Shown here: piece after piece, positions 1-60,691 of the stretch
Position numbering within the stretch: the first letter of the stretch is position 1
How the letters are laid out: the number at the start of each line of letters is the position of its first letter
Source: a virus
Lineage: Duplodnaviria > Caudoviricetes
IMG/VR virus record: IMGVR_UViG_3300009068_000043
Location: 1-60,691 of that record
Length of the DNA stretch: 60,691 nt
Direction: 5' to 3' (one strand)
Notes under the pieces: model-generated
Database searches by the model: none
The model's input: only the letters and a program-made list of their open reading frames with translations
What the model was told of the DNA's origin: nothing
Program-made: the position numbers and the translations under genes

Positions 1-101
1 CAGTATTTAAATTACCACCAATTACATTTCCACCGGCAGATAATAGTCCAGCAGTATTTAAATTACCACCAATTACATTTCCAGTTATAGATAATAGTCC
101 A
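1..101 (-). repeat. 51-bp (17-aa) coding tandem repeat in fibre gene
   Basis: cagtatttaaattaccaccaattacatttcca occurs at positions 1 and 52. Confidence 0.8.
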
Positions 102-1135
102 GTGATATATTCGCCTGTGGTTGCAAACACAGCCACATTACTGCTTCCGCCCACACCAATAGAAACATTTCCACCTGAACTTACTATTGTGACATTTGAT
201 GTGCCATTGCTGAGGTTGGACACTGTGGTTGACAGACTAGGAATACTAACTACTCCAGTGCTGCCGTTGATCGAAATAGCACTGTTAGGTGTACCACCAA
301 CGTTTGCACCTATTACCAAGTTGCCATTAGAAGTTTGATTACGAAGGGTCACGTCCGAACCACTGACTGTGACGCGGAAATCAGAATTTTCACCAACTGA
401 CAACCCAGTGTCGTTCAGGATGCCTAGGGTGCCTGTCATGGTTTGGTTGCTAGTTGTGGCCACAAACCCTGACGATGCTATACCGTTAAGGTAAGTGGAA
501 TTGTTGGCTGTGCCTTGGAACAACTGTGCCACGCCAGAAATGGTGCCGGCCATTGTAAGTCCAGGCTGTACTAGTTTGCTACCGGTCCAGCCGCCGCCTG
601 CTGGTGCCACAGCAGGAGTGTATGCAGCATCTTTACTAAAAATACCCACCACTGCATTGGCAACATACATTTCCACAGCCACATGACTTACTGCATTGGT
701 ATCTGTAATGGTTGTGACAATTGCTCCACTTACCCCAGTATTTCCAGTATAAGCTGGACCTACCAATATCCAAGCAGTACCAGTATAAACATTAAGTTGA
801 GAATTCACACTGTCATACCACAAATCCCCAGCTACATTTGAAGTAGATGGAGCAGTTGAGCTAGAAGTGGCCCCTGAGATAACTTTAAAAGTAGCACCAG
901 TGTATACCTTCATGGTATCTGTGGTTTGATCATACCATAGTTGACCTTCCAATGGTGCTGTGGGTGCTGTGGTGTTTGCTCCGTTTTGTAGTAAACGGAT
1001 AATATCATCGTTGATGAACTGTCCGTAACCGGCATAATTTTTACCCACCAGCACCATACTGGAATCAGTATTAATGGTACCGTCGGGTATGGTTGCGAAC
1101 ACAGAACCATTGGTAAGAGTGATTGTATATGACAT
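2..1135 (-). CDS. Tail fibre / virion structural protein, 3'-truncated at window edge (not in ORF track)
   Basis: ATG at 1135 with GGAG upstream and TAAATA at 1160-1165. Translates as MSYTITLTNGSVFATIPDGTINTDSSMVLVGKNYAGYGQ...GQLWYD...GDLWYD..., open to the window edge, ending in GNVIGGNLNTAGLLS repeats typical of fibre shafts. Confidence 0.8.
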   Translation of the reverse strand, partial: MSYTITLTNGSVFATIPDGTINTDSSMVLVGKNYAGYGQFINDDIIRLLQNGANTTAPTAPLEGQLWYDQTTDTMKVYTGATFKVISGATSSSTAPSTSNVAGDLWYDSVNSQLNVYTGTAWILVGPAYTGNTGVSGAIVTTITDTNAVSHVAVEMYVANAVVGIFSKDAAYTPAVAPAGGGWTGSKLVQPGLTMAGTISGVAQLFQGTANNSTYLNGIASSGFVATTSNQTMTGTLGILNDTGLSVGENSDFRVTVSGSDVTLRNQTSNGNLVIGANVGGTPNSAISINGSTGVVSIPSLSTTVSNLSNGTSNVTIVSSGGNVSIGVGGSSNVAVFATTGEYITGLLSITGNVIGGNLNTAGLLSAGGNVIGGNLNT

Positions 1136-1187
1136 ATTGCTTGCTCCGAATCTTATAGGTATTTATTACCTATTAATCTACACATAT

Positions 1188-1799
1188 TTATGCTGTGCTT
1201 AGGTTAGTCAAAGTCTGAATTCGCACAGTATAATCAATCTGTATCTGGCGGTTCAAACTCTTTTGTACTGGATGAAAAATTACATGTGTTAATAATCGTA
1301 GATTTGTTGTATCTCCGTTGACAGCTTTGAGTCCCAGCTCATCAAACACATATTCACCATTGAAATTGGTACTATTATCAAATGCTTGTTGTCCCGGCGG
1401 TTCGCCGTAGTCTAACAAGCAACTCACAAGAATATCTGTATACACTTGCCCTGACGTATGCAATACTGTCAAGTTATTGTTAATTATATCAGTGTCGGCT
1501 GCTGAATTGTCATTTACTACTTTGACAAAGGTCTCATTGTACAGATCTGCATTGGTGCCAGTGGTATTTGGTGGCAAGTAAGTGATCACTCCAGTGGGAT
1601 CAACCGAACTACCACCATTGCCAAATGCCATGGCATAAATCCACCCGCCGCCCTGGGCAAGAGTTCTATAGCTGAGTGTTTGTGCCAGTGCAATACTCAT
1701 GTTTTCATAGTGTATTGCGTTTTTTTTGTCTACAAAAACTTCACCAGATTTTGGATCAAAAATCTTTACAAAGCCTTGTATCTGTACAGGTATCATCAT
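1188..1799 (-). CDS. Virion structural protein (baseplate / fibre-attachment-like)
   Basis: 203-aa ORF with MAFGNGG, FDELGL and LLTHVIFHPVQKSLNRQIQIDYTVRI; located between the giant baseplate gene and a fibre gene. Confidence 0.6.
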   Translation of the reverse strand: MMIPVQIQGFVKIFDPKSGEVFVDKKNAIHYENMSIALAQTLSYRTLAQGGGWIYAMAFGNGGSSVDPTGVITYLPPNTTGTNADLYNETFVKVVNDNSAADTDIINNNLTVLHTSGQVYTDILVSCLLDYGEPPGQQAFDNSTNFNGEYVFDELGLKAVNGDTTNLRLLTHVIFHPVQKSLNRQIQIDYTVRIQTLTNLSTA

Positions 1800-1942
1800 G
1801 CTCGTGTCTCCACAAATACTTGTTTGGTTTGAGGGTCTGAGATTTTTAAAAATCCCAAAATTGCAATGGCGCCGCGCTCATCTGGACGAGCAACGGGTTT
1901 TGGGGCGGGTGTTTGTGGACGAATCTGCTGATTTTGCTGCAT
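1796..1942 (-). CDS. 48-aa small protein resembling the N-terminus of the downstream protein (not in ORF track)
   Basis: MQQNQQIRPQTPAPKPVARPDERGAIAILGFLKISDPQTKQVFVETRA*. TAAATA lies 4 nt upstream and its TGA overlaps the next ATG (ATGA at 1796-1799). Confidence 0.7.
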   Translation of the reverse strand: MQQNQQIRPQTPAPKPVARPDERGAIAILGFLKISDPQTKQVFVETRA

Positions 1943-1946
1943 AATT

Positions 1947-1952
1947 TATTTA
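1947..1952 (-). promoter_or_regulatory. Late promoter motif TAAATA
   Basis: TATTTA on + strand, 4 nt upstream of the ATG at 1942; core of the T4 gp55 late promoter TATAAATA. Confidence 0.65.
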
Positions 1953-1954
1953 CC

Positions 1955-4900
1955 TTAATATTCATCTCTGAAGAATCTTGCGGCCAAGGTTTGGGTTACC
2001 TGCAAGGCTTCACCATTGGAAGGTTCACCGTCGGCTGGTTGATACCATCCAAATCCTTGTCGTACCTGGATAGAAACTTCATATCCGTCTGTGGGTGCTG
2101 TGTCAAATGTTATTGTGGCAGGTGCTACAGAATCCACAGTGTATCCAGTATAAACACGGATCCCAGCCACATATACCAAAATAGCTTGTTCAGCAAAATT
2201 CAAGGTAGAATCTACTGTGAATGCACTGAGGTCAATGTTTGGTGCTGTGAATGTTTCTGTGCTGCCATCAGCTAACGTATTGGTGTACACCACACGGTCT
2301 TGATATTCAACAGGAGCAAGGTTATCTCTACCTATGTTATACACAATAGAATCTACTGCATGATTGGTTGCGGCTGTACCTGCTGTGCCACGCAGTAAAC
2401 TACTCACAGTATTGGTATTCAAATCACGCACACGATACATGATCCGTTCACCATTGATGGTTATTGCACCCCAGATGTTGTTTGCTAGATTAGGTTGAGG
2501 CAATGCACCTGCATCAGCCACATAAATTATATCCTGATCAATAAACAATGGTTGAACCAATGTGGTAGTGGTGTTGGGAGTTATTCTATAGGTAGCTTGC
2601 ACATCGCGCATGTCTTGGAAAATACGTAGCTCAAGTCCAGTTACTGGATTAGTTTCAAGAATAACAATAATATCATTCACATCGGGCGCAGTGTCAAAAG
2701 TGACCCCTGCATTCGCACTGTCTCCATAATCAACAGTATACTGATCAGGGGAGATTACAACATTGTTGATAGTAACTTCAACTTCTTCAGAATAGGTTGG
2801 AGCCGCGTATGGTCCAGTGGTACTACCATCACCTGTGTACACAGTGGTCTGTCGTGTGTAAACTCGGAAGTCCATGGTATCAAATTCTGATCCAGGCACT
2901 AGTTCTTGTGGAGCATGGCTTTCGTATGGTCCAACAAACTCACCACCTACCACATTGATATCTGTGGGGCGAATACCCAAGTAAGGATCCAGGAATCTGC
3001 TTTCGTAAATGGTATCCAGGATTCCTGGATCGTAAGTGGGACGACCTTCTGGACCAAAGGCAATGTTATCAAATGGATTTATGTCAAAATTCCCTACATC
3101 AAATCCAGTATTCTGTGAAAAAGTAGGAGCACTGACTTGCACACCTGGGTAAGTTATGCCATCGATCAATAACCCTAGATCTAACCCTGGCTCATTCACT
3201 GTGGGAACATACAATCCCATGGTACGATTTATACCGCTCAAGGTTGCGGCATTCACCAGTAACCAGTATGTAGGATCAAATGTAGCAGATTCTACTGCTG
3301 GAGATCTTGCTGTGATACTAGTGGATGACAAAGACTGAGCAGGTGATACTGTGTATGTTCCAATGCCGCCGGTTCCTGACAAGAGGCCAGTGATTTTGGT
3401 GTCAGTGATTACTCCAGTTCCGGTAAGTATCATACCTGTTACCAGTGCCGGACTACCATTTGGTATACTGGTCACTGACATTACTGAACTTGATATAGAT
3501 GCTGTAATCACAATCGGTGGGCTATCGGCAGTCCATACTCTGTTATCGTAACGAACTTGTGTGCCATTGATGTATGCTACATTTGGTTGCCAATCTAGAA
3601 TGGTTGATACATATTGGTATCTATCATATTTCATTGTGATGTTGAAACTGCGGACCAAGTTGTAGTATTGTGTAACACCGTAATTGGCTGCGGTTGGGTT
3701 TTGATTTTTTCCAACTCCCGGGCCGGCCATTGTGGCCACCAACTGCCCGCCAGTGCCGTTGCCACCACTCAAGGTTATCAGTGCGGTTGTGGTATATCCC
3801 ACTCCGGGATTATCTATTGTTACTCCACTTATATTTCCAGCACTGTTTACAATCACAGTAAGGGCTGCTGGTGTGACACAATCACCAGTGATGGTTGCAA
3901 TAGGAGGAACAGTATATCCTGTTCCTGCATCGGCAATTGCTACCCCTACTACAGACAAGGTATAATTTTGATACCAGAAACTCCAAGGCTGCGACTGCCA
4001 TAATAAATTGTCAGATGCAACATCACTGTCATCGCTCGGTGTGCCGGTGCCTACTGCTGTGCTCACAGTGTAAGGAGTCAGTATTGGACTCACAAATTGA
4101 TTGGGAATTACATCAGTATCGTAAAATGCCGGAACATCAAAGTCAGTTAGTGTACCTTGATAGTCATCTATTCCATTATAGATTAGATTGAATTCACGTA
4201 TCTGCACATGATATGGTTTGACTTCGTTGATGTAATCTAACACAAAGTCTTGATTGTCTCGACGATACGTTTGGAAAGCTACTAGTTCGCGAATTGTGTG
4301 ATCCACATCAATCAACGAGGTCTTTGATAACCAGTTGGGTGCTTCGAACTCACTGAGTGCAAAATTAAACATCAAGATCAATGCACGATTGCGTTCAATC
4401 AACAGCTCATCAACTAAAAGTTCTTGATTGATTGCTTGAATGATTCTTCGAGTTTCGATCACAGGCTCTTGATCAAAGTATTGTGCATCGAACACTTCTA
4501 CATCAAATCCAAAACGTCCCAGTTGATAATCCCATAATTCTGCAGAGATTTTTATAGTACCATCTTGTAATCCCACACGTTGCCAAGTGTTTGTGGCCAC
4601 ACGTAGATATATTTCCCACTTGTTTTGTGAATTGGCAGTGACCCGCACACTAGATCCCACCGGCGCTTGATACACACTCAACTTACTGAGATCACTGTAC
4701 AATGCCACCGTGGCAATAACCAGTTTGCTGGGATTATATCCAGGTAGATACCAATTGATATAGTTCCAATATCTGCGAGTGTCGTAATTTTGAACTCTGA
4801 TCAGAGCCAATGTAGCAAACGTTTTTGATGCTGTGACTTGATAGATTGTCCATAAGCCATTTTGCCTAGAATCACTTGCTACCAAATATAGATATCCCAC

Positions 4901-7900
4901 TGGTACTATGGCAAGATTTTGATAGCTGAGTTCTTCAATGTCGGCTACTCGTTTATTCCAAGCACCAGTGTTTGCTGGTGGCTCAGGTTCTCTGCTGTTT
5001 AACAACACAAAACTTCGAATCTCTGTGATAGGATACTGTGCTAGCACTGAATTAACTCTACCAAAATAATTCTTCAATGCCAAAAACCTATCCTCAAACA
5101 TGCTTTGTCGTGGGCGGAACTGCACCCCATAACGATTGGCAATGCTGAGATTGGTATCAGGTACTACTGCACCATTGGAGTTAATTCCAGAAAGACTATC
5201 TATGAATTTTAGATATAGGTTGTCAGGTAAAAATCCATCAGCACGATCTTGAGGAATCAAACTGTATTGTGTGTGAACATTGTCACTGGTTAATTCTTGA
5301 TCAAACTCAATGCTGAGTATGGTATCTTGGGCCGAGATGTCATTTGTTGCGTTATAAATGCCGGTTGCGCTGGCATTAAGGAACGCCACATACGGAATAC
5401 CCGAACTGCGTGGATCTGCAATGTAAGTGGCAATCCCTGTGGTGCTAAGAGTTTTTCCAACTGCGGTGTTGATGGTAGTGATACCTTTCACCCAGAAATA
5501 ATAGGTTGTGGCAAAAACTCCAATGGAATTTATTCCATTTGTTACATTGTAACTGAACACATCTTTTGGAGTACCAGGGCCGGTATAATTGGCCGGGGGT
5601 ACATCACTGTTGATCCACTGGTATATCTCAACTGTTGATCCTGGGAATATTTGTGCCCAACGACGAGCTGCATAGGTAATGTTGTTTTGATTAGGATCAA
5701 TGAATCGTACACTGTCAGTGTTCCACCAAATCTCACCCACGTGTGGTTCAGCCCAGATTCTTCCAAAATTGTTAACAGGTCCTACATTATACGCAGCAGG
5801 ATCCACAGCACCAGTATAGTTTATGTTTTCCGCAGCGGCACCTAGTATCTTGCCTTGCAGTGGATCAATAAAATCAAAGAATGTAGTTTTTGCACCAGTT
5901 TTTGCACTGTAACTATACACAGAATTGACCAATGCAATGTCAACCACTGGCAGTTGTTCATGTATTACTACCCAGGCAGGAGTAAGAGTGTCGTTGTTGA
6001 ACACTGCCACACGGCCATAATTTAGATCGCTTAATGTGCTATCATCAATGTCACTGCCAGGACTACCCACTAACAATTTGCCATTGGTGTAATTAACTGC
6101 TGTGCCAAACTGATCTAGTTCTCTTACTCGTTGATCATAGATTTGTTGTCCAAATACAAACTTGCCTGGATCAGTCACTGAGTCTGCTGAACTACGCAAA
6201 TAATCATATGTGTATACTACCCCGCTTTGGTATAAAGGACCATTAAACGTGGTAGTGCGGCCGTCAAAGTATGTGGTACCCTGATCAAATGTGTTAGGAC
6301 GATATAAGTTTCCGTTTGGTGCGCCAACTGTCAGTGTCAATGCTGACGTATCAACATTCAACGAAGCACCAAATGCCGCACCTATTGAAGGTGCCGGACT
6401 GGTAATAGTTTGAGTGTAAGCATAGGTATTGAATCCCAAGCGTTGGAACATATTTCCAATCAATCCCGGCAACACAGTAAGTCTATTGGCTGTTTCTGCA
6501 GCCAACACATTCTTCACACTCAGCGTGAGTAATCCAAATGTTGCTGTTCCAAGTAAACCAGTTCTGGCAATTACATTGGCAATGCCAGAAGAGTTAATGT
6601 TGTTGACCAAGCTGGCTACCCAACTACTTTGTTGCCAATAACTGGTATCAGTAATTGCTACTCCCACAGGTACAAGACGAGTAGATCGATATATGCCCAA
6701 ACTGTTTTGAACTATACTATCAATGGGCCAAGACACTGTGTTTACCCATTCAGTTGGTTCGCTCATGATCACTTCTTGATCATTGATTCTGATACTTTGT
6801 CCTGGTTGCAGTCTTGGATTTGGATTTCGACTGGTAGTGGTACCGTATAAACGACTTTGATTTACATTGCGTTGTACGGATCCTGCCTGTGCTAATATAG
6901 AACTATCTTGAGGAGCACCGGTGTACAAGCTGCAACTGTATCGGCATATATCCACAGCAGCACCAAAGTTTGCGCTCAAACTTGGTGTATTGGCTGGGAT
7001 GATCTGTAATAGATTAAATGTGTTTGGTTGTATCTGCAATACATCTCCCACTGCCAACGGTGCCGTCACGGTGACTGTTGCTCCACTTACAGAGAACGTG
7101 CCACCTATGTTGTCTTCAGTGTTGAGCAAGAATGTGTTGTTCAATGCCACAAACGTAGGACTAACTAATACACCACCATCCACTGTGTAAGATGTCTGTG
7201 CTGAGTTGGTGATCACAAAGTTTTGTGCAGAACGATCATATACATAAACTGCACCAGCATTCAATAGATCATTGGTCTGTGCGTTTGGTGTGCCAATCAG
7301 AATTTGACGACCATCAATTGTGCAACTTACACTTTGACCAAATCTACTGTCATCGGGCAATCTAGCAGTGATGCTGGTTGATGCAGTGGTTTGGCCAGGA
7401 GTGACCAAATAAGTACCCACTCCACCAACACCGCTGACCATGGCAGTGATGCGTGTTCCTTGTGCAACATCAGTGCCACTCAGTATCATACCAACTGTCA
7501 ATGCCGGTGATCCAATTGGCACGCTGGTCACTGTCATGGTGCTGTTAGATATATCAGCTGTGAACTGTATGGTAAATTCTAGTGTATCAACAAACGTGTA
7601 ATAACTGATTGCTGTCACTGTTATGGTTGATGCATCAGCAGGTGCAGTGAAAAATATTAAATCTCTTCCGGTGGTACTGTTGTCTGAATTGAACTCAAAA
7701 TCAATATTTGGTCTTTGCCATACGCCATTTACCAAAACACCAAAACTATAAATGTTGACCGCAGTATATAGATAGTCATTCAATGAGAACAATTGAGTTG
7801 TTCCGTCACCTGTGTAATTTACTGATGTTCTACGATTGATTTTTAATATCAAATTGTCCGGCGGTGCGGAATTAAACACCACATTGGTTGATGTTAATGA

Positions 7901-10900
7901 ATAATCTATCCCTTCAGTCAACAGCTGATTGTTCAGTACAACTGTGAGCTGATTGGGGTATTGTGAATCAATCACAACAAAATTGCTATAGTTGTAATTA
8001 ACAGAACTGCCGTCAGTTACATAGGTCGCTGTTTGCAGTTGAACTTCTACTAATCCATAAGCAAAAACTTTGTTGATCCCCGGCGCCCCAACATACATCC
8101 AATGTTCGTCTTGACTTATTACTACACTGTATCCAAACTCAGCTGGATATGCTAGATCCATTGGATCAGGAACTGTGAGCACAACTGAGTTTGAAAAGGT
8201 ATCTGTTTCGGGTACTAGATAAACTGTGGATACATATCCGCGATTATTGTTACTGGCCGGTGCACCCACTGCTTGCCAAGTTTGATTACCAATGCTTACA
8301 GCATGACCGTACCCTACTGTATCCACAGCATTGATTCCAAGACTGGAATTTTCTCCAAACGGGTTGAATACTGTTCGTACATAAGTGTATACTGCACCCT
8401 GACCTACATTGTATGCCGGATTGCCAACCAATGCATATAGATTATTTTTGTTTTGTGCTATACTGTACCCAAATTGACTATTAGTTTCAGAAACAGTGGC
8501 TGTTATTTCAGCGCCGGATGTGAAAACTAATTGTTTTTCCAATACTTGCCAGAGTCCCAATCCATTAGAATCAACCCATACTTTGTTGCCCGGAATCAAA
8601 CTGTTGGCATATGGTAAAGTAATCACATCGCTGGCTTGACTAACCCGTTGTGTTTGCAGCACAAATCCAATACCGTCGCCTGTGGCTGTGATCTGACTGG
8701 CATTAACAAAGCTAAACACAGCAACCAGTTGATTGATACTTGGTATGCGCAATACTGTGTATACTCCGTCAACTTCGTCTGAGAAGAATCGGATTATAAA
8801 CAGTCGGCCTTCGGTGGTAATACTGTGTGACTGAGTGAATGTAAACACACTGGTGCCATCAAGATTTGTAGTAACTGAATCTAAGTATCCTGGCAGTTGA
8901 CTGGTTCTAAAAATTCCCCAGTTGTAGTTGTTGATCTTGGCCGCCCAGATTGTGGTACCTAAATTTATAGAATCAATGTTGGCGCTTAGTTCAGAGGTAT
9001 TTGATATATCAAACACTGTGATATCAACATCATCAAAGTTTACATAACCTGCACTGGGTAATGCTGAATTTTCTATCGGTTGGATGCTGGTGGTTAATAT
9101 ATTAGGACTAGTTATTTTGTAACTGGATTTCCATATGTTGTTCAACAACACTGTTTGTTCAGCCAAACTGGATTCGTTAGGCAGGATAACTTGAATAGTG
9201 CTAGGGTTAGCAGTAAGCAATGCCTCATTGAGTTGCAGTTCGTAAAAACTTCGATTGGCATTGGCACCATATACTCCACGCAATATTGCCCAGTTTTCAT
9301 AAATCTGATATTGTGTTGGGCCATGCCCTATATCAGCAAAAGAAAATATGTCAGTGGCACGTAATGTACCTTTGGTACCTAAGAATTGTTGATACAAGCT
9401 GACTTGACTGGTGCTATCCAATTCCAAATTTACCATGTATTGTCGCGGCTTCCACCCAATCAATGCATAAGAGAACAGGTCCTGACTGAGTTCAAGATTG
9501 GCAGTATAGATATTATAGCTGTTGGCCAACTGATTGCTCTTGTTGGGCAAGTTAGGCAATAATCCTTGTTGTATCAGAGTATAGTTAGAAACTCTCCAGC
9601 GATTGATATCAAATGCTGCTGTTGGTTGTACTATGTCAATTGCACTGTAATAAGTATTTTTCCATTTTACAATCTCGCCGCGAGCATATTTCTTCAATGG
9701 GTTCCACTCTTCCACGTTGTCTTGATTTAATATAAAACCTTGAGCATTCAGTTGCCCGTTCCATTCAGTGGTGGTCCATCCTACCAATCTCACACGACTT
9801 TGTCTTGCACTGGTAATAGGATCGTAGATCAAATCAGCAAAGATACTGACATTATCCAACACAATCATATTCTCATAACTGGTAAACTTGATGTTGAGGA
9901 AGTTTATAGTTTCTGTAGTCAAACTAGAAATAGTGAAAGTATTATCCAGCCGGTCAATTACTAAATCTCTGGCATTGAATGGAGTACGGTCAGCATTCAA
10001 TACCATGTTTTCTGCAGTCTGTACTGCAATGCTGTCCACAATAGCACCTGCACGTTCAACAATTAACTTGGTAGCACCGGGGTTCAAATTAATAATACTG
10101 CCAGTGTCCCATCCTTGATTACTCCAGTACAAGAACTCGCTGACCATTTGATTCCAGTCCAACACATAACCATTCTCCAATGTGTTAAATACCAGGCCTT
10201 GGCTTTGTAGCAATGCACCATAACTCAACAAAAAGTCGGCCAATAATGTTTGATTAGTAAACACATAGCCATAAGGTATCTGTATTACATTGTTGGTATA
10301 AGTCACTGGCACCCGAACTGTGCTGCTGCCTGCTGATATGGTAGCTAGATTACCATTGATCTTGCTTTGTAAAATATTAAAATACGGGTGCGACATATTG
10401 TACCCATACACTGCCCATCCATTAGTAGTGCTTTGTACAATCACACTGGAATAGGTGAGTTGTGCAAAAGGTACATTTTTATAGAATAGCAAATTATAAC
10501 TAGCATCTGGTAGTAACAAGCTGGAGTTCGAGCTGTTGGGACTAGATTTTTCTGTGTAGATCTCAAGTAAATTTTTACCTGTGAACGATGCCATTCTATA
10601 GCACAATCTCACATCAAGATTTTTAAGATCAGCAGTGAGTGCAGTAGTTGAGTTGATTCCGCTTACACGATTAAAATCCACAATCCAATTGATATAACTG
10701 GCCTTGCTGACACCATTGCCGTATACTTCAACCCCATTGGCATCCAGTCGGTAACGATTGTTGTATAGATATTGATCGTAGTCTGTATTGAATCTATAAA
10801 GATCTCTGTCAGCAAACAATGAGAAGAACTCGGCTGGTCGAGTCAACGACAATAATCTCATTATAGCAAACGGATATGCGCTTGAGGTACGCCAGGCATT

Positions 10901-13900
10901 TTCAACTGGGCCATCATCTCCTGCTACCCAACTCTTACGGAAATCATTGCGGTTAAAATTACCTACCACAACTTGTTGTGGACTTAACAATGTGCCTTCA
11001 CTATCTACTGGTATCACTTGTAATAGTTCAGGACGCACATACTCAGGTCGCACATATGGTGCCACTGGATCTCTCACTAGGCCGGCTGCTAGATCTCCCC
11101 ACAGCACCAAGTTGCCACTGGTATACGGAGCAGCACCGTACTGTGTTTCCCACCAAATTGGCCGCTCACTGAATCCCAACAATTCCCAAGGCCGTGTGGC
11201 TGGATAGATAGTATCATAAAAGTAATTGTATATGCCGCGCCAGGCGCCGATAAACAGTGGATTTCTGGTGAGTTTGTTTGATGCTGTGCTGTAATTCCAT
11301 GTGAACTCGTTGGTTGCAATGTAATCTTGTGTTTTGTAATCTAGCTTGTTCCAGCCCACCCAGGTCAAGAAGTCCTGGTTCAGGATATTTTGAATTTCTG
11401 TTAGACTGTAATCTGTGGTGCGGAATTCACCCGGGATAACTTCAGCAGAAGTCAGCGGAACAGGATTGCCATCCAGTTTCAGATTGTTGTAAATTCTTGT
11501 TTCAAATTCCAACAACAATGCATCACGGAAATCACTGAATGCTCTGGTAATAGATCCATCATGCCCACGTATCACAAAGGTGGGTGTTACATAAGTTTCA
11601 TCTAAAAATATCTCAGGTACATACGCTGGGTACAATCCCATTTTGGTAGGAGTGTTGGGAACATAACTACCAAACGTGGCTTCGTATTCTTGAATGGTTA
11701 CCACATCACCCACTGCCACTGGTATTAGAATAGTAATAACAGGTGCATCAGCACTGACAACGTATTCTATATTTTTTGTCAGCAATCGATCATTGAGGTA
11801 TACCAACAATGCTTGATAATTTGCTGAAGTGTAATTGTATACTTGTGTAAGATCAAATACCTGTCCAGTGATAGGTGTGACCGTGGTCTGTAACTGTGTG
11901 TATACAGTACCAGTAGGCAACATGTCAGACCAGTAGAACGGATTTGAACTTGTACGCCCTATGTTGATTTCAGAAAATACTGCATCAAGAATAGCCGGCA
12001 CAGTCATATCAGTGTAGTCACCTTGGGCTGCTGTGTTCAAGAACTGTGCTTTGAATTTTTCGTATTCTCTTGAGTTGTATTCCAACGAAGCAAAAATATC
12101 ATAATCAGGTTTGCGTAAGAAATACCCAGCCAATGTCATTGGAGAGCTTTGTTGTAAAATGCTCAGGCCGTACGGTACAATGTTACCAAGATCTCTGGTG
12201 TTGTTGGCACCATTCACTGCTCCAGTCAAATTCACTAGATTTTGTGCAATGGTGTCATAATGTGTTCGGACAGTACCCAATGTAAAGTATGGGTTATTGC
12301 CATTCAATGGATTGTTTTCTAAGTTGATTGGAACTTGATAGAACCCAACAGCACTTACTTGATCACTGAGTACCAACACTTCAACTATATCACCGAGCAA
12401 TATTTCTGTTGTGGGATAAAATCTAATAATTGTGGTGTTGTCTGTTGTGGTAACTGTGTACTTGCCTGGATCCAGGAATAAGATACTGTAATTTTGAGAG
12501 ATACTGGTAGCGTACACCTTGACACTGGGCACTGCTCCTGTTGGTAAGGCTGCTACATCCAACACCAATGGAGTGGTTGCTGTGATAATTTCTGACAGCA
12601 CAGTTTGTTCCGGGGTGATAGTATATGTCCCCACTCCGCCTGTGCCAGTAAGTAATCCTGTAATTTGTGTGCCTGGTGTCACTCCTTTTCCAGCAAGGCT
12701 TTGCCCTATCAACAGTGATCCATTGGCTGGGCCTTGACTCACTGTCATTGTTGTGCCCGAGATAGAAGCTGTTATAGGTGTGGTAGTGTATGTAAAACTA
12801 AATTGTTGATAAACTTGACTCTTGGTCACTGCTGGTTGCCAGCCAAGTTCGTTCACATACACAGTGCGATTTTCATATTGGCGAACATGACCTATGCTGA
12901 TATTTTCAGTTTGCTGTACATTATCTTTGACATAGATAAATGTATCCACATACAAATTATTATCAAATACAATATCACCTATGTTGTTCAAACTGAGATA
13001 ACGTAATGGGAATCCCAACACTGTGTCTGCTACTGTGCCTGGGCCAACGGCATAGCTGAACAATGGACTACCGCCCACTATGGTACCAAGATTGTTTTTG
13101 GTAGTTGAGAAAGTTGAGCTTGGATATACAGCACGATCGCCTAGACTGTAGCCTTTTTGATTGTATACATCAAACATGGGATTTTGATTAACGGCTGTTT
13201 TACGTTGCGCTTGAATCCACTGTACACCGTCGTAGTAGAAACTAGCACCTTGAAGTGTGTTACCATTTAAACAAACCACACATTGATCTATCAGAGCCTG
13301 TGCGTCATCTGCAGGCACAAGATCAATAACCGGTTGTGGGTAATGCAATGTACTGTCATGCAATTCATCAGATGCAGGACTGATAAAGTTCACCACATAA
13401 ATTTTATCACGCACTTGTGGGTCCGTATCTCGTGCAAAAATAACTCTGTCACCTTGTTGTAGCTCGTACGCCGGAACCCCCTGCTCGAAGACATAGTATT
13501 GGGTTTGTCCATTGACCTCTGATAATGCGTCAGTTTGATAGAGATCAATTATGTTTATTGGCTGTTTGGCTTTGGTACCCATGTTGTACAAACGTGTTCC
13601 GCCACGGAACTCCACGATGGGTCTTTTTGCACGGAAGTTGTTGTTTAATACCGCAGTTGTGTTATTGTAGGTAGCGGCTGCTGTTATCACGTCAATATGG
13701 AACCAACGATTTGATCTGGTCCAGGCATTGAGATCAGGGCTATCCAGTGCTATGGTAATATAGTCAGGATCCAGTGGTTGATTAAGTGTTCCGTCCCAGT
13801 TGCTGGAATCCCAAGGAACAAAATCCCAAGGTATGCTGGCAGTACGTACACTTTCTGGTGTGACATAATCACTCACTAACAAAAGTTGTATTGCAGTGCC

Positions 13901-15229
13901 TACCCCGGCCACAAAGTAGGTCTGGCCCTGATAGCTGGTGGGAACAACATTACCTTCAAATGTGATCTGTAAGTTGTTGGTAAACACTACTCCGTTGGGA
14001 GAAGTATAAGTTTTCTTGCCAAGAATTTCAGTATCCACATTGATAGTTTCAGACAGAGTCTGATCTACCAATCTAATTTGCCCAAAAATATCTGGATTGG
14101 TACCATCTTGATACCATAACAGATCTTGAGTTGCAGTCAACAATGGTATTTGTTCAAAATATCCTGATGCGTTGAGATACCATTGTGTTGTGCTGTATTC
14201 AGTACCAAACATGATAGTAAACTTGTTTAGACTTGATACTGATAATACTGGTAATAATTGTATAGTTTGCCCTGCCCCAGTGGTCACATATTGTATTTGA
14301 TATATGTCAGTGGGAGCTGTGGTATTGTCAAATACAACAGTGCGATTCTGAAGATTAGTTATACCATCTATGCCAGTTGGATAGTTGGCAAAAAATGTTG
14401 ATACTAGAACATTGTTAATTTGATTGTAATCAATGTTGGTGATCAGATCAACTTGGCCAGCGGTGGGAGTAGTTGGAACCAGTGCGAGATTGTAATAGAA
14501 TTGTTGTGCATTTTTATAAGGTACACTAAAAGTAACAGTGCCCGATACAGTTCCGTTGTTGGTTACTCCCAGCACAGTTCTGGAACTGATGTTGGGTGCA
14601 TATGGCAATCTTCCATTCACACCAGGATCTGACTGTATCCAAAAAGCATTAGGTGATTGATTGACTGCAAACTCATAGGTGCCGCCACGCACCAGTGTGA
14701 GTACAGGATTCTCTCCGCCAATGCCAGAGAATTCATAACTGCTATTTGTTCTAGTGACATCAAATGTGGCTGTGGTTGGAATAGCAGTAGCACTTACTCC
14801 CACCTCCTGAGGACCACCAGGCAACCAATAATATTGACTGTAATTTGTAAACTTATCAAAGTTAATAAAAGGATCCCAAGTGTAATAATCACTGGTATAC
14901 AATCTTGAAGAATTATTAGTGAAACCGCCCTGGCGACCAATGGCATCAGTGATACCAGGATATGTCACGGCATCAGAAATGGTATTGGTATCAGGCACCA
15001 GGCTGATCACCCCTGGCTCTAGTTGATAGTTTGATCGTGTGGCAGTGGGTTCAATTACATAGTAATCGTTGGGATTTACTCCAGGGCCCACATGCCGACC
15101 AATAAATCCTTGTGTTTTTTTGAACTGGGGTTCCTGGACCAGTTGATCCAATGTGGCTGATAAAAACTGCTTGTTAGTGCTGGTCTGGAATATTGGTGGT
15201 AGAAAATCTACCGACTTTGTTGTGGCCAT
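1955..15229 (-). CDS. Giant (4424 aa) baseplate / virion structural protein with FG-GAP-like propeller repeats
   Basis: Single long ORF coupled to the gp6-like gene by a TAATG overlap at 15229. Contains repeated FG(Y/Q/A)S...VG(A/S)P motifs, three copies of a T(A)SIS..TMTV...G.G.GTY domain and W.P...Y..G..V motifs. Occupies the gp7-like position after gp6. Confidence 0.75.
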
Positions 15230-18200
15230 TAAATTACTCCACTGCCTGGTGCAGTTCTCAAGTTAGTGGAAGTCAATGAAGTGATAACTTCTACCGAGCT
15301 TACTCCGGCACCATTAACAAATATCTCGTTGGGTGCTGAATTTATTTCGTATAAATCTCCAAAATATTTCAATGGATCCAATGGTACCAACACCACGGAA
15401 CTAACAATGCCACCCATATTGCTGTGTACATAAGCTGCTAGTTCAGAGAAATAAAATGTATCTCCAAAATTCCATTTGTCAATGCTGAAATATTCATTTA
15501 GGTTAGCCACCACTAGTGTTTTGATTTCACTATCGCTGGCAGTTGAATTGGCAGCACGTATTACTTTGATAGTGCCACGTAAATTTTCAGCAGCCTTGGG
15601 ACCAAACAATGGTTTAAAGCTGACTGAATTTATTACTATGTTGTCTGATATCATTTTGTAGGCACCAAGTCCTTGATATGACGTACTGAGTTCGTTGATT
15701 GTGGGCACATCAGGTTTGATTACAGTATTTGTAGTATCTCTAATCCAGTTTTGATATGCTGTATAATAGGCCTGTGTGACCACATACAAATCAATGATGT
15801 TGGTGGTTCCTGGGTCAATGCGATCAGTCAGTGGAGCATTATGCCTGTATTGGAAATACATGCCTGAACGTCCTACTCTGGCCAACCATTCTGCTGTGAC
15901 ATCAACTAGACTTTTTGTCCCATTGGTGCTCAATGCCAATTGATAAAATGCACCAATTTGTCCAGCCAAGGGTCCCACTGTTATCACTTGTGAATATGCA
16001 TAAAACATCTGTCCTGTAACATATTCAGCTTTGACTGCCTCAATGTCGTCCATCATGGCATAGTCACTGTTTACCACACCTTGTGCTATTAACAAGTAGC
16101 GTTGTAGATTATCAAAATCCACAGTCTTTTGGAAAAATACATATTTTGTATTTGAATTAACATCTGGTGCCACGATCTCATTGAAGAAATCTGGATCATC
16201 AGTTACTCCATCATTGTTGCGATCTTCATAGCTCACAATCACTTGAAAATCGTCAACCAGGCCGTCAGACTCCACCGGCTGGCCAGTTATCTTGAGATAG
16301 ATGTCGCCAGGTTGTGGACTGTTTGAATCAGGTAAACTGTTGATTTTTAATACATTAATGAAATCGTTAATCACTGTTCCAAGTCTTGGATCATAGATGC
16401 GGTTATTGTTTTCAAAGAAGAATCTAGTTTGTAGTACCGATCCCCAGTTGTAAACCAAGGCACGACTGGTTATGTTGTAGTTTACTCCATCTGTTACAGC
16501 TTGTATCATCCATGAGGCATCTTGATTGGTGCCCGATGTGTTGCCTGCATATTCCAAACTAAACGTTGCATCAACAGCCAAGTTGTTAGATGTGATGAGA
16601 TACCATGTGTATGGTGTACCAGTAATTGACCCAGTGTTGTCATATCCTAGACCAAAATTTCTATACAACAAGATCTGTTGAGTAATTGCAGTGACCAAGC
16701 TAGTGGGGAAAACTGTAATCAACAAGGGGATTACAATTTCTGGTATAGCACCAGTAGGCACAAATACATTCAGCGCCACCGGTCCAATTCCGTCAGCAAA
16801 GTTTCCTTGTCCTTGATTGGTGCCATCGGCATAAATGCTTAACGGGCTGGCCCAGAAATATAAACGTTCGTCGGCCAGGGTGGGTATGCCTAGTTTAAGA
16901 CGATTGGTTGAATCAAAGAAATAGCCCGCAGGTGCTGCAAATTTGATCAAACTACCCACTGTGATAAATTTTGCATTGTTACTGGTAAAAGGACCCACTG
17001 GTGCTGGTCCGAACTGATTTTCAAAATATCCAGTGGTCTCATTGGCCAATGTGGTACTTTGATGCCATGTTAGATTCAACACAGCCAAACTGGGTCTGAG
17101 AAAATTAGCATAATAAAATTGCACAAATGCATTGGTTGACAACAAAGGCTGCATCTGATTGGTAATCACATTGGCTATGTCGTTGTTTGTGAGCCAAGTG
17201 AATAAAAATGTAGGCAGCAGATTTTCTTCCCATATGGCACCGTCGGATGCAAAAATATTTGTTGAACTGTATTTGCCAGTGTTGTCCACCAGATCAAGAT
17301 ATCGACTAGTACCAATACTGGCACGATTTAATGCATAGCTTTTGATAATTGAATTGTATTCAGTAAACGGGAAGTTGGTGTAATCTTCACCATTGACCAT
17401 TCGATTCTGTGTGTAGTATCTGGCAGGAGCACGTTGTTTGATTTCGTCCAGGGTTTCTCTAGCCTGAGCATTACTCACTGGTGTTGTGATACCACAAGTG
17501 AATGTGATAGTTTCTAACTGCCCCGATCTGCTGATGTAGCTGATAGGTAACACAACACTTTGCATCTCTTCAGGATTGATAATGTACTGCAATCCGTTTG
17601 AGGCACGAACATACGCACGGAATAGGCCTGTGGGGATAGCTGAAAATACACCATCGCCAAAGGTCAATGTAATCTGGTCATTGGCCCTGGACGTGACTGA
17701 AAATAAACTGCGTTGATCAGGGGCCAACTGTTCTGCTGCTGCTGCATATACTGATTGTACATACTGCCATTGTTTTGTGACTGTGCCAGTATTGTCCAGC
17801 TGAAATAACCAACGATCTTCATTGTTCACGCCTTCGATATTGATATTCACTGTGCGGTTAGGAATACGTTCAGCTAGGTTAAAATCTTGATTCTGCAACA
17901 CACCTTGTTTGAAATAAAAAAAGTATCCTGTGTTGGCTGCTGCATATCCCAATGAGTCATTGCGAAACAACATGTTAAAAATGCCATTGGGCTGTGGTGC
18001 TGGTTCAAAGATAAATGGTGATGTTTTTGGTGTACCTGCTGATGTGGCATTCACTGCTTCAAACGGCATATTCACACCGTCCACTGTGGCTGTGTAGGGC
18101 AACACTGGCAAAAATCCAGGTACCAAGTTGATTGAATATTCAGATGTGTCCACGCCCACAATGGTTTCGCGATTGCCCGGGCGACCTACTCTTTGTGTAT

Positions 18201-18696
18201 CTACCAAGGCAGAATTCACAATAGCAGTGAATTGCTCTAGCCAATTGAAGTTGGTGGGATCATTCCAGTTGATTGTGACATTGGCTAGATTTATACCATT
18301 GAAATCTGTAACGTTTTCAGTGGTCTGAACAGAAAATACTTTGAGATATCCACTGGCAGCAGTGTTTCGTTTAGGGGTATAGCTTACCAAGTTGGCTAGA
18401 CGAACAACACTATCTCTACGTTCAGCTGTGTCTATGTAATTTTCTCTGGTGTTGAGATCATTACGAAAACTCATGGCCTGACCCATGAATGCTATTACAT
18501 CTAACAGTGCAATAAATTCCGAACTTTCAATGTAATCATTGAACGTTTCTGGATAGTACTGGCGTAGATAATCTACAAAACTTTTGCGTAATGCTTCAAA
18601 GTCGTAACTTTGGAAATCCGCTTCTCTGTAGGTTTGGTAGATGCGTTTCCAATCTTCTACTCCGAATATAACTGTTTGTCTAGTAGTGGTTGCCAT
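15229..18696 (-). CDS. gp6: Baseplate wedge subunit, T4 gp6-like
   Basis: N-terminal [55 protein letters not shown], internal TFGDG and [16 protein letters not shown]; follows gp25. Confidence 0.85.
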
Positions 18697-18716
18697 GATC
18701 GTCCGTTGTTATTTGT

Positions 18717-18722
18717 TATTTA
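18717..18722 (-). promoter_or_regulatory. Late promoter motif TAAATA
   Basis: Intergenic TATTTA upstream of the gp6-like start. Confidence 0.6.
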
Positions 18723-18744
18723 TTAAATATATAAACGGCTATGT

Positions 18745-19119
18745 TTATACAAAAGTAGCTCTACGTTGTTGCTGATCAAAGAACACACTCAGCAATTGAG
18801 AATCTGTATTAGGAACAAACTGCACTTCGATCTCAATCAACACACCGTTATCTCGTGGAAATAAATTTATATCAGCAATGTATATTCTAGGATCGCCGCC
18901 GGCCACACGTTGCACTTCTCGCAAGATAGCAGCCATAGTGGTTTGATCTTGATTTTCAAACAAGAAATCCCACAATATAGTACCATAGGCAGGGCGGCCG
19001 GGCAATTGGCCTTGCAAAATATTAAATGCATTTAGGAGATCGCGCTTGATTAACTCTTGGTCTACCAAGGTAAACTTCTTGTATTGATTTTGTGTGTTGA
19101 ATCCAATGAATGTAGGCAT
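18745..19119 (-). CDS. gp25: Baseplate wedge subunit, gp25/GpW-like
   Basis: 124 aa; LIKRDLLN..GQLPGRPAYGTILWDFLFE..DPRI pattern; directly upstream of gp6. Confidence 0.85.
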   Translation of the reverse strand: MPTFIGFNTQNQYKKFTLVDQELIKRDLLNAFNILQGQLPGRPAYGTILWDFLFENQDQTTMAAILREVQRVAGGDPRIYIADINLFPRDNGVLIEIEVQFVPNTDSQLLSVFFDQQQRRATFV

Positions 19120-19124
19120 GTTTA

Positions 19125-19130
19125 TATTTA
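19125..19130 (-). promoter_or_regulatory. Late promoter motif TAAATA
   Basis: 5 nt upstream of the gp25 ATG, no Shine-Dalgarno in between. Confidence 0.65.
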
Positions 19131-19152
19131 TCCACAGGATTACGGAGCAAAT

Positions 19153-20268
19153 TTACGCAGCAGGTACAAAATTAGGAACAGGTATTTTACTATTGCCAAT
19201 GATGGCCGACACTGCTTGATTTACAGTTTGTCTATTCACTGTGTTTATAACAGCAGTGGGTGTGACAGTGCCTGCTTCAAGTGGGTTACCACCGCCGGCT
19301 AAAAAAGAACTATCAAGCGAAAATACCTGGGCAAATTGTGCAGATTGAGCAAATCCATCTATAACTGATGACACATCCGGTACTGCTCCCAACCCACCAA
19401 TGCCACCACCTGACAACAAGCTGCCTACTCCACTACTGGATAACAAGCTGTTGACGTTACTGCCCAATCCACTGGTTAATGCACCGGTGATACCAGATGC
19501 TCCGGTTGCACTAGATAACCATTTGGTTGCAGTTTCTGAACCAAATTTGGTAGCTACATTCACTAACGGACCTAGTTGTGTTGCTGATTCTAATCCGGTG
19601 ATAGTACCTAGTTGTTTAAGTTGAGCAAAGTTTGTGTTCATTAATCCTTGCTGAACTGACGTTTGCAAACTGCTGCTACTCAGCACTGAAGCTAGATCTG
19701 TGGCTCCCGATTTGCCAGTCCAGCTGGTAGGGCTGGATAGTATGCTGGTAAATTTAGATGGATCCAGGTTGATCTGCTCAGCAAGTCCTGGTTTAATTAA
19801 TCCTGCTGATTGCAGTTGATCAGCATTTAATCCAAATTGCCCCAGCCCTTTGGTATTGGTAATTACATCTGCGGCTTGATTCACTGATGCAGCAGTCTGG
19901 GCCACTAGCCCTTGTATCTGTGCGGAGCCAATGGATCCAATGGCTTGTGATGTTGTTTTGGTATCAACAAAGTTGCTGACAGTGATAGCGTTAGGCACTG
20001 GTAATCCAGTCAAATTTGGCAAATTGATATAATTGCCTATTTGTTTTGTTAGCTTGATTGCTTGAGGACCCAGCTGTGCCAGTGCAGAACTTAGCCCACC
20101 GGCAGCTTGTGTAACTGCATTCACAAGACCGCCCACTGGTAATCCTGTAAGCCCACCTGTGGAAATTTGTTGATCAAATACTGCTTTTGCTTGTGCAAAC
20201 GTAGCAGTGGATGGTCCTTGAATTTCATAAACTTCTCCATTGGGTCCAGTAAATGTAAAATTGCTCAT
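19153..20268 (-). CDS. Baseplate-associated protein, possibly with a lysozyme-like segment
   Basis: 371 aa, Gly/Ser/Ala-rich; GLGQFGLNADQLQSAGLIKPG...WTGKSG segment; between gp5 and gp25, with an ATGA overlap with gp5. Confidence 0.45.
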   Translation of the reverse strand: MSNFTFTGPNGEVYEIQGPSTATFAQAKAVFDQQISTGGLTGLPVGGLVNAVTQAAGGLSSALAQLGPQAIKLTKQIGNYINLPNLTGLPVPNAITVSNFVDTKTTSQAIGSIGSAQIQGLVAQTAASVNQAADVITNTKGLGQFGLNADQLQSAGLIKPGLAEQINLDPSKFTSILSSPTSWTGKSGATDLASVLSSSSLQTSVQQGLMNTNFAQLKQLGTITGLESATQLGPLVNVATKFGSETATKWLSSATGASGITGALTSGLGSNVNSLLSSSGVGSLLSGGGIGGLGAVPDVSSVIDGFAQSAQFAQVFSLDSSFLAGGGNPLEAGTVTPTAVINTVNRQTVNQAVSAIIGNSKIPVPNFVPAA

Positions 20269-21779
20269 GATTTTCTTACTATGCTGTAATTAGTTGCAAC
20301 TGGTTTTGCTGCTGGCGGTGGGGAAGGAGAACCAGTGCCACCAAGATTTACATTCACTGCCACACCCTTGTTGTGATATGGATATGGCTCGTGGGTAGGA
20401 GCACGGGTAACAATACTTTCTAAAGAGTTGGGTTTTACTTTCCACCCAGTTGAATTATCAAACACAGTGTCATCCAATGTGGTTTTGGGATACAATCTAG
20501 GTGTCTTGACTGAAGTTGGTGCTGATCCATTGAGATCTATTCTTGATCCTTTGAATCTCAACGAAGCACCAGCAAATGATCCCACCAGTTTGCTTTGCAA
20601 TGCCAGTGCCCCGTCGGCTTTGATACCCACAGTTGCTTGTCCATATAAAACCATCTCGCCTTGACTGGCTATGTTCATGGTGCCTACTGATCCAATGTTG
20701 GTAGCAGCATTGGATTTCATGCTGATATTGCCACCAGCATACATGTTGATATCTTTGTCAGCATGCAAATTGATAGTGCCCTGTGTACGAACATTTACGG
20801 AATTGGTTGAAAATACATCAACTGTACCTTCTTGTCCAAACTCTATCCAGGTCTGTCCATTAGCATGAATAATTTGAAAAAAGTTTTCTGAATCATTCAT
20901 CATGATCTGATGACCTTTGGATGTTCTCAATCTAAACAAGGCATTTTTGTTTTCTAAGTCGCCATCGTCCATTACCAAAGTATGCCCGCCTTTGCGTCCA
21001 ATCACTGTGACATCTTGCGGGTTAATTGCACCTGTACTGAGTTGTTTGCGTATGGTAGCAGGATCTAAGCCACCTTGATAGATCGGTTGTCCTGGCGTAG
21101 ATATTCCATATACTGTGCTTGGACTTTCCCGTTGTGCGTTGGATATGATAGGCCCACGTTCAGGATCTCTATCCAGTCCTTGTTGGAAAAAGATAGCAGC
21201 TTGATAACTGTGAACAGGTTTAGGTTGTTCAAAGAATCGTGGGTTCTGATCAACCTGTTTGTTGGCGCTGTTGATTTCAGTAACTGGCAATTGTGGTGCA
21301 TTGACAAAATATGCGGTCTGAGTTTCGTTTTGGGTGACATATTGATTTTGTGTGGCCGCTCCAATAGCTGGTAGCATATGATTTAAACTGTCATCAATCA
21401 CACTGCCAATGTAATATCCTTTGTCAGGATCACCTTCAACAAAAAAACACATGACCAATATTCCAATGTCCGGGGGAGTAAACCACATGCCATAGCTTTG
21501 TTGATTGCCCGGATATGATCCTGCATCTGCACTGGTGCTGGTTTTTTCTGTCACACCATAAAATGGTGGCAAGTATCTTACCCACCTCCATGTTTCAGGA
21601 TTGGTACTGGGCTGCCCAGTAGCAAATTGTTCGATAAACACTTGGACCCTACCTGTACGGGTGCTGTCAACGTTACTTACAATACGACCAATGAACGGAC
21701 CCATTTCCGCTGGTGTGCTGCCGCGATCAAACTTGAAATTCTTTGTTCTTCCTGCTGCTTGATTAAGATTGTCTGCCAT
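20265..21779 (-). CDS. gp5: Baseplate hub spike, gp5/VgrG-like OB-fold plus beta-helix
   Basis: GRIVSNVDSTRTGRVQVFI..W..Y..P..PPDIGILVMCFFVEGDPDKGYYIG (gp5 OB fold), GGHTLVMDD / RTSKGHQIMMND and short beta-repeat region. Confidence 0.8.
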   Translation of the reverse strand: MADNLNQAAGRTKNFKFDRGSTPAEMGPFIGRIVSNVDSTRTGRVQVFIEQFATGQPSTNPETWRWVRYLPPFYGVTEKTSTSADAGSYPGNQQSYGMWFTPPDIGILVMCFFVEGDPDKGYYIGSVIDDSLNHMLPAIGAATQNQYVTQNETQTAYFVNAPQLPVTEINSANKQVDQNPRFFEQPKPVHSYQAAIFFQQGLDRDPERGPIISNAQRESPSTVYGISTPGQPIYQGGLDPATIRKQLSTGAINPQDVTVIGRKGGHTLVMDDGDLENKNALFRLRTSKGHQIMMNDSENFFQIIHANGQTWIEFGQEGTVDVFSTNSVNVRTQGTINLHADKDINMYAGGNISMKSNAATNIGSVGTMNIASQGEMVLYGQATVGIKADGALALQSKLVGSFAGASLRFKGSRIDLNGSAPTSVKTPRLYPKTTLDDTVFDNSTGWKVKPNSLESIVTRAPTHEPYPYHNKGVAVNVNLGGTGSPSPPPAAKPVATNYSIVRKS

Positions 21780-21794
21780 TATAAAATAGTTCCT

Positions 21795-23513
21795 TTATCG
21801 GGGTCCGCCTTGATCGTCATTCACAATACCTTGTGTTGGGGTTGGAGCAGCAGTTGGTGATAAATCTAGGCCATCAAACCCAGCGGTGGGATTTCCTCGT
21901 AGAGTAGGTGGCGGTTGAAATTCTGTATTTGACTCTGCACCGTCAATACTAGGAGGTTTTGCCGGCAGTAATTCTGCATTGTTGACAGATGTGATTGAAT
22001 TGGCTGCAATTGATGAAGATACACGGGCTGCATCTGCTGCTTGTGCTGGATCTTGTACATTATTGATACTGGCCACCGAGGCACCAGCCAGCAGTGGAGT
22101 TGTCGGAACTGAGGCAGCGGCTGTGGCCATTGCAGTTTCGCCAGGCTTGCCAGTGACCGTGGTTCGTACCGGTGGATCGGTATTTCTGCCAGTGTCAGCT
22201 TTGGCCACAGTGTTCTTGGCTGGTTGTTGTAACCATGTACCATTTAACTGTTGACTAAATTTACCTTTGCTGAATATGCTTTTAACACTTATGGCTTGAT
22301 ACGATATTGCTTGCTGCGCAATACCGGCCACACCAGCAGTGCGGTTGGCTCCAAAGTTGTTTTGTCCAGGATCCATCAATCCAGTTGTGGGGTTGTAGTC
22401 TGTTGGTTGGTTCCAGGCAAACTCAAAATATGCTGCGCTGGCAGTGGTATTGATGCTGCCATCGGCAAAAAATGGAGATGAACTAAATTGTCCCGGTTGT
22501 ATATTAGTAGGTGGCGGAATCCAAGCCGGATCTCCTAATATATGCAAGGCAATTGTTGAGGTATCTGTAGTGTACAAGTAATCAGCAGCATTTGCACCAG
22601 GTTCAAATGTTTTGCCATCACCACCTTGTGTAGCTTGATTACTAGCTGGCATGTATCTTTTTTTCCATTGCTCTCTGCTGTTGACTTGACTTTGAATGGA
22701 TTCATTACCACGTCTAATAGATACGTCATTGGTCAATGCCTGTGTCCATGCATTGTTATAATTTTGTTCAAACTGCGTTACTTGAGAATTTTGCCCTGTG
22801 AACCAATAGTTATAAACTTTATGTACACCTCTAAAAGATCCATTATCAAAGTATTCGCTCAGTACCGGAACTTGATATGGTGCTATGATGTATGTCATTC
22901 GATATGCAAAGTCGTTTTGCTTGGGGTCATACTCCAGTTGCTCTGCTTGACAAGATATATTAAACCATGCAAAATTTTGTGCAGGTTTTCCGTTGTAATC
23001 CCATTCATTTGTTTTTGAATTCCATATTACTTTTTGTTGATCTGTGATGTAACTGCTATTACGTAACACTGTGTCAATAAACTGTAGTATCTGTTGGCCA
23101 GCAGTGGCCGATCGCTGTCTTACCGTTGGGCTCATGTTTTGTTTTTCACCCAACAGTTTATCAGCAGCAGTGGCCTGTAGAGACCCGCCGGCAAAACTTT
23201 TATCCAATGGGCCCGGTGGCACCACGCTGGCATTGCTCAACAACGGATCAGCAAATTTGATTTCGTATATGTCAGGAATAAATCCTTTAGATTTGGAAAT
23301 GCCTCCCCAAAAAGCATTGAGTGCTGCTATCAACCCAGTCCCTACTTGAGTGGCTCCAGGTTTTGGTGCAGCGTTGGCTTTGGCTGGTGCAAGAGCAGCG
23401 CCAGCTATTGCGGCATCGCCGGGATTGCCGCCGCGTCGTGGTGCCAGAGCGGCTGCGGCTATTGTGGCGTCACCAGGATTGCCACCAAGTCGTGGTGCTG
23501 AGTTAGTTGCCAT
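21795..23513 (-). CDS. Baseplate hub protein (gp27/GpD-like), C-terminal part
   Basis: LHILGDPAWI and YQAISVKSIFSKGKFSQQLNG resemble the hub C-terminal barrel; directly upstream of gp5. Confidence 0.55.
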   Translation of the reverse strand: MATNSAPRLGGNPGDATIAAAALAPRRGGNPGDAAIAGAALAPAKANAAPKPGATQVGTGLIAALNAFWGGISKSKGFIPDIYEIKFADPLLSNASVVPPGPLDKSFAGGSLQATAADKLLGEKQNMSPTVRQRSATAGQQILQFIDTVLRNSSYITDQQKVIWNSKTNEWDYNGKPAQNFAWFNISCQAEQLEYDPKQNDFAYRMTYIIAPYQVPVLSEYFDNGSFRGVHKVYNYWFTGQNSQVTQFEQNYNNAWTQALTNDVSIRRGNESIQSQVNSREQWKKRYMPASNQATQGGDGKTFEPGANAADYLYTTDTSTIALHILGDPAWIPPPTNIQPGQFSSSPFFADGSINTTASAAYFEFAWNQPTDYNPTTGLMDPGQNNFGANRTAGVAGIAQQAISYQAISVKSIFSKGKFSQQLNGTWLQQPAKNTVAKADTGRNTDPPVRTTVTGKPGETAMATAAASVPTTPLLAGASVASINNVQDPAQAADAARVSSSIAANSITSVNNAELLPAKPPSIDGAESNTEFQPPPTLRGNPTAGFDGLDLSPTAAPTPTQGIVNDDQGGPR

Positions 23514-23514
23514 A

Positions 23515-25140
23515 TTATCCTTCTCCCTGCCCGTTGTTGCCGGCGGCTGCTAACACTGCTTGTGCCCGTTGTGTAGGATCTTGTGTGTTATTACTGCCCG
23601 GCGGCGAGGTTTGTATAGGCACATTGTTTCTAGTTTGGTCTCCAGCTGCTTGGCTGGCTGTTTGTTGTACCACAGTTCCGACCAGAATTTCTTTGACTGT
23701 GGTCCCCTGGAATTGAAAGTTTTGAGGAATACTTCCTCTGTTGGTACTGAACGCAGTGGCGGTTGATGGAACCACGCCCGAAACTCTATACTCAACCAGC
23801 TTGTTAGATACTTTGAATTCAATGTTACTGATATTAAAAGCAATAAATTTTTCCACTGCTGCTTGGCTGTCAGTTACTCCAGTTCTACGGCCAATTGGCT
23901 GTACTAAATTTCCGTCAACGTCGTACCCGTAAAATCTTATCACCATCACATACACGGCAGCAGAGTAAGCTGGATCAACACCAGGTTTGACAATATTTTT
24001 CTTTTTGTACAAGTCAGCTACTGCACGGTACAAGTTATCCAACAAAGTAATACCATTGGGTTCTGTTATGGTAAAGGTAAGATCGCCGAATGTGGCTGCT
24101 CCTCCAGCTGCTGTTGATCCGCCATAGGATAAATTAAATTCAAGATTGTCAATGTAGTAATCCAGTGGAAAAAATGGACTACGCCCATATCCTGCTGTTC
24201 TGGATGTTTGTGCAGTGAGTTGTGGATCAACTGTTTGATTTGGGGCAGCAGGAACTTGATTGTTGATTGGTGCTCCACCACTTTGTACCAGGAGATAATA
24301 TCCTTCAAGATTTCTCTTTGGAGATTTGATCAATTTGTTGTATGTGGCAGGATCTACCAGGTACCAGCTGAGACTGTATGTGTAGCTGGCATAAAAATCC
24401 AAGATGTTGCCTTGCGAGATAATAGCATTGGCTGCTCCGCCGTACAGTTCATCCAGTCTATTTCTCACAGCATTGGTTGCGGGTTGTGCAGCATCTTCAT
24501 CACGAGCACCCACGCCACTTTGTGTGGCATTGTTCACTGGAGCATTGGTGGGTAATGCCCCTTGAGTTTGTAATTGATCAAATTCTGCTCGCTGTCGCGG
24601 GTCCAAGAATGTGTTTGGATCAGGTGTCCCTGATGTTTGTAGTTGTGCTCTTTGATCTGGATCTAAAAATGGAGGATCTGACAACGCACCCGACGGAACC
24701 GGTGACGGTATAGCTTGGCTACTGGCCAATGATATTGTGCCTGCATTAGTCCCAAACTCACTGTTGCTGGTGATTGGTACCGTGGCGTTGGTATCTATGT
24801 TAGGAACTGCTGGCTCTATCCGACCAACAGGTTTTTCTACCAACTGTTGTGCTGCGCCGCTGCTGGTATTGGCATTATCATCACGTGCTCCTTGTGCCAC
24901 GGCTGCAACATCACCGGCACTGCTTGGAGGAGCGTTGGCTTGTGTTTGCAAAGTGGCCTGTTCCCCTTGCAAGGTAACAAGTCTTTGTTGTTGTTGTGCT
25001 AGGTTACGCTGAGCCGAGGCTCTTTGCAATGGCGTAATATTTGGATCTTGTAATCTTTCTTCATACGCACGTACACTGTCTTGAGTATACTCAATATCCA
25101 ATTTCACCCGTAAAAGTTCGCTTTGAATAAATGATGACAT
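23515..25140 (-). CDS. Baseplate hub protein, N-terminal part
   Basis: NILDFYASYTYSLSW, DYYIDNLEF, LTFTITEPNGITLLDNL and IRFYGYD motifs after a coiled-coil/low-complexity N-terminus; follows the gp53-like gene. Confidence 0.5.
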   Translation of the reverse strand: MSSFIQSELLRVKLDIEYTQDSVRAYEERLQDPNITPLQRASAQRNLAQQQQRLVTLQGEQATLQTQANAPPSSAGDVAAVAQGARDDNANTSSGAAQQLVEKPVGRIEPAVPNIDTNATVPITSNSEFGTNAGTISLASSQAIPSPVPSGALSDPPFLDPDQRAQLQTSGTPDPNTFLDPRQRAEFDQLQTQGALPTNAPVNNATQSGVGARDEDAAQPATNAVRNRLDELYGGAANAIISQGNILDFYASYTYSLSWYLVDPATYNKLIKSPKRNLEGYYLLVQSGGAPINNQVPAAPNQTVDPQLTAQTSRTAGYGRSPFFPLDYYIDNLEFNLSYGGSTAAGGAATFGDLTFTITEPNGITLLDNLYRAVADLYKKKNIVKPGVDPAYSAAVYVMVIRFYGYDVDGNLVQPIGRRTGVTDSQAAVEKFIAFNISNIEFKVSNKLVEYRVSGVVPSTATAFSTNRGSIPQNFQFQGTTVKEILVGTVVQQTASQAAGDQTRNNVPIQTSPPGSNNTQDPTQRAQAVLAAAGNNGQGEG

Positions 25141-25143
25141 TGA

Positions 25144-25443
25144 TTAAAATCCTAATACGCCGCGCAGTGTGGTTATTTTGGGTAGATAAATTTGCACCCC
25201 TGCTTTAAAATCCAATGGAGGTGCTGCCAGTGTGTTTGGGTTTCGTTGATAGAACACCCACCAAAGGCTGGCATTATCATACAAGTCCAGGGCCAACAGG
25301 TCAGGTCTATATTGATAAGTTTGATTGATTTGCATCAGCCGATCATCACTTTCTTTGGGTATGGCACGATTGGTCATCACATCCAAGAAAAATTGACTAT
25401 ATCCTGTGGTATAGTAAGCACTGGTTGAATCGTACGTGGCCAT
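25144..25443 (-). CDS. gp53: Baseplate wedge protein, gp53/LysM-like
   Basis: 99 aa with YQYRPDLLALDLYDNASLWWVF..N...G..IYLP, the gp53/LysM-type signature. Confidence 0.75.
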   Translation of the reverse strand: MATYDSTSAYYTTGYSQFFLDVMTNRAIPKESDDRLMQINQTYQYRPDLLALDLYDNASLWWVFYQRNPNTLAAPPLDFKAGVQIYLPKITTLRGVLGF

Positions 25444-27269
25444 TACCAGAATCCTCCTTTGATCAAGTCACCATTGGCAAAGCTCTTGAGACTGAATATT
25501 TGACTGACTTGTGCGCGAGTTTGCATGGGTATTAGCACCATAGATAAATCAATCTTGGTAGGTACATAGGTTGGTGAATTTTTACCCAGTGTAGGCGGTG
25601 CAAATGGACTTGATATAGCACCTTTGTTGATACCTTGACTAGAGAACAAGTTTTCTAAACGTTTAACAGCGCCGGTGACAGGATTAGTAGGCAAGTCTTG
25701 TCTTGTTCTACGAGTCAACAAGTTGGTACCATTGATGTTGGTACTACCTGCGCGAATGTAATCTACATCGTTGGGCAAGTTATATTGAAAACTTTGAACT
25801 GCACAAGGATGAGCTGAAAACTGATATGTGCCAAGTCCGGTGAGATATACCAATGGTGGTGGTGCACCTCGCTGCGCATCTTGTCCGTAAAACATTTTAG
25901 TCACTGATCGAAAGAAATGTATCACTGCCAATAGATAGTCAGCCTCTGTGGTATCTTGTGCAGTAAATGTGGCAGTGAGGTTTACTGAATCCACACTGCT
26001 ATTTTGATAAAAATATCCTTTATAGTTAGAATGGGTGAGATCGTACGAAGTATAGTTAGCTTTGTATGCCATATCAATCTTGGGCATGTACGGAAATATC
26101 ACTCCGCCAGTCTTGGCTAGTGGTGCTAGTATACCCGGACTAGAAGCATTGTACAAATATTGAGCCCCTTGAGCAAGACTTAGTCGTACACGCCAATCTC
26201 CGTTGTTGACCATTTTGCGTTGAGCATCCAGCACGGCTCCACGTTGTGCCAGTTGAGTTCCTACCACCGCTTGTACATTTTTTTCCTGAAGTCTATTAAA
26301 TTCAGCAGAGGATTCATTTGGAGTGGCATCCAACTCTAATCTAGCCAAACGTGCTGTTTCGGCATCACTTTGTTCCACGTTCTCTGCTGCGTTAGCAGCT
26401 ACTCTAGCATCCACACCTGTGGCATCATCAACAAACGGAAATGGTTGATTTTCTGCTGCGTTAGCAGCTACTCTAGCATCCACACCTGTGGCGTCATCAA
26501 CAAACGGAAATGGTTGATTTTCTGCTGCGTTAGCAGCTACTCTAGCATCCACACCTGTGGCATCATCAACAAACGGAAATGGTTGATTTTCTGCGGCATT
26601 GGCAGCAACTTGCGGATCTATTCCAGTAAATTCATCTACTGCTTGTGCTGCTGCATTTGTGGTAGGTGGAGGAGGTGTTCCGGCACTCACACGTGGATCA
26701 ATCACTGGTTCTGCGGCATTTTCAGCAACCCGAGCGTCTACACCAGTAAACTCATCTACTGCTTGTGCTGCTGCATTTGTGATAGGAGGTGGCGGAGTAC
26801 CAGCAGTCACACGTGGGTCAATAATTGGTGTTGCTGTGGTAGCAGCAACTTGCGCATCTATTCCAGTAAACTCATCTACTGCTTGTGCTGCTGCATTTGT
26901 GGTAGGCGGAGGAGGTGTTCCGGCAGTCACACGTGGGTCAATGATTGGTGTTGCTGTGGTAATTGCTGCGCCCGGATTAGTGACCCCGGTCCCGTTACCA
27001 AATAAACTTGTTGCAGTGGGTATAGTGGTCTGAAGCGGCGGTTGTGCCGGTAGTGCAACACCCGGTTGAGTATAAAGAACTTGTGTCAATCCAGCAATAT
27101 CAATGATTCCGCCTGCACCTGGTATTACTGCACCTGCATTGGAATTTGTTCCGTACCCATATGAAGATGCAGCGTCGCTGACACCGGCCAGTTGGGCAGC
27201 TTGTTCTACCGACAGACCTTGTTGTATCAGTTGATTAAATATCGATGCGTTATCTTTGTTGTATGCCAT
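25443..27269 (-). CDS. Baseplate-tail tube junction protein (gp48/gp54-like) with repeat-expanded N-terminus
   Basis: C-terminal VIFPYMP...THSNY...VNLTATFTAQ...PPPLVYLTGLG...P.KIDLSMVLIP tube-like domain; N-terminal tandem repeats. Confidence 0.6.
   Translation of the reverse strand: MAYNKDNASIFNQLIQQGLSVEQAAQLAGVSDAASSYGYGTNSNAGAVIPGAGGIIDIAGLTQVLYTQPGVALPAQPPLQTTIPTATSLFGNGTGVTNPGAAITTATPIIDPRVTAGTPPPPTTNAAAQAVDEFTGIDAQVAATTATPIIDPRVTAGTPPPPITNAAAQAVDEFTGVDARVAENAAEPVIDPRVSAGTPPPPTTNAAAQAVDEFTGIDPQVAANAAENQPFPFVDDATGVDARVAANAAENQPFPFVDDATGVDARVAANAAENQPFPFVDDATGVDARVAANAAENVEQSDAETARLARLELDATPNESSAEFNRLQEKNVQAVVGTQLAQRGAVLDAQRKMVNNGDWRVRLSLAQGAQYLYNASSPGILAPLAKTGGVIFPYMPKIDMAYKANYTSYDLTHSNYKGYFYQNSSVDSVNLTATFTAQDTTEADYLLAVIHFFRSVTKMFYGQDAQRGAPPPLVYLTGLGTYQFSAHPCAVQSFQYNLPNDVDYIRAGSTNINGTNLLTRRTRQDLPTNPVTGAVKRLENLFSSQGINKGAISSPFAPPTLGKNSPTYVPTKIDLSMVLIPMQTRAQVSQIFSLKSFANGDLIKGGFW
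26380..26960 (-). repeat. Coding tandem repeats: 3 x 120 bp and 3 x 69 bp
   Basis: 40-aa unit PIIDPRVTAGTPPPPTTNAAAQAVDEFTGIDAQVAA... (120-bp period) and 23-aa unit AAENQPFPFVDDATGVDARVAAN (69-bp period). Confidence 0.9.
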
Positions 27270-27286
27270 GATAATTCCCTATTCTT

Positions 27287-27292
27287 TATTTA
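27287..27292 (-). promoter_or_regulatory. Late promoter motif TAAATA heading the baseplate operon
   Basis: TATTTA upstream of the ATG at 27269, with AGGGA Shine-Dalgarno between. Confidence 0.65.
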
Positions 27293-27323
27293 CTCAAAAA
27301 ATAAACCGCACAGTTTATAACCG

Positions 27324-27351
27324 TTGACAAACTGGAAAAATATGTTATAAT
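27324..27351 (+). promoter_or_regulatory. Sigma70-type promoter for gp55
   Basis: TTGACA (27324-27329), 16 nt, TATAAT (27346-27351) with TG extended -10; overlapping TAAATA at 27351-27356. Confidence 0.75.
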
Positions 27352-27378
27352 AAATAATATTTTAAAGGATCCGCACGG

Positions 27379-28278
27379 ATGGCAATCATTACAAGAGCAA
27401 CACCAAAGACTAACTATTTAAATAATCGCGATATTCTCAAGGAAATCCACCTTAGTAAGAAAAATTACTGTGCTTTTAGAGATCCTGTGCTGGATCATCA
27501 ATACGATATCATTCTCCCATCAACAAGCAAAATCAATCAAAAATCCACAGCTGAAGCACGTAGAAATCGAGCAGATCGCATCAAACGTGAAACTGGTGAG
27601 ATCATTGATCCTAAAAAAATCCCCAACACAGACGTGGTCTTTCGCATCATGACCTGGGAACACATACCCATGGCACCAAAAAAGATCACCAAGGCAGCAG
27701 CTAAAAAGCGCAAACTAGAAGAGCTGTTGGAACTGGATGAGCCTGCGGAAGATGATCCGCTAGCAGGATTGATCGACGAACCCATGCTGGATCCCACACA
27801 CATGCGGGTTAATTTTCCTCCATTCTTTCACTATCGTGTGGATGAAAACAAAGAGCCGTATCTAGTGGGCAAGAGTCATTGGCGTGGTGATTTGGAAACT
27901 GGAGAGTTTTCAAAAGATCATGGCGAGATGACTCGAACGCTGGCTCGGATGTTTATGAAACTTTGTGAACGCTATGCCACAAGATCTAACTGGAGAGGAT
28001 ACACCTACAATGAAGAAATGCGCGGACAAGCATTGTTGCAACTCAGCCAAATTGGACTGCAATTTGACGAATCAAAATCGCAGAACCCTTTTGCGTATTA
28101 TACTGCCGCTATCACTAATAGTTTTACTCGCATCCTGAATATTGAAAAAAAGATGCAGAACATCCGCGATGACATCCTGGAGATGAACGGGTTGAATCCT
28201 TCGTGGACTCGACAAAATTCCGGCAAACACAGCATGGAAGCCATGTCCGGTCCGGTTGTGAGCTCGTTTGAAGAGTAG
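27379..28278 (+). CDS. gp55: Late transcription sigma factor, T4 gp55-like
   Basis: YLNNRDIL...LCERYATRSNWRGYTYNEEM...FDESKSQNPFAYYTAAITNSFTRILNIEKK; synteny with gp47/gp46. Confidence 0.9.
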   Translation: MAIITRATPKTNYLNNRDILKEIHLSKKNYCAFRDPVLDHQYDIILPSTSKINQKSTAEARRNRADRIKRETGEIIDPKKIPNTDVVFRIMTWEHIPMAPKKITKAAAKKRKLEELLELDEPAEDDPLAGLIDEPMLDPTHMRVNFPPFFHYRVDENKEPYLVGKSHWRGDLETGEFSKDHGEMTRTLARMFMKLCERYATRSNWRGYTYNEEMRGQALLQLSQIGLQFDESKSQNPFAYYTAAITNSFTRILNIEKKMQNIRDDILEMNGLNPSWTRQNSGKHSMEAMSGPVVSSFEE

Positions 28279-28279
28279 T

Positions 28280-28327
28280 TTCAAAAAAGCAGCAATCTTC
28301 ATTAACATGCATTTTGGTCTTGACAAC
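28280..28327 (+). pseudogene. Degenerate duplicate of the gp47 5' end
   Basis: Reads FKKAAIFINMHFGLDN versus gp47 FRKAAIFTDIHFGLKS; 31 of 42 nt identical by manual count. Confidence 0.7.
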
Positions 28328-28329
28328 AT

Positions 28330-29835
28330 ATGAAAAATATAAGTCCAGGAGAATTAGAATCACACCTCTCTAAGAAATTTAAAGTTCTCAAATTTATAGA
28401 TTTAGCCACAATTGCAGAATCCCCTAGTGAGGCATTTCTGTTGTTTGATCAATTGGCCAAACCTGAATTCAGCCCCGATGAACGTATAGTATTTTATACC
28501 GGCCATGCTGTTGGGCCACGAGCATTGACTTTTCTACAGTATGCTGCTGATGTTTTTGACATCAGTCGATGTTTTGTGTTAGTATGTTGCCCTGTGCCAC
28601 TATCAATTAAAAATCAATACGATATAGAATTTTTTAAGATCTTGGTCGAATCTCATCCATTGGACGATAATCAGGTAATTGATGTCAATACCATGTGTTC
28701 AATGCCATTTTTTAATTTGGAATTTATGAACGACAGCAGTGTCAAACACTGTTGTTTTATACAAGATCAAATTGGATTTGCTGCCGGCTCTGCCGACATG
28801 CACAATCTATTCAATTCAGAAAAATCTACAAAATTAAGAAAACAGTTACTATCAGGCCAACGTCCCGGCGAATGCAATATTTGTTGGAAAAATGAATTTC
28901 AAGGGCTGGGTAGTTTACGACAGTGGCGTAACAAGTTACATAAAAAAGAATTTTTAACCAATTGGATTGATCAGCCCCAGATCAAAAGCATTAGTTTACA
29001 TCCTAGTATCGTGTGTAATTTCAAGTGTAGGATCTGTGGACCATATTCCAGCAGCCTCTGGGTAGACGAAGAATTAAAATATGAAACTGACTTGGCTCGA
29101 CGCGAAAAAATCGTTTACTCTATTGATCAATCCAGGTGGTTTGAGCAAGATTCTCCTGCAGTCACGGGCATTATTGATCTGTGTAGCGAAGTAAAGTATA
29201 TTGATATCTATGGTGGGGAACCACTTCTGCTAAAACAGTTTAGAACCCTATTGCAAAAAAGCATCGAAAGTGGCGCATCTAACACCCAACGATTACATTT
29301 TAATACCAATGTATCTAAGTTTCCGGCCGATCTAATTGAAATGATGCATCATTTTAAAGAGGTGGCTATTTCTTTAAGCATTGACAATATTGGCAAGCAA
29401 TTTGAACTAGAACGGGGCGGAGACTGGAACAATATTGAATATCATGTTGATCAATTTTTGTCCCTGGATCCGGCAATTTTTAAAGTGTCAACTCTAACTA
29501 CTGTGAGCAATCTTAATCTCTTATACCTTGATCAATTAGTTAATTGGGCAGATTCTAAAAATTTAGATCTAACATTTAATATGTTACATTATCCTGAATA
29601 TTTACAATTTGATCGTGTTACCTCACAAATCCGAGACCTAGCGGTTAAACAGTACCAATATCATCCAAACAGTTATCTCAAAAATATTGCACAGAGTTTG
29701 ATAAACAAAGCCCCCGCCGATGTAACCGAATGGGTAGAAAAAATGCAACAGATGGATTATCGTAGAAATCAAAGTATTTTGATAACACATCCAGAACTGG
29801 CCAAGGGCATGGGCTATACAAACAATACCAAATAA
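28330..29835 (+). CDS. Radical SAM protein with twitch/SPASM-like Cys motifs
   Basis: CNFKCRIC (CxxxCxxC), YGGEPLL, NTN, SIDN; upstream C..P...CC and C..CW Cys cluster. Confidence 0.85.
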   Translation: MKNISPGELESHLSKKFKVLKFIDLATIAESPSEAFLLFDQLAKPEFSPDERIVFYTGHAVGPRALTFLQYAADVFDISRCFVLVCCPVPLSIKNQYDIEFFKILVESHPLDDNQVIDVNTMCSMPFFNLEFMNDSSVKHCCFIQDQIGFAAGSADMHNLFNSEKSTKLRKQLLSGQRPGECNICWKNEFQGLGSLRQWRNKLHKKEFLTNWIDQPQIKSISLHPSIVCNFKCRICGPYSSSLWVDEELKYETDLARREKIVYSIDQSRWFEQDSPAVTGIIDLCSEVKYIDIYGGEPLLLKQFRTLLQKSIESGASNTQRLHFNTNVSKFPADLIEMMHHFKEVAISLSIDNIGKQFELERGGDWNNIEYHVDQFLSLDPAIFKVSTLTTVSNLNLLYLDQLVNWADSKNLDLTFNMLHYPEYLQFDRVTSQIRDLAVKQYQYHPNSYLKNIAQSLINKAPADVTEWVEKMQQMDYRRNQSILITHPELAKGMGYTNNTK

Positions 29836-29836
29836 C

Positions 29837-29865
29837 TTGCATTCTGTTATAAAATATAGTATCAT
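29837..29865 (+). promoter_or_regulatory. Sigma70-type promoter for the gp47 operon (leaderless)
   Basis: TTGCAT, 17 nt, TATCAT; the ATG at 29872 sits at the expected +1 with no Shine-Dalgarno. Confidence 0.6.
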
Positions 29866-29871
29866 GTACCT

Positions 29872-30888
29872 ATGACCAATCTATTCCGCAAAGCAGCTAT
29901 CTTCACAGACATCCATTTTGGCTTAAAAAGCAATAGTGTCACTCACAACGAAGACTGCTTGAACTTTGTAAAGTGGGCTACTACAAAAGCAAAAGAACAA
30001 GGTTGTGAGACCTGTATGTTCCTGGGCGATTGGCATAACAATAGAGCCAGTCTTAACATTGTAACATTAAACTACAGCTTGCGGGCGCTGGAGCATATGA
30101 ATAACAATTTCAGCCAGGTATATTTTATTCCAGGCAATCACGATTTATATTATCGCGACAAACGTGATATCCAAAGTGTTGAATGGGCTAAACATTTACC
30201 CAATGTTGAAATCTGTAATGATTGGGTCACCGTCGGTGATGTTGTGATTGCTCCTTGGCTTGTAGGGGATGACTATAAACGTATACCCAAGCTGAAGGGC
30301 AAATACATGTTTGGGCATTTTGAATTGCCCGGCTATCTCATGAATGCCATGGTTGAAATGCCCGATCACGGTGAAGTACGACGAGAAGACTTCAACAACT
30401 TTGAACATGTATTCACAGGTCACTTTCACAAACGACAAACCAAAAAGAACATCACTTATATTGGCAATTGTTTTCCGCACAATTATGCTGATGCCGGCGA
30501 CGATGACCGTGGGCTTACTATTTTAGAATGGGGTCGGGATCCTGTGTATCATGCCTGGCCCGATCAACCTCGATATCGTGTGCTAGGGCTGGCCAATATC
30601 ATCGACAATGCAGCCGCATTGCTTGCACCTAAAATGCATGTTCGTGTAAACTTAGACATTGAGATTTCATACGAAGAAGCTAACTTTATCAAAGAAACAT
30701 ATATCCGAGATTACAATTTGAGAGAGATGGCATTGATACCCAACAAAAATTCATCAGTGGATACTGATATGGCTCCCGGCGAAGTCAAATTTGAATCAGT
30801 GGATCAGATTGTAACAGATCAAATAACCAATATCGAATCAGAGTTTTACGACAACCGACTGCTGTTGAAAATATATCAAAATCTATGA
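29872..30888 (+). CDS. gp47: Recombination endonuclease subunit, Mre11/SbcD-like
   Basis: Metallophosphoesterase motifs DIHFG, GD, GNHD, GH and GHFH. Confidence 0.92.
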   Translation: MTNLFRKAAIFTDIHFGLKSNSVTHNEDCLNFVKWATTKAKEQGCETCMFLGDWHNNRASLNIVTLNYSLRALEHMNNNFSQVYFIPGNHDLYYRDKRDIQSVEWAKHLPNVEICNDWVTVGDVVIAPWLVGDDYKRIPKLKGKYMFGHFELPGYLMNAMVEMPDHGEVRREDFNNFEHVFTGHFHKRQTKKNITYIGNCFPHNYADAGDDDRGLTILEWGRDPVYHAWPDQPRYRVLGLANIIDNAAALLAPKMHVRVNLDIEISYEEANFIKETYIRDYNLREMALIPNKNSSVDTDMAPGEVKFESVDQIVTDQITNIESEFYDNRLLLKIYQNL

Positions 30889-32645
30889 TCCATCTACGTG
30901 ATATTACAGTAAAAAACTTTATGAGTGTGGGTAATACCACGCAGGCCATTGACTTTGATCGTAGTGATCTCACACTGGTGCTAGGTGAAAACTTAGACAT
31001 GGGCGGTGATGGCTCTCGCAATGGTACAGGCAAAACCACAATCATCAATGCACTAAGCTATGCATTGTATGGTCAAGCCTTATCAAACATCCGCAAAGAT
31101 AATCTTGTGAACAAGACCAATGCCAAACACATGCTTGTGAGTTTGGACTTTAGTGTCAGCGGGCAGAACTATCGAATTGAACGTGGACGTAAACCCAACA
31201 TTTTAAAATTTTACGTAAATCAAGAAGACAAAAGTTCTGACGATGCTCAAGGCGATTCAAGAGAAACACAAGATGCCATTGAACGTGTGTTGGGAATGAG
31301 TCATGACATGTTTCAACATATCGTTGCACTAAACACATATACTCCGCCGTTCTTGAGTTTGAAGGCCAATGAACAACGCACTATCATCGAACAACTGTTG
31401 GGTATCACACTGTTGAGTGAACGTGCCGATCGTATCAAAGAGCTTAACAAAGCCACCAAAGATTCTATTCAGTCAGAAGAACTACGAATCCGAGCAGTTC
31501 AAGAAGCCAACAAACGAATTGAAGAGCAAATTCAAAGTTTGGAAAAACGTCGCACATTGTGGCTACGTAAACAAACTGAAGATGTGGCTGCATTAACACA
31601 AGGCATCGGTGATCTTGAGCACATTGACATCGAGGCGGAAGTCCAATCACACAGAAATCTTGAGGCATATCATGTGCGTAAGAAAACAGCAGACGATGCA
31701 AATCGGTGGATCAAACAAATCAATGCTGACGACGTAAAATTACAAAAACAATTTGATCAGACCAAGAAAGATCTGAATCAAATTGCCAGTCACAAATGTT
31801 TTGCATGTGGTACAGAGATACACGACAACAGTCTAGATACTGTGAAAGCACAGCGTGAAAAAACTCTGCAAGAATTGGCATTGCAATTGTTGACCAATGA
31901 TACACAACGCATGGAACATCAAGATCGATTATTGAAACTTGATGAGTTAGGCACGGCACCTACAGTTTTTTATGACAACTTAGAACAAGCATTGAATCAC
32001 AAAAATACTGTGAATACCTTACGCAAGGACCTTGCAGCAAGATCATCCGATGCCGATCCGTATGCTGAACAAATTGCAGACATGCAACACCAAGCATTGC
32101 AAGTGGTAAGTTACGATACCCTAAACGAATTTACCAGGGTACAAGAACATCAAGAATTCTTGTTAAAGTTATTGACCAGCAAGGACAGTTTTGTTCGTAA
32201 GAAGATCATTGACCAAAACTTGAGTTATCTCAATGCAAGACTCACATACTATCTTGATCGCATTGGATTACCACATACTGTAAAGTTTCAAAACGATTTA
32301 ACTGTTAGTATTGAAGAGTTGGGGCGTGAATTGGATTTTGATAACTTATCTCGTGGTGAGCGTAATCGACTTATCTTAAGCATGAGCTGGGCATTTAGAG
32401 ATGTGTGGGAAAGTTTATATCGTCCTATCAACATTTTATTTATTGACGAGATGATTGATTCGGGACTTGACACACAAGGTGTAGAGAATGCACTGGCATT
32501 GCTGAAAAAGATGAGTCGAGAACGACAAAAATCAATCTGGTTAGTCAGTCATAGAGATGAATTGACCAGCAGGGTAGAGAATATTCTTAGGGTGGTTAAA
32601 GAGAATGGATTTACCAGTTATAGCACGGACATTGACCTTGCGTGA
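30885..32645 (+). CDS. gp46: Recombination ATPase, Rad50/SbcC-like
   Basis: KNFMS, Walker A NGTGKTT, coiled coil with CFAC zinc hook, LSRGE signature, Walker B ILFIDE, SH motif. Confidence 0.93.
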   Translation: MIHLRDITVKNFMSVGNTTQAIDFDRSDLTLVLGENLDMGGDGSRNGTGKTTIINALSYALYGQALSNIRKDNLVNKTNAKHMLVSLDFSVSGQNYRIERGRKPNILKFYVNQEDKSSDDAQGDSRETQDAIERVLGMSHDMFQHIVALNTYTPPFLSLKANEQRTIIEQLLGITLLSERADRIKELNKATKDSIQSEELRIRAVQEANKRIEEQIQSLEKRRTLWLRKQTEDVAALTQGIGDLEHIDIEAEVQSHRNLEAYHVRKKTADDANRWIKQINADDVKLQKQFDQTKKDLNQIASHKCFACGTEIHDNSLDTVKAQREKTLQELALQLLTNDTQRMEHQDRLLKLDELGTAPTVFYDNLEQALNHKNTVNTLRKDLAARSSDADPYAEQIADMQHQALQVVSYDTLNEFTRVQEHQEFLLKLLTSKDSFVRKKIIDQNLSYLNARLTYYLDRIGLPHTVKFQNDLTVSIEELGRELDFDNLSRGERNRLILSMSWAFRDVWESLYRPINILFIDEMIDSGLDTQGVENALALLKKMSRERQKSIWLVSHRDELTSRVENILRVVKENGFTSYSTDIDLA

Positions 32646-33501
32646 TATAAAAGTCTTACACCTGGAGCCCACAGATGTATGCCAAGCAGCATGCCCTTTG
32701 TGTGCAAGAGAAACTGACAAAAATTTTCGTAAAGATCGTCAGCACCACCTTGACATGTACAAACTAATGCAAGCGTTTGATGCTGATAAAATTGCCAAAT
32801 TAGACAAAATGTTCATGTGCGGCAACTATGGAGATCCTGCTGCTGGCAAGTACACACTGAACATCTATCGTGAATTTAGAAAACTCAACAAAAAAATTGT
32901 GCTAGGCATGAATACCAATGGAGGATTGCAAAATGCTCTATGGTGGAATGAATTAGGACGTATATTTCATCAACCTCAAGACTATGTTGTATTCAGCATA
33001 GATGGGCTTGAAGGCACCAACCATGTTTACAGAAAAAATGTTACCTGGTTGCGAATAATGCAAAACGCACAGTCTTTTATACAAGCAGGAGGATCTGCAC
33101 ACTGGGACATGTTGGTGTACCGGCATAATCAACATCAAGTTGATGAGTGTAAGCAACTTGCTCAATCTATGGGATTTAAATGGTTTCGTGCTAAAGTTAG
33201 TAAACGTGGATTTACAAACAAATTAGAACAACCAATTGGATGGGGTATTCCGTCTATGGTATCCACCACAATTGATTGTCATGCTATTAAAGAGCAAAGC
33301 ACTTATATAGATGCACAAGGAAATATAAGTCCATGCTGCTGGCTTGGTGCAAGACAACAAGATTTTGTTAGAGATTTTACTCAAATACAAAACTCTTGGA
33401 CTAGTTTGCAACCTAATATTGTATGTGTGGATACCTGCGGATCCAAAGATGGCGGATCCAATTTTAGCAATCAATGGCAAAGAGAGGTTGAACTTGTTTG
33501 A
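32605..33501 (+). CDS. Radical SAM protein with C-terminal SPASM/twitch-like domain (start may be slightly downstream)
   Basis: CQAACPLC, CGNYGDP, NTNGG, FSIDG; C-terminal C...IDAQGNISPCC...C..TC. Confidence 0.85.
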   Translation: MDLPVIARTLTLRDIKVLHLEPTDVCQAACPLCARETDKNFRKDRQHHLDMYKLMQAFDADKIAKLDKMFMCGNYGDPAAGKYTLNIYREFRKLNKKIVLGMNTNGGLQNALWWNELGRIFHQPQDYVVFSIDGLEGTNHVYRKNVTWLRIMQNAQSFIQAGGSAHWDMLVYRHNQHQVDECKQLAQSMGFKWFRAKVSKRGFTNKLEQPIGWGIPSMVSTTIDCHAIKEQSTYIDAQGNISPCCWLGARQQDFVRDFTQIQNSWTSLQPNIVCVDTCGSKDGGSNFSNQWQREVELV

Positions 33502-34597
33502 TTTTTCTGTGATTGATGAGTATCAAATTGAAATAACCACATACTGTAATGCGGCCTGTCCACAGTGCCCGAGAAATGATCTTGGTCACGGTATCAATCC
33601 TTACATGCCATTGACCCATCTTGATCGTGTGGTAATTGATCGTGCATTTGATACAGAACTTTGCACACGGTTACGACAAATATTCTTCTGCGGCAGTTAT
33701 GGCGATCCTATCATGCATCCTGATTTTCTGGGCATCTTGCGAGATTTTCGCAGCAAGAATCCCTCACTATGGTTGTATATGCATACCAATGGGGGTGTGC
33801 ATGACCCAGAGTATTGGACAGAGATAGCCCGGATCATGAATGGATATGGACAAATAGATTTTGGAATAGACGGCCTTGAAGATACCTTACATCTATATCG
33901 TAAAAATGTAAAATACAATCAAGTCATAGCCAATGCACAAGCATTCATCAATGCCGGTGGTCGTGCGCAGTGGAACTACATAGTGTTCCAACATAACCAA
34001 CATCAAGTTGAGCAAGCTAAAGAACTAGCAGCTAGCATGAAGTTCCACAACATTCTGATACGTAAGACTGGTAGATTTCTCAATCATGCCTTGATGGAAG
34101 AGATGCAAACATGGCCTATTAAAAACAGTGATCGTGTGTTAGCACCGTCCGACCATCCAGAATATCGCAATGCAAGCATGATGTTTCTGCCCAACTTAAA
34201 AAAACAATATGCATCAGTTAAGGATTATTTTGATACCACCCCAATACGGTGTGATGCTATGATGGGACGCAAAGTAGCTATTAATGCTGAGGGTGTGGTA
34301 TTGCCTTGCAATTTTTTCAATCACAACCTGTATGATGCTAGATTCAGAGACGGCAGTTTGCCTGGTGCCAATCCATTAAGCCAACACAATGGACGCAATC
34401 AGATCACAGACTTTTTGTCAAGATATGGCTTAGATAATCTCAATCTACACAATAACTCATTAGAGGGTGTGTTTGAGAATCCCATGTGGTCGGATCTAGT
34501 AGAGAGCTGGAACAATGAACATAGATTGTTTGAATGTGCAATGACCTGTGGTAGTAAATTTACAAAAGTATGGGATCAAGGAGGATCCAAAATATGA
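33494..34597 (+). CDS. Radical SAM protein with SPASM/twitch-like domain, paralog of upstream gene
   Basis: Likely TTG start at 33494 after GAGG; CNAACPQC, CGSYGDP, HTNGG, FGIDGLE; C...INAEGVVLPC...CAMTC. Confidence 0.85.
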   Translation: MFDFSVIDEYQIEITTYCNAACPQCPRNDLGHGINPYMPLTHLDRVVIDRAFDTELCTRLRQIFFCGSYGDPIMHPDFLGILRDFRSKNPSLWLYMHTNGGVHDPEYWTEIARIMNGYGQIDFGIDGLEDTLHLYRKNVKYNQVIANAQAFINAGGRAQWNYIVFQHNQHQVEQAKELAASMKFHNILIRKTGRFLNHALMEEMQTWPIKNSDRVLAPSDHPEYRNASMMFLPNLKKQYASVKDYFDTTPIRCDAMMGRKVAINAEGVVLPCNFFNHNLYDARFRDGSLPGANPLSQHNGRNQITDFLSRYGLDNLNLHNNSLEGVFENPMWSDLVESWNNEHRLFECAMTCGSKFTKVWDQGGSKI

Positions 34598-35178
34598 AAA
34601 TGTTAGTAACCGGCGGTAATAGAGGATTAGGACAGCATCTTGTGGAACAATTTGGTGCAACAAGCATGAGCCGTGCTACAGGAATTGATATTACAAAAGA
34701 TCATCAAAACATTGCTCTAATGAGTTTAGAGTATGATGTGTTTGTGAACAATGCATTTGATGGGCCTCCACAAGAGCCGTGGGCAAATTTTGGACAGACC
34801 CAGGTGTACATGGCAGTATACGATGCATGGCAAGCAGACGGAAAATCTGGATGGATTTTTAACATCGGATCTGTGGGGGAGCAAAGCATAGTGGCACCTG
34901 AACCCAGATGGGAAACATATAGAATTAGCAAGGCAGCATTAAGTCACGCCAGCAGGCAAGGCACTCAGGCATTTAAACAAGATCAAGTGAAATTTCGAAC
35001 AACTTTACTCACATTAGATAGACTAGATACGGAACTTAGCCGTAGTAGACCCACATGGACTGGTAACGGGCAGGCTTTGCATGACATCAGTGACTTTATC
35101 AAGTATACTGTAAATGTCAATGCAAATACCGTGATAGAACAGGCAACTTTTTACATCAACTTTGACTTTAAGGCATAA
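34594..35178 (+). CDS. Short-chain dehydrogenase/reductase (SDR)
   Basis: ATG at 34594 (ATGA overlap, GGAGG upstream); TGGNRGLG Rossmann motif, NNA, catalytic S and YRISK (YxxxK). Confidence 0.85.
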   Translation: MKMLVTGGNRGLGQHLVEQFGATSMSRATGIDITKDHQNIALMSLEYDVFVNNAFDGPPQEPWANFGQTQVYMAVYDAWQADGKSGWIFNIGSVGEQSIVAPEPRWETYRISKAALSHASRQGTQAFKQDQVKFRTTLLTLDRLDTELSRSRPTWTGNGQALHDISDFIKYTVNVNANTVIEQATFYINFDFKA

Positions 35179-35204
35179 CTATATGACACAAGTAATACAG
35201 CAAC

Positions 35205-35633
35205 ATGACATGGCTATATCAAAACACCCCAGTGGAGACATTGCCCGAAACATGTGTGGGATTTGTTTACTTGATCACAAATAATCTATCTGGACGCAAA
35301 TACATAGGCAAAAAACTAGCCAAGTTCTCAAAAACAACTTACCGAACAGTCAAACAAAAAAACGGCATCAAAAAGCGGAAAAAGATACACAGCAAAATCG
35401 ATAGCGATTGGCAAGAGTATTATGGGTCAAGCTCAGAATTATCCGCAGACATCCAAAAACTAGGCACCGACAATTTTACCAGAGAAATACTTTACTACTG
35501 TAACAGTAAAAGTGAATGTTCATACGTTGAAGCACGGGAACAGTTCAGTAGACAAGTATTAGAGTCACAAGATTATTACAACGGCCAGATATCTGTAAGG
35601 GTACATGGTCGGCAAATTCTAAACAAAATTTAA
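35205..35633 (+). CDS. Stand-alone GIY-YIG nuclease domain protein
   Basis: GFVYLITN..GRKYIGKK, YYGSS, FTREIL, E and YYN motifs; 142 aa with no C-terminal NUMOD DNA-binding domain. Confidence 0.8.
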   Translation: MTWLYQNTPVETLPETCVGFVYLITNNLSGRKYIGKKLAKFSKTTYRTVKQKNGIKKRKKIHSKIDSDWQEYYGSSSELSADIQKLGTDNFTREILYYCNSKSECSYVEAREQFSRQVLESQDYYNGQISVRVHGRQILNKI

Positions 35634-35639
35634 CAGGCA

Positions 35640-36050
35640 ACTAAACGACTCTGTGTTGAGTGTTTGACTCAACCCCATTGAGGAACGGTGCGATACCCGG
35701 TCTGGACTTGGGCGTCAAAGGCAATTGCTAACTAAAGGCAACAAATGGTTTGGGCTCTGTGAAATAGATACACCCCATGCTCATAGGACTTGGATTTATT
35801 ATCGGGTCACTAGGGTTCCGTTGATATGTGAAGCTAGAGTAAGGGGTACCGGTCAACCGCCTCTGTGTTGGAAACAACAATCTCTTTATAATAAATGACT
35901 GCTGTCACTCAGATGATGCATCAATTCACCGTGCATACGGTGAATTATGACCACAGTATCTAGATGATACTAAGTCAAGCAAACAAAGAAAACAAAAAAA
36001 CATTGATGAGCGCAGCGATATCAATAGACTTGCGTAGCAAGTCTCTAAAC
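35640..36050 (+). ncRNA. Candidate large structured non-coding element (about 400 nt; strand inferred)
   Basis: Largest intergenic gap in the window, with at least 8 hairpins including TGTTG-GAAA-CAACA and AATTCACCGT-GCAT-ACGGTGAATT, plus long-range complementarity ATTTATTAT/ATAATAAAT. Confidence 0.55.
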
Positions 36051-36070
36051 AAATGAACGTTTCTGTTTTA

Positions 36071-36307
36071 CTAAAAGAAAGGGAGGCCCGATTTTTTTGT
36101 TGTCTCTAAATTGTCTTTGATTAACTCATTGATAATTTCACGCTCTTGTACACCTAGAGCCATGGCTTGATCATAAGTTAGTCCACCTCGCATGAACCAA
36201 CTCATCTTGATAGCCTCCTGGCGTATGTTTTGACAATCTTTGTCCATATTGTCGACCAAGGTGCCGATCTCTTCTACACTAGAGGTCAGGAGGCGTCGAC
36301 GAAAAAA
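36071..36307 (-). CDS. Small gp51/GT-like chaperone ORF, probably expressed as a -1 frameshift extension of the gp26-like gene
   Basis: Frame is open from the T-TTT-TTC heptamer (36301-36307) to the stop at 36071: FRRRLLTSSVEEIGTLVDNMDKD...SWFMRGGLTYDQAMAL..ERE...GLPFF; no obvious Shine-Dalgarno for an independent start. Confidence 0.6.
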   Translation of the reverse strand, partial: FFRRRLLTSSVEEIGTLVDNMDKDCQNIRQEAIKMSWFMRGGLTYDQAMALGVQEREIINELIKDNLETTKKSGLPFF

Positions 36308-37122
36308 CTTGATAGATCCAGTGTAAACGGTTGTGTATACTGATGGCTACATTCTTTACACACAAGATTTAACGGTTGTACATCACTTTTTTGTTTTAAT
36401 GTAATAACGTAGTCTCTTAATTTATTGAATATCTTGCTGTCACAATTGCGTAGATAGTCTATGATAAATTCAGTTTCAGTTACCATTGCTTGTGGAGTTT
36501 TGATAGCTGCAATACTTTGGGCAATGGTTCTTAACGTAGTTTCATTGACCAACATCATGCTACGATTTAACTGTTCTAATTTTATTTTTTCTTCTGCATC
36601 ACTATTGAGCACCCGCATGGCTTGTTGTTGCTCCATCTGCATTTGATTGTTGTCATTTACAAACTTGTATGGAATAGGTTGGAACCAAAATTCTAAATCT
36701 CCGATATTCATGGAACTATCATAATCTCCAATCTTCAATCCGTCATTGACTGCACGTAAATCAACACTGATCAACTCGTCAACACTGCATGCTGGACAGG
36801 TCACATCAAGATCCATGGCATGCCCGTAGCTGGCAATACGTATGGCCACTAACACAGCGTCAATGTCGGTTGCTGGCATGGCCCATGGATCTCTTATGCT
36901 AGGAACACAGCTTTTGATCACATTTACAGTGGCTGTGCCGTTGAATAGTGCATCTGGAGTTCGATAAGTGATTTCGTCCACACTGGTCATGGGCAACACT
37001 GGTAATTCTCCATTGGGCGGCAAAGTAAGGGTGCCTGGCGGATAAAATTTACCTTTGGATGGCAGTCGGAGATAGATCGCTGGTTGGCGAAAATATTGTG
37101 TTAATGGGTTGTTTGGTAGCAT
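36286..37122 (-). CDS. gp26: Baseplate hub assembly chaperone, T4 gp26-like
   Basis: YLRLPSKG.FY, PMT..DE, DIDAVLVAIRIASYG, two CxxC pairs (CPAC, CKEC) and C-terminal LDLSSFF; GAGGA Shine-Dalgarno. Confidence 0.75.
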   Translation of the reverse strand: MLPNNPLTQYFRQPAIYLRLPSKGKFYPPGTLTLPPNGELPVLPMTSVDEITYRTPDALFNGTATVNVIKSCVPSIRDPWAMPATDIDAVLVAIRIASYGHAMDLDVTCPACSVDELISVDLRAVNDGLKIGDYDSSMNIGDLEFWFQPIPYKFVNDNNQMQMEQQQAMRVLNSDAEEKIKLEQLNRSMMLVNETTLRTIAQSIAAIKTPQAMVTETEFIIDYLRNCDSKIFNKLRDYVITLKQKSDVQPLNLVCKECSHQYTQPFTLDLSSFFVDAS

Positions 37123-37134
37123 GTTTTTCCTCGC

Positions 37135-37140
37135 TAAATA
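37135..37140 (+). promoter_or_regulatory. Late promoter motif TAAATA
   Basis: In the divergent gap between gp26 and the tape-measure-like gene. Confidence 0.55.
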
Positions 37141-37185
37141 TAATTATGATTAAATTACCACACGGTAAAATTACAAGGACATATT

Positions 37186-39279
37186 ATGGATGATGCCGCA
37201 AAATTATTAGAACAGCAGTTGAACGGTATGCTTGAGAATTTTAGCTTAGGCTTCTCAAAAGCTGCTGGGACAATAGCAGGAGGTGCTGCTGGTCTTACCA
37301 CAGCATTGGCCAATGGCCAACAAGGTGCCAGTGTATTTAATGGTACAATACAATCAGCTGGCCAAGCGTTAACATCACTGCTGGGGCCATTGGGAGCATT
37401 AGGCACAGCATTTGGTAAACTGGGTGAGTTTGCTGGAATGTATCTTATCAAAGCTTCTCAGCAAAGCGATGCATTATTCAAAAGTTTTCAAGATCTCAGT
37501 AGAGTAGGTGGTGCTGGTGCTGAAGGCATGACAGGCGTGTTTAGCAGCATGCAGAAGTTTGGTTTGTCAATGAATCAATTGCCCGAGTTTGGAGCAATGA
37601 TTGCTCAGAACAGTGAAGCATTGGCCAAACTTGGCGGCAGTGTAAGCGAAGGAACCAAGAAGTTTGCAGACGTTGCTGCCGGTATAGAGCAGTCAGGACT
37701 ACAGTCTGAATTTCTACGTATGGGGCTGAGTACCAAAAATATCAACGAAGGCACAGCAAATTATCTAAGAATACAAACATTAACTGGTGCCAGTGCCCAA
37801 AAATCACAAGAAGCACTTACAGCTGGTGCTGCTGAATATATTACGCAACAAGACAAACTCAGCCGACTAACAGGTAAATCAGCAGAATCTTTGGCCAAAG
37901 AAGAAGAAGCACGACTGTCAGATCAACGTTATGCTGCGGTAACTAGAGATCTAGAACAAAAAGCAGCCGCTGCCAGAGCAGCAGGAGACGAAGATGGGGC
38001 CAAAGCAGCCGAAGAGCAAATTAAACAGAATCGTGAGTTAATGGCACAAACACCTGCTGCATTGAAACAAGGTGTGCAGGATTTGATGAGTGGATTTGTA
38101 AACAGTCCAGAAGCTAAAAAAATGTATACTTCATTGCCCGAGATGTCTCAGTCAATTCTCAGTCAGAATTACAAAGCCAGCGAGGTACTGACCAAAGGTG
38201 CTACTGAAGCCAGCGGCGCACTTAATAGAAATTCTGGATTAGCCAAAGCAGGCATAAGCAATTCAGTAAATGCAGATTATGCAGGAATGATTGCTCTCGA
38301 AGCTAAAAATCGACAAAAAACTGCATCAGAAAATGAGGCCGATGCTAAAAAAGCACAAGATGATTTAAGATCTGGTAAAAATTTAGATATCAACAATCAA
38401 GTGGCACTGCGACAAGCACAAACAGCAACTACCATTGCCATGGACAATCTTGTGAATTACGGTGTAAGTCCGGTGACTGCTAAATTATTAGAGTTAGCCG
38501 GTGGAATTGAAAAAGTAATTACAAAGTTACCTGAAACTGGCGAAAAAACATCAATTAAAGAAAGACCCAATCAACCTGGTTCAGGACGAGGTGTAAACAC
38601 TCCATCTGTTGCTGGATACGGTACAAATTTTAAAACTGCGGAAGCTGAAGCGTTTATAAAAAATTCTGTAAGCAAGGCATCTAAAGCTATAGGAAACCTA
38701 GGACAACGAGACCTTACTCCGCAGGAACAGGTGGATAGGGCCAAACCAAATAGTGAACCAGTCAATCGTCGCGACACTCGTTATACACCAAAACTAACGG
38801 ATGAAGACAAACAAAAATTAGTAGATAAGGTAAATCCCAAACCAGCACCAGCAGTACAAGCTGCCACTCCAGCAGCAGCACCACAAGCTAAACCAGCACC
38901 GCCTGCTCCACAAGCTAAACCAGCAGAGGTAGCACCGCAAGCCAAACCAGCAGCGCCACAACCTAAACCAGCACCAGTTGCACCCACTTCGGGCTATATC
39001 AGAATTAGCCCTCCGGATCAATTTGCTAGACCTGACCAATCATTAGCTGGACCTAAAACAACGTATCGTACAACACTGGATAATTCTCGACCAGATACCG
39101 AACGTGAAACAAAAACAAATACTGGATCTAATAACGAAACCAATCCAGAACTGACTCAAGGCATTATGGAATTGGCCAAAAACATAGGGTTGCAAACAGC
39201 TAGCACAAACGAACTAGTGGATCTCATGCGTAGAAGTGTTAATACCCAAGGCAAGATACTGCAACAGTCTAGGAATTAA
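37186..39279 (+). CDS. Tape measure-like protein
   Basis: 697 aa, Ala/Gly/Gln-rich helical composition, LSRLTGKS motif, Pro/Ala/Lys linker; adjacent to the gp26-like chaperone. Confidence 0.6.
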   Translation: MDDAAKLLEQQLNGMLENFSLGFSKAAGTIAGGAAGLTTALANGQQGASVFNGTIQSAGQALTSLLGPLGALGTAFGKLGEFAGMYLIKASQQSDALFKSFQDLSRVGGAGAEGMTGVFSSMQKFGLSMNQLPEFGAMIAQNSEALAKLGGSVSEGTKKFADVAAGIEQSGLQSEFLRMGLSTKNINEGTANYLRIQTLTGASAQKSQEALTAGAAEYITQQDKLSRLTGKSAESLAKEEEARLSDQRYAAVTRDLEQKAAAARAAGDEDGAKAAEEQIKQNRELMAQTPAALKQGVQDLMSGFVNSPEAKKMYTSLPEMSQSILSQNYKASEVLTKGATEASGALNRNSGLAKAGISNSVNADYAGMIALEAKNRQKTASENEADAKKAQDDLRSGKNLDINNQVALRQAQTATTIAMDNLVNYGVSPVTAKLLELAGGIEKVITKLPETGEKTSIKERPNQPGSGRGVNTPSVAGYGTNFKTAEAEAFIKNSVSKASKAIGNLGQRDLTPQEQVDRAKPNSEPVNRRDTRYTPKLTDEDKQKLVDKVNPKPAPAVQAATPAAAPQAKPAPPAPQAKPAEVAPQAKPAAPQPKPAPVAPTSGYIRISPPDQFARPDQSLAGPKTTYRTTLDNSRPDTERETKTNTGSNNETNPELTQGIMELAKNIGLQTASTNELVDLMRRSVNTQGKILQQSRN

Positions 39280-39282
39280 CAA

Positions 39283-39288
39283 TAAATA
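39283..39288 (+). promoter_or_regulatory. Late promoter motif TAAATA
   Basis: 7 nt upstream of the portal ATG, no Shine-Dalgarno. Confidence 0.7.
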
Positions 39289-39295
39289 ACACACT

Positions 39296-41110
39296 ATGGC
39301 AGAACCAAACAAAGGCACCGGGTGGAAAAAATACTTCAAAGTCGCAGATTTATCTGGACAAATGAGCCCAATTGCGGGTGGTAGAGATCAGGGATTACCG
39401 GGATATCCTAAAAATGATGGCCGTCGCAGCAATCAAGCAGAGTCTGATTTTAGTTTCAGAAACTATGCCAGTAGATTGCCCGAAGTATATTCGGGACACC
39501 CTAACCGTATTGAACGTTATAATCAATATGAAAACATGGATGCCGATTCGGAAGTTAATGCATGTTTAGATATCATATCTGAATTCTCTACACAGCTGAA
39601 TGAACAAAACGACACACCGTTTGATATAACATACAATGATGATCCTACAGATCACGAAGTTGAAATCATACGCAAACAGATGCAGCAGTGGGTCAAGCTG
39701 AACAAACTTGATCAGCGTATTTTTAAACTGTTCCGTAACACTATCAAGTACGGCGATCAGGTATTTGTACGTGATCCAGAAACATTTGAAATGTACTGGG
39801 TGGACATGAGCAAAGTGGTTCGAGTTATTGTTAATGAAAATGAAGGCAAACGTCCTGAACAATACATCATACGTGATATCAACCCTAACTTTCAAAACTT
39901 GACTGTGGCCGCCAAAACCACAACAGACTTCATGGTCAACCCAAGTTCAGGCGGAGCAGGCGGTATTGGTGGTAGCATGCAAGGTGGTGGATACACTGCA
40001 CCCAGTTCAGCCATGAGTGGAGTAAGCAGATTCAACCGAGCTGTGAACGAAACTTGTATTGATGCTAAACATGTGGTTCACATGAGTTTAAACGAAGGGT
40101 TAGATACATTCTGGCCTTTTGGTAAAAGTATCTTGGAAAACATTTTTAAAGTTTTCAAGCAAAAAGAATTGCTTGAAGATGCCATGTTGATCTATCGAGT
40201 ACAACGTGCCCCTGAGCGACGAATGTTCAAGATTGATGTGGGCAACATGCCCAGCCACATGGCCATGGCATTTGTGGAACGTGTGAAGAATGAAATGCAT
40301 CAACGTCGTATTCCTACATATGGTGGCGGCGGGCAGAACATCATGGATTCAAGTTATAATCCGCTCAGTATCAACGAAGACTTTTTCTTTCCAGTAGGTG
40401 CAGACGGCCGAGGCAGTTCAGTAGAAATGTTGCAAGGTGGTCAAAATCTCGGAGAAATTGACGACTTGAAGTATTTTAACAACAAAATGGCTCGTGGTCT
40501 ACGTGTGCCATCAAGCTATTTGCCTACCGGACCGGACGATTCAGACCGTACCATGCAGGATGGCAAAGTAGGAACAGCATTGATTCAAGAGTACAGATTC
40601 AATCAATATTGTGAAAGACTGCAAGCATTGATCATGCAAAAACTTGATGATGAATTCAAAATGTTCTTGCGTTGGAGAGGGTTTAATATTGATGCTGGCC
40701 TGTTCCAGATCAAGTTTAACCCACCGCAAAACTTTGCCAGCTATCGTCAAGCTGAACTAGACACTTCACGTATCACAGCATTTACCAGTTTAGAAGCATT
40801 GCCTTACATGAGCAAGAGATTCTTGCTGGAACGTTTCTTAGGGTTGACCGAAGACGAAATTCAAACCAATTCCAAGCTCTGGAAAGAAGAACGCAGCAAG
40901 CCTGAGATAGAAACATCACAAGGACAGGATCTACGTAGTGTGGGTATTACTCCAGCAGGGTTGGAGAGTGATGTTGCAATGGGTCAAGAGATGTCAAATC
41001 TAACCCCAGCTGGACAAGAAGGCATGCCAGCTGCTCCGGGCGGTACAATTGGCAACACGCCGGCAGCACAACCACCAGGCGCCGGTGCTCCAATTCCGGG
41101 TGCTGCATAA
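39296..41110 (+). CDS. gp20: Portal vertex protein
   Basis: LLEDAMLIYRVQRAPERRMFKIDVGNMP, EDFFFP..GRGSSVEML.GGQNLGEIDDLKYF..K..RGLRVP motifs of the T4 gp20 family. Confidence 0.95.
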   Translation: MAEPNKGTGWKKYFKVADLSGQMSPIAGGRDQGLPGYPKNDGRRSNQAESDFSFRNYASRLPEVYSGHPNRIERYNQYENMDADSEVNACLDIISEFSTQLNEQNDTPFDITYNDDPTDHEVEIIRKQMQQWVKLNKLDQRIFKLFRNTIKYGDQVFVRDPETFEMYWVDMSKVVRVIVNENEGKRPEQYIIRDINPNFQNLTVAAKTTTDFMVNPSSGGAGGIGGSMQGGGYTAPSSAMSGVSRFNRAVNETCIDAKHVVHMSLNEGLDTFWPFGKSILENIFKVFKQKELLEDAMLIYRVQRAPERRMFKIDVGNMPSHMAMAFVERVKNEMHQRRIPTYGGGGQNIMDSSYNPLSINEDFFFPVGADGRGSSVEMLQGGQNLGEIDDLKYFNNKMARGLRVPSSYLPTGPDDSDRTMQDGKVGTALIQEYRFNQYCERLQALIMQKLDDEFKMFLRWRGFNIDAGLFQIKFNPPQNFASYRQAELDTSRITAFTSLEALPYMSKRFLLERFLGLTEDEIQTNSKLWKEERSKPEIETSQGQDLRSVGITPAGLESDVAMGQEMSNLTPAGQEGMPAAPGGTIGNTPAAQPPGAGAPIPGAA

Positions 41111-41113
41111 ATA
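41108..41113 (+). promoter_or_regulatory. Late promoter motif TAAATA
   Basis: Overlaps the portal stop codon, 4 nt before the ATG at 41118. Confidence 0.65.
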
Positions 41114-41117
41114 TATC

Positions 41118-41336
41118 ATGATCCTCAATGAGCTTTACGAACGTAGTCCCAGTGCATATCAAGATGTAGCCGCTGATAACACTCAGCCTCACCTTGGGCA
41201 ATTGCGCAAGACCAAGCTCACACTAATGCAATTGAATAAATTGCGAAAAATGAATGATACTAGGACATTTGAGTACAATGAAAAGCTAAAAGACATTAGA
41301 ACTCAATATGCTCCACCGGCTGCTCCTCCGGCGTAA
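41118..41336 (+). CDS. Small head-module protein (72 aa)
   Basis: MILNELYE...RKTKLTLMQLNKLRKMND...QYAPP; start assigned from the TAAATA motif, between portal and core genes. Confidence 0.7.
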   Translation: MILNELYERSPSAYQDVAADNTQPHLGQLRKTKLTLMQLNKLRKMNDTRTFEYNEKLKDIRTQYAPPAAPPA

Positions 41337-41458
41337 CATTTTTGTCTTAATTGATAAAAAACCAGCCATAACTGGCATATTTTTCTTTTAATTTGTAAAT
41401 ATAGATATACATTTTGCCGGGGTGGCAAAGTTAACGAATATCTATAGGAGCCAGTTAA

Positions 41459-42304
41459 ATGAGTAAAAATCAGTTTGAAAAGTTGATTGAATATGTTATC
41501 AACGACGAAGATGCCAAAGCCAAAGAACTTTTCCATCAAATCGTAGTATCTAAGAGTCGTCAGATCTATGAGAATATCATGCAAGAGGACGAATTAGAAG
41601 AAGACAATGCCATGGGTGAAGAGCCGCCAGATACTGACGGTAATCCTCCAATGGAAGAAGGCGACGACATGATGGGCGGAAGTGCAACCGGCAAAATGAT
41701 CGATGAATTGGAAGCCGAAGAAAATGGCATGATGGAAACCGACGACGATGCTGAGTTTGATGACGAAGCAGAGTCAGACGGTGAAGATCTCACTCACGAC
41801 ATGGAACAAGATCATGACGAAATGGGCGGAGATGAAGCTGCTACAAAAGGCGATGTGATGGATCTGGCTGACAAGTTGGACGAACTCATGGCTGAATTTG
41901 AGCACATGATGGGCAACGGTGAACCCGATGCAGACAACATGGGCGACGGCATGGACGACATGGAAATTGATGCAGATGAATTTGAAACAGAAGGCATGAT
42001 GGAAAACATCACGCTTAAAGCTGCTCCAAAACCAGTGACTTCTGAACCAGCTGGAACCAACACCAAGTCTATCACTGCATTTAACAGTGGACAAGCGGGT
42101 ATGGAAGGCCGTCCTGTTCGAGCAGGTCAAAATGAAGGTGGACACCACGATACCGCTGCTTACAAAAACACCACAAAAGATCTAATTGGTAAAGTTGGTA
42201 ACTCACCTGCTCAAGCCACGCAAGATTTGAAGCCTGCTGCCAAGCCACACTTGGGTCAAGCTGCCGGTGTAAACACACGCACACCATTTCCACGTGGCAA
42301 GTAA
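41459..42304 (+). CDS. Acidic prohead core / scaffold-like protein
   Basis: Very Asp/Glu-rich, AGGAG Shine-Dalgarno, TAAATA at 41396-41401, directly upstream of the prohead protease. Confidence 0.65.
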   Translation: MSKNQFEKLIEYVINDEDAKAKELFHQIVVSKSRQIYENIMQEDELEEDNAMGEEPPDTDGNPPMEEGDDMMGGSATGKMIDELEAEENGMMETDDDAEFDDEAESDGEDLTHDMEQDHDEMGGDEAATKGDVMDLADKLDELMAEFEHMMGNGEPDADNMGDGMDDMEIDADEFETEGMMENITLKAAPKPVTSEPAGTNTKSITAFNSGQAGMEGRPVRAGQNEGGHHDTAAYKNTTKDLIGKVGNSPAQATQDLKPAAKPHLGQAAGVNTRTPFPRGK

Positions 42305-42310
42305 TCAGCA

Positions 42311-42952
42311 ATGAAATACTTACAGGAACATCTAAACTTCAACCAAGCCAAGATTCGCGTCTTGGTTGAAGATGGTCCTGACGGCGCAGGAAAGACATTG
42401 TACATGGAAGGTATATGTATCGAAGGCGGAGTAAAGAACGCCAACGAACGTGTGTATCCCGTAAATGAAATTGGTAAAGCAGTTCACAGTATCAATGAAC
42501 AACTGCGCGAAGGTTATTCGGTGCTGGGTGAAGTAGATCACCCTGAAGATTTAAAAATCAACTTAGACAGAGTCAGTCATTGCATTGAAAAAATGTGGAT
42601 GGATGGCCCTGCTGGTTACGGTAAGTTAAAAATATTACCTACACCTATGGGACAACTGGTTAAGACCATGTTGGATTCGGGTGTGAAACTCGGAGTTTCG
42701 AGCCGTGGTTCCGGTAACGTGAACGAAGGCAACGGACATGTCAGTGACTTTGAAATAGTCACTGTGGATATTGTTGCTCAGCCCAGTGCCCCGCATGCAT
42801 ATCCTCGTGCAATTTATGAAGGACTTCGAAATATGAAGTACGGTCATAAAGTGTTAGAGATTGCCAAGGACGCAGGTCAGAACAGCAAGGTACAGAGATT
42901 TTTGCGTGAGGAAGTAAAACGCCTTATCAAAGATCTCAAAATTAAGGAGTAA
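42311..42952 (+). CDS. gp21: Prohead core protease
   Basis: LYMEGI...KNANERVYP, LGEVDHP, VSH, LGVSSRGSG, DIVAQPSAP.AY. Confidence 0.95.
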   Translation: MKYLQEHLNFNQAKIRVLVEDGPDGAGKTLYMEGICIEGGVKNANERVYPVNEIGKAVHSINEQLREGYSVLGEVDHPEDLKINLDRVSHCIEKMWMDGPAGYGKLKILPTPMGQLVKTMLDSGVKLGVSSRGSGNVNEGNGHVSDFEIVTVDIVAQPSAPHAYPRAIYEGLRNMKYGHKVLEIAKDAGQNSKVQRFLREEVKRLIKDLKIKE

Positions 42953-42955
42953 AGC

Positions 42956-44053
42956 ATGCTAGATGCAATCAAACCATTGCTAGATAGCGGCCTGATCAAC
43001 GAAGACGTCAGTCGAGAACTCAACGAAGCTTGGGAATCTAAACTGACAGAAGCACGTGAACAGGTTAGAGTAGAACTACGTGAAGAGTTTGCTCAACGCT
43101 ACGAGCACGATAAGACAGTGATGGTTGAAGCCTTAGACAAGATGATGACAGAAAGTCTCACCGGTGAACTTGAAGAGTTTGCCCAAGAGAAAGCTGCCCT
43201 GCGTGAAGATCGCGTGAAGTTTCAAACCAAGATGAAAGAAAGTGCTGTGAAGTTTAACAATTTCATGGTAACAAAATTATCTGAAGAAATCAGCGAACTT
43301 CGTAAGGACCGCAAGCAGCACAATGAAGGACTAGAAAAACTAGAACACTTCATGGTGCATGCGTTGGCTCGTGAGATCCAAGAATTTGCCCAAGACAAAC
43401 GTGATGTAGTGGAAACTAAAGTACGTTTGGTGCGTGAAGCACGTGGCAAATTGGAAAATCTCAAAGCACGTTTCGTAAAAGAAAGTGCTGAAAAAATGAG
43501 TCAAGCTGTTAGTTATCATTTGAAGGCTGAACTCAGCCAGTTGCATGAAGACATCCAAGTTGCTCGTGAGAACAATTTTGGTCGTCGTATCTTTGAAGCG
43601 TATGCTGCTGAATTTGGTGCTACTCATCTCAATGAGAAAGCCGAAGTTCGCAAGTTGCAAAACATCATCGCTGCCAGAGAACATCAACTATCTGAAGCCA
43701 TTAAACTCAGCAGGAAAGCAAAAGTTCTTGTTGAGTCCAAGGAACGTGAAATACGTGTGATCCGTGAATCCAATGTGCGTCAAAACACCATGGACGATTT
43801 GCTATCTCCTCTCAACGAAGAGAAGCGCGAAGTCATGCGTAATTTACTCGAAAGTGTACAGACTCCCCGTCTGAAAAATGCTTTTGAAAAGTATCTACCA
43901 GCCGTATTAGCTGATGGCAAGTCTGTGAAAGCCCGCCAGGTGATCTCAGAAAATGTGTCAGAAGTCACTGGTAATAAAACTGCTCTGCGTCAAGACGACG
44001 ACACCGCTGACAACAGCAATGTTATCGCTATTAAGCGTCTGGCAGGGCTTTAA
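42956..44053 (+). CDS. gp22: Prohead scaffolding protein
   Basis: Coiled-coil Glu/Lys-rich 365-aa protein between protease and capsid; RRIFEAYAAEF. Confidence 0.8.
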   Translation: MLDAIKPLLDSGLINEDVSRELNEAWESKLTEAREQVRVELREEFAQRYEHDKTVMVEALDKMMTESLTGELEEFAQEKAALREDRVKFQTKMKESAVKFNNFMVTKLSEEISELRKDRKQHNEGLEKLEHFMVHALAREIQEFAQDKRDVVETKVRLVREARGKLENLKARFVKESAEKMSQAVSYHLKAELSQLHEDIQVARENNFGRRIFEAYAAEFGATHLNEKAEVRKLQNIIAAREHQLSEAIKLSRKAKVLVESKEREIRVIRESNVRQNTMDDLLSPLNEEKREVMRNLLESVQTPRLKNAFEKYLPAVLADGKSVKARQVISENVSEVTGNKTALRQDDDTADNSNVIAIKRLAGL

Positions 44054-44073
44054 TTTAAACTAAGGAGACTTAA

Positions 44074-45285
44074 ATGTCACAACAACTATTAGAAGGCCGC
44101 TGGGATGAAACCAAGGAAGCCCTTCTTGAAGGCCTAAAAGGCAGCAAGCGTAACAACATGAACGTGATCCTAGAGAACACACGCAAGTATTTGAAAGAAA
44201 ATGCCAGCGGCGGTTCTACAGGTTCTGGCAACATTGCCACACTAAACCGTGTGATTTTGCCAGTTATCCGTCGTGTTATGCCAACCGTTATTGCTAACGA
44301 ATTGGTTGGCGTTCAGCCTATGACTGGACCTGTTGGTCAGATCCACACCCTGCGTGTGCGTTATGCCAACACAATGAACGACACCAGCACTGCTAATACC
44401 AGTACTGCTGCCGGCCAAGAAGCATTGAGCCCATTCTTGATTGCTCAGGCATATTCTTCAGCAAGCAGCGTGTCAGCTGGTATTGTTGATCCAACACAAA
44501 CTATCTACAGTGGTGCTAATACATCAGTGCTTGAAGGCAGCGGCGGTCGTCAGATCTCTGTGCAAATCTTGAAGCAGGCTGTGGAAGCTAAGACTCGTAA
44601 GTTGCAAGCCCGTTGGACTTTTGAAGCTGCTCAGGACGCACAAGCCATGCATGGTATCGACGTAGAAGCCGAAATCATGGCAGCTTTGGCCCAGGAGATT
44701 ACAGCTGAAATTGACCAGGAAATCTTGTTGAGCTTGCGCTCACTGGCCACAACTGAGTACACATACAACCAAGCTACTGTGTCTGGTACAGCCACATTCG
44801 TTGGTGACGAACACGCCGCTTTGGCAGTTCTGATCAATCGTGTTGCTAACTTGATCGCCCAACGCACACGTCGTGGCGCTGGTAACTATGCTGTGGTTAG
44901 CTCTGCTAGCTTGACAGTTCTGCAAAGTGCTACAACCAGCGCATTTGCACGTACAACAGAAGGCACTTTCGAAGCACCTACAAACACCAAGTTTGTTGGT
45001 ACTCTGAACGGCGCAATGCGTGTGTTTGTTGATAGCTATGCTAGCGACACTACACCTGTATTGGTTGGCTACAAAGGTAGTTCAGAAGCTGATGCTCCTG
45101 CATTCTACTGCCCTTACATCCCCTTGATGAGCTCAGGTGTTGTATTGGACCCAACAACATTCGAACCAGTGGTTTCGTTCATGACTCGTTATGGTTTCAT
45201 TGAATTGACCAACACTGCAAGTTCGTTCGGCAATGCGGGCGATTATGTCGGGGAGATAGCAGTCTCGAATTTGAGCTTCAGCTAA
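44074..45285 (+). CDS. gp23: Major capsid protein
   Basis: IRRVMPTVIANELVGVQPMTGPVG, VEAKTRKLQARWTFEAAQD, EITAEIDQE, GYKG..FYCPYIPL, FMTRYG; AAGGAG Shine-Dalgarno. Confidence 0.97.
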   Translation: MSQQLLEGRWDETKEALLEGLKGSKRNNMNVILENTRKYLKENASGGSTGSGNIATLNRVILPVIRRVMPTVIANELVGVQPMTGPVGQIHTLRVRYANTMNDTSTANTSTAAGQEALSPFLIAQAYSSASSVSAGIVDPTQTIYSGANTSVLEGSGGRQISVQILKQAVEAKTRKLQARWTFEAAQDAQAMHGIDVEAEIMAALAQEITAEIDQEILLSLRSLATTEYTYNQATVSGTATFVGDEHAALAVLINRVANLIAQRTRRGAGNYAVVSSASLTVLQSATTSAFARTTEGTFEAPTNTKFVGTLNGAMRVFVDSYASDTTPVLVGYKGSSEADAPAFYCPYIPLMSSGVVLDPTTFEPVVSFMTRYGFIELTNTASSFGNAGDYVGEIAVSNLSFS

Positions 45286-45310
45286 TCTTCGATTGGTATT
45301 TTACCAACTC

Positions 45311-45336
45311 AAAAAAGGACCTTATGGTCCTTTTTT
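45311..45336 (+). terminator. Intrinsic (probably bidirectional) terminator after gp23
   Basis: AAAAAAGGACC-TTAT-GGTCCTTTTTT. Confidence 0.85.
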
Positions 45337-45386
45337 GTTGATTTTTCTTTCTGTAAATGTTATTATGTGATATTGCTGCATCTAAC

Positions 45387-45392
45387 TAAATA
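45387..45392 (+). promoter_or_regulatory. Late promoter motif TAAATA for the homing endonuclease
   Basis: 8 nt upstream of the ATG at 45401. Confidence 0.65.
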
Positions 45393-45400
45393 ACAACAAT

Positions 45401-46150
45401 ATGAAACCTTATACATATCTAATCAAACATCGACCTTCCGGCAAAGTCTACTATGGATACCGTTCGGCTAACCGAGTAGATCCTGTAGACGATCTGTGGA
45501 AATACTATTTCACAAGTAGTCCGGGTGTTCAGAAACTAATAGAAGAAACAGGCGTAGACAGTTTTGATACAGAAGTACGCCGGGTATTTGAGACAAAAGA
45601 GCAAGCAAGCGACTGGGAAACAAGAGTTCTTAGTCGTTGTAAAGTATTAAAAGATGATCGTTGGCTCAATCAAAATGTAGCGGGATACATAGTTCCTACA
45701 GAAGAAAGTCGAAAAAAGATTAGTGATTACCACAAAGACAAACCCAAGAGCGAAGAACATAAACAAAATTTAAGCGACTCACAAAAAGGTAGCAAGCGTC
45801 CGTGGTCTAAGCAAAATCTACCAAAAGACAACAAAGGTAAAAATAATGGCATGTATGGAAAGTCTCATTCAGAAGAGTCTAAGAAAAAAATTGGAGAAAA
45901 AAATAGAATACACATGCAAGGTGATAACAATCCAATGAAAAAAGTAGAGTGGACAGAAGAACGCAAAGAACATATGCGACAGATTCGTGCTAAAAGACAA
46001 CCTTGGACAGAAGAACAAAAAAAAGCAGTAGCTCAGAAGTTAACCGGACTAAAGCGACCAAAACTCTACTGTGCTCACTGTGACAGACACATAGCTCAAG
46101 GCTGGTTTCACAGACACGGTGATCACTGCTCAAGCATAAATACCCTGTAA
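45401..46150 (+). mobile_element. Free-standing Seg-like GIY-YIG homing endonuclease with NUMOD3 repeats
   Basis: YTYLIKH..GKVYYG..YFTSS..E..WLN nuclease domain; repeats such as EESRKKIS, KSEEHKQNLS and NGMYGKSHSEESKKKI; C-terminal CAHC...H..HC. Confidence 0.85.
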
Positions 46151-46179
46151 GCAACAACCTCGGGATGGGAAGTGGCATC

Positions 46180-46202
46180 AAAGCATCGCAAGATGCTTTT
46201 TT
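46180..46202 (+). terminator. Intrinsic terminator
   Basis: AAAGCATC-GCAA-GATGCTTT followed by a T run (GNRA loop). Confidence 0.85.
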
Positions 46203-46221
46203 GTTGACTGCTAAATACTGC

Positions 46222-46941
46222 ATGGCAATACAAATTGGATCAGGAATAAGCATTGGTGGAGGGATTCTCATAGGATCAGCCCCAGCAGGACCTGAGTTGG
46301 TGTATAATCTAAATGCAGCCAACTACAGTGCGTTACCGGTGAATGGATCAGTGGTGTCAGGTTCGGGTGGTTACACTGTGACCGTGGCCAACCCTGACAG
46401 TACCATGACATGGAATGCTAGTAATGACGGTGTATTCAACATGACCACTGTGTCAGGTTCTACCAATGATTACATCTATGGCGGGCCAAATTATGTGTCA
46501 GGTCAAAGTTATACAGTTTTCATGGTATATCAGTTAGATCCAGCAGTGGCCGGTCGATTGCTGAACACACAAGATGAAAGCAGTAAAGACTGGTTGATGG
46601 GTGCTTACAGTGGCTATCCCAACACATTCTACCCTAACTTTGCAGTAAACTTGCCGTCGTCGGGTGCCGACACTGTGTGGCATTTTGGCTGGGCCACATG
46701 GGATGATACAACCAGCACAGGGCAACTTTGGATAGCAACAAATACTCAACCAACTACCTATGCATATTCTGAAACCAGTGGGTCAGGTGGTGGATTTAAC
46801 CAGTTGAGATTGTTCAGCAGAGCCGGTGGCAGTGAAGTACAAACTGGCAATATAGGATTAATACAAGTGTATGATGGAGTGATCTCTCTTGCAAAGATAC
46901 AAGCATTGTACAATCAATTCAAAACCAGATTTGGATATTGA
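46222..46941 (+). CDS. Concanavalin A / LamG-like lectin-domain virion protein
   Basis: Likely start MAIQIGSGISIGGGI at 46222 (TAAATA 46212-46217 lies 4 nt upstream); C-terminal GNIGLIQVYD..S.AKIQALYNQFKTRFGY resembles LamG-type endings. Confidence 0.65.
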   Translation: MAIQIGSGISIGGGILIGSAPAGPELVYNLNAANYSALPVNGSVVSGSGGYTVTVANPDSTMTWNASNDGVFNMTTVSGSTNDYIYGGPNYVSGQSYTVFMVYQLDPAVAGRLLNTQDESSKDWLMGAYSGYPNTFYPNFAVNLPSSGADTVWHFGWATWDDTTSTGQLWIATNTQPTTYAYSETSGSGGGFNQLRLFSRAGGSEVQTGNIGLIQVYDGVISLAKIQALYNQFKTRFGY

Positions 46942-46976
46942 TCAAGCCCGGTAAATATACCAAAGGGACTTGAACT

Positions 46977-49900
46977 ATGGCTATTATTAAAACTCCAGTA
47001 GTGGGTGTTTCACCCTACGACACAACTGCTACTGCACCTATTGTGTTGCGAGCCGATGCAAATGGCAACACAGTATTGGCCAATCCGCCTGTTGCTGCTG
47101 CTGCCGCTGCTGCTGATATTGCTGCAACCAATGCCAATAGTAATGTGTATGTGACTGGTCAAGAAGCGTTAAACAGATTGATTACCACCAACAGCAGTGG
47201 TGTATTTGCAGGTGCCAATGTCACTATCAATCTTGAAGAACAGAATTTTACCACCACCAATCAGGTCACATCAAACACAAACTATCCGTCAGGCAATATC
47301 GGAGAGATACAATTCAATTCAGGTTCCAACAGTTTTGCCAGCAATGCCTATTTCACTTATGCTGACAGCAATATCATAACACCGGGCATTCGCACTGATG
47401 GTTATTTTTATGCCAATGGCACACCATTCACCAGTGGTGGTAATGCGGCAATTGGTAATTTTGTATTCACAGGCGACACAATGTCTATTGCTCATGTCAA
47501 TAGTGCATTAAACATCAAGGGCAACAGCACCGGCAATAATGAAAATTATATCATTATCAATCCAACCAGCGTTGACATCTATGCTTTCAACACCAGCCCT
47601 TACAGCTACGCAGAACTTTATTTAGAGAATAGCAATACTGAAACGCCATATGCTCAGATTATTGTAGATGGAAATTCAACACCTCAACAAACTTGGACCT
47701 TTGACCACAATGGTAATCTCACTGCTCCAGGAAATATTTCTGCTATCAATTTAATAATCAACAGCATTCGCAGTGATGATTCAAGTTTTGTCACAATTGA
47801 AGATGGATTGAATGTTACCTCGGGGTTGATATCTGCTCCAGGAAGTATGTCACTCACTGCTGGTGCTAATACTTGGACCTTGTACGCCAATGGCACCACA
47901 CAGTTTCCTGCTAATGTCATACAGGCACCAGCAGGCAGCCCAATAACCGTTAGAACTACCAACGGCAATACCTATTCTAGACTTGCAGCGGGTGATACCT
48001 TTGCCCAAATTGGATTACAAAATGACACTACTGGTGCATATCAGGCCTGGGCATATGTTGAAACTGACATGGCCAATGTCAATACACCGTCTGCTGTGAT
48101 TATTCTCAAACCCGGTGACACTGGCACCGAAGTGCGTTGGAACTTTGATGCTACTGGTGATATGACTGCTCCGGGCAACATTTCAGCTGTGAATCTTGTG
48201 ATCAACAGCATTCGCAGTGATGATTCTACTTTTGTCACAATTGAAGATGGCTTGAATGTTAATGGAGAAATTTCAGCAACCGGTAACATCACAGGCAATT
48301 ACTTTATTGGTAACGGCTCACAGTTGACTGGCATAATAGCCAACACCGGCAATGTGACCTTCAGAGACGAGATAGTGATAGGCACGGGCACAAGCAATCT
48401 CATTAGTGGATTGTATCTTGCACCCAGCAGTTCCAGCGCAAATGCCAATATGTACTTGCGAGTGCGGGGCAATATCAATGACGAACCCACTCACATACAT
48501 TTTGATACCGGCAACAATGCATACTACAATCAGTTCATCGGCGATGACAACAAATATATACAACTGGCCAACACAGGCAATATTATTATCAACAGCAATG
48601 ATGGTGTGGGCAACTCGGCACAATGGACCTTTGGATCAGCTGGTAAGATCATATTGCCCCAAGGGGCCTCACTGAACGATACCTCAGGTGATAGTGTGGC
48701 ATTTGGATACCGTGCTGGTACCAGTCAAGCCCAACACGCTGTGGCCATTGGTGCCTATGCCGGTAATCTATATCAAGGCGAAGATTCCATTGCCATTGGT
48801 TACCAAGCTGGATATCACGATCAACAGCGCGGTGTGGCCATTGGATATCAAGCTGGTGTTGGTGGAACATTGTACCGAAGTGTAAGCGATGCTCAAGGCG
48901 GATCAGGTCCGGTTACAACTTATTCACCGTCGGCGCCGCCCAATCCCAGCAGATTGTATGTGGCCAGCACAGCCAACATTGTGACCAACCAACGAGTATT
49001 TGGCAACAACATTCAGGCCAACACATTGGTAACAGCCGTATACTCCGGCGAAGACCGAGTTGATATCACTCCGAACTACACAGCAACCATGACTGACGGC
49101 GACCCACTAACATTTGTTGGTGTTGTGATCGGCATCAACGACGCCAGCAACATAATATACCCAATGCGAGTCACTGGGACTAACATTCCTACCAACACAT
49201 TTGTGCAGAGCACAGGATGCAGCGTTGTGACATTGAGTCAGTATCCCACAGCACCGTTGACCGATGGTGCCAGTCTTGTATTCAACATAGGACAAGGTGC
49301 ATATGCCACAGCCGTTGGTTATCGAGCAGGACAAACTTTTCAAGCTGATGGGGCAGTGGCCATTGGTTATTCGGCTGGTCTACAGAATCAAAGCACAAGA
49401 GCAGTGGCCGTTGGTCAGTTTGCTGGTTATAGCAATCAAAGTGCCAATGCGGTGGCTGTGGGCACCAATGCTGGTGAGTTCACTCAAGCTGTGAATGCTG
49501 TGGCCGTGGGCTACAAGGCTGGTTACTCCACACAAGGTTCCCGTGCAGTGGCCATTGGCGAAGATGCTGGTTTTCAAACTCAAGGTGAAGATGCTGTGGC
49601 AGTGGGACAAAAAGCTGGTTTTCAAACTCAAGGCCGCTGGGCTGTGGCCATTGGTAACTCAGCCGGACGCAGCGGTCAACGTGATAAGGCCGTGTCCATT
49701 GGTTACGGTACTGGTGCAGTCAGTCAACAGGATTGGGCAGTGGCCATTGGTGCCAATGCAGCTTCGTACAACCAAGGATACGATGCTGTGGCCATTGGTG
49801 AACTGGCTGGCAATACCTCACAAGGTAACAATTCCATTGCGATTGGTTATCTGTCTGGTTATGACACACAAGGTGCCAACTCAATAGCCATTGGCGCCAT

Positions 49901-50093
49901 GGCAGGCCAAAGTGTTCAAGGCAACAACTCAATCATATTGAATGCCACCGGTGTAGGTCTAAACGCAGCCACAGCCAATACATTCACAGTTAAACCTGTG
50001 CGTGGTGATAGCACAGCCAATTTGACCGGTGCAGGCTTTAAAACAGTTTACTATAATTCAAGCACTGGCGAGTTTGCTTACAGCACCGATTAA
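46977..50093 (+). CDS. Tail fibre / adhesin with YadA-head-like AVAIG repeats
   Basis: GEIQFN fibre motif, duplicated TAPGNISA.NL.INSIRSDDS.FVTIEDGLNV segment, 4+13 AVAIG..AG...Q repeats, C-terminal YYNSSTGEFAY; TAAATA at 46952-46957. Confidence 0.8.
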   Translation: MAIIKTPVVGVSPYDTTATAPIVLRADANGNTVLANPPVAAAAAAADIAATNANSNVYVTGQEALNRLITTNSSGVFAGANVTINLEEQNFTTTNQVTSNTNYPSGNIGEIQFNSGSNSFASNAYFTYADSNIITPGIRTDGYFYANGTPFTSGGNAAIGNFVFTGDTMSIAHVNSALNIKGNSTGNNENYIIINPTSVDIYAFNTSPYSYAELYLENSNTETPYAQIIVDGNSTPQQTWTFDHNGNLTAPGNISAINLIINSIRSDDSSFVTIEDGLNVTSGLISAPGSMSLTAGANTWTLYANGTTQFPANVIQAPAGSPITVRTTNGNTYSRLAAGDTFAQIGLQNDTTGAYQAWAYVETDMANVNTPSAVIILKPGDTGTEVRWNFDATGDMTAPGNISAVNLVINSIRSDDSTFVTIEDGLNVNGEISATGNITGNYFIGNGSQLTGIIANTGNVTFRDEIVIGTGTSNLISGLYLAPSSSSANANMYLRVRGNINDEPTHIHFDTGNNAYYNQFIGDDNKYIQLANTGNIIINSNDGVGNSAQWTFGSAGKIILPQGASLNDTSGDSVAFGYRAGTSQAQHAVAIGAYAGNLYQGEDSIAIGYQAGYHDQQRGVAIGYQAGVGGTLYRSVSDAQGGSGPVTTYSPSAPPNPSRLYVASTANIVTNQRVFGNNIQANTLVTAVYSGEDRVDITPNYTATMTDGDPLTFVGVVIGINDASNIIYPMRVTGTNIPTNTFVQSTGCSVVTLSQYPTAPLTDGASLVFNIGQGAYATAVGYRAGQTFQADGAVAIGYSAGLQNQSTRAVAVGQFAGYSNQSANAVAVGTNAGEFTQAVNAVAVGYKAGYSTQGSRAVAIGEDAGFQTQGEDAVAVGQKAGFQTQGRWAVAIGNSAGRSGQRDKAVSIGYGTGAVSQQDWAVAIGANAASYNQGYDAVAIGELAGNTSQGNNSIAIGYLSGYDTQGANSIAIGAMAGQSVQGNNSIILNATGVGLNAATANTFTVKPVRGDSTANLTGAGFKTVYYNSSTGEFAYSTD
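49300..49930 (+). repeat. 13 x 48-bp (16-aa) AVAIG beta-roll repeats
   Basis: Units such as AVAIGYSAGLQNQSTR, AVAVGQFAGYSNQSAN and AVAIGEDAGFQTQGED. Confidence 0.8.
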
Positions 50094-50101
50094 AGATAAA
50101 T

Positions 50102-50130
50102 TTGACATTGCCTGGTGATTTCTCTATAAT
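50102..50130 (+). promoter_or_regulatory. Consensus sigma70 promoter (leaderless transcript predicted)
   Basis: TTGACA (50102-50107), 17 nt, TATAAT (50125-50130); ATG at 50137. Confidence 0.85.
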
Positions 50131-50136
50131 TACTAC

Positions 50137-51066
50137 ATGTCCTTGTATGCCGTCACCACCTATTTCAATTCAGCCAAGTATCAAACCAAATTAAACAATT
50201 ATCGATTGTTTCGTAAACATCTGACTGTGCCACTGATCACTGTGGAACTCAGCTTTGATGGTGAGTTTGAACTTGTGCCCACAGATGCTGATGTCATGGT
50301 ACAACTTCATGGTGGCGCTGTGCTGTGGCAAAAAGAACGGCTGCTGAACGTTGCACTACAACACTTGCCCGAAGACTGTGATACTGTGGCCTGGATTGAT
50401 AATGACGTGCTGTTTGACAGCGATTCATGGGTGACACAAGCGCAACAACAACTCAAAAAATACCAAATGGTGCAGTTGTTTTCTCGCAGTGTGGATCTCA
50501 AGCCTGGTGAAACAGACATCTCAGCTGAACCCGAATACTATGCACAAGGACTCATAGCTCGTATTGAATCCAATGGTATGAGTGCGTTGGAAAGACAAAG
50601 CAAATACAGTTGGGGGCATCCACGACGTGAAGTCATGCCTGGCTTGGCCTGGTGCATACGCAGAGATACTATAGATCAACATGGATTTTATGATGCCATG
50701 ATCATGGGTGCTGCTGATCGCATGTTCTTGCATGCTGCATATGGCAAAATTTCTCAGGTGCCCACCACAGTTCCTATGACCCAGTCACACTTTGCACACT
50801 ACCTGAAGTGGGCTAGCCCATTCTACACCACAGTGCAAGGCAGCGTAGGTTACATTGATCATACCGCATATCATCTCTGGCACGGTGACATACCTAATCG
50901 ACGCTATTGGGATCGTCATGATGCTGTGGTCAAACTGGGATTTGACCCTGTGACAGACATCAAACACGGTGATAACGGTGCCTGGCAGTGGGCCAGCCGT
51001 CGACCTGAATTAGAACATTACTGCATTGACTACTTCCAACAACGCCTGGAGGATGGCCATGCTTGA
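50137..51066 (+). CDS. Glycosyltransferase-like protein (GT-A fold)
   Basis: WQKERLLNVAL, VAWIDNDVLF (DxD), GLAW, GAAD and HLWHG motifs. Confidence 0.65.
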   Translation: MSLYAVTTYFNSAKYQTKLNNYRLFRKHLTVPLITVELSFDGEFELVPTDADVMVQLHGGAVLWQKERLLNVALQHLPEDCDTVAWIDNDVLFDSDSWVTQAQQQLKKYQMVQLFSRSVDLKPGETDISAEPEYYAQGLIARIESNGMSALERQSKYSWGHPRREVMPGLAWCIRRDTIDQHGFYDAMIMGAADRMFLHAAYGKISQVPTTVPMTQSHFAHYLKWASPFYTTVQGSVGYIDHTAYHLWHGDIPNRRYWDRHDAVVKLGFDPVTDIKHGDNGAWQWASRRPELEHYCIDYFQQRLEDGHA

Positions 51067-52825
51067 ACTTGGAACGGTTTATTCGGCCTGCGAAGGCAGT
51101 GCTTTGGGGGTACTGGGGCCCATGGCTGTGATGGACATTATTGCTCATGTGCCTGATCAATTTGATCAGGGTATGATGGATGCGGACCTAGATCGTGTGT
51201 TGGGATTTGTGAGTCAGATTCACACCAACGATGTTGAATTACAACTGCTGCATCGCGGCATTGGATTGGCTTGTTTTGTACAAGGCATGAATCGTGTGGT
51301 GGTATCCAATCAATATCAAGTGATCGCAGCTAAAAAGTTAGAATCGGGTGCGGTGTGTTTTCGTGTGGCAGTGAGTGTGACCAATCCCGACGCCACAGCC
51401 ACAGCATTTAAATTTGCCAATGACATCATTGACTTGTATTCACAACCAGCACCGCATGACATAGAGCCTTTGGTAGCCTGGGCAGCAGACCAACTTGATC
51501 GTTATGGGCTGCCGGGGCAAAACCAAGGATTCTTGTTGACCTTGTGTATGAAACGTGCTATGCCCGTGAATCAAATATGGCCGGGCACACACATGGTGGG
51601 CACTGGCAAGTATTCACAGCGAATCAGTAGCACAATGACTCAACGCACATCAGCACAGGCTGTGCTGTATGCCAAAAACAAAATTGCCACAGCTGAACTG
51701 CTGAACTTGGCAGGATTACCGGGCAGTGAACACAAAAGAGTTGCCACCTGGGAACAAACTGTCAAGGCTGCTGAAGAATATGGTTATCCTGTGGTGATCA
51801 AACCTTATGACCGTGACAATGGTCAGGGTGTGTATGCTGGTATCACCACAGTGACAGACTTGCAATATGCCTACACAGAAGTCACAAAGATTGTGCCACA
51901 ATTCCTAGTAGAACGACACTTTGAAGGGGTGGGCCACAGAATTACCATTGTGGATCAAAACATAATCACCGTGACCAAAAAACTGCCAGCTACCCTAACT
52001 GGAGATGGGGTCAGTACCGTGCAACAATTGATCGACGCACAGCAAGGGCCCTCACGATACATCAAACGTCCTGAAGGTGGGGAACCATTTATCTTGATAG
52101 GATCCGCTGTGCCAGCCATGACAGTGGATGACGAAGTGCTGGGCATGCTTACACAACAGTCGCACACACTACACACTGTGCCTGCCGGAGACGAAAAATT
52201 ACTACTACGACGACGAAACAATGCCAGTGCAGGTGGTGTCACTCGTGCCATTGACAAAACCACTGTGCATCCGGACAATCAAGAACTGTGTTTGCGTGCT
52301 GCACGTATCATGGACTTGGACATTGCTGGCATTGATTTGTTGATTCCGGACATCACACAAAGTTGGTTAGAAACTGGCGCATTAATTTGCGAAGTAAATG
52401 CTGTGCCACAGGTGGGATACAATCATGGTATCACACAAATAGTAGATCACATTTTTCAAACTGGTGTGCGTGTGCCTGTACATATGGTCATAGTTGAATC
52501 TTGGAATCGAAGTGATTTACATCTTGCACACGAATTGGCTGCGATCACCAGCAGCAATGCATTCAGTACCAGCACGGGTATCTGGATCAATCACAAGTGC
52601 ATGAGCAGACCTTTTGATAATGGCTTTGCCGCAGCTAGGGCAGTGATATTTGACCAACAAGTTGAATCTGCGGTGTGCATAATGACCAAAACCGAAGTTG
52701 CGGAACTGGGATTGCCGTTGGATCAGTTTGATCAAATCCTGATAGAAAACCCCGATGATGTTGTGAACTGGGTCTCTCCGCACAGCAAGAATATCAAACC
52801 TTTGAAAGTGAATAGAAATGAATAA
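51059..52825 (+). CDS. Cyanophycin-synthetase-like ATP-grasp ligase lacking a full Mur-ligase domain
   Basis: Likely ATG 51059 after GGAGG. K..T..LL..AGLP, YPVVIKP.D...G.GV, FLVE, GDG.STV.QLI, N.S.GG, VHPDN..LC.RAA...LDIAGIDL, ICEVNA.P. Confidence 0.75.
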   Translation: MLELGTVYSACEGSALGVLGPMAVMDIIAHVPDQFDQGMMDADLDRVLGFVSQIHTNDVELQLLHRGIGLACFVQGMNRVVVSNQYQVIAAKKLESGAVCFRVAVSVTNPDATATAFKFANDIIDLYSQPAPHDIEPLVAWAADQLDRYGLPGQNQGFLLTLCMKRAMPVNQIWPGTHMVGTGKYSQRISSTMTQRTSAQAVLYAKNKIATAELLNLAGLPGSEHKRVATWEQTVKAAEEYGYPVVIKPYDRDNGQGVYAGITTVTDLQYAYTEVTKIVPQFLVERHFEGVGHRITIVDQNIITVTKKLPATLTGDGVSTVQQLIDAQQGPSRYIKRPEGGEPFILIGSAVPAMTVDDEVLGMLTQQSHTLHTVPAGDEKLLLRRRNNASAGGVTRAIDKTTVHPDNQELCLRAARIMDLDIAGIDLLIPDITQSWLETGALICEVNAVPQVGYNHGITQIVDHIFQTGVRVPVHMVIVESWNRSDLHLAHELAAITSSNAFSTSTGIWINHKCMSRPFDNGFAAARAVIFDQQVESAVCIMTKTEVAELGLPLDQFDQILIENPDDVVNWVSPHSKNIKPLKVNRNE

Positions 52826-53465
52826 TATTTGGCTAGAACAAATTGTAGCAAATCCTGAACTCATGAGCATGGGACATGGTCAACAAGCCAAGGACAAAAA
52901 CCTAGGCATGGGCTGGATGTATTATGCTCTGGCACGTATGTATCGCCCTGCCACAGTGATGTGTATTGGATCCTGGCGTGGGTTTGTGCCTATGATGTTT
53001 GCTCGTGGTATACAGGACAATGCACAAGCTGGTACAGTACACTTTGTTGATCCTGGCATGGTAGACGATCATTGGCAATCACCCGAGAGTGTGAGTGAAT
53101 GGTTTGATCACTACGATGTCAACAATATCACACACCACAAGAAAACCACACAAGAGTTTGTGGAGACCAATGTATATCGCAATTTACAAAACATCGACAT
53201 CTTGTTTGTAGATGGGTATCATTCAGCTGAACAAGCACAGTATGACCATGAAGCTTTTGTTAGCAAACTCAGTACCAACAGCATTGTGTTATTTCATGAC
53301 AGTATGAGTAGAAATGCTTCTAAAATTTATGGTGCAGATCGTGTGTACAATTATTCAGTATGCGATTATATTGATCAGTTACGTAGCCGCCCCAACATGC
53401 AAATCATGGACTTTCCGTTTGAAAACGGTGTTACATTAGTTCGCCATCAAATTCCTGGTGTTTAG
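52818..53465 (+). CDS. Class I SAM-dependent methyltransferase (Methyltransf_24-like)
   Basis: IGSWRG, VD, IDILFVDGYH and VLFHD motifs; overlaps the upstream stop. Confidence 0.75.
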   Translation: MNNIWLEQIVANPELMSMGHGQQAKDKNLGMGWMYYALARMYRPATVMCIGSWRGFVPMMFARGIQDNAQAGTVHFVDPGMVDDHWQSPESVSEWFDHYDVNNITHHKKTTQEFVETNVYRNLQNIDILFVDGYHSAEQAQYDHEAFVSKLSTNSIVLFHDSMSRNASKIYGADRVYNYSVCDYIDQLRSRPNMQIMDFPFENGVTLVRHQIPGV

Positions 53466-54613
53466 ATCTTAAAAAAGCCCAGGAATTTGTGCATACGGTT
53501 GATCACTGAGTCCCAGTCGCCCATTTTGGGTTGCCGATACAGTCTGGCACTGGGATACCAAGGTGAATCTTCACGCTGTAGTAACCAGCGCCAACAATTG
53601 CCATAAGCATTGAGTGGAATCCAAACAGGACGACCCATGGCTCCAGCCAAGTGTGCATTGGCAGTATCTACTGATATCACAAGATCCAAGTGATGCATGA
53701 GTCCTGCGGTGTCACTAAAATCTTTAATTGTTCCTGGATAACACTCACCACCAGCGGCCGTGATAGCAGCAGATTCTTCTTCAGACGAATCCACAGTTAG
53801 ATTGATCCATTGATGTTCAGGATTGCGACGTATAAGATCAGTTATTTTTTCTATAGGTATGGCTTTGTGATTGTGTATCCAAGAATCTTCACGGCCTCTC
53901 CAGCAAACACCAATCCTCATGCGTTTCTTAACACCTAATCTACTGGTCCATTCTTTCACTTTTTCAGGAGTGGCTGCAATATATTGCAATTGATGTGTGA
54001 TTGTTTCTAATCGCAGCCCAATCACTCGAGGGATACTCATCATAGAAATCCAATAGTCGTATTCACCAAGATCTTCCCCAGGTGCATAGACACCGATGAT
54101 GTGTCCAGCAGGGGATGGAAACAGTGTTTTAACACCGGGACTCAATATCAATTTTATCTTTGCACCAGCTGATAACAGATTGGCAGAAAATCTCAAGAAC
54201 TGAATTTGATCCCCTAATCCTTGTTCCCCTACCAGTAATATAGTTTTGTCTTTGAGATCTTGCCCAGTCCATTCAGGTTTTGGTAATTTTGGTTTGACAC
54301 CAGCCATGTGCTCGTAACGCCAGCGAGCTTCGTAATACTGCCATCCTTTTTCGTAATCACCGGTGATCAAGTATGCCACAGCTAAATTAAACTCGGTTGT
54401 AACGTTTGACGGATCAATATCGTGTGCAGCGTGTAGGAAAGGAATGGCACGGTCCGGGTAACCCATCTCTCTCAACACATTGCCATAGTTGTTAAATGCA
54501 GCACAATTATTGAAGTCTTGTCCAAACATCTCGGCATAGCATTTTAATGCCAGTTCAGGTTGGTGATTTGCGCGATGTTGATTGCCTTGTTCTAGTAGTT
54601 GGTCGATGTTCAT
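53462..54613 (-). CDS. TPR-containing GT-B (GT9-like) glycosyltransferase
   Basis: Likely start MNIDQLL at 54613 (TAAATA 5 nt upstream). TPRs (AFNNYGNVLREMG), EQGLGDQIQFLRF, DLVISVDTANAHLAGAMGRPVW, WRW...SPWYPSARLYRQ. Confidence 0.85.
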   Translation of the reverse strand: MNIDQLLEQGNQHRANHQPELALKCYAEMFGQDFNNCAAFNNYGNVLREMGYPDRAIPFLHAAHDIDPSNVTTEFNLAVAYLITGDYEKGWQYYEARWRYEHMAGVKPKLPKPEWTGQDLKDKTILLVGEQGLGDQIQFLRFSANLLSAGAKIKLILSPGVKTLFPSPAGHIIGVYAPGEDLGEYDYWISMMSIPRVIGLRLETITHQLQYIAATPEKVKEWTSRLGVKKRMRIGVCWRGREDSWIHNHKAIPIEKITDLIRRNPEHQWINLTVDSSEEESAAITAAGGECYPGTIKDFSDTAGLMHHLDLVISVDTANAHLAGAMGRPVWIPLNAYGNCWRWLLQREDSPWYPSARLYRQPKMGDWDSVINRMHKFLGFFKI

Positions 54614-54663
54614 ACGGATATTTAATAGTACCTGGCATGCCATCAAAAATAAGTGATTGTCCA

Positions 54664-54750
54664 TAAATAAGTGCTGTACGCAATACTGCGTCTTATGCGG
54701 TTACCCTGCCGCGTAGCGACTAGAACTCGCATCGGACTTCTTTAAGGAGA
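54664..54750 (+). promoter_or_regulatory. Late promoter plus structured 5' leader (three hairpins)
   Basis: TAAATA 54664-54669; ACGCA/TGCGT, TATGCGG/CCGCGTA and GCGA/TCGC stems; then AAGGAG Shine-Dalgarno. Confidence 0.55.
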
Positions 54751-54757
54751 AAAAATC

Positions 54758-55585
54758 ATGGGTCGTCCATTAAAAATACAAAAATACAGTTTAAATACTG
54801 GCATCAATAGCCCTGGCGATGATGTACCAGTGGATCTTGCCTATCCACCATTCAGCGCACTTGATGTGCCTGTTTACAATGCACCTGTACAGACATTGAA
54901 TGCAGCGCAGTTCTTGGGTGTGGTCGGTGGATCACCAACTACCAGCCAACCTAGTGCCACATACCCCGAAGTAGCAGCACTGGTAAACATTCTATTAGCA
55001 GATGGTACTACTACTGAGGCTATTGCTAATCAATACACCGGTCGTATCATACGCCAAAAAGGTAGCCACAAATATCTAGTTGCATACACATATGCAACTA
55101 CCGCTGATACAGGTTTCATTGTTGGTCAAGCATATCAGATTGCTGTTCTTGGAACAACCAACTGGCAATCAGTGGGCACCGGCACAGGCACAGTGGCACC
55201 TGGTGATATTTTCACTGCCACAGCATCCGATGGTGGTGGCAACGGAACTGCATACCCAGTTGGCGTGTGCGTGTTGACCAATGATACCACACCAGGTGCG
55301 GGTCTCATGGCAATTGGTTACGAATCTGGTGACAGTGCAGCAGCCACAGCCAGTAACCTTAAAAACAAGTGGGTGCGCGACTGGACTGGAACTACTGGAG
55401 ACTATAGCGATGCCAACCTTGGCGAAGTTACTTACACCAGCGAATTTTACTATGTTGCCAACTTCTTCACAGACGAAGGTGGAGTTGCTCAGTCTGGATT
55501 GGATGTGGCTACTGCTACAGAATCAGTTGCTGCGGCACCAGATGGCTATGTGCCACTGGCAGTTATCAACAACGTTACTTCTTAA
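54758..55585 (+). CDS. Probable virion structural protein
   Basis: MGRPLK start, IIRQKGSHKYLV, and a FIVGQAYQI..LGTTNW..VG...GDIFTAT domain; strong Shine-Dalgarno and late promoter. Confidence 0.6.
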   Translation: MGRPLKIQKYSLNTGINSPGDDVPVDLAYPPFSALDVPVYNAPVQTLNAAQFLGVVGGSPTTSQPSATYPEVAALVNILLADGTTTEAIANQYTGRIIRQKGSHKYLVAYTYATTADTGFIVGQAYQIAVLGTTNWQSVGTGTGTVAPGDIFTATASDGGGNGTAYPVGVCVLTNDTTPGAGLMAIGYESGDSAAATASNLKNKWVRDWTGTTGDYSDANLGEVTYTSEFYYVANFFTDEGGVAQSGLDVATATESVAAAPDGYVPLAVINNVTS

Positions 55586-55600
55586 TATTTAGGAACTCAC

Positions 55601-55633
55601 AATCCTCTCAGCTACATACTGGGAGGATTTTTT
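55601..55633 (+). terminator. Hairpin terminator that also sequesters the next Shine-Dalgarno
   Basis: AATCCTCTCAG-CTACATA-CTGGGAGGATT then TTTT; the 3' arm contains GGAGG for the ATG at 55634. Confidence 0.7.
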
Positions 55634-56221
55634 ATGACCATAGCATTTGTATTGGGAAATGGGCAAAGTCGAATTGCCATTGATTTACAAAAATGTAAAT
55701 TGTTAGGTGCAATCTACGGCTGTAATGGACTATACAGAGACTTTGAACCCGACTGTCTTGTGGCTACAGATCGCCCTATCTCAGAAGCTATTCAGCGTTC
55801 AGGGTACGCAAAGAATCACAGATTTTACACAAGAAAACCATTGCTGGACTTGGGTGCACAGATGGTTCCTAAAAAATATCACGGCAATAGTTCAGGACCT
55901 ATTGCATGTGCCATTGCTGCATTGGATGGGCATGATCGTATCTATCTATTGGGGTATGATATGGGTCCAAGTCAGTCAATGAGATTTAATAATGTCTACG
56001 CTGGTACTGAGTTTTACAAAAGTGCAGATGCCGCACCCACATACACTGGAAATTGGATACGACAAGTAGCAGGGATAGCTGTAGATTTTCCAAAAACTAA
56101 ATTTATCCGTGTGTGCGGCCCTACCACAGCCGAAATAAAAGAACTCAAAAACATTGAAAATTTTCAACACATAGATATAAAAACATTCTTATATCGAACT
56201 GATACCAACAGTGACCTGTAA
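55634..56221 (+). CDS. Maf/DUF115-like (sialyltransferase-fold) protein
   Basis: AFVLGNGQSR, YGCN, PDCLVATD, SSG..A, IYLLGYD motif order of the Maf/MptE/GT42-like Rossmann family. Confidence 0.55.
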   Translation: MTIAFVLGNGQSRIAIDLQKCKLLGAIYGCNGLYRDFEPDCLVATDRPISEAIQRSGYAKNHRFYTRKPLLDLGAQMVPKKYHGNSSGPIACAIAALDGHDRIYLLGYDMGPSQSMRFNNVYAGTEFYKSADAAPTYTGNWIRQVAGIAVDFPKTKFIRVCGPTTAEIKELKNIENFQHIDIKTFLYRTDTNSDL

Positions 56222-56228
56222 TCCCTTC

Positions 56229-56267
56229 TTTGTAGAGTCTGGTAAATACAATCAGAGACTCTACAAA
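56229..56267 (+). promoter_or_regulatory. 12-bp hairpin over the start region with late promoter in its loop
   Basis: TTTGTAGAGTCT (56229-56240) / AGACTCTACAAA (56256-56267, ending on the A of ATG); TAAATA at 56243-56248 in the loop. Confidence 0.75.
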
Positions 56268-59200
56268 TGACACAATACACCATTGATATTGGCGCAGTGC
56301 CCGATGACGGACAAGGTGATCCGTTACGCACTGCGTTTAGTTACGTAAATCAAAACTTTAATCAAGTTTTTGCTGCGGGCCCAGTGCTGAGCAATGTAAC
56401 TATTGCTAATAATACTATTCGCACCACTAACAACAACGGTAACTTGATATTGTCTCCCAATGGTATTGGCAAAGTACAATTAACCAATACAATTATTCCT
56501 AGTTTTGACAATGTATATGATATAGGTAGCCCGACCCTGCGGTGGAACTCAATCTATGTGGGCACTGGCGGGCTAAATGTACCAAGTATCAGTGTCACTG
56601 GTAATATCACCGCTGATTATTTTATTGGTAACGGTAGTTTACTCACTGGTATACCGGTGTCAAATTCAACTACCATTAGCAATGGTACCAGCTCAATATC
56701 AGCAGCAATTGCAGATGGAAATATTACAGTTTCTATCAATAATATAGCTAATACCACAGTATTCACAGATCAAGGATTAACCACTGATTCAATAATCTCA
56801 ATAGGTAATATCTCCAGTGGTGGATTGATATCTGGGCTAAGGGTGTCAGCAACAGGCAATGTCACAGCCAACAATGGCATGTTTACCACCATTGTAAACA
56901 CAGCCAGCTATACCGGTGGATTGTTAAGTGTCACAAGTAATGTCACCGCTAACAATGGTATGTTTACCACCATTGTAAATACAGCTAGTTATACTGGTGG
57001 ATTGTTAAGTGTCACCGGAAATGTTACTGCCAACAATGGTATGTTTACAAACATTGTAAACGTAGCCAGCTTCACTGGTAGATTAGTAAGTGTAACAGGC
57101 AACGTCACTGCCAACAATGGCATGTTTACTACCATTGTAAACACAGCCAGTTATACTGGTGGATTGTTAAGTGTCACCGGCAATGTTACAGCCAACAATG
57201 GTATGTTTACCACCATTGTAAACACAGCCAGCTATACCGGTGGATTGTTAAGTGTAACGGGCAATGTCACTGCTAATAATGGCATGTTTACCACTATTGT
57301 AAACACAGCTAGTTATACAGGTGGGTTGATTTCAGTAACCGGCAACGTCACAGCCAACAATGGTATGTTTACAAACATTGTAAATGTAGCCAGCCACACT
57401 GGTGGATTGGTAAGTGTAACAGGAAACGTTACTGCCAACAACGGTATGTTTACAAACATTGTAAACACAGCCAGTTATACAGGTGGATCAATTTCAGTAA
57501 CGGGCAATGCTACTGCTAACAATGGCATGTTTACAACGATTGTAAACACAGCTAGTTATACTGGCGGATCAATTTCAGTAACCGGGAACGTTGCCGGTAA
57601 TTATTTTATTGGCAATGGTAGGTACCTCACCGGATTAGGATCAGCAGGAAATATAGTCAGTACCGTTGATAACTTTACTGGAAACGGCACACAAGTCAAT
57701 TTTGTTCTTAGCACCACGCCCAGCAATGTAAATCTAACTTGGGTTAATATTAATGGTGTGGATCAACTTCGTACCAATTACAGTTTGGTTGGCAATACTA
57801 TTACATTTCCTAGCCCACCAGCAGGTAACACAGCTATTGAAATTACTACTCTCAGTGGTGGTGGAGCACAAGGTGCCCAGGGTACACAAGCTGCACAAGG
57901 CACAACTGGTACTCAAGGTGCACAAGGATTTGGCAGTCAAGGTGCTCAAGCAGCACAAGGTATCCAAGGAGCTCAAGGTGCACAAGGATTTGGCAGTCAA
58001 GGCAGTCAAGGTGTACAAGGGCGGCAAGGCGTGCAATCAGCACAAGGTACTGATGGTAGTCAAGGCACTCAAGGCGTAGAAGGAATTGGTAGTCAGGGCA
58101 GTCAAGGTGTACAAGGACGTCAAGGTACTCAAGGAATTGGTACGCAAGGCACTGATGGTAGTCAAGGTGCACAAGGATTTGGCAGTCAAGGTACTCAAGG
58201 TGTACAAGGACGGCAAGGTGTACAGGGCGTACAAGGAATTGGCAGTCAAGGTATAACAGGTAGTCAAGGTACTCAAGGGATTGGCACGCAAGGCACAACA
58301 GGTAGTCAAGGTTCTCAGGCAGCACAAGGCACCATTGGCGTGCAAGGCACAACCGGCATTCAGGGTACAGAAGGTATTGGCACACAAGGCATAATTGGTA
58401 CTCAAGGTGTACAAGGACGGCAAGGTGTTCAGGGTGTACAAGGCGTACAAGCCGCACAAGGTAGTCAGGGTGTACAAGGACTTGGAAGTCAAGGCTCTCA
58501 AGGTGTACAAGGGCGGCAAGGTGTTCAAGGTGTACAAGGACTCGGAAGTCAAGGTGCACAAGGCCTTGGCAGTCAAGGCGCCCAAGGTACACAAGCAGCG
58601 CAAGGAACAGCTGGTGGTCAAGGCACTCAAGGCGTAGAAGCTGCACAAGGTGTTCAAGGCATACAAGGCGCACAAGGAATTGGCAGAACCGGCATACAAG
58701 GTGCCCAGGGTGTGCAAGGAATTGCCATTCAAGGTGCCCAGGGTGTACAAGGGGTACAGGGCATTGAAGGAACCGGCAGTCAAGGAACACAAGCCGCACA
58801 AGGCACAACTGGCAGTCAAGGCTCTCAAGGCACTCAGGGCGTTGGCATTCAAGGCACACAAGGCTCTCAAGGTACACAGGCTGCACAAGGTACTGATGGC
58901 AGTCAAGGTGTACAAGGTGTTGAAGGATTGCAAGGCACACAAGGAGTGCAAGGCGTGCAAGCCGCACAAGGCACAACCGGTACTCAAGGATCGCAAGGCA
59001 CTCAGGGAGTTGGCATTCAAGGCACACAAGGCTCTCAAGGTACACAAGCCGCACAAGGTACTGATGGTAGTCAAGGATTGCAGGGCACTCAGGGTGTTGG
59101 CATTCAAGGCACACAAGGCTCTCAAGGTACACAAGCCGCACAAGGTACTGATGGTAGTCAAGGCGCACAAGGTGTTGCCGGTGCTCAAGGTGTTCAAGGT

Positions 59201-60691
59201 ATTGAAGGCAGTCAAGGTGTACAAGGTGTTATTGGATCACAAGGTGTTCAAGGCGTTGATGGTGCACAAGGTACACAAGCTGCACAAGGTACTGATGGCA
59301 GTCAAGGCGCACAAGGCCTTGGCAGTCAAGGCACTCAAGGTGTTGAAGGAATTGGCAGTCAAGGTGCACAGGGCACTCAAGCCTCACAAGGTACAACTGG
59401 TAGTCAAGGAGCTCAAGGTATTGAAGGAATTGGCAGTCAAGGCGCACAAGGTACACAAGCCGCACAAGGTACTCAGGGCGTTCAGGGCGTACAAGGTATA
59501 GACGGCGCATTTGCCGGACAAGGTGTACAAGGCGTGCAAGGAGCTCAAGGATTTGGCAGTCAGGGTATACAAGGTGCTCAAGGTGTACAAGGACTAGACG
59601 GTGCATTTGCCGGACAAGGTGTTCAAGGCGTAAACGGCGCATTTGCTGGACAAGGCGTCACCGGTGCGACCGGTGTGCAAGGTGCGCTTGGATTAGGCTA
59701 CGCAGGATTAACTTCTCCAACTAGTCACCCCATTGTTAGTTCTGGTATGCTCCAGTTTGAATGTACTCTCGGTACTGATAGAACAGCATTTACTGTTGGG
59801 CAACGAGTTAGAGTTTTTAACACACCCTCACCATCCAATTTCATGGAAGGTACAATTACAGCATTTTTTACTGCTTCATTGCAATTAACTGTTACCAACT
59901 TTGGTGGCAGCGGAACATACAGTGCCTGGACTTTTGTAGCAGCAGGCATACAGGGAGCAACCGGTGCACAAGCCGCACAAGGTACTGATGGTAGTCAAGG
60001 CGTTCAAGGGGTAGACGGCGCATTTGCTGGACAAGGTGTTCAAGGCGTACAAGGCGTACAAGCTGCACAAGGCACTGATGGTAGTCAAGGTGTTCAAGGT
60101 GTTGAAGGTGTTCAAGGCACCCAAGGCGTACAAGCTGCACAAGGCACAACTGGTAGTCAAGGTGTTCAAGGCGCACAAGGTGTACAAGGAACTCAAGGCG
60201 CCCAAGGTACTCAAGGTGTGCAAGGTGTTCAAGGTACTCAAGGAGTTCAGGGTGTACAAGGTTTAGACGGCGCATTTGCCGGACAAGGTGTACAAGGTGT
60301 ACAAGGTGTACAAGGACGACAAGGTGTTCAGGGTGTACAAGGTTTAGACGGCGCATTTGCCGGTCAAGGAGTACAAGGTGTACAAGGCGTGCAAGGTGTT
60401 CAAGGCGTTTATGGCGTTCAAGGTACTCAAGGTGTGCAAGGTGTACAAGGGTTAGACGGCGCATTTGCCGGACAAGGTGTTCAAGGTGTACAAGGTGTAG
60501 AAGGATCTCAAGGCGTACAAGGTATAGACGGATCACAAGGCGTTCAAGGGGTTGAAGGCAGTCAAGGTACTCAAGGCGTACAAGGAATCGGCAGTCAAGG
60601 TGCACAAGGCGTGCAAGGAATTGGCAGTCAAGGTACTCAAGGTGTTGATGGTTCTCAAGGTGTACAAGGTGTGCAAGGAATTGGCAGTCAA
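56267..60691 (+). CDS. Collagen-like fibre protein, 3'-truncated (>1475 aa; not in ORF track)
   Basis: [31 protein letters not shown] (gp9/gp10-like anchor motif), nine 27-aa repeats, then long G-X-Q triplet tracts; frame checked at several points through to the window end. Confidence 0.9.
56855..57583 (+). repeat. 9 x 81-bp (27-aa) coding tandem repeat
   Basis: [27 protein letters not shown] units starting at 56855, 56936, 57017 ... 57503; mostly synonymous differences. Confidence 0.92.
57860..60691 (+). repeat. Collagen-like (Gly-X-Gln)n repeats with one non-repetitive insert at about 59690-59945
   Basis: Dense CAAGG(T/C) periodicity encoding [25 protein letters not shown]... Confidence 0.92.

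Follow-up and report, generated by a model that had tools for sequence, protein, structure and literature searches.

In the OMEGA systems a compact nuclease is combined with a structured RNA, IscB with omega RNA and TnpB with reRNA. Other large structured RNAs, GOLLD and ROOL, measure 500-800 nt. Short direct repeats that are identical within a genome and differ between relatives, placed beside a conserved hairpin and near a nuclease gene, are known from origin systems such as the geminivirus Rep iterons, T4 oriF/oriG and ColE1 RNA II; oriF of phage T4 lies at uvsY, beside genes 25, 26 and 51. The Polynucleobacter-1 RNA motif (Weinberg et al., 2010; PMC2864571) is represented by the Rfam family RF01718, which has a model of 141 positions and a gathering cut-off of 37 bits. 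A locus that can be compared with each of these was analyzed in an uncultured lake phage, IMG/VR virus record IMGVR_UViG_3300009068_000043; the whole stretch of 60,691 nt is referred to as the window.

Results

Positions 35645-35975 of the window encode a real, folded plus-strand RNA of about 330 nt, located in a gene-free stretch 3' of a small nuclease gene, and its length reaches about 400 nt if two hairpins ending at 36043 belong to it (Table 1). A large structured non-coding element had been proposed here in a first-pass annotation made from the sequence alone, and this proposal was borne out by covariation. A pairing model of 87 pairs was scored on 75 distinct homologues (6318 cells), out of 102 distinct homologues with 61-99% identity, using 500 shuffles and slid partners as controls. 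Paired bases occupied 91.8% of the cells, compared to 84.9% in the shuffles, none of which reached the observed value, and 32-47% when partners were slid. Changes on both sides of a pair were found in 43 of the 87 pairs and in 484 cells (124.5 +/- 14 in shuffles, 29-78 slid), and 561 G-U cells against 103 A-C cells assigned the RNA to the plus strand. Folding of the single sequence gave z = -2.14 for the plus and -2.39 for the minus strand, which is weak evidence, and the comparative data are decisive.

Table 1. Coordinates of the nuclease gene, the RNA and its 3' flank in the window.
Feature	Position	Strand	Remarks
GIY-YIG nuclease gene	35205..35633	+	Stand-alone, 142 aa, SegE-type catalytic domain only; upstream neighbour of the RNA
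5' domain	35645..35716	+	Pa encloses H1 and Pc; Pc encloses H2
Helix Pa	35647-49/35714-16	+	Closes 5' domain; 100% of cells paired; both-sided change in 2/3 pairs
Hairpin H1	35655-61/35667-73	+	Both-sided change in 6/7 pairs
Helix Pc	35674-77/35709-12	+	100% paired; both-sided change in 3/4 pairs
Hairpin H2	35683-88/35697-702	+	Conserved loop UGMGAUAC; both-sided change in 5/6 pairs
Hairpin H3	35725..35741	+	Conserved loop AACU(U/A)AA; 95.5% paired; both-sided change in 4/5 pairs
Hairpin Pg	35751..35777	+	Outer 35751-54/35774-77 (99.7% paired), inner 35758-60/35770-72 (97.2%); both-sided change in 5/7 pairs; loop GAAAWAGAU
Hairpin Ph	35789..35806 (35789-93/35802-06)	+	100% paired; 8-nt loop, 35794-801
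Pseudoknot PK1	35794-801 with 35889-96	+	Ph loop; 95% paired; both-sided change in 5/8 pairs
Near-invariant stretch	35807..35835	+	UYACUAGGGUUCCGUUGAUAUGUGAAGCU
Candidate pseudoknot PK2	35820-24 with 35853-57	+	GUUGA with UCAAC, by complementarity
Three-way junction	35836..35885	+	Helices Px, Py and Pz
Px	35836-39/35882-85	+	Pair 35836/35885: UA in 40, AU in 35 sequences
Py	35842-46/35860-64	+	Cap CGG-UCAA-CCG; pair 35842/35864: GC in 60, AU in 15
Pz	35866-70/35875-79	+	GAAA loop; 3 pairs with compensatory changes
Twin-box domain	35897..35975	+	RUGAC-N-ACUC-box 1, linker, central hairpin, UU-AUGAC-N-AUCU-box 2
Box 1	35911-17	+	AGAUGAU
Central hairpin	35923-32/35937-46	+	Stem co-varies between subtypes
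Box 2	35962-68	+	AGAUGAU
A-rich linker	35977-36001		Precedes T1
Hairpin T1	36002-07/36020-25		Loop GAGCGCAGCGAU; stem differs complementarily between sequences (by eye)
Hairpin T2	36027-33/36037-43		Second of the downstream hairpins

Several of the stems drawn in the first-pass annotation were recovered, namely GTTGAGT/ACTCAAC (H1), AGGGG...CCTCT (Py), with an inner CGG/CCG that is kept and barely varies, TGTTG-GAAA-CAACA (Pz) and the central hairpin, in which 8 pairs are invariant and the 2 outer pairs vary. The proposed long-range pairing of ATTTATTA with TAATAAAT was also supported, and as one of its strands is the loop of Ph it forms a pseudoknot (PK1). The ATGG..GGG/CCC..CCAT arm held in part; GGG/CCC was confirmed and its outer helix falls in the register given for Pg in Table 1, whereas the ATGG/CCAT register was paired in 80% of cells. 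No support was obtained for TCTG/TAGA (59.5% of cells paired), the long-range GACTTGG/CTAAGTC (64.3%) or AGTATC/GATACT (64%), and TCTG/TAGA, ATGG/CCAT and GACTTGG/CTAAGTC jointly gave a covariation score of 0.066, no better than the 0.067 of shuffles. Local stems within the box units, such as UGAC/GUCA or UGC/GCA, can be drawn by hand in many sequences, but their registers shift; as fixed columns they were rejected at 54.6% and 64% paired, and RNAalifold predicts none of them. For PK2, the five pairs are invariant in 75 of 75 sequences of the window's type, and GUUGU is matched by ACAAC in five of five aligned relatives of another type (type A, see below), amounting to one compensatory event.

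As claimed before, the stretch lacks a credible open reading frame, since 35634-36070 holds only ORFs of at most 57 aa, none of which is conserved. It is next to inconceivable that the stretch is a decayed or hidden coding sequence, be it the remains of a DNA-binding half that a Seg-type enzyme has lost or a small gene on the minus strand. Such a gene could be suspected from a minus-strand frame that is open in 69 of 75 homologues, the best frame having a stop-free run of 25-77 aa among the twelve commonest lengths listed, but variable sites fell on the codon phases as 18/15/19 without periodicity, net length differences from the window were mostly not multiples of 3 (of 74 sequences, for instance, 25 differ by -1 and 10 by -4), compensatory base-pair changes occur throughout the stretch, and nearly all of the best 80 relatives of the 142-aa protein have its full length. 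For practical purposes the coding explanation is refuted.

To what extent the RNA is new depends on its relatives. The search against Rfam that the first-pass annotation had suggested returned no match at the window locus, neither at gathering level nor at E up to 10; there were no tRNA or tmRNA genes, and blastn of 35100-36200 against 50,697 phage records gave no match. However, 8 of 20 other loci behind the orthologous nuclease gene, which served as positive control, scored 94-120 bits with RF01718, the match beginning 9-50 nt past the stop codon of the gene. Hence, the description as an undescribed phage non-coding RNA stands in that the RNA is real and the window version has no Rfam match, and falls short in that sister RNAs in the same slot begin with RF01718. 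In these loci, designated type A, RF01718 is the first third of a longer RNA, which after this 5' third shares with the window (type B) the same GGUACCGGNCAACCGCCUC core, found in five of five aligned type A sequences together with the upstream GUUGN pseudoknot partner, and the twin-box domain. The 5' thirds, in contrast, are different modules and models fail both ways; RF01718 gave no score on the window even at E up to 10, and model R1, built from the type B 5' domain, matched 4 divergent type B loci (79-127 bits) but, where the RNA lies, not one of the 8 loci with RF01718, so that no shared 5' helices were found. A third type, C, was seen in four loci and by reading has no such core. All three 5'/core types lie behind orthologous GIY-YIG genes on the same strand and have the same layout of two identical 7-nt boxes, each following YUGAC-N-AYYC/U, which flank one hairpin. 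The Rfam family leaves the core, the pseudoknots and the boxes undescribed. We did not find the extended family in print, although the supplements of PMC2864571 and PMC10690425 may list the motif or its extended form.

The 142-aa product of the upstream gene matches PF19835 (SegE_GIY-YIG) at residues 3-129 (model positions 1-123 of 123, E 2.5e-33) and nothing else, and belongs to phrog_447; a search by sequence for a solved structure returned none at E up to 1. At least 595 relatives occur in viral contigs, the best 80 having 70-93% identity and nearly all being full length. In agreement with the first-pass annotation, it carries a basic insertion and no second, DNA-binding domain was found, while the 249-aa protein at 45401 carries NUMOD3 and the same GIY-YIG domain. 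The small enzyme thus differs from free-standing Seg-type homing endonucleases, having no C-terminal DNA-binding module and a distribution that is not sporadic. The gene was present in four of four near-complete genomes (G001, G002, G004 and G005), one copy of the RNA was found in each of G001 and G002, and genes that by eye look gp47/gp46-like precede the slot wherever its upstream side can be seen. Endonuclease VII (PF02945) was absent from three of the four near-complete genomes searched.

Linkage of the RNA to the nuclease gene, which like covariation among relatives had been set out as a check, was found as well; the two are within about 190 nt in 56 of 68 loci, and one or two inserted genes (0.8-2 kb) separate them in the other 12. 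In four loci the GIY-YIG gene is replaced by an unrelated PD-(D/E)xK nuclease (PDDEXK_15), which ends 0-2 nt before the RNA in three of them (L115, L130 and L145), the fourth (L108) having a minus-strand ORF in between. PDDEXK_15 was confined to the record in which no GIY-YIG gene is seen at the locus. The tight adjacency, and the recurrence of a nuclease in the slot after replacement of the fold, could reflect a functional tie.

Such a tie is assumed in the earlier idea that the RNA is a partner, guide or scaffold of the adjacent nuclease, in which case the boxes would address the enzyme to a nucleic acid. The position of the RNA on the same strand directly behind the gene, the substitution of another small nuclease in exactly the same place when GIY-YIG is missing, and a protein with a basic insertion but no DNA-binding domain all speak for this idea, and a compact nuclease gene with a structured RNA 3' on the same strand is also the arrangement of OMEGA systems. 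Nevertheless, the comparison did not support the idea. By reading, the alignment of 75 sequences showed no free hypervariable, guide-like segment; those variable stretches that could be seen were either helices with compensatory changes or short linkers, from a few nt up to about a dozen. Among the GIY-YIG residues none varies in step with the boxes; normalised mutual information was 0.41-0.48 at best, against a box agreement of 77 of 77. Furthermore, three RNA body types lie behind orthologous nucleases, and the RNA is separated from the gene in those loci with inserted genes. The GIY-YIG family is found in 536 cultured-phage records, and in three of three inspected, Melnitz-3, S-SRM01 and P-HM1, the homologue is followed by 148 nt, 87 nt or no gap, too short for the RNA, with R1 negative. 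Unlike OMEGA, the locus thus shows neither a guide segment nor transposon ends, the pairing of nuclease and RNA is not consistent, and the nuclease family is widespread without the RNA and replaceable by another fold. We consider a ribonucleoprotein of this kind distinctly unlikely, and the RNA probably acts alone, not as a guide for the adjacent nuclease.

The 3' domain is marked by the pair of boxes. Box 1 was identical to box 2 in 77 of 77 distinct sequences across 6 variants, four further variants were seen by eye (ten in all), and the two boxes always changed together while their spacing varied from 49 to 58 nt. No other RNA columns in the alignment were found to co-vary with them. RNAalifold (34 sequences) predicts only the central hairpin in this domain, and the boxes are therefore unpaired in the consensus fold. 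The changes were mostly A/G and U/C, and since G-U wobble would tolerate such changes one at a time, yet no single-box change was seen, simple base pairing fits poorly. Searches for a pairing partner were negative as well. A complementary heptamer at constant offset, as expected of a partner in cis, was not found within the loci, nor was an extended box complement in 5 large contigs, where the pattern ATYATCYRRRTR gave, besides the boxes, just scattered hits and a recurring CACCCAGATRAT that is not tied to the box variant. In a narrow comparison of three whole genomes, the heptamer or its complement occurred 61 times in G001; for 9 of these sites an alignment was possible in the other two genomes, and not one of the 9 tracked the box variant. 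A never-ending reading frame, or rolling copy, was rejected, as spacings divisible by 3 are not preferred and most frames contain stops. Two direct repeats that change in step every time are an unusual signature for base pairing and point to a double reader or a copying step.

The locus might also be an origin-type element, whose transcript would pair back on its own DNA as an R-loop or primer, with the boxes as two equivalent RNA:DNA registers around a hairpin and the structure-specific nuclease processing the intermediate. Strand transfer or re-annealing would presumably need identical direct repeats, complete genomes examined have one RNA copy each, and the slot lies between genes read by eye as gp46/47-like recombination and gp26/51-like hub genes. 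On the other hand, the RNA is at a convergent rather than a divergent gene junction, GC skew has no turning point at the locus, the box spacing is variable, and a primer has no need of an RNA tertiary structure under heavy selection, or of three bodies that can replace one another. Compared to the origin systems named above, the repeats of the window flank the hairpin and are embedded in an RNA of strong structure, they do not follow the nuclease beside them, and the base composition showed no origin signal. An origin is thus unlikely. In a related scheme, the exposed word would pair with the DNA of both boxes of its own locus, marking a hairpin-centred site that the slot nuclease nicks or resolves, and thereby start replication or recombination. 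Such a self-addressed system would explain the enforced identity of the boxes, the retention beside the RNA of a nuclease, whatever its fold, and the fact that the 5' bodies are exchangeable but the twin-box module is not; we nevertheless think it very unlikely.

Identical sites flanking a hairpin might also serve a ribozyme, in which they would be two equivalent cleavage or ligation sites and natural substrates for a single active site. While an invariant unpaired core, two pseudoknots and GNRA-type loops are in keeping with catalysis, no Rfam ribozyme or intron family matched even at E up to 10, the core columns do not co-vary with the boxes, and the type B core sequences are absent in types A and C, making catalysis hardly probable. 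Finally, in an RNA that binds tRNA, each box would show an ANN codon at positions 3-5 (AUG, AUA, ACG, AUC) followed by an invariant A, and the variants fit this codon + A pattern; with a single tRNA to be matched by both boxes, their identity would be explained. The H2 loop GGUGNGAUAC resembles a T-loop, and presumably the stem I of T-box RNAs. However, 27-30 tRNAs are encoded in each of G001, G002 and G004, so any codon has a cognate tRNA, and the tRNA sets do not follow the box 'codon', G002 having a tRNA-Ile(UAU) but AUG boxes. As, moreover, an NCCA-binding element was not identified, tRNA binding appears highly improbable.

Downstream of the RNA, where T1 and T2 lie, a separate blastn block covers IGR positions 367-418, and the T1 loop motif GA[GA][CT]G..[AG][CT]GA[AT] was present in 64 of 105 distinct sequences with enough downstream DNA. 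A U-run comes after T1 when the minus strand is read, and T1 and T2 either complete the RNA at its 3' end or make up a two-way terminator. Contigs of three RNA libraries from three studies carry relatives of the nuclease gene and the RNA, one of them bridging both (35203-35733); these contigs, which show neither strand nor ends, lend weak support to the presence of a transcript. In two runs the cover ends near 35967 while a probable DNA run continues, but the contigs of the relatives go on with unlike sequence, so this stop is no end call. The shares in the run search were small (0.06-0.10 of sampled words) and point to no habitat.

The RNA could also be the cis-acting 3' end of an operon mRNA, a structured 3' UTR serving the stability, processing or termination of its own message and nothing in trans. 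The last gene of a plus-strand block (27379-35633) directly precedes it, conserved hairpins follow it, and a simple scan found no promoter of its own and no significant terminator. Yet a stabiliser needs far less than a fold of 330 nt with two pseudoknots, about 30 bases that are unpaired and invariant, and co-varying identical boxes, and the RNA is kept despite genes inserted upstream; this explanation is quite unlikely.

Discussion

The reading we favour, and to which we give about an even chance, is that of a stand-alone, modular non-coding RNA gene, the twin boxes of which are read by one two-handed partner, the nuclease being a mere operon neighbour. The RNA would sit at the 3' end of a rightward operon with the GIY-YIG gene as the last gene, and would be composed of a 5' domain of nested helices specific to the subtype of the window, a nearly invariant core with pseudoknot PK1 and the candidate PK2, and a 3' twin-box domain common to every subtype in the same genomic slot. 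The folded body may act as a scaffold on which a clamp hairpin is flanked by two exposed, unpaired copies of the same 7-nt word. Judging from the strict identity of the boxes, a single two-handed, sequence-specific partner would read both copies and change along with them. Such a partner might be a dimeric protein, or a nucleic acid that pairs with the word through two of its sites or as two copies. As for the nuclease, it may be a housekeeping enzyme, perhaps junction-cutting, of a replication/recombination module sharing the operon, in line with the lack of endonuclease VII in three of four genomes, with PDDEXK_15 occurring where GIY-YIG is not seen, and with the slot behind genes read as gp47/gp46-like.

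GOLLD and ROOL (10.1101/2024.12.08.627333) are likewise large, highly structured, partly phage-borne RNAs without a known dedicated protein partner, but the RNA of the window has no sequence or model match to them and, at about 330-400 nt, is smaller. If the reading holds, it ranks with the larger, more intricate phage RNAs for which no function is known. The comparison of types implies that RF01718, an Rfam orphan since 2010, would be one interchangeable front end of a longer modular RNA, and the locus illustrates that a small nuclease beside a structured RNA is by itself no evidence for an RNA-guided enzyme. Among uncultured T4-like giant phages of fresh water, whose genomes measure 330-347 kb, the RNA is widespread, and finding the reader of the boxes could reveal a new RNA-based recognition in phage replication, regulation or counter-defence.

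Genomic setting of the RNA

The window, 60,691 bases long and taken from an IMG/VR virus record, derives from a T4-like phage. Its GIY-YIG gene (35205-35633) is the final gene of a + strand block beginning at 27379 and two minus-strand genes (36071-37122) come next, so that the RNA (35645-35975, perhaps to 36043) sits at a convergent junction. The gene at 36286-37122 (-) encodes a baseplate hub protein of the gp26 type (PF12322, phrog_150); a run of TTTTTTC (36307-36301) occurs on that strand immediately ahead of its stop, and by coordinate arithmetic the 62-aa ORF at 36071-36259 (-) is in the -1 frame relative to it. Directly upstream of the nuclease, 32605-35178 (+) encodes a short-chain dehydrogenase-like protein and a pair of radical-SAM proteins of 298 and 417 aa, the former of which scores slightly under the Pfam cut-off. 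Where sequence upstream of the nuclease slot was visible, gp47/gp46-like genes were read by eye, and between the gp46-like gene and the RNA the gene content of relatives varies by locus, in the manner of an accessory-gene island. Contigs related to the window reach 331-347 kb. Elsewhere in the window we noted one 4424-aa ORF (1955-15229, -) and a classical free-standing Seg-type homing endonuclease with a GIY-YIG domain and NUMOD3 (45401-46150, +), which is not the 142-aa protein. ARAGORN found no tRNA; the near-complete related genomes G001, G002 and G004 have 27-30 tRNA genes each, mostly clustered and covering nearly all amino acids, with 2-3 CAU-anticodon genes per genome.

Evidence for a conserved RNA fold

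As the first-pass annotation had proposed, no credible ORF follows the GIY-YIG stop: the 437-base gap between the two genes contains none longer than 57 aa. The Rfam search that it had suggested gave no match at the locus, whether run at the gathering threshold or with E up to 10; the sole match in the window was freshwater-2 (RF02980; 54676-54760, +), full length at 68.3 bits and ending at the ATG of ORF 54758-55585. Folding of the single sequence was only mildly better than that of shuffles (z = -2.14 and -2.39 on the two strands). The window's own sequence taken alone is thus a weak case, and comparison with relatives decides.

At least 595 relatives of the GIY-YIG protein were present in viral contigs, and the best 80 showed 70-93% identity. 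Nearly all of these 80 are full length, ruling out that the 142-aa protein is a truncated Seg enzyme. By blastn, part of the gap was present in 65 of these 80 loci, usually at 75-96% identity over gap positions 1-340, beginning right behind the stop codon, with a second, separate conserved block at 367-418. In total, 102 distinct homologues were aligned, whose identity to the window ranges from 61 to 99% with a median of 84%. The structure was derived in window coordinates by combining mutual information, RNAalifold output and visual inspection.

Counted on 75 distinct sequences (alignment A2), standard pairs filled 91.8% of 6318 cells, as compared to 84.9% in shuffles (0 of 500 at the observed value) and 32-47% with slid partners. 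Both sides had changed at 43 of 87 pairs, and the 484 compensatory cells compare with 124.5 ± 14 in shuffles and 29-78 with slid partners, bearing out the earlier proposal of a large structured non-coding element. Variable sites were spread over the codon phases without periodicity (18/15/19), and length differences among homologues were mostly non-multiples of three. G-U cells outnumbered A-C cells (561 versus 103), indicating that the folded strand is +, as for the nuclease gene. The element is therefore an RNA structure and not a protein. Among the pairings named at first pass, five held as written and the GGG/CCC arm in a shifted register only, whereas TCTG/TAGA, the ATGG/CCAT register and GACTTGG/CTAAGTC did no better than shuffles and AGTATC/GATACT was paired in merely 64% of cells.

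Features of the RNA and of its type-C counterpart (L numbers, loci in related contigs)
Feature	Position	Strand	Basis
Helix Pa, closing the 5' domain	35647-49/35714-16	+	structure model, 75 sequences
Hairpin H1, inside Pa	35655-73	+	structure model
Helix Pc, inside Pa	35674-77/35709-12	+	structure model
Hairpin H2, inside Pc	35683-702	+	structure model
Hairpin H3	35725-41	+	structure model
Hairpin Pg	35751-77	+	structure model
Hairpin Ph; eight-base loop pairs with 35889-96 (first pseudoknot)	35789-806	+	structure model
Almost invariant stretch	35807-35	+	alignment
Candidate second pseudoknot, GUUGA/UCAAC complementarity	35820-24/35853-57	+	type-B invariant
Three-way junction Px, Py, Pz	35836-85	+	structure model
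3' twin-box domain	35897-35975	+	sequence
Two hairpins 3' of A-rich linker	36002-25; 36027-43		sequence and relatives
Type C	L003 3440-3900; L041 3690-4140; L064 3700-4000; L032 about 1879		behind orthologous GIY-YIG gene

The candidate second pseudoknot does not vary within type B, the body type of the window, and reads GUUGU/ACAAC in 5 of 5 aligned type-A relatives, a single compensatory event between the types. That such a fold is a ribozyme appears improbable. Further 3', the second hairpin is simple, while the loop of the first, conserved in 64 of 105 distinct sequences, reads UGA-GCG-NNN-GCG-AA(A) and contains a small helix that co-varies by eye (GAGCG..GCGAA versus GAACG..GUGAA). This conservation exceeds the needs of a plain terminator. 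Read on the minus strand, the first hairpin is followed by a U-run, and hence it may terminate the converging minus-strand genes.

Contigs with relatives of gene and RNA occurred in three RNA libraries from three studies, one spanning both (X15 record 10, 35203-35733) and a short one matching 35870-36012 exactly (X9 record 31); contigs of this kind do not reveal the ends, strand or level of a transcript, and DNA may be present in such libraries.

The twin-box domain

The 3' domain is laid out as AUGAC-N9-UC-AGAUGAU, a linker, a hairpin (35923-46) and UU-AUGAC-N7-UCU-AGAUGAU, thus holding two identical heptamers. RNAalifold on 34 sequences predicted the central hairpin as its sole structure, and the stem shows compensated changes from subtype to subtype. 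The top non-complementary mutual-information signals pair like with like (35911~35962 and 35915~35966), and a direct count, outside whose search expression 4 further sequences fell, found the same heptamer at both positions in 77 of 77 distinct sequences, in six variants (AGATGAT 27, GGATAAT 19, AGATAAT 17, GGATGAT 9, AGATGAA 3, AGACGAA 2). By eye, boxes also matched in all 23 printed sequences with other central hairpins, adding GGATGAG, GGATGAA and AGATCAA. Position 1 (A/G) and position 5 (G/A) occurred in every one of the four possible combinations, so common descent alone is insufficient to explain the matching.

By mutual information no other RNA column co-varied with the boxes, and no complement of them was found nearby in the loci. 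Searches of the loci, 5 large contigs, tRNA sets and the alignable sites of three whole genomes returned no box partner. Binding of tRNA is given low odds, as is an origin or R-loop element.

Link to the nuclease

A scan by the RNA-core pattern alone gave at least 120 stretches. Among 80 listed, 68 have a same-strand GIY-YIG homologue upstream, within about 190 nt in 56 and across 0.8-2 kb of inserted genes in 12; these insertions count against a cis-acting 3' UTR, which is given low odds. Eight of the 12 loci without the gene have no upstream sequence, and in the others (L108, L115, L130, L145) a ~168-aa protein takes its place, PF24608 PDDEXK_15 in two scanned loci and, by inspection, the same in the remaining pair. 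It ends 0-2 nt ahead of the RNA except in L108, where a 326-aa minus-strand ORF intervenes. Among the genome records searched, PDDEXK_15 was found only in G007, an 18%-complete record holding L130, at which no GIY-YIG gene was seen. Of the four near-complete genomes in which Endonuclease VII was sought, three lacked it. No GIY-YIG residue tracked the box variant, and an RNP of nuclease and RNA is doubtful despite their proximity. We infer that the nuclease is a housekeeping enzyme, perhaps junction-cutting, replaceable by an analogue. The GIY-YIG family occurs in 536 cultured-phage records at 36-48% identity; in Melnitz-3, S-SRM01 and P-HM1 what comes behind the gene is a gap of 148 nt, one of 87 nt or an overlapping gene, and R1, our covariance model of the window-type 5' domain, has no match there.

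The same core pattern matched only twice among 185,579 species genomes, in contigs of 148 and 183 kb from a Haliscomenobacter metagenome-assembled genome, each with a complete copy of the RNA, 88-89% identical to the window. They could represent prophage-like DNA, or DNA of a phage that was binned together with a possible host.

One slot, three body types

The Rfam family RF01718 (Polynucleobacter-1) was missing from the window even at E up to 10 and, at gathering level, from 16 divergent loci, but was present in 8 of 20 other loci (94-120 bits), directly behind the orthologous GIY-YIG gene, in RNAs sharing core and twin-box domain with the window. R1 recovered four divergent type-B members (79-127 bits) and, at the RNA position, matched none of the eight RF01718 loci (type A). 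In the literature searched, as far as its text was available, Polynucleobacter-1 is named in a 2010 survey only (PMC2864571), and nothing specific was found on structured phage RNAs linked to GIY-YIG. A third body, type C, follows the gene in four loci, after a small ORF in L041 and L064; it combines the same twin-box domain with its own core and a central hairpin GGAACCG...CGGUUCC, and Rfam gave nothing for it in L003, L032 or L041. Boxes matched in 5 of 5 type-A sequences and, as ACATGAA, in type C (L003 and L041).

Across four near-complete genomes the one slot holds type B (G001, G002), A (G004) or C (G005), with one RNA copy per genome where tested. The RNA is thus modular, single-copy and + strand, and its constant part is the twin-box domain. 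On the likeliest reading, its body would serve as a scaffold presenting two unpaired identical words, read by one two-handed partner that changes along with them.
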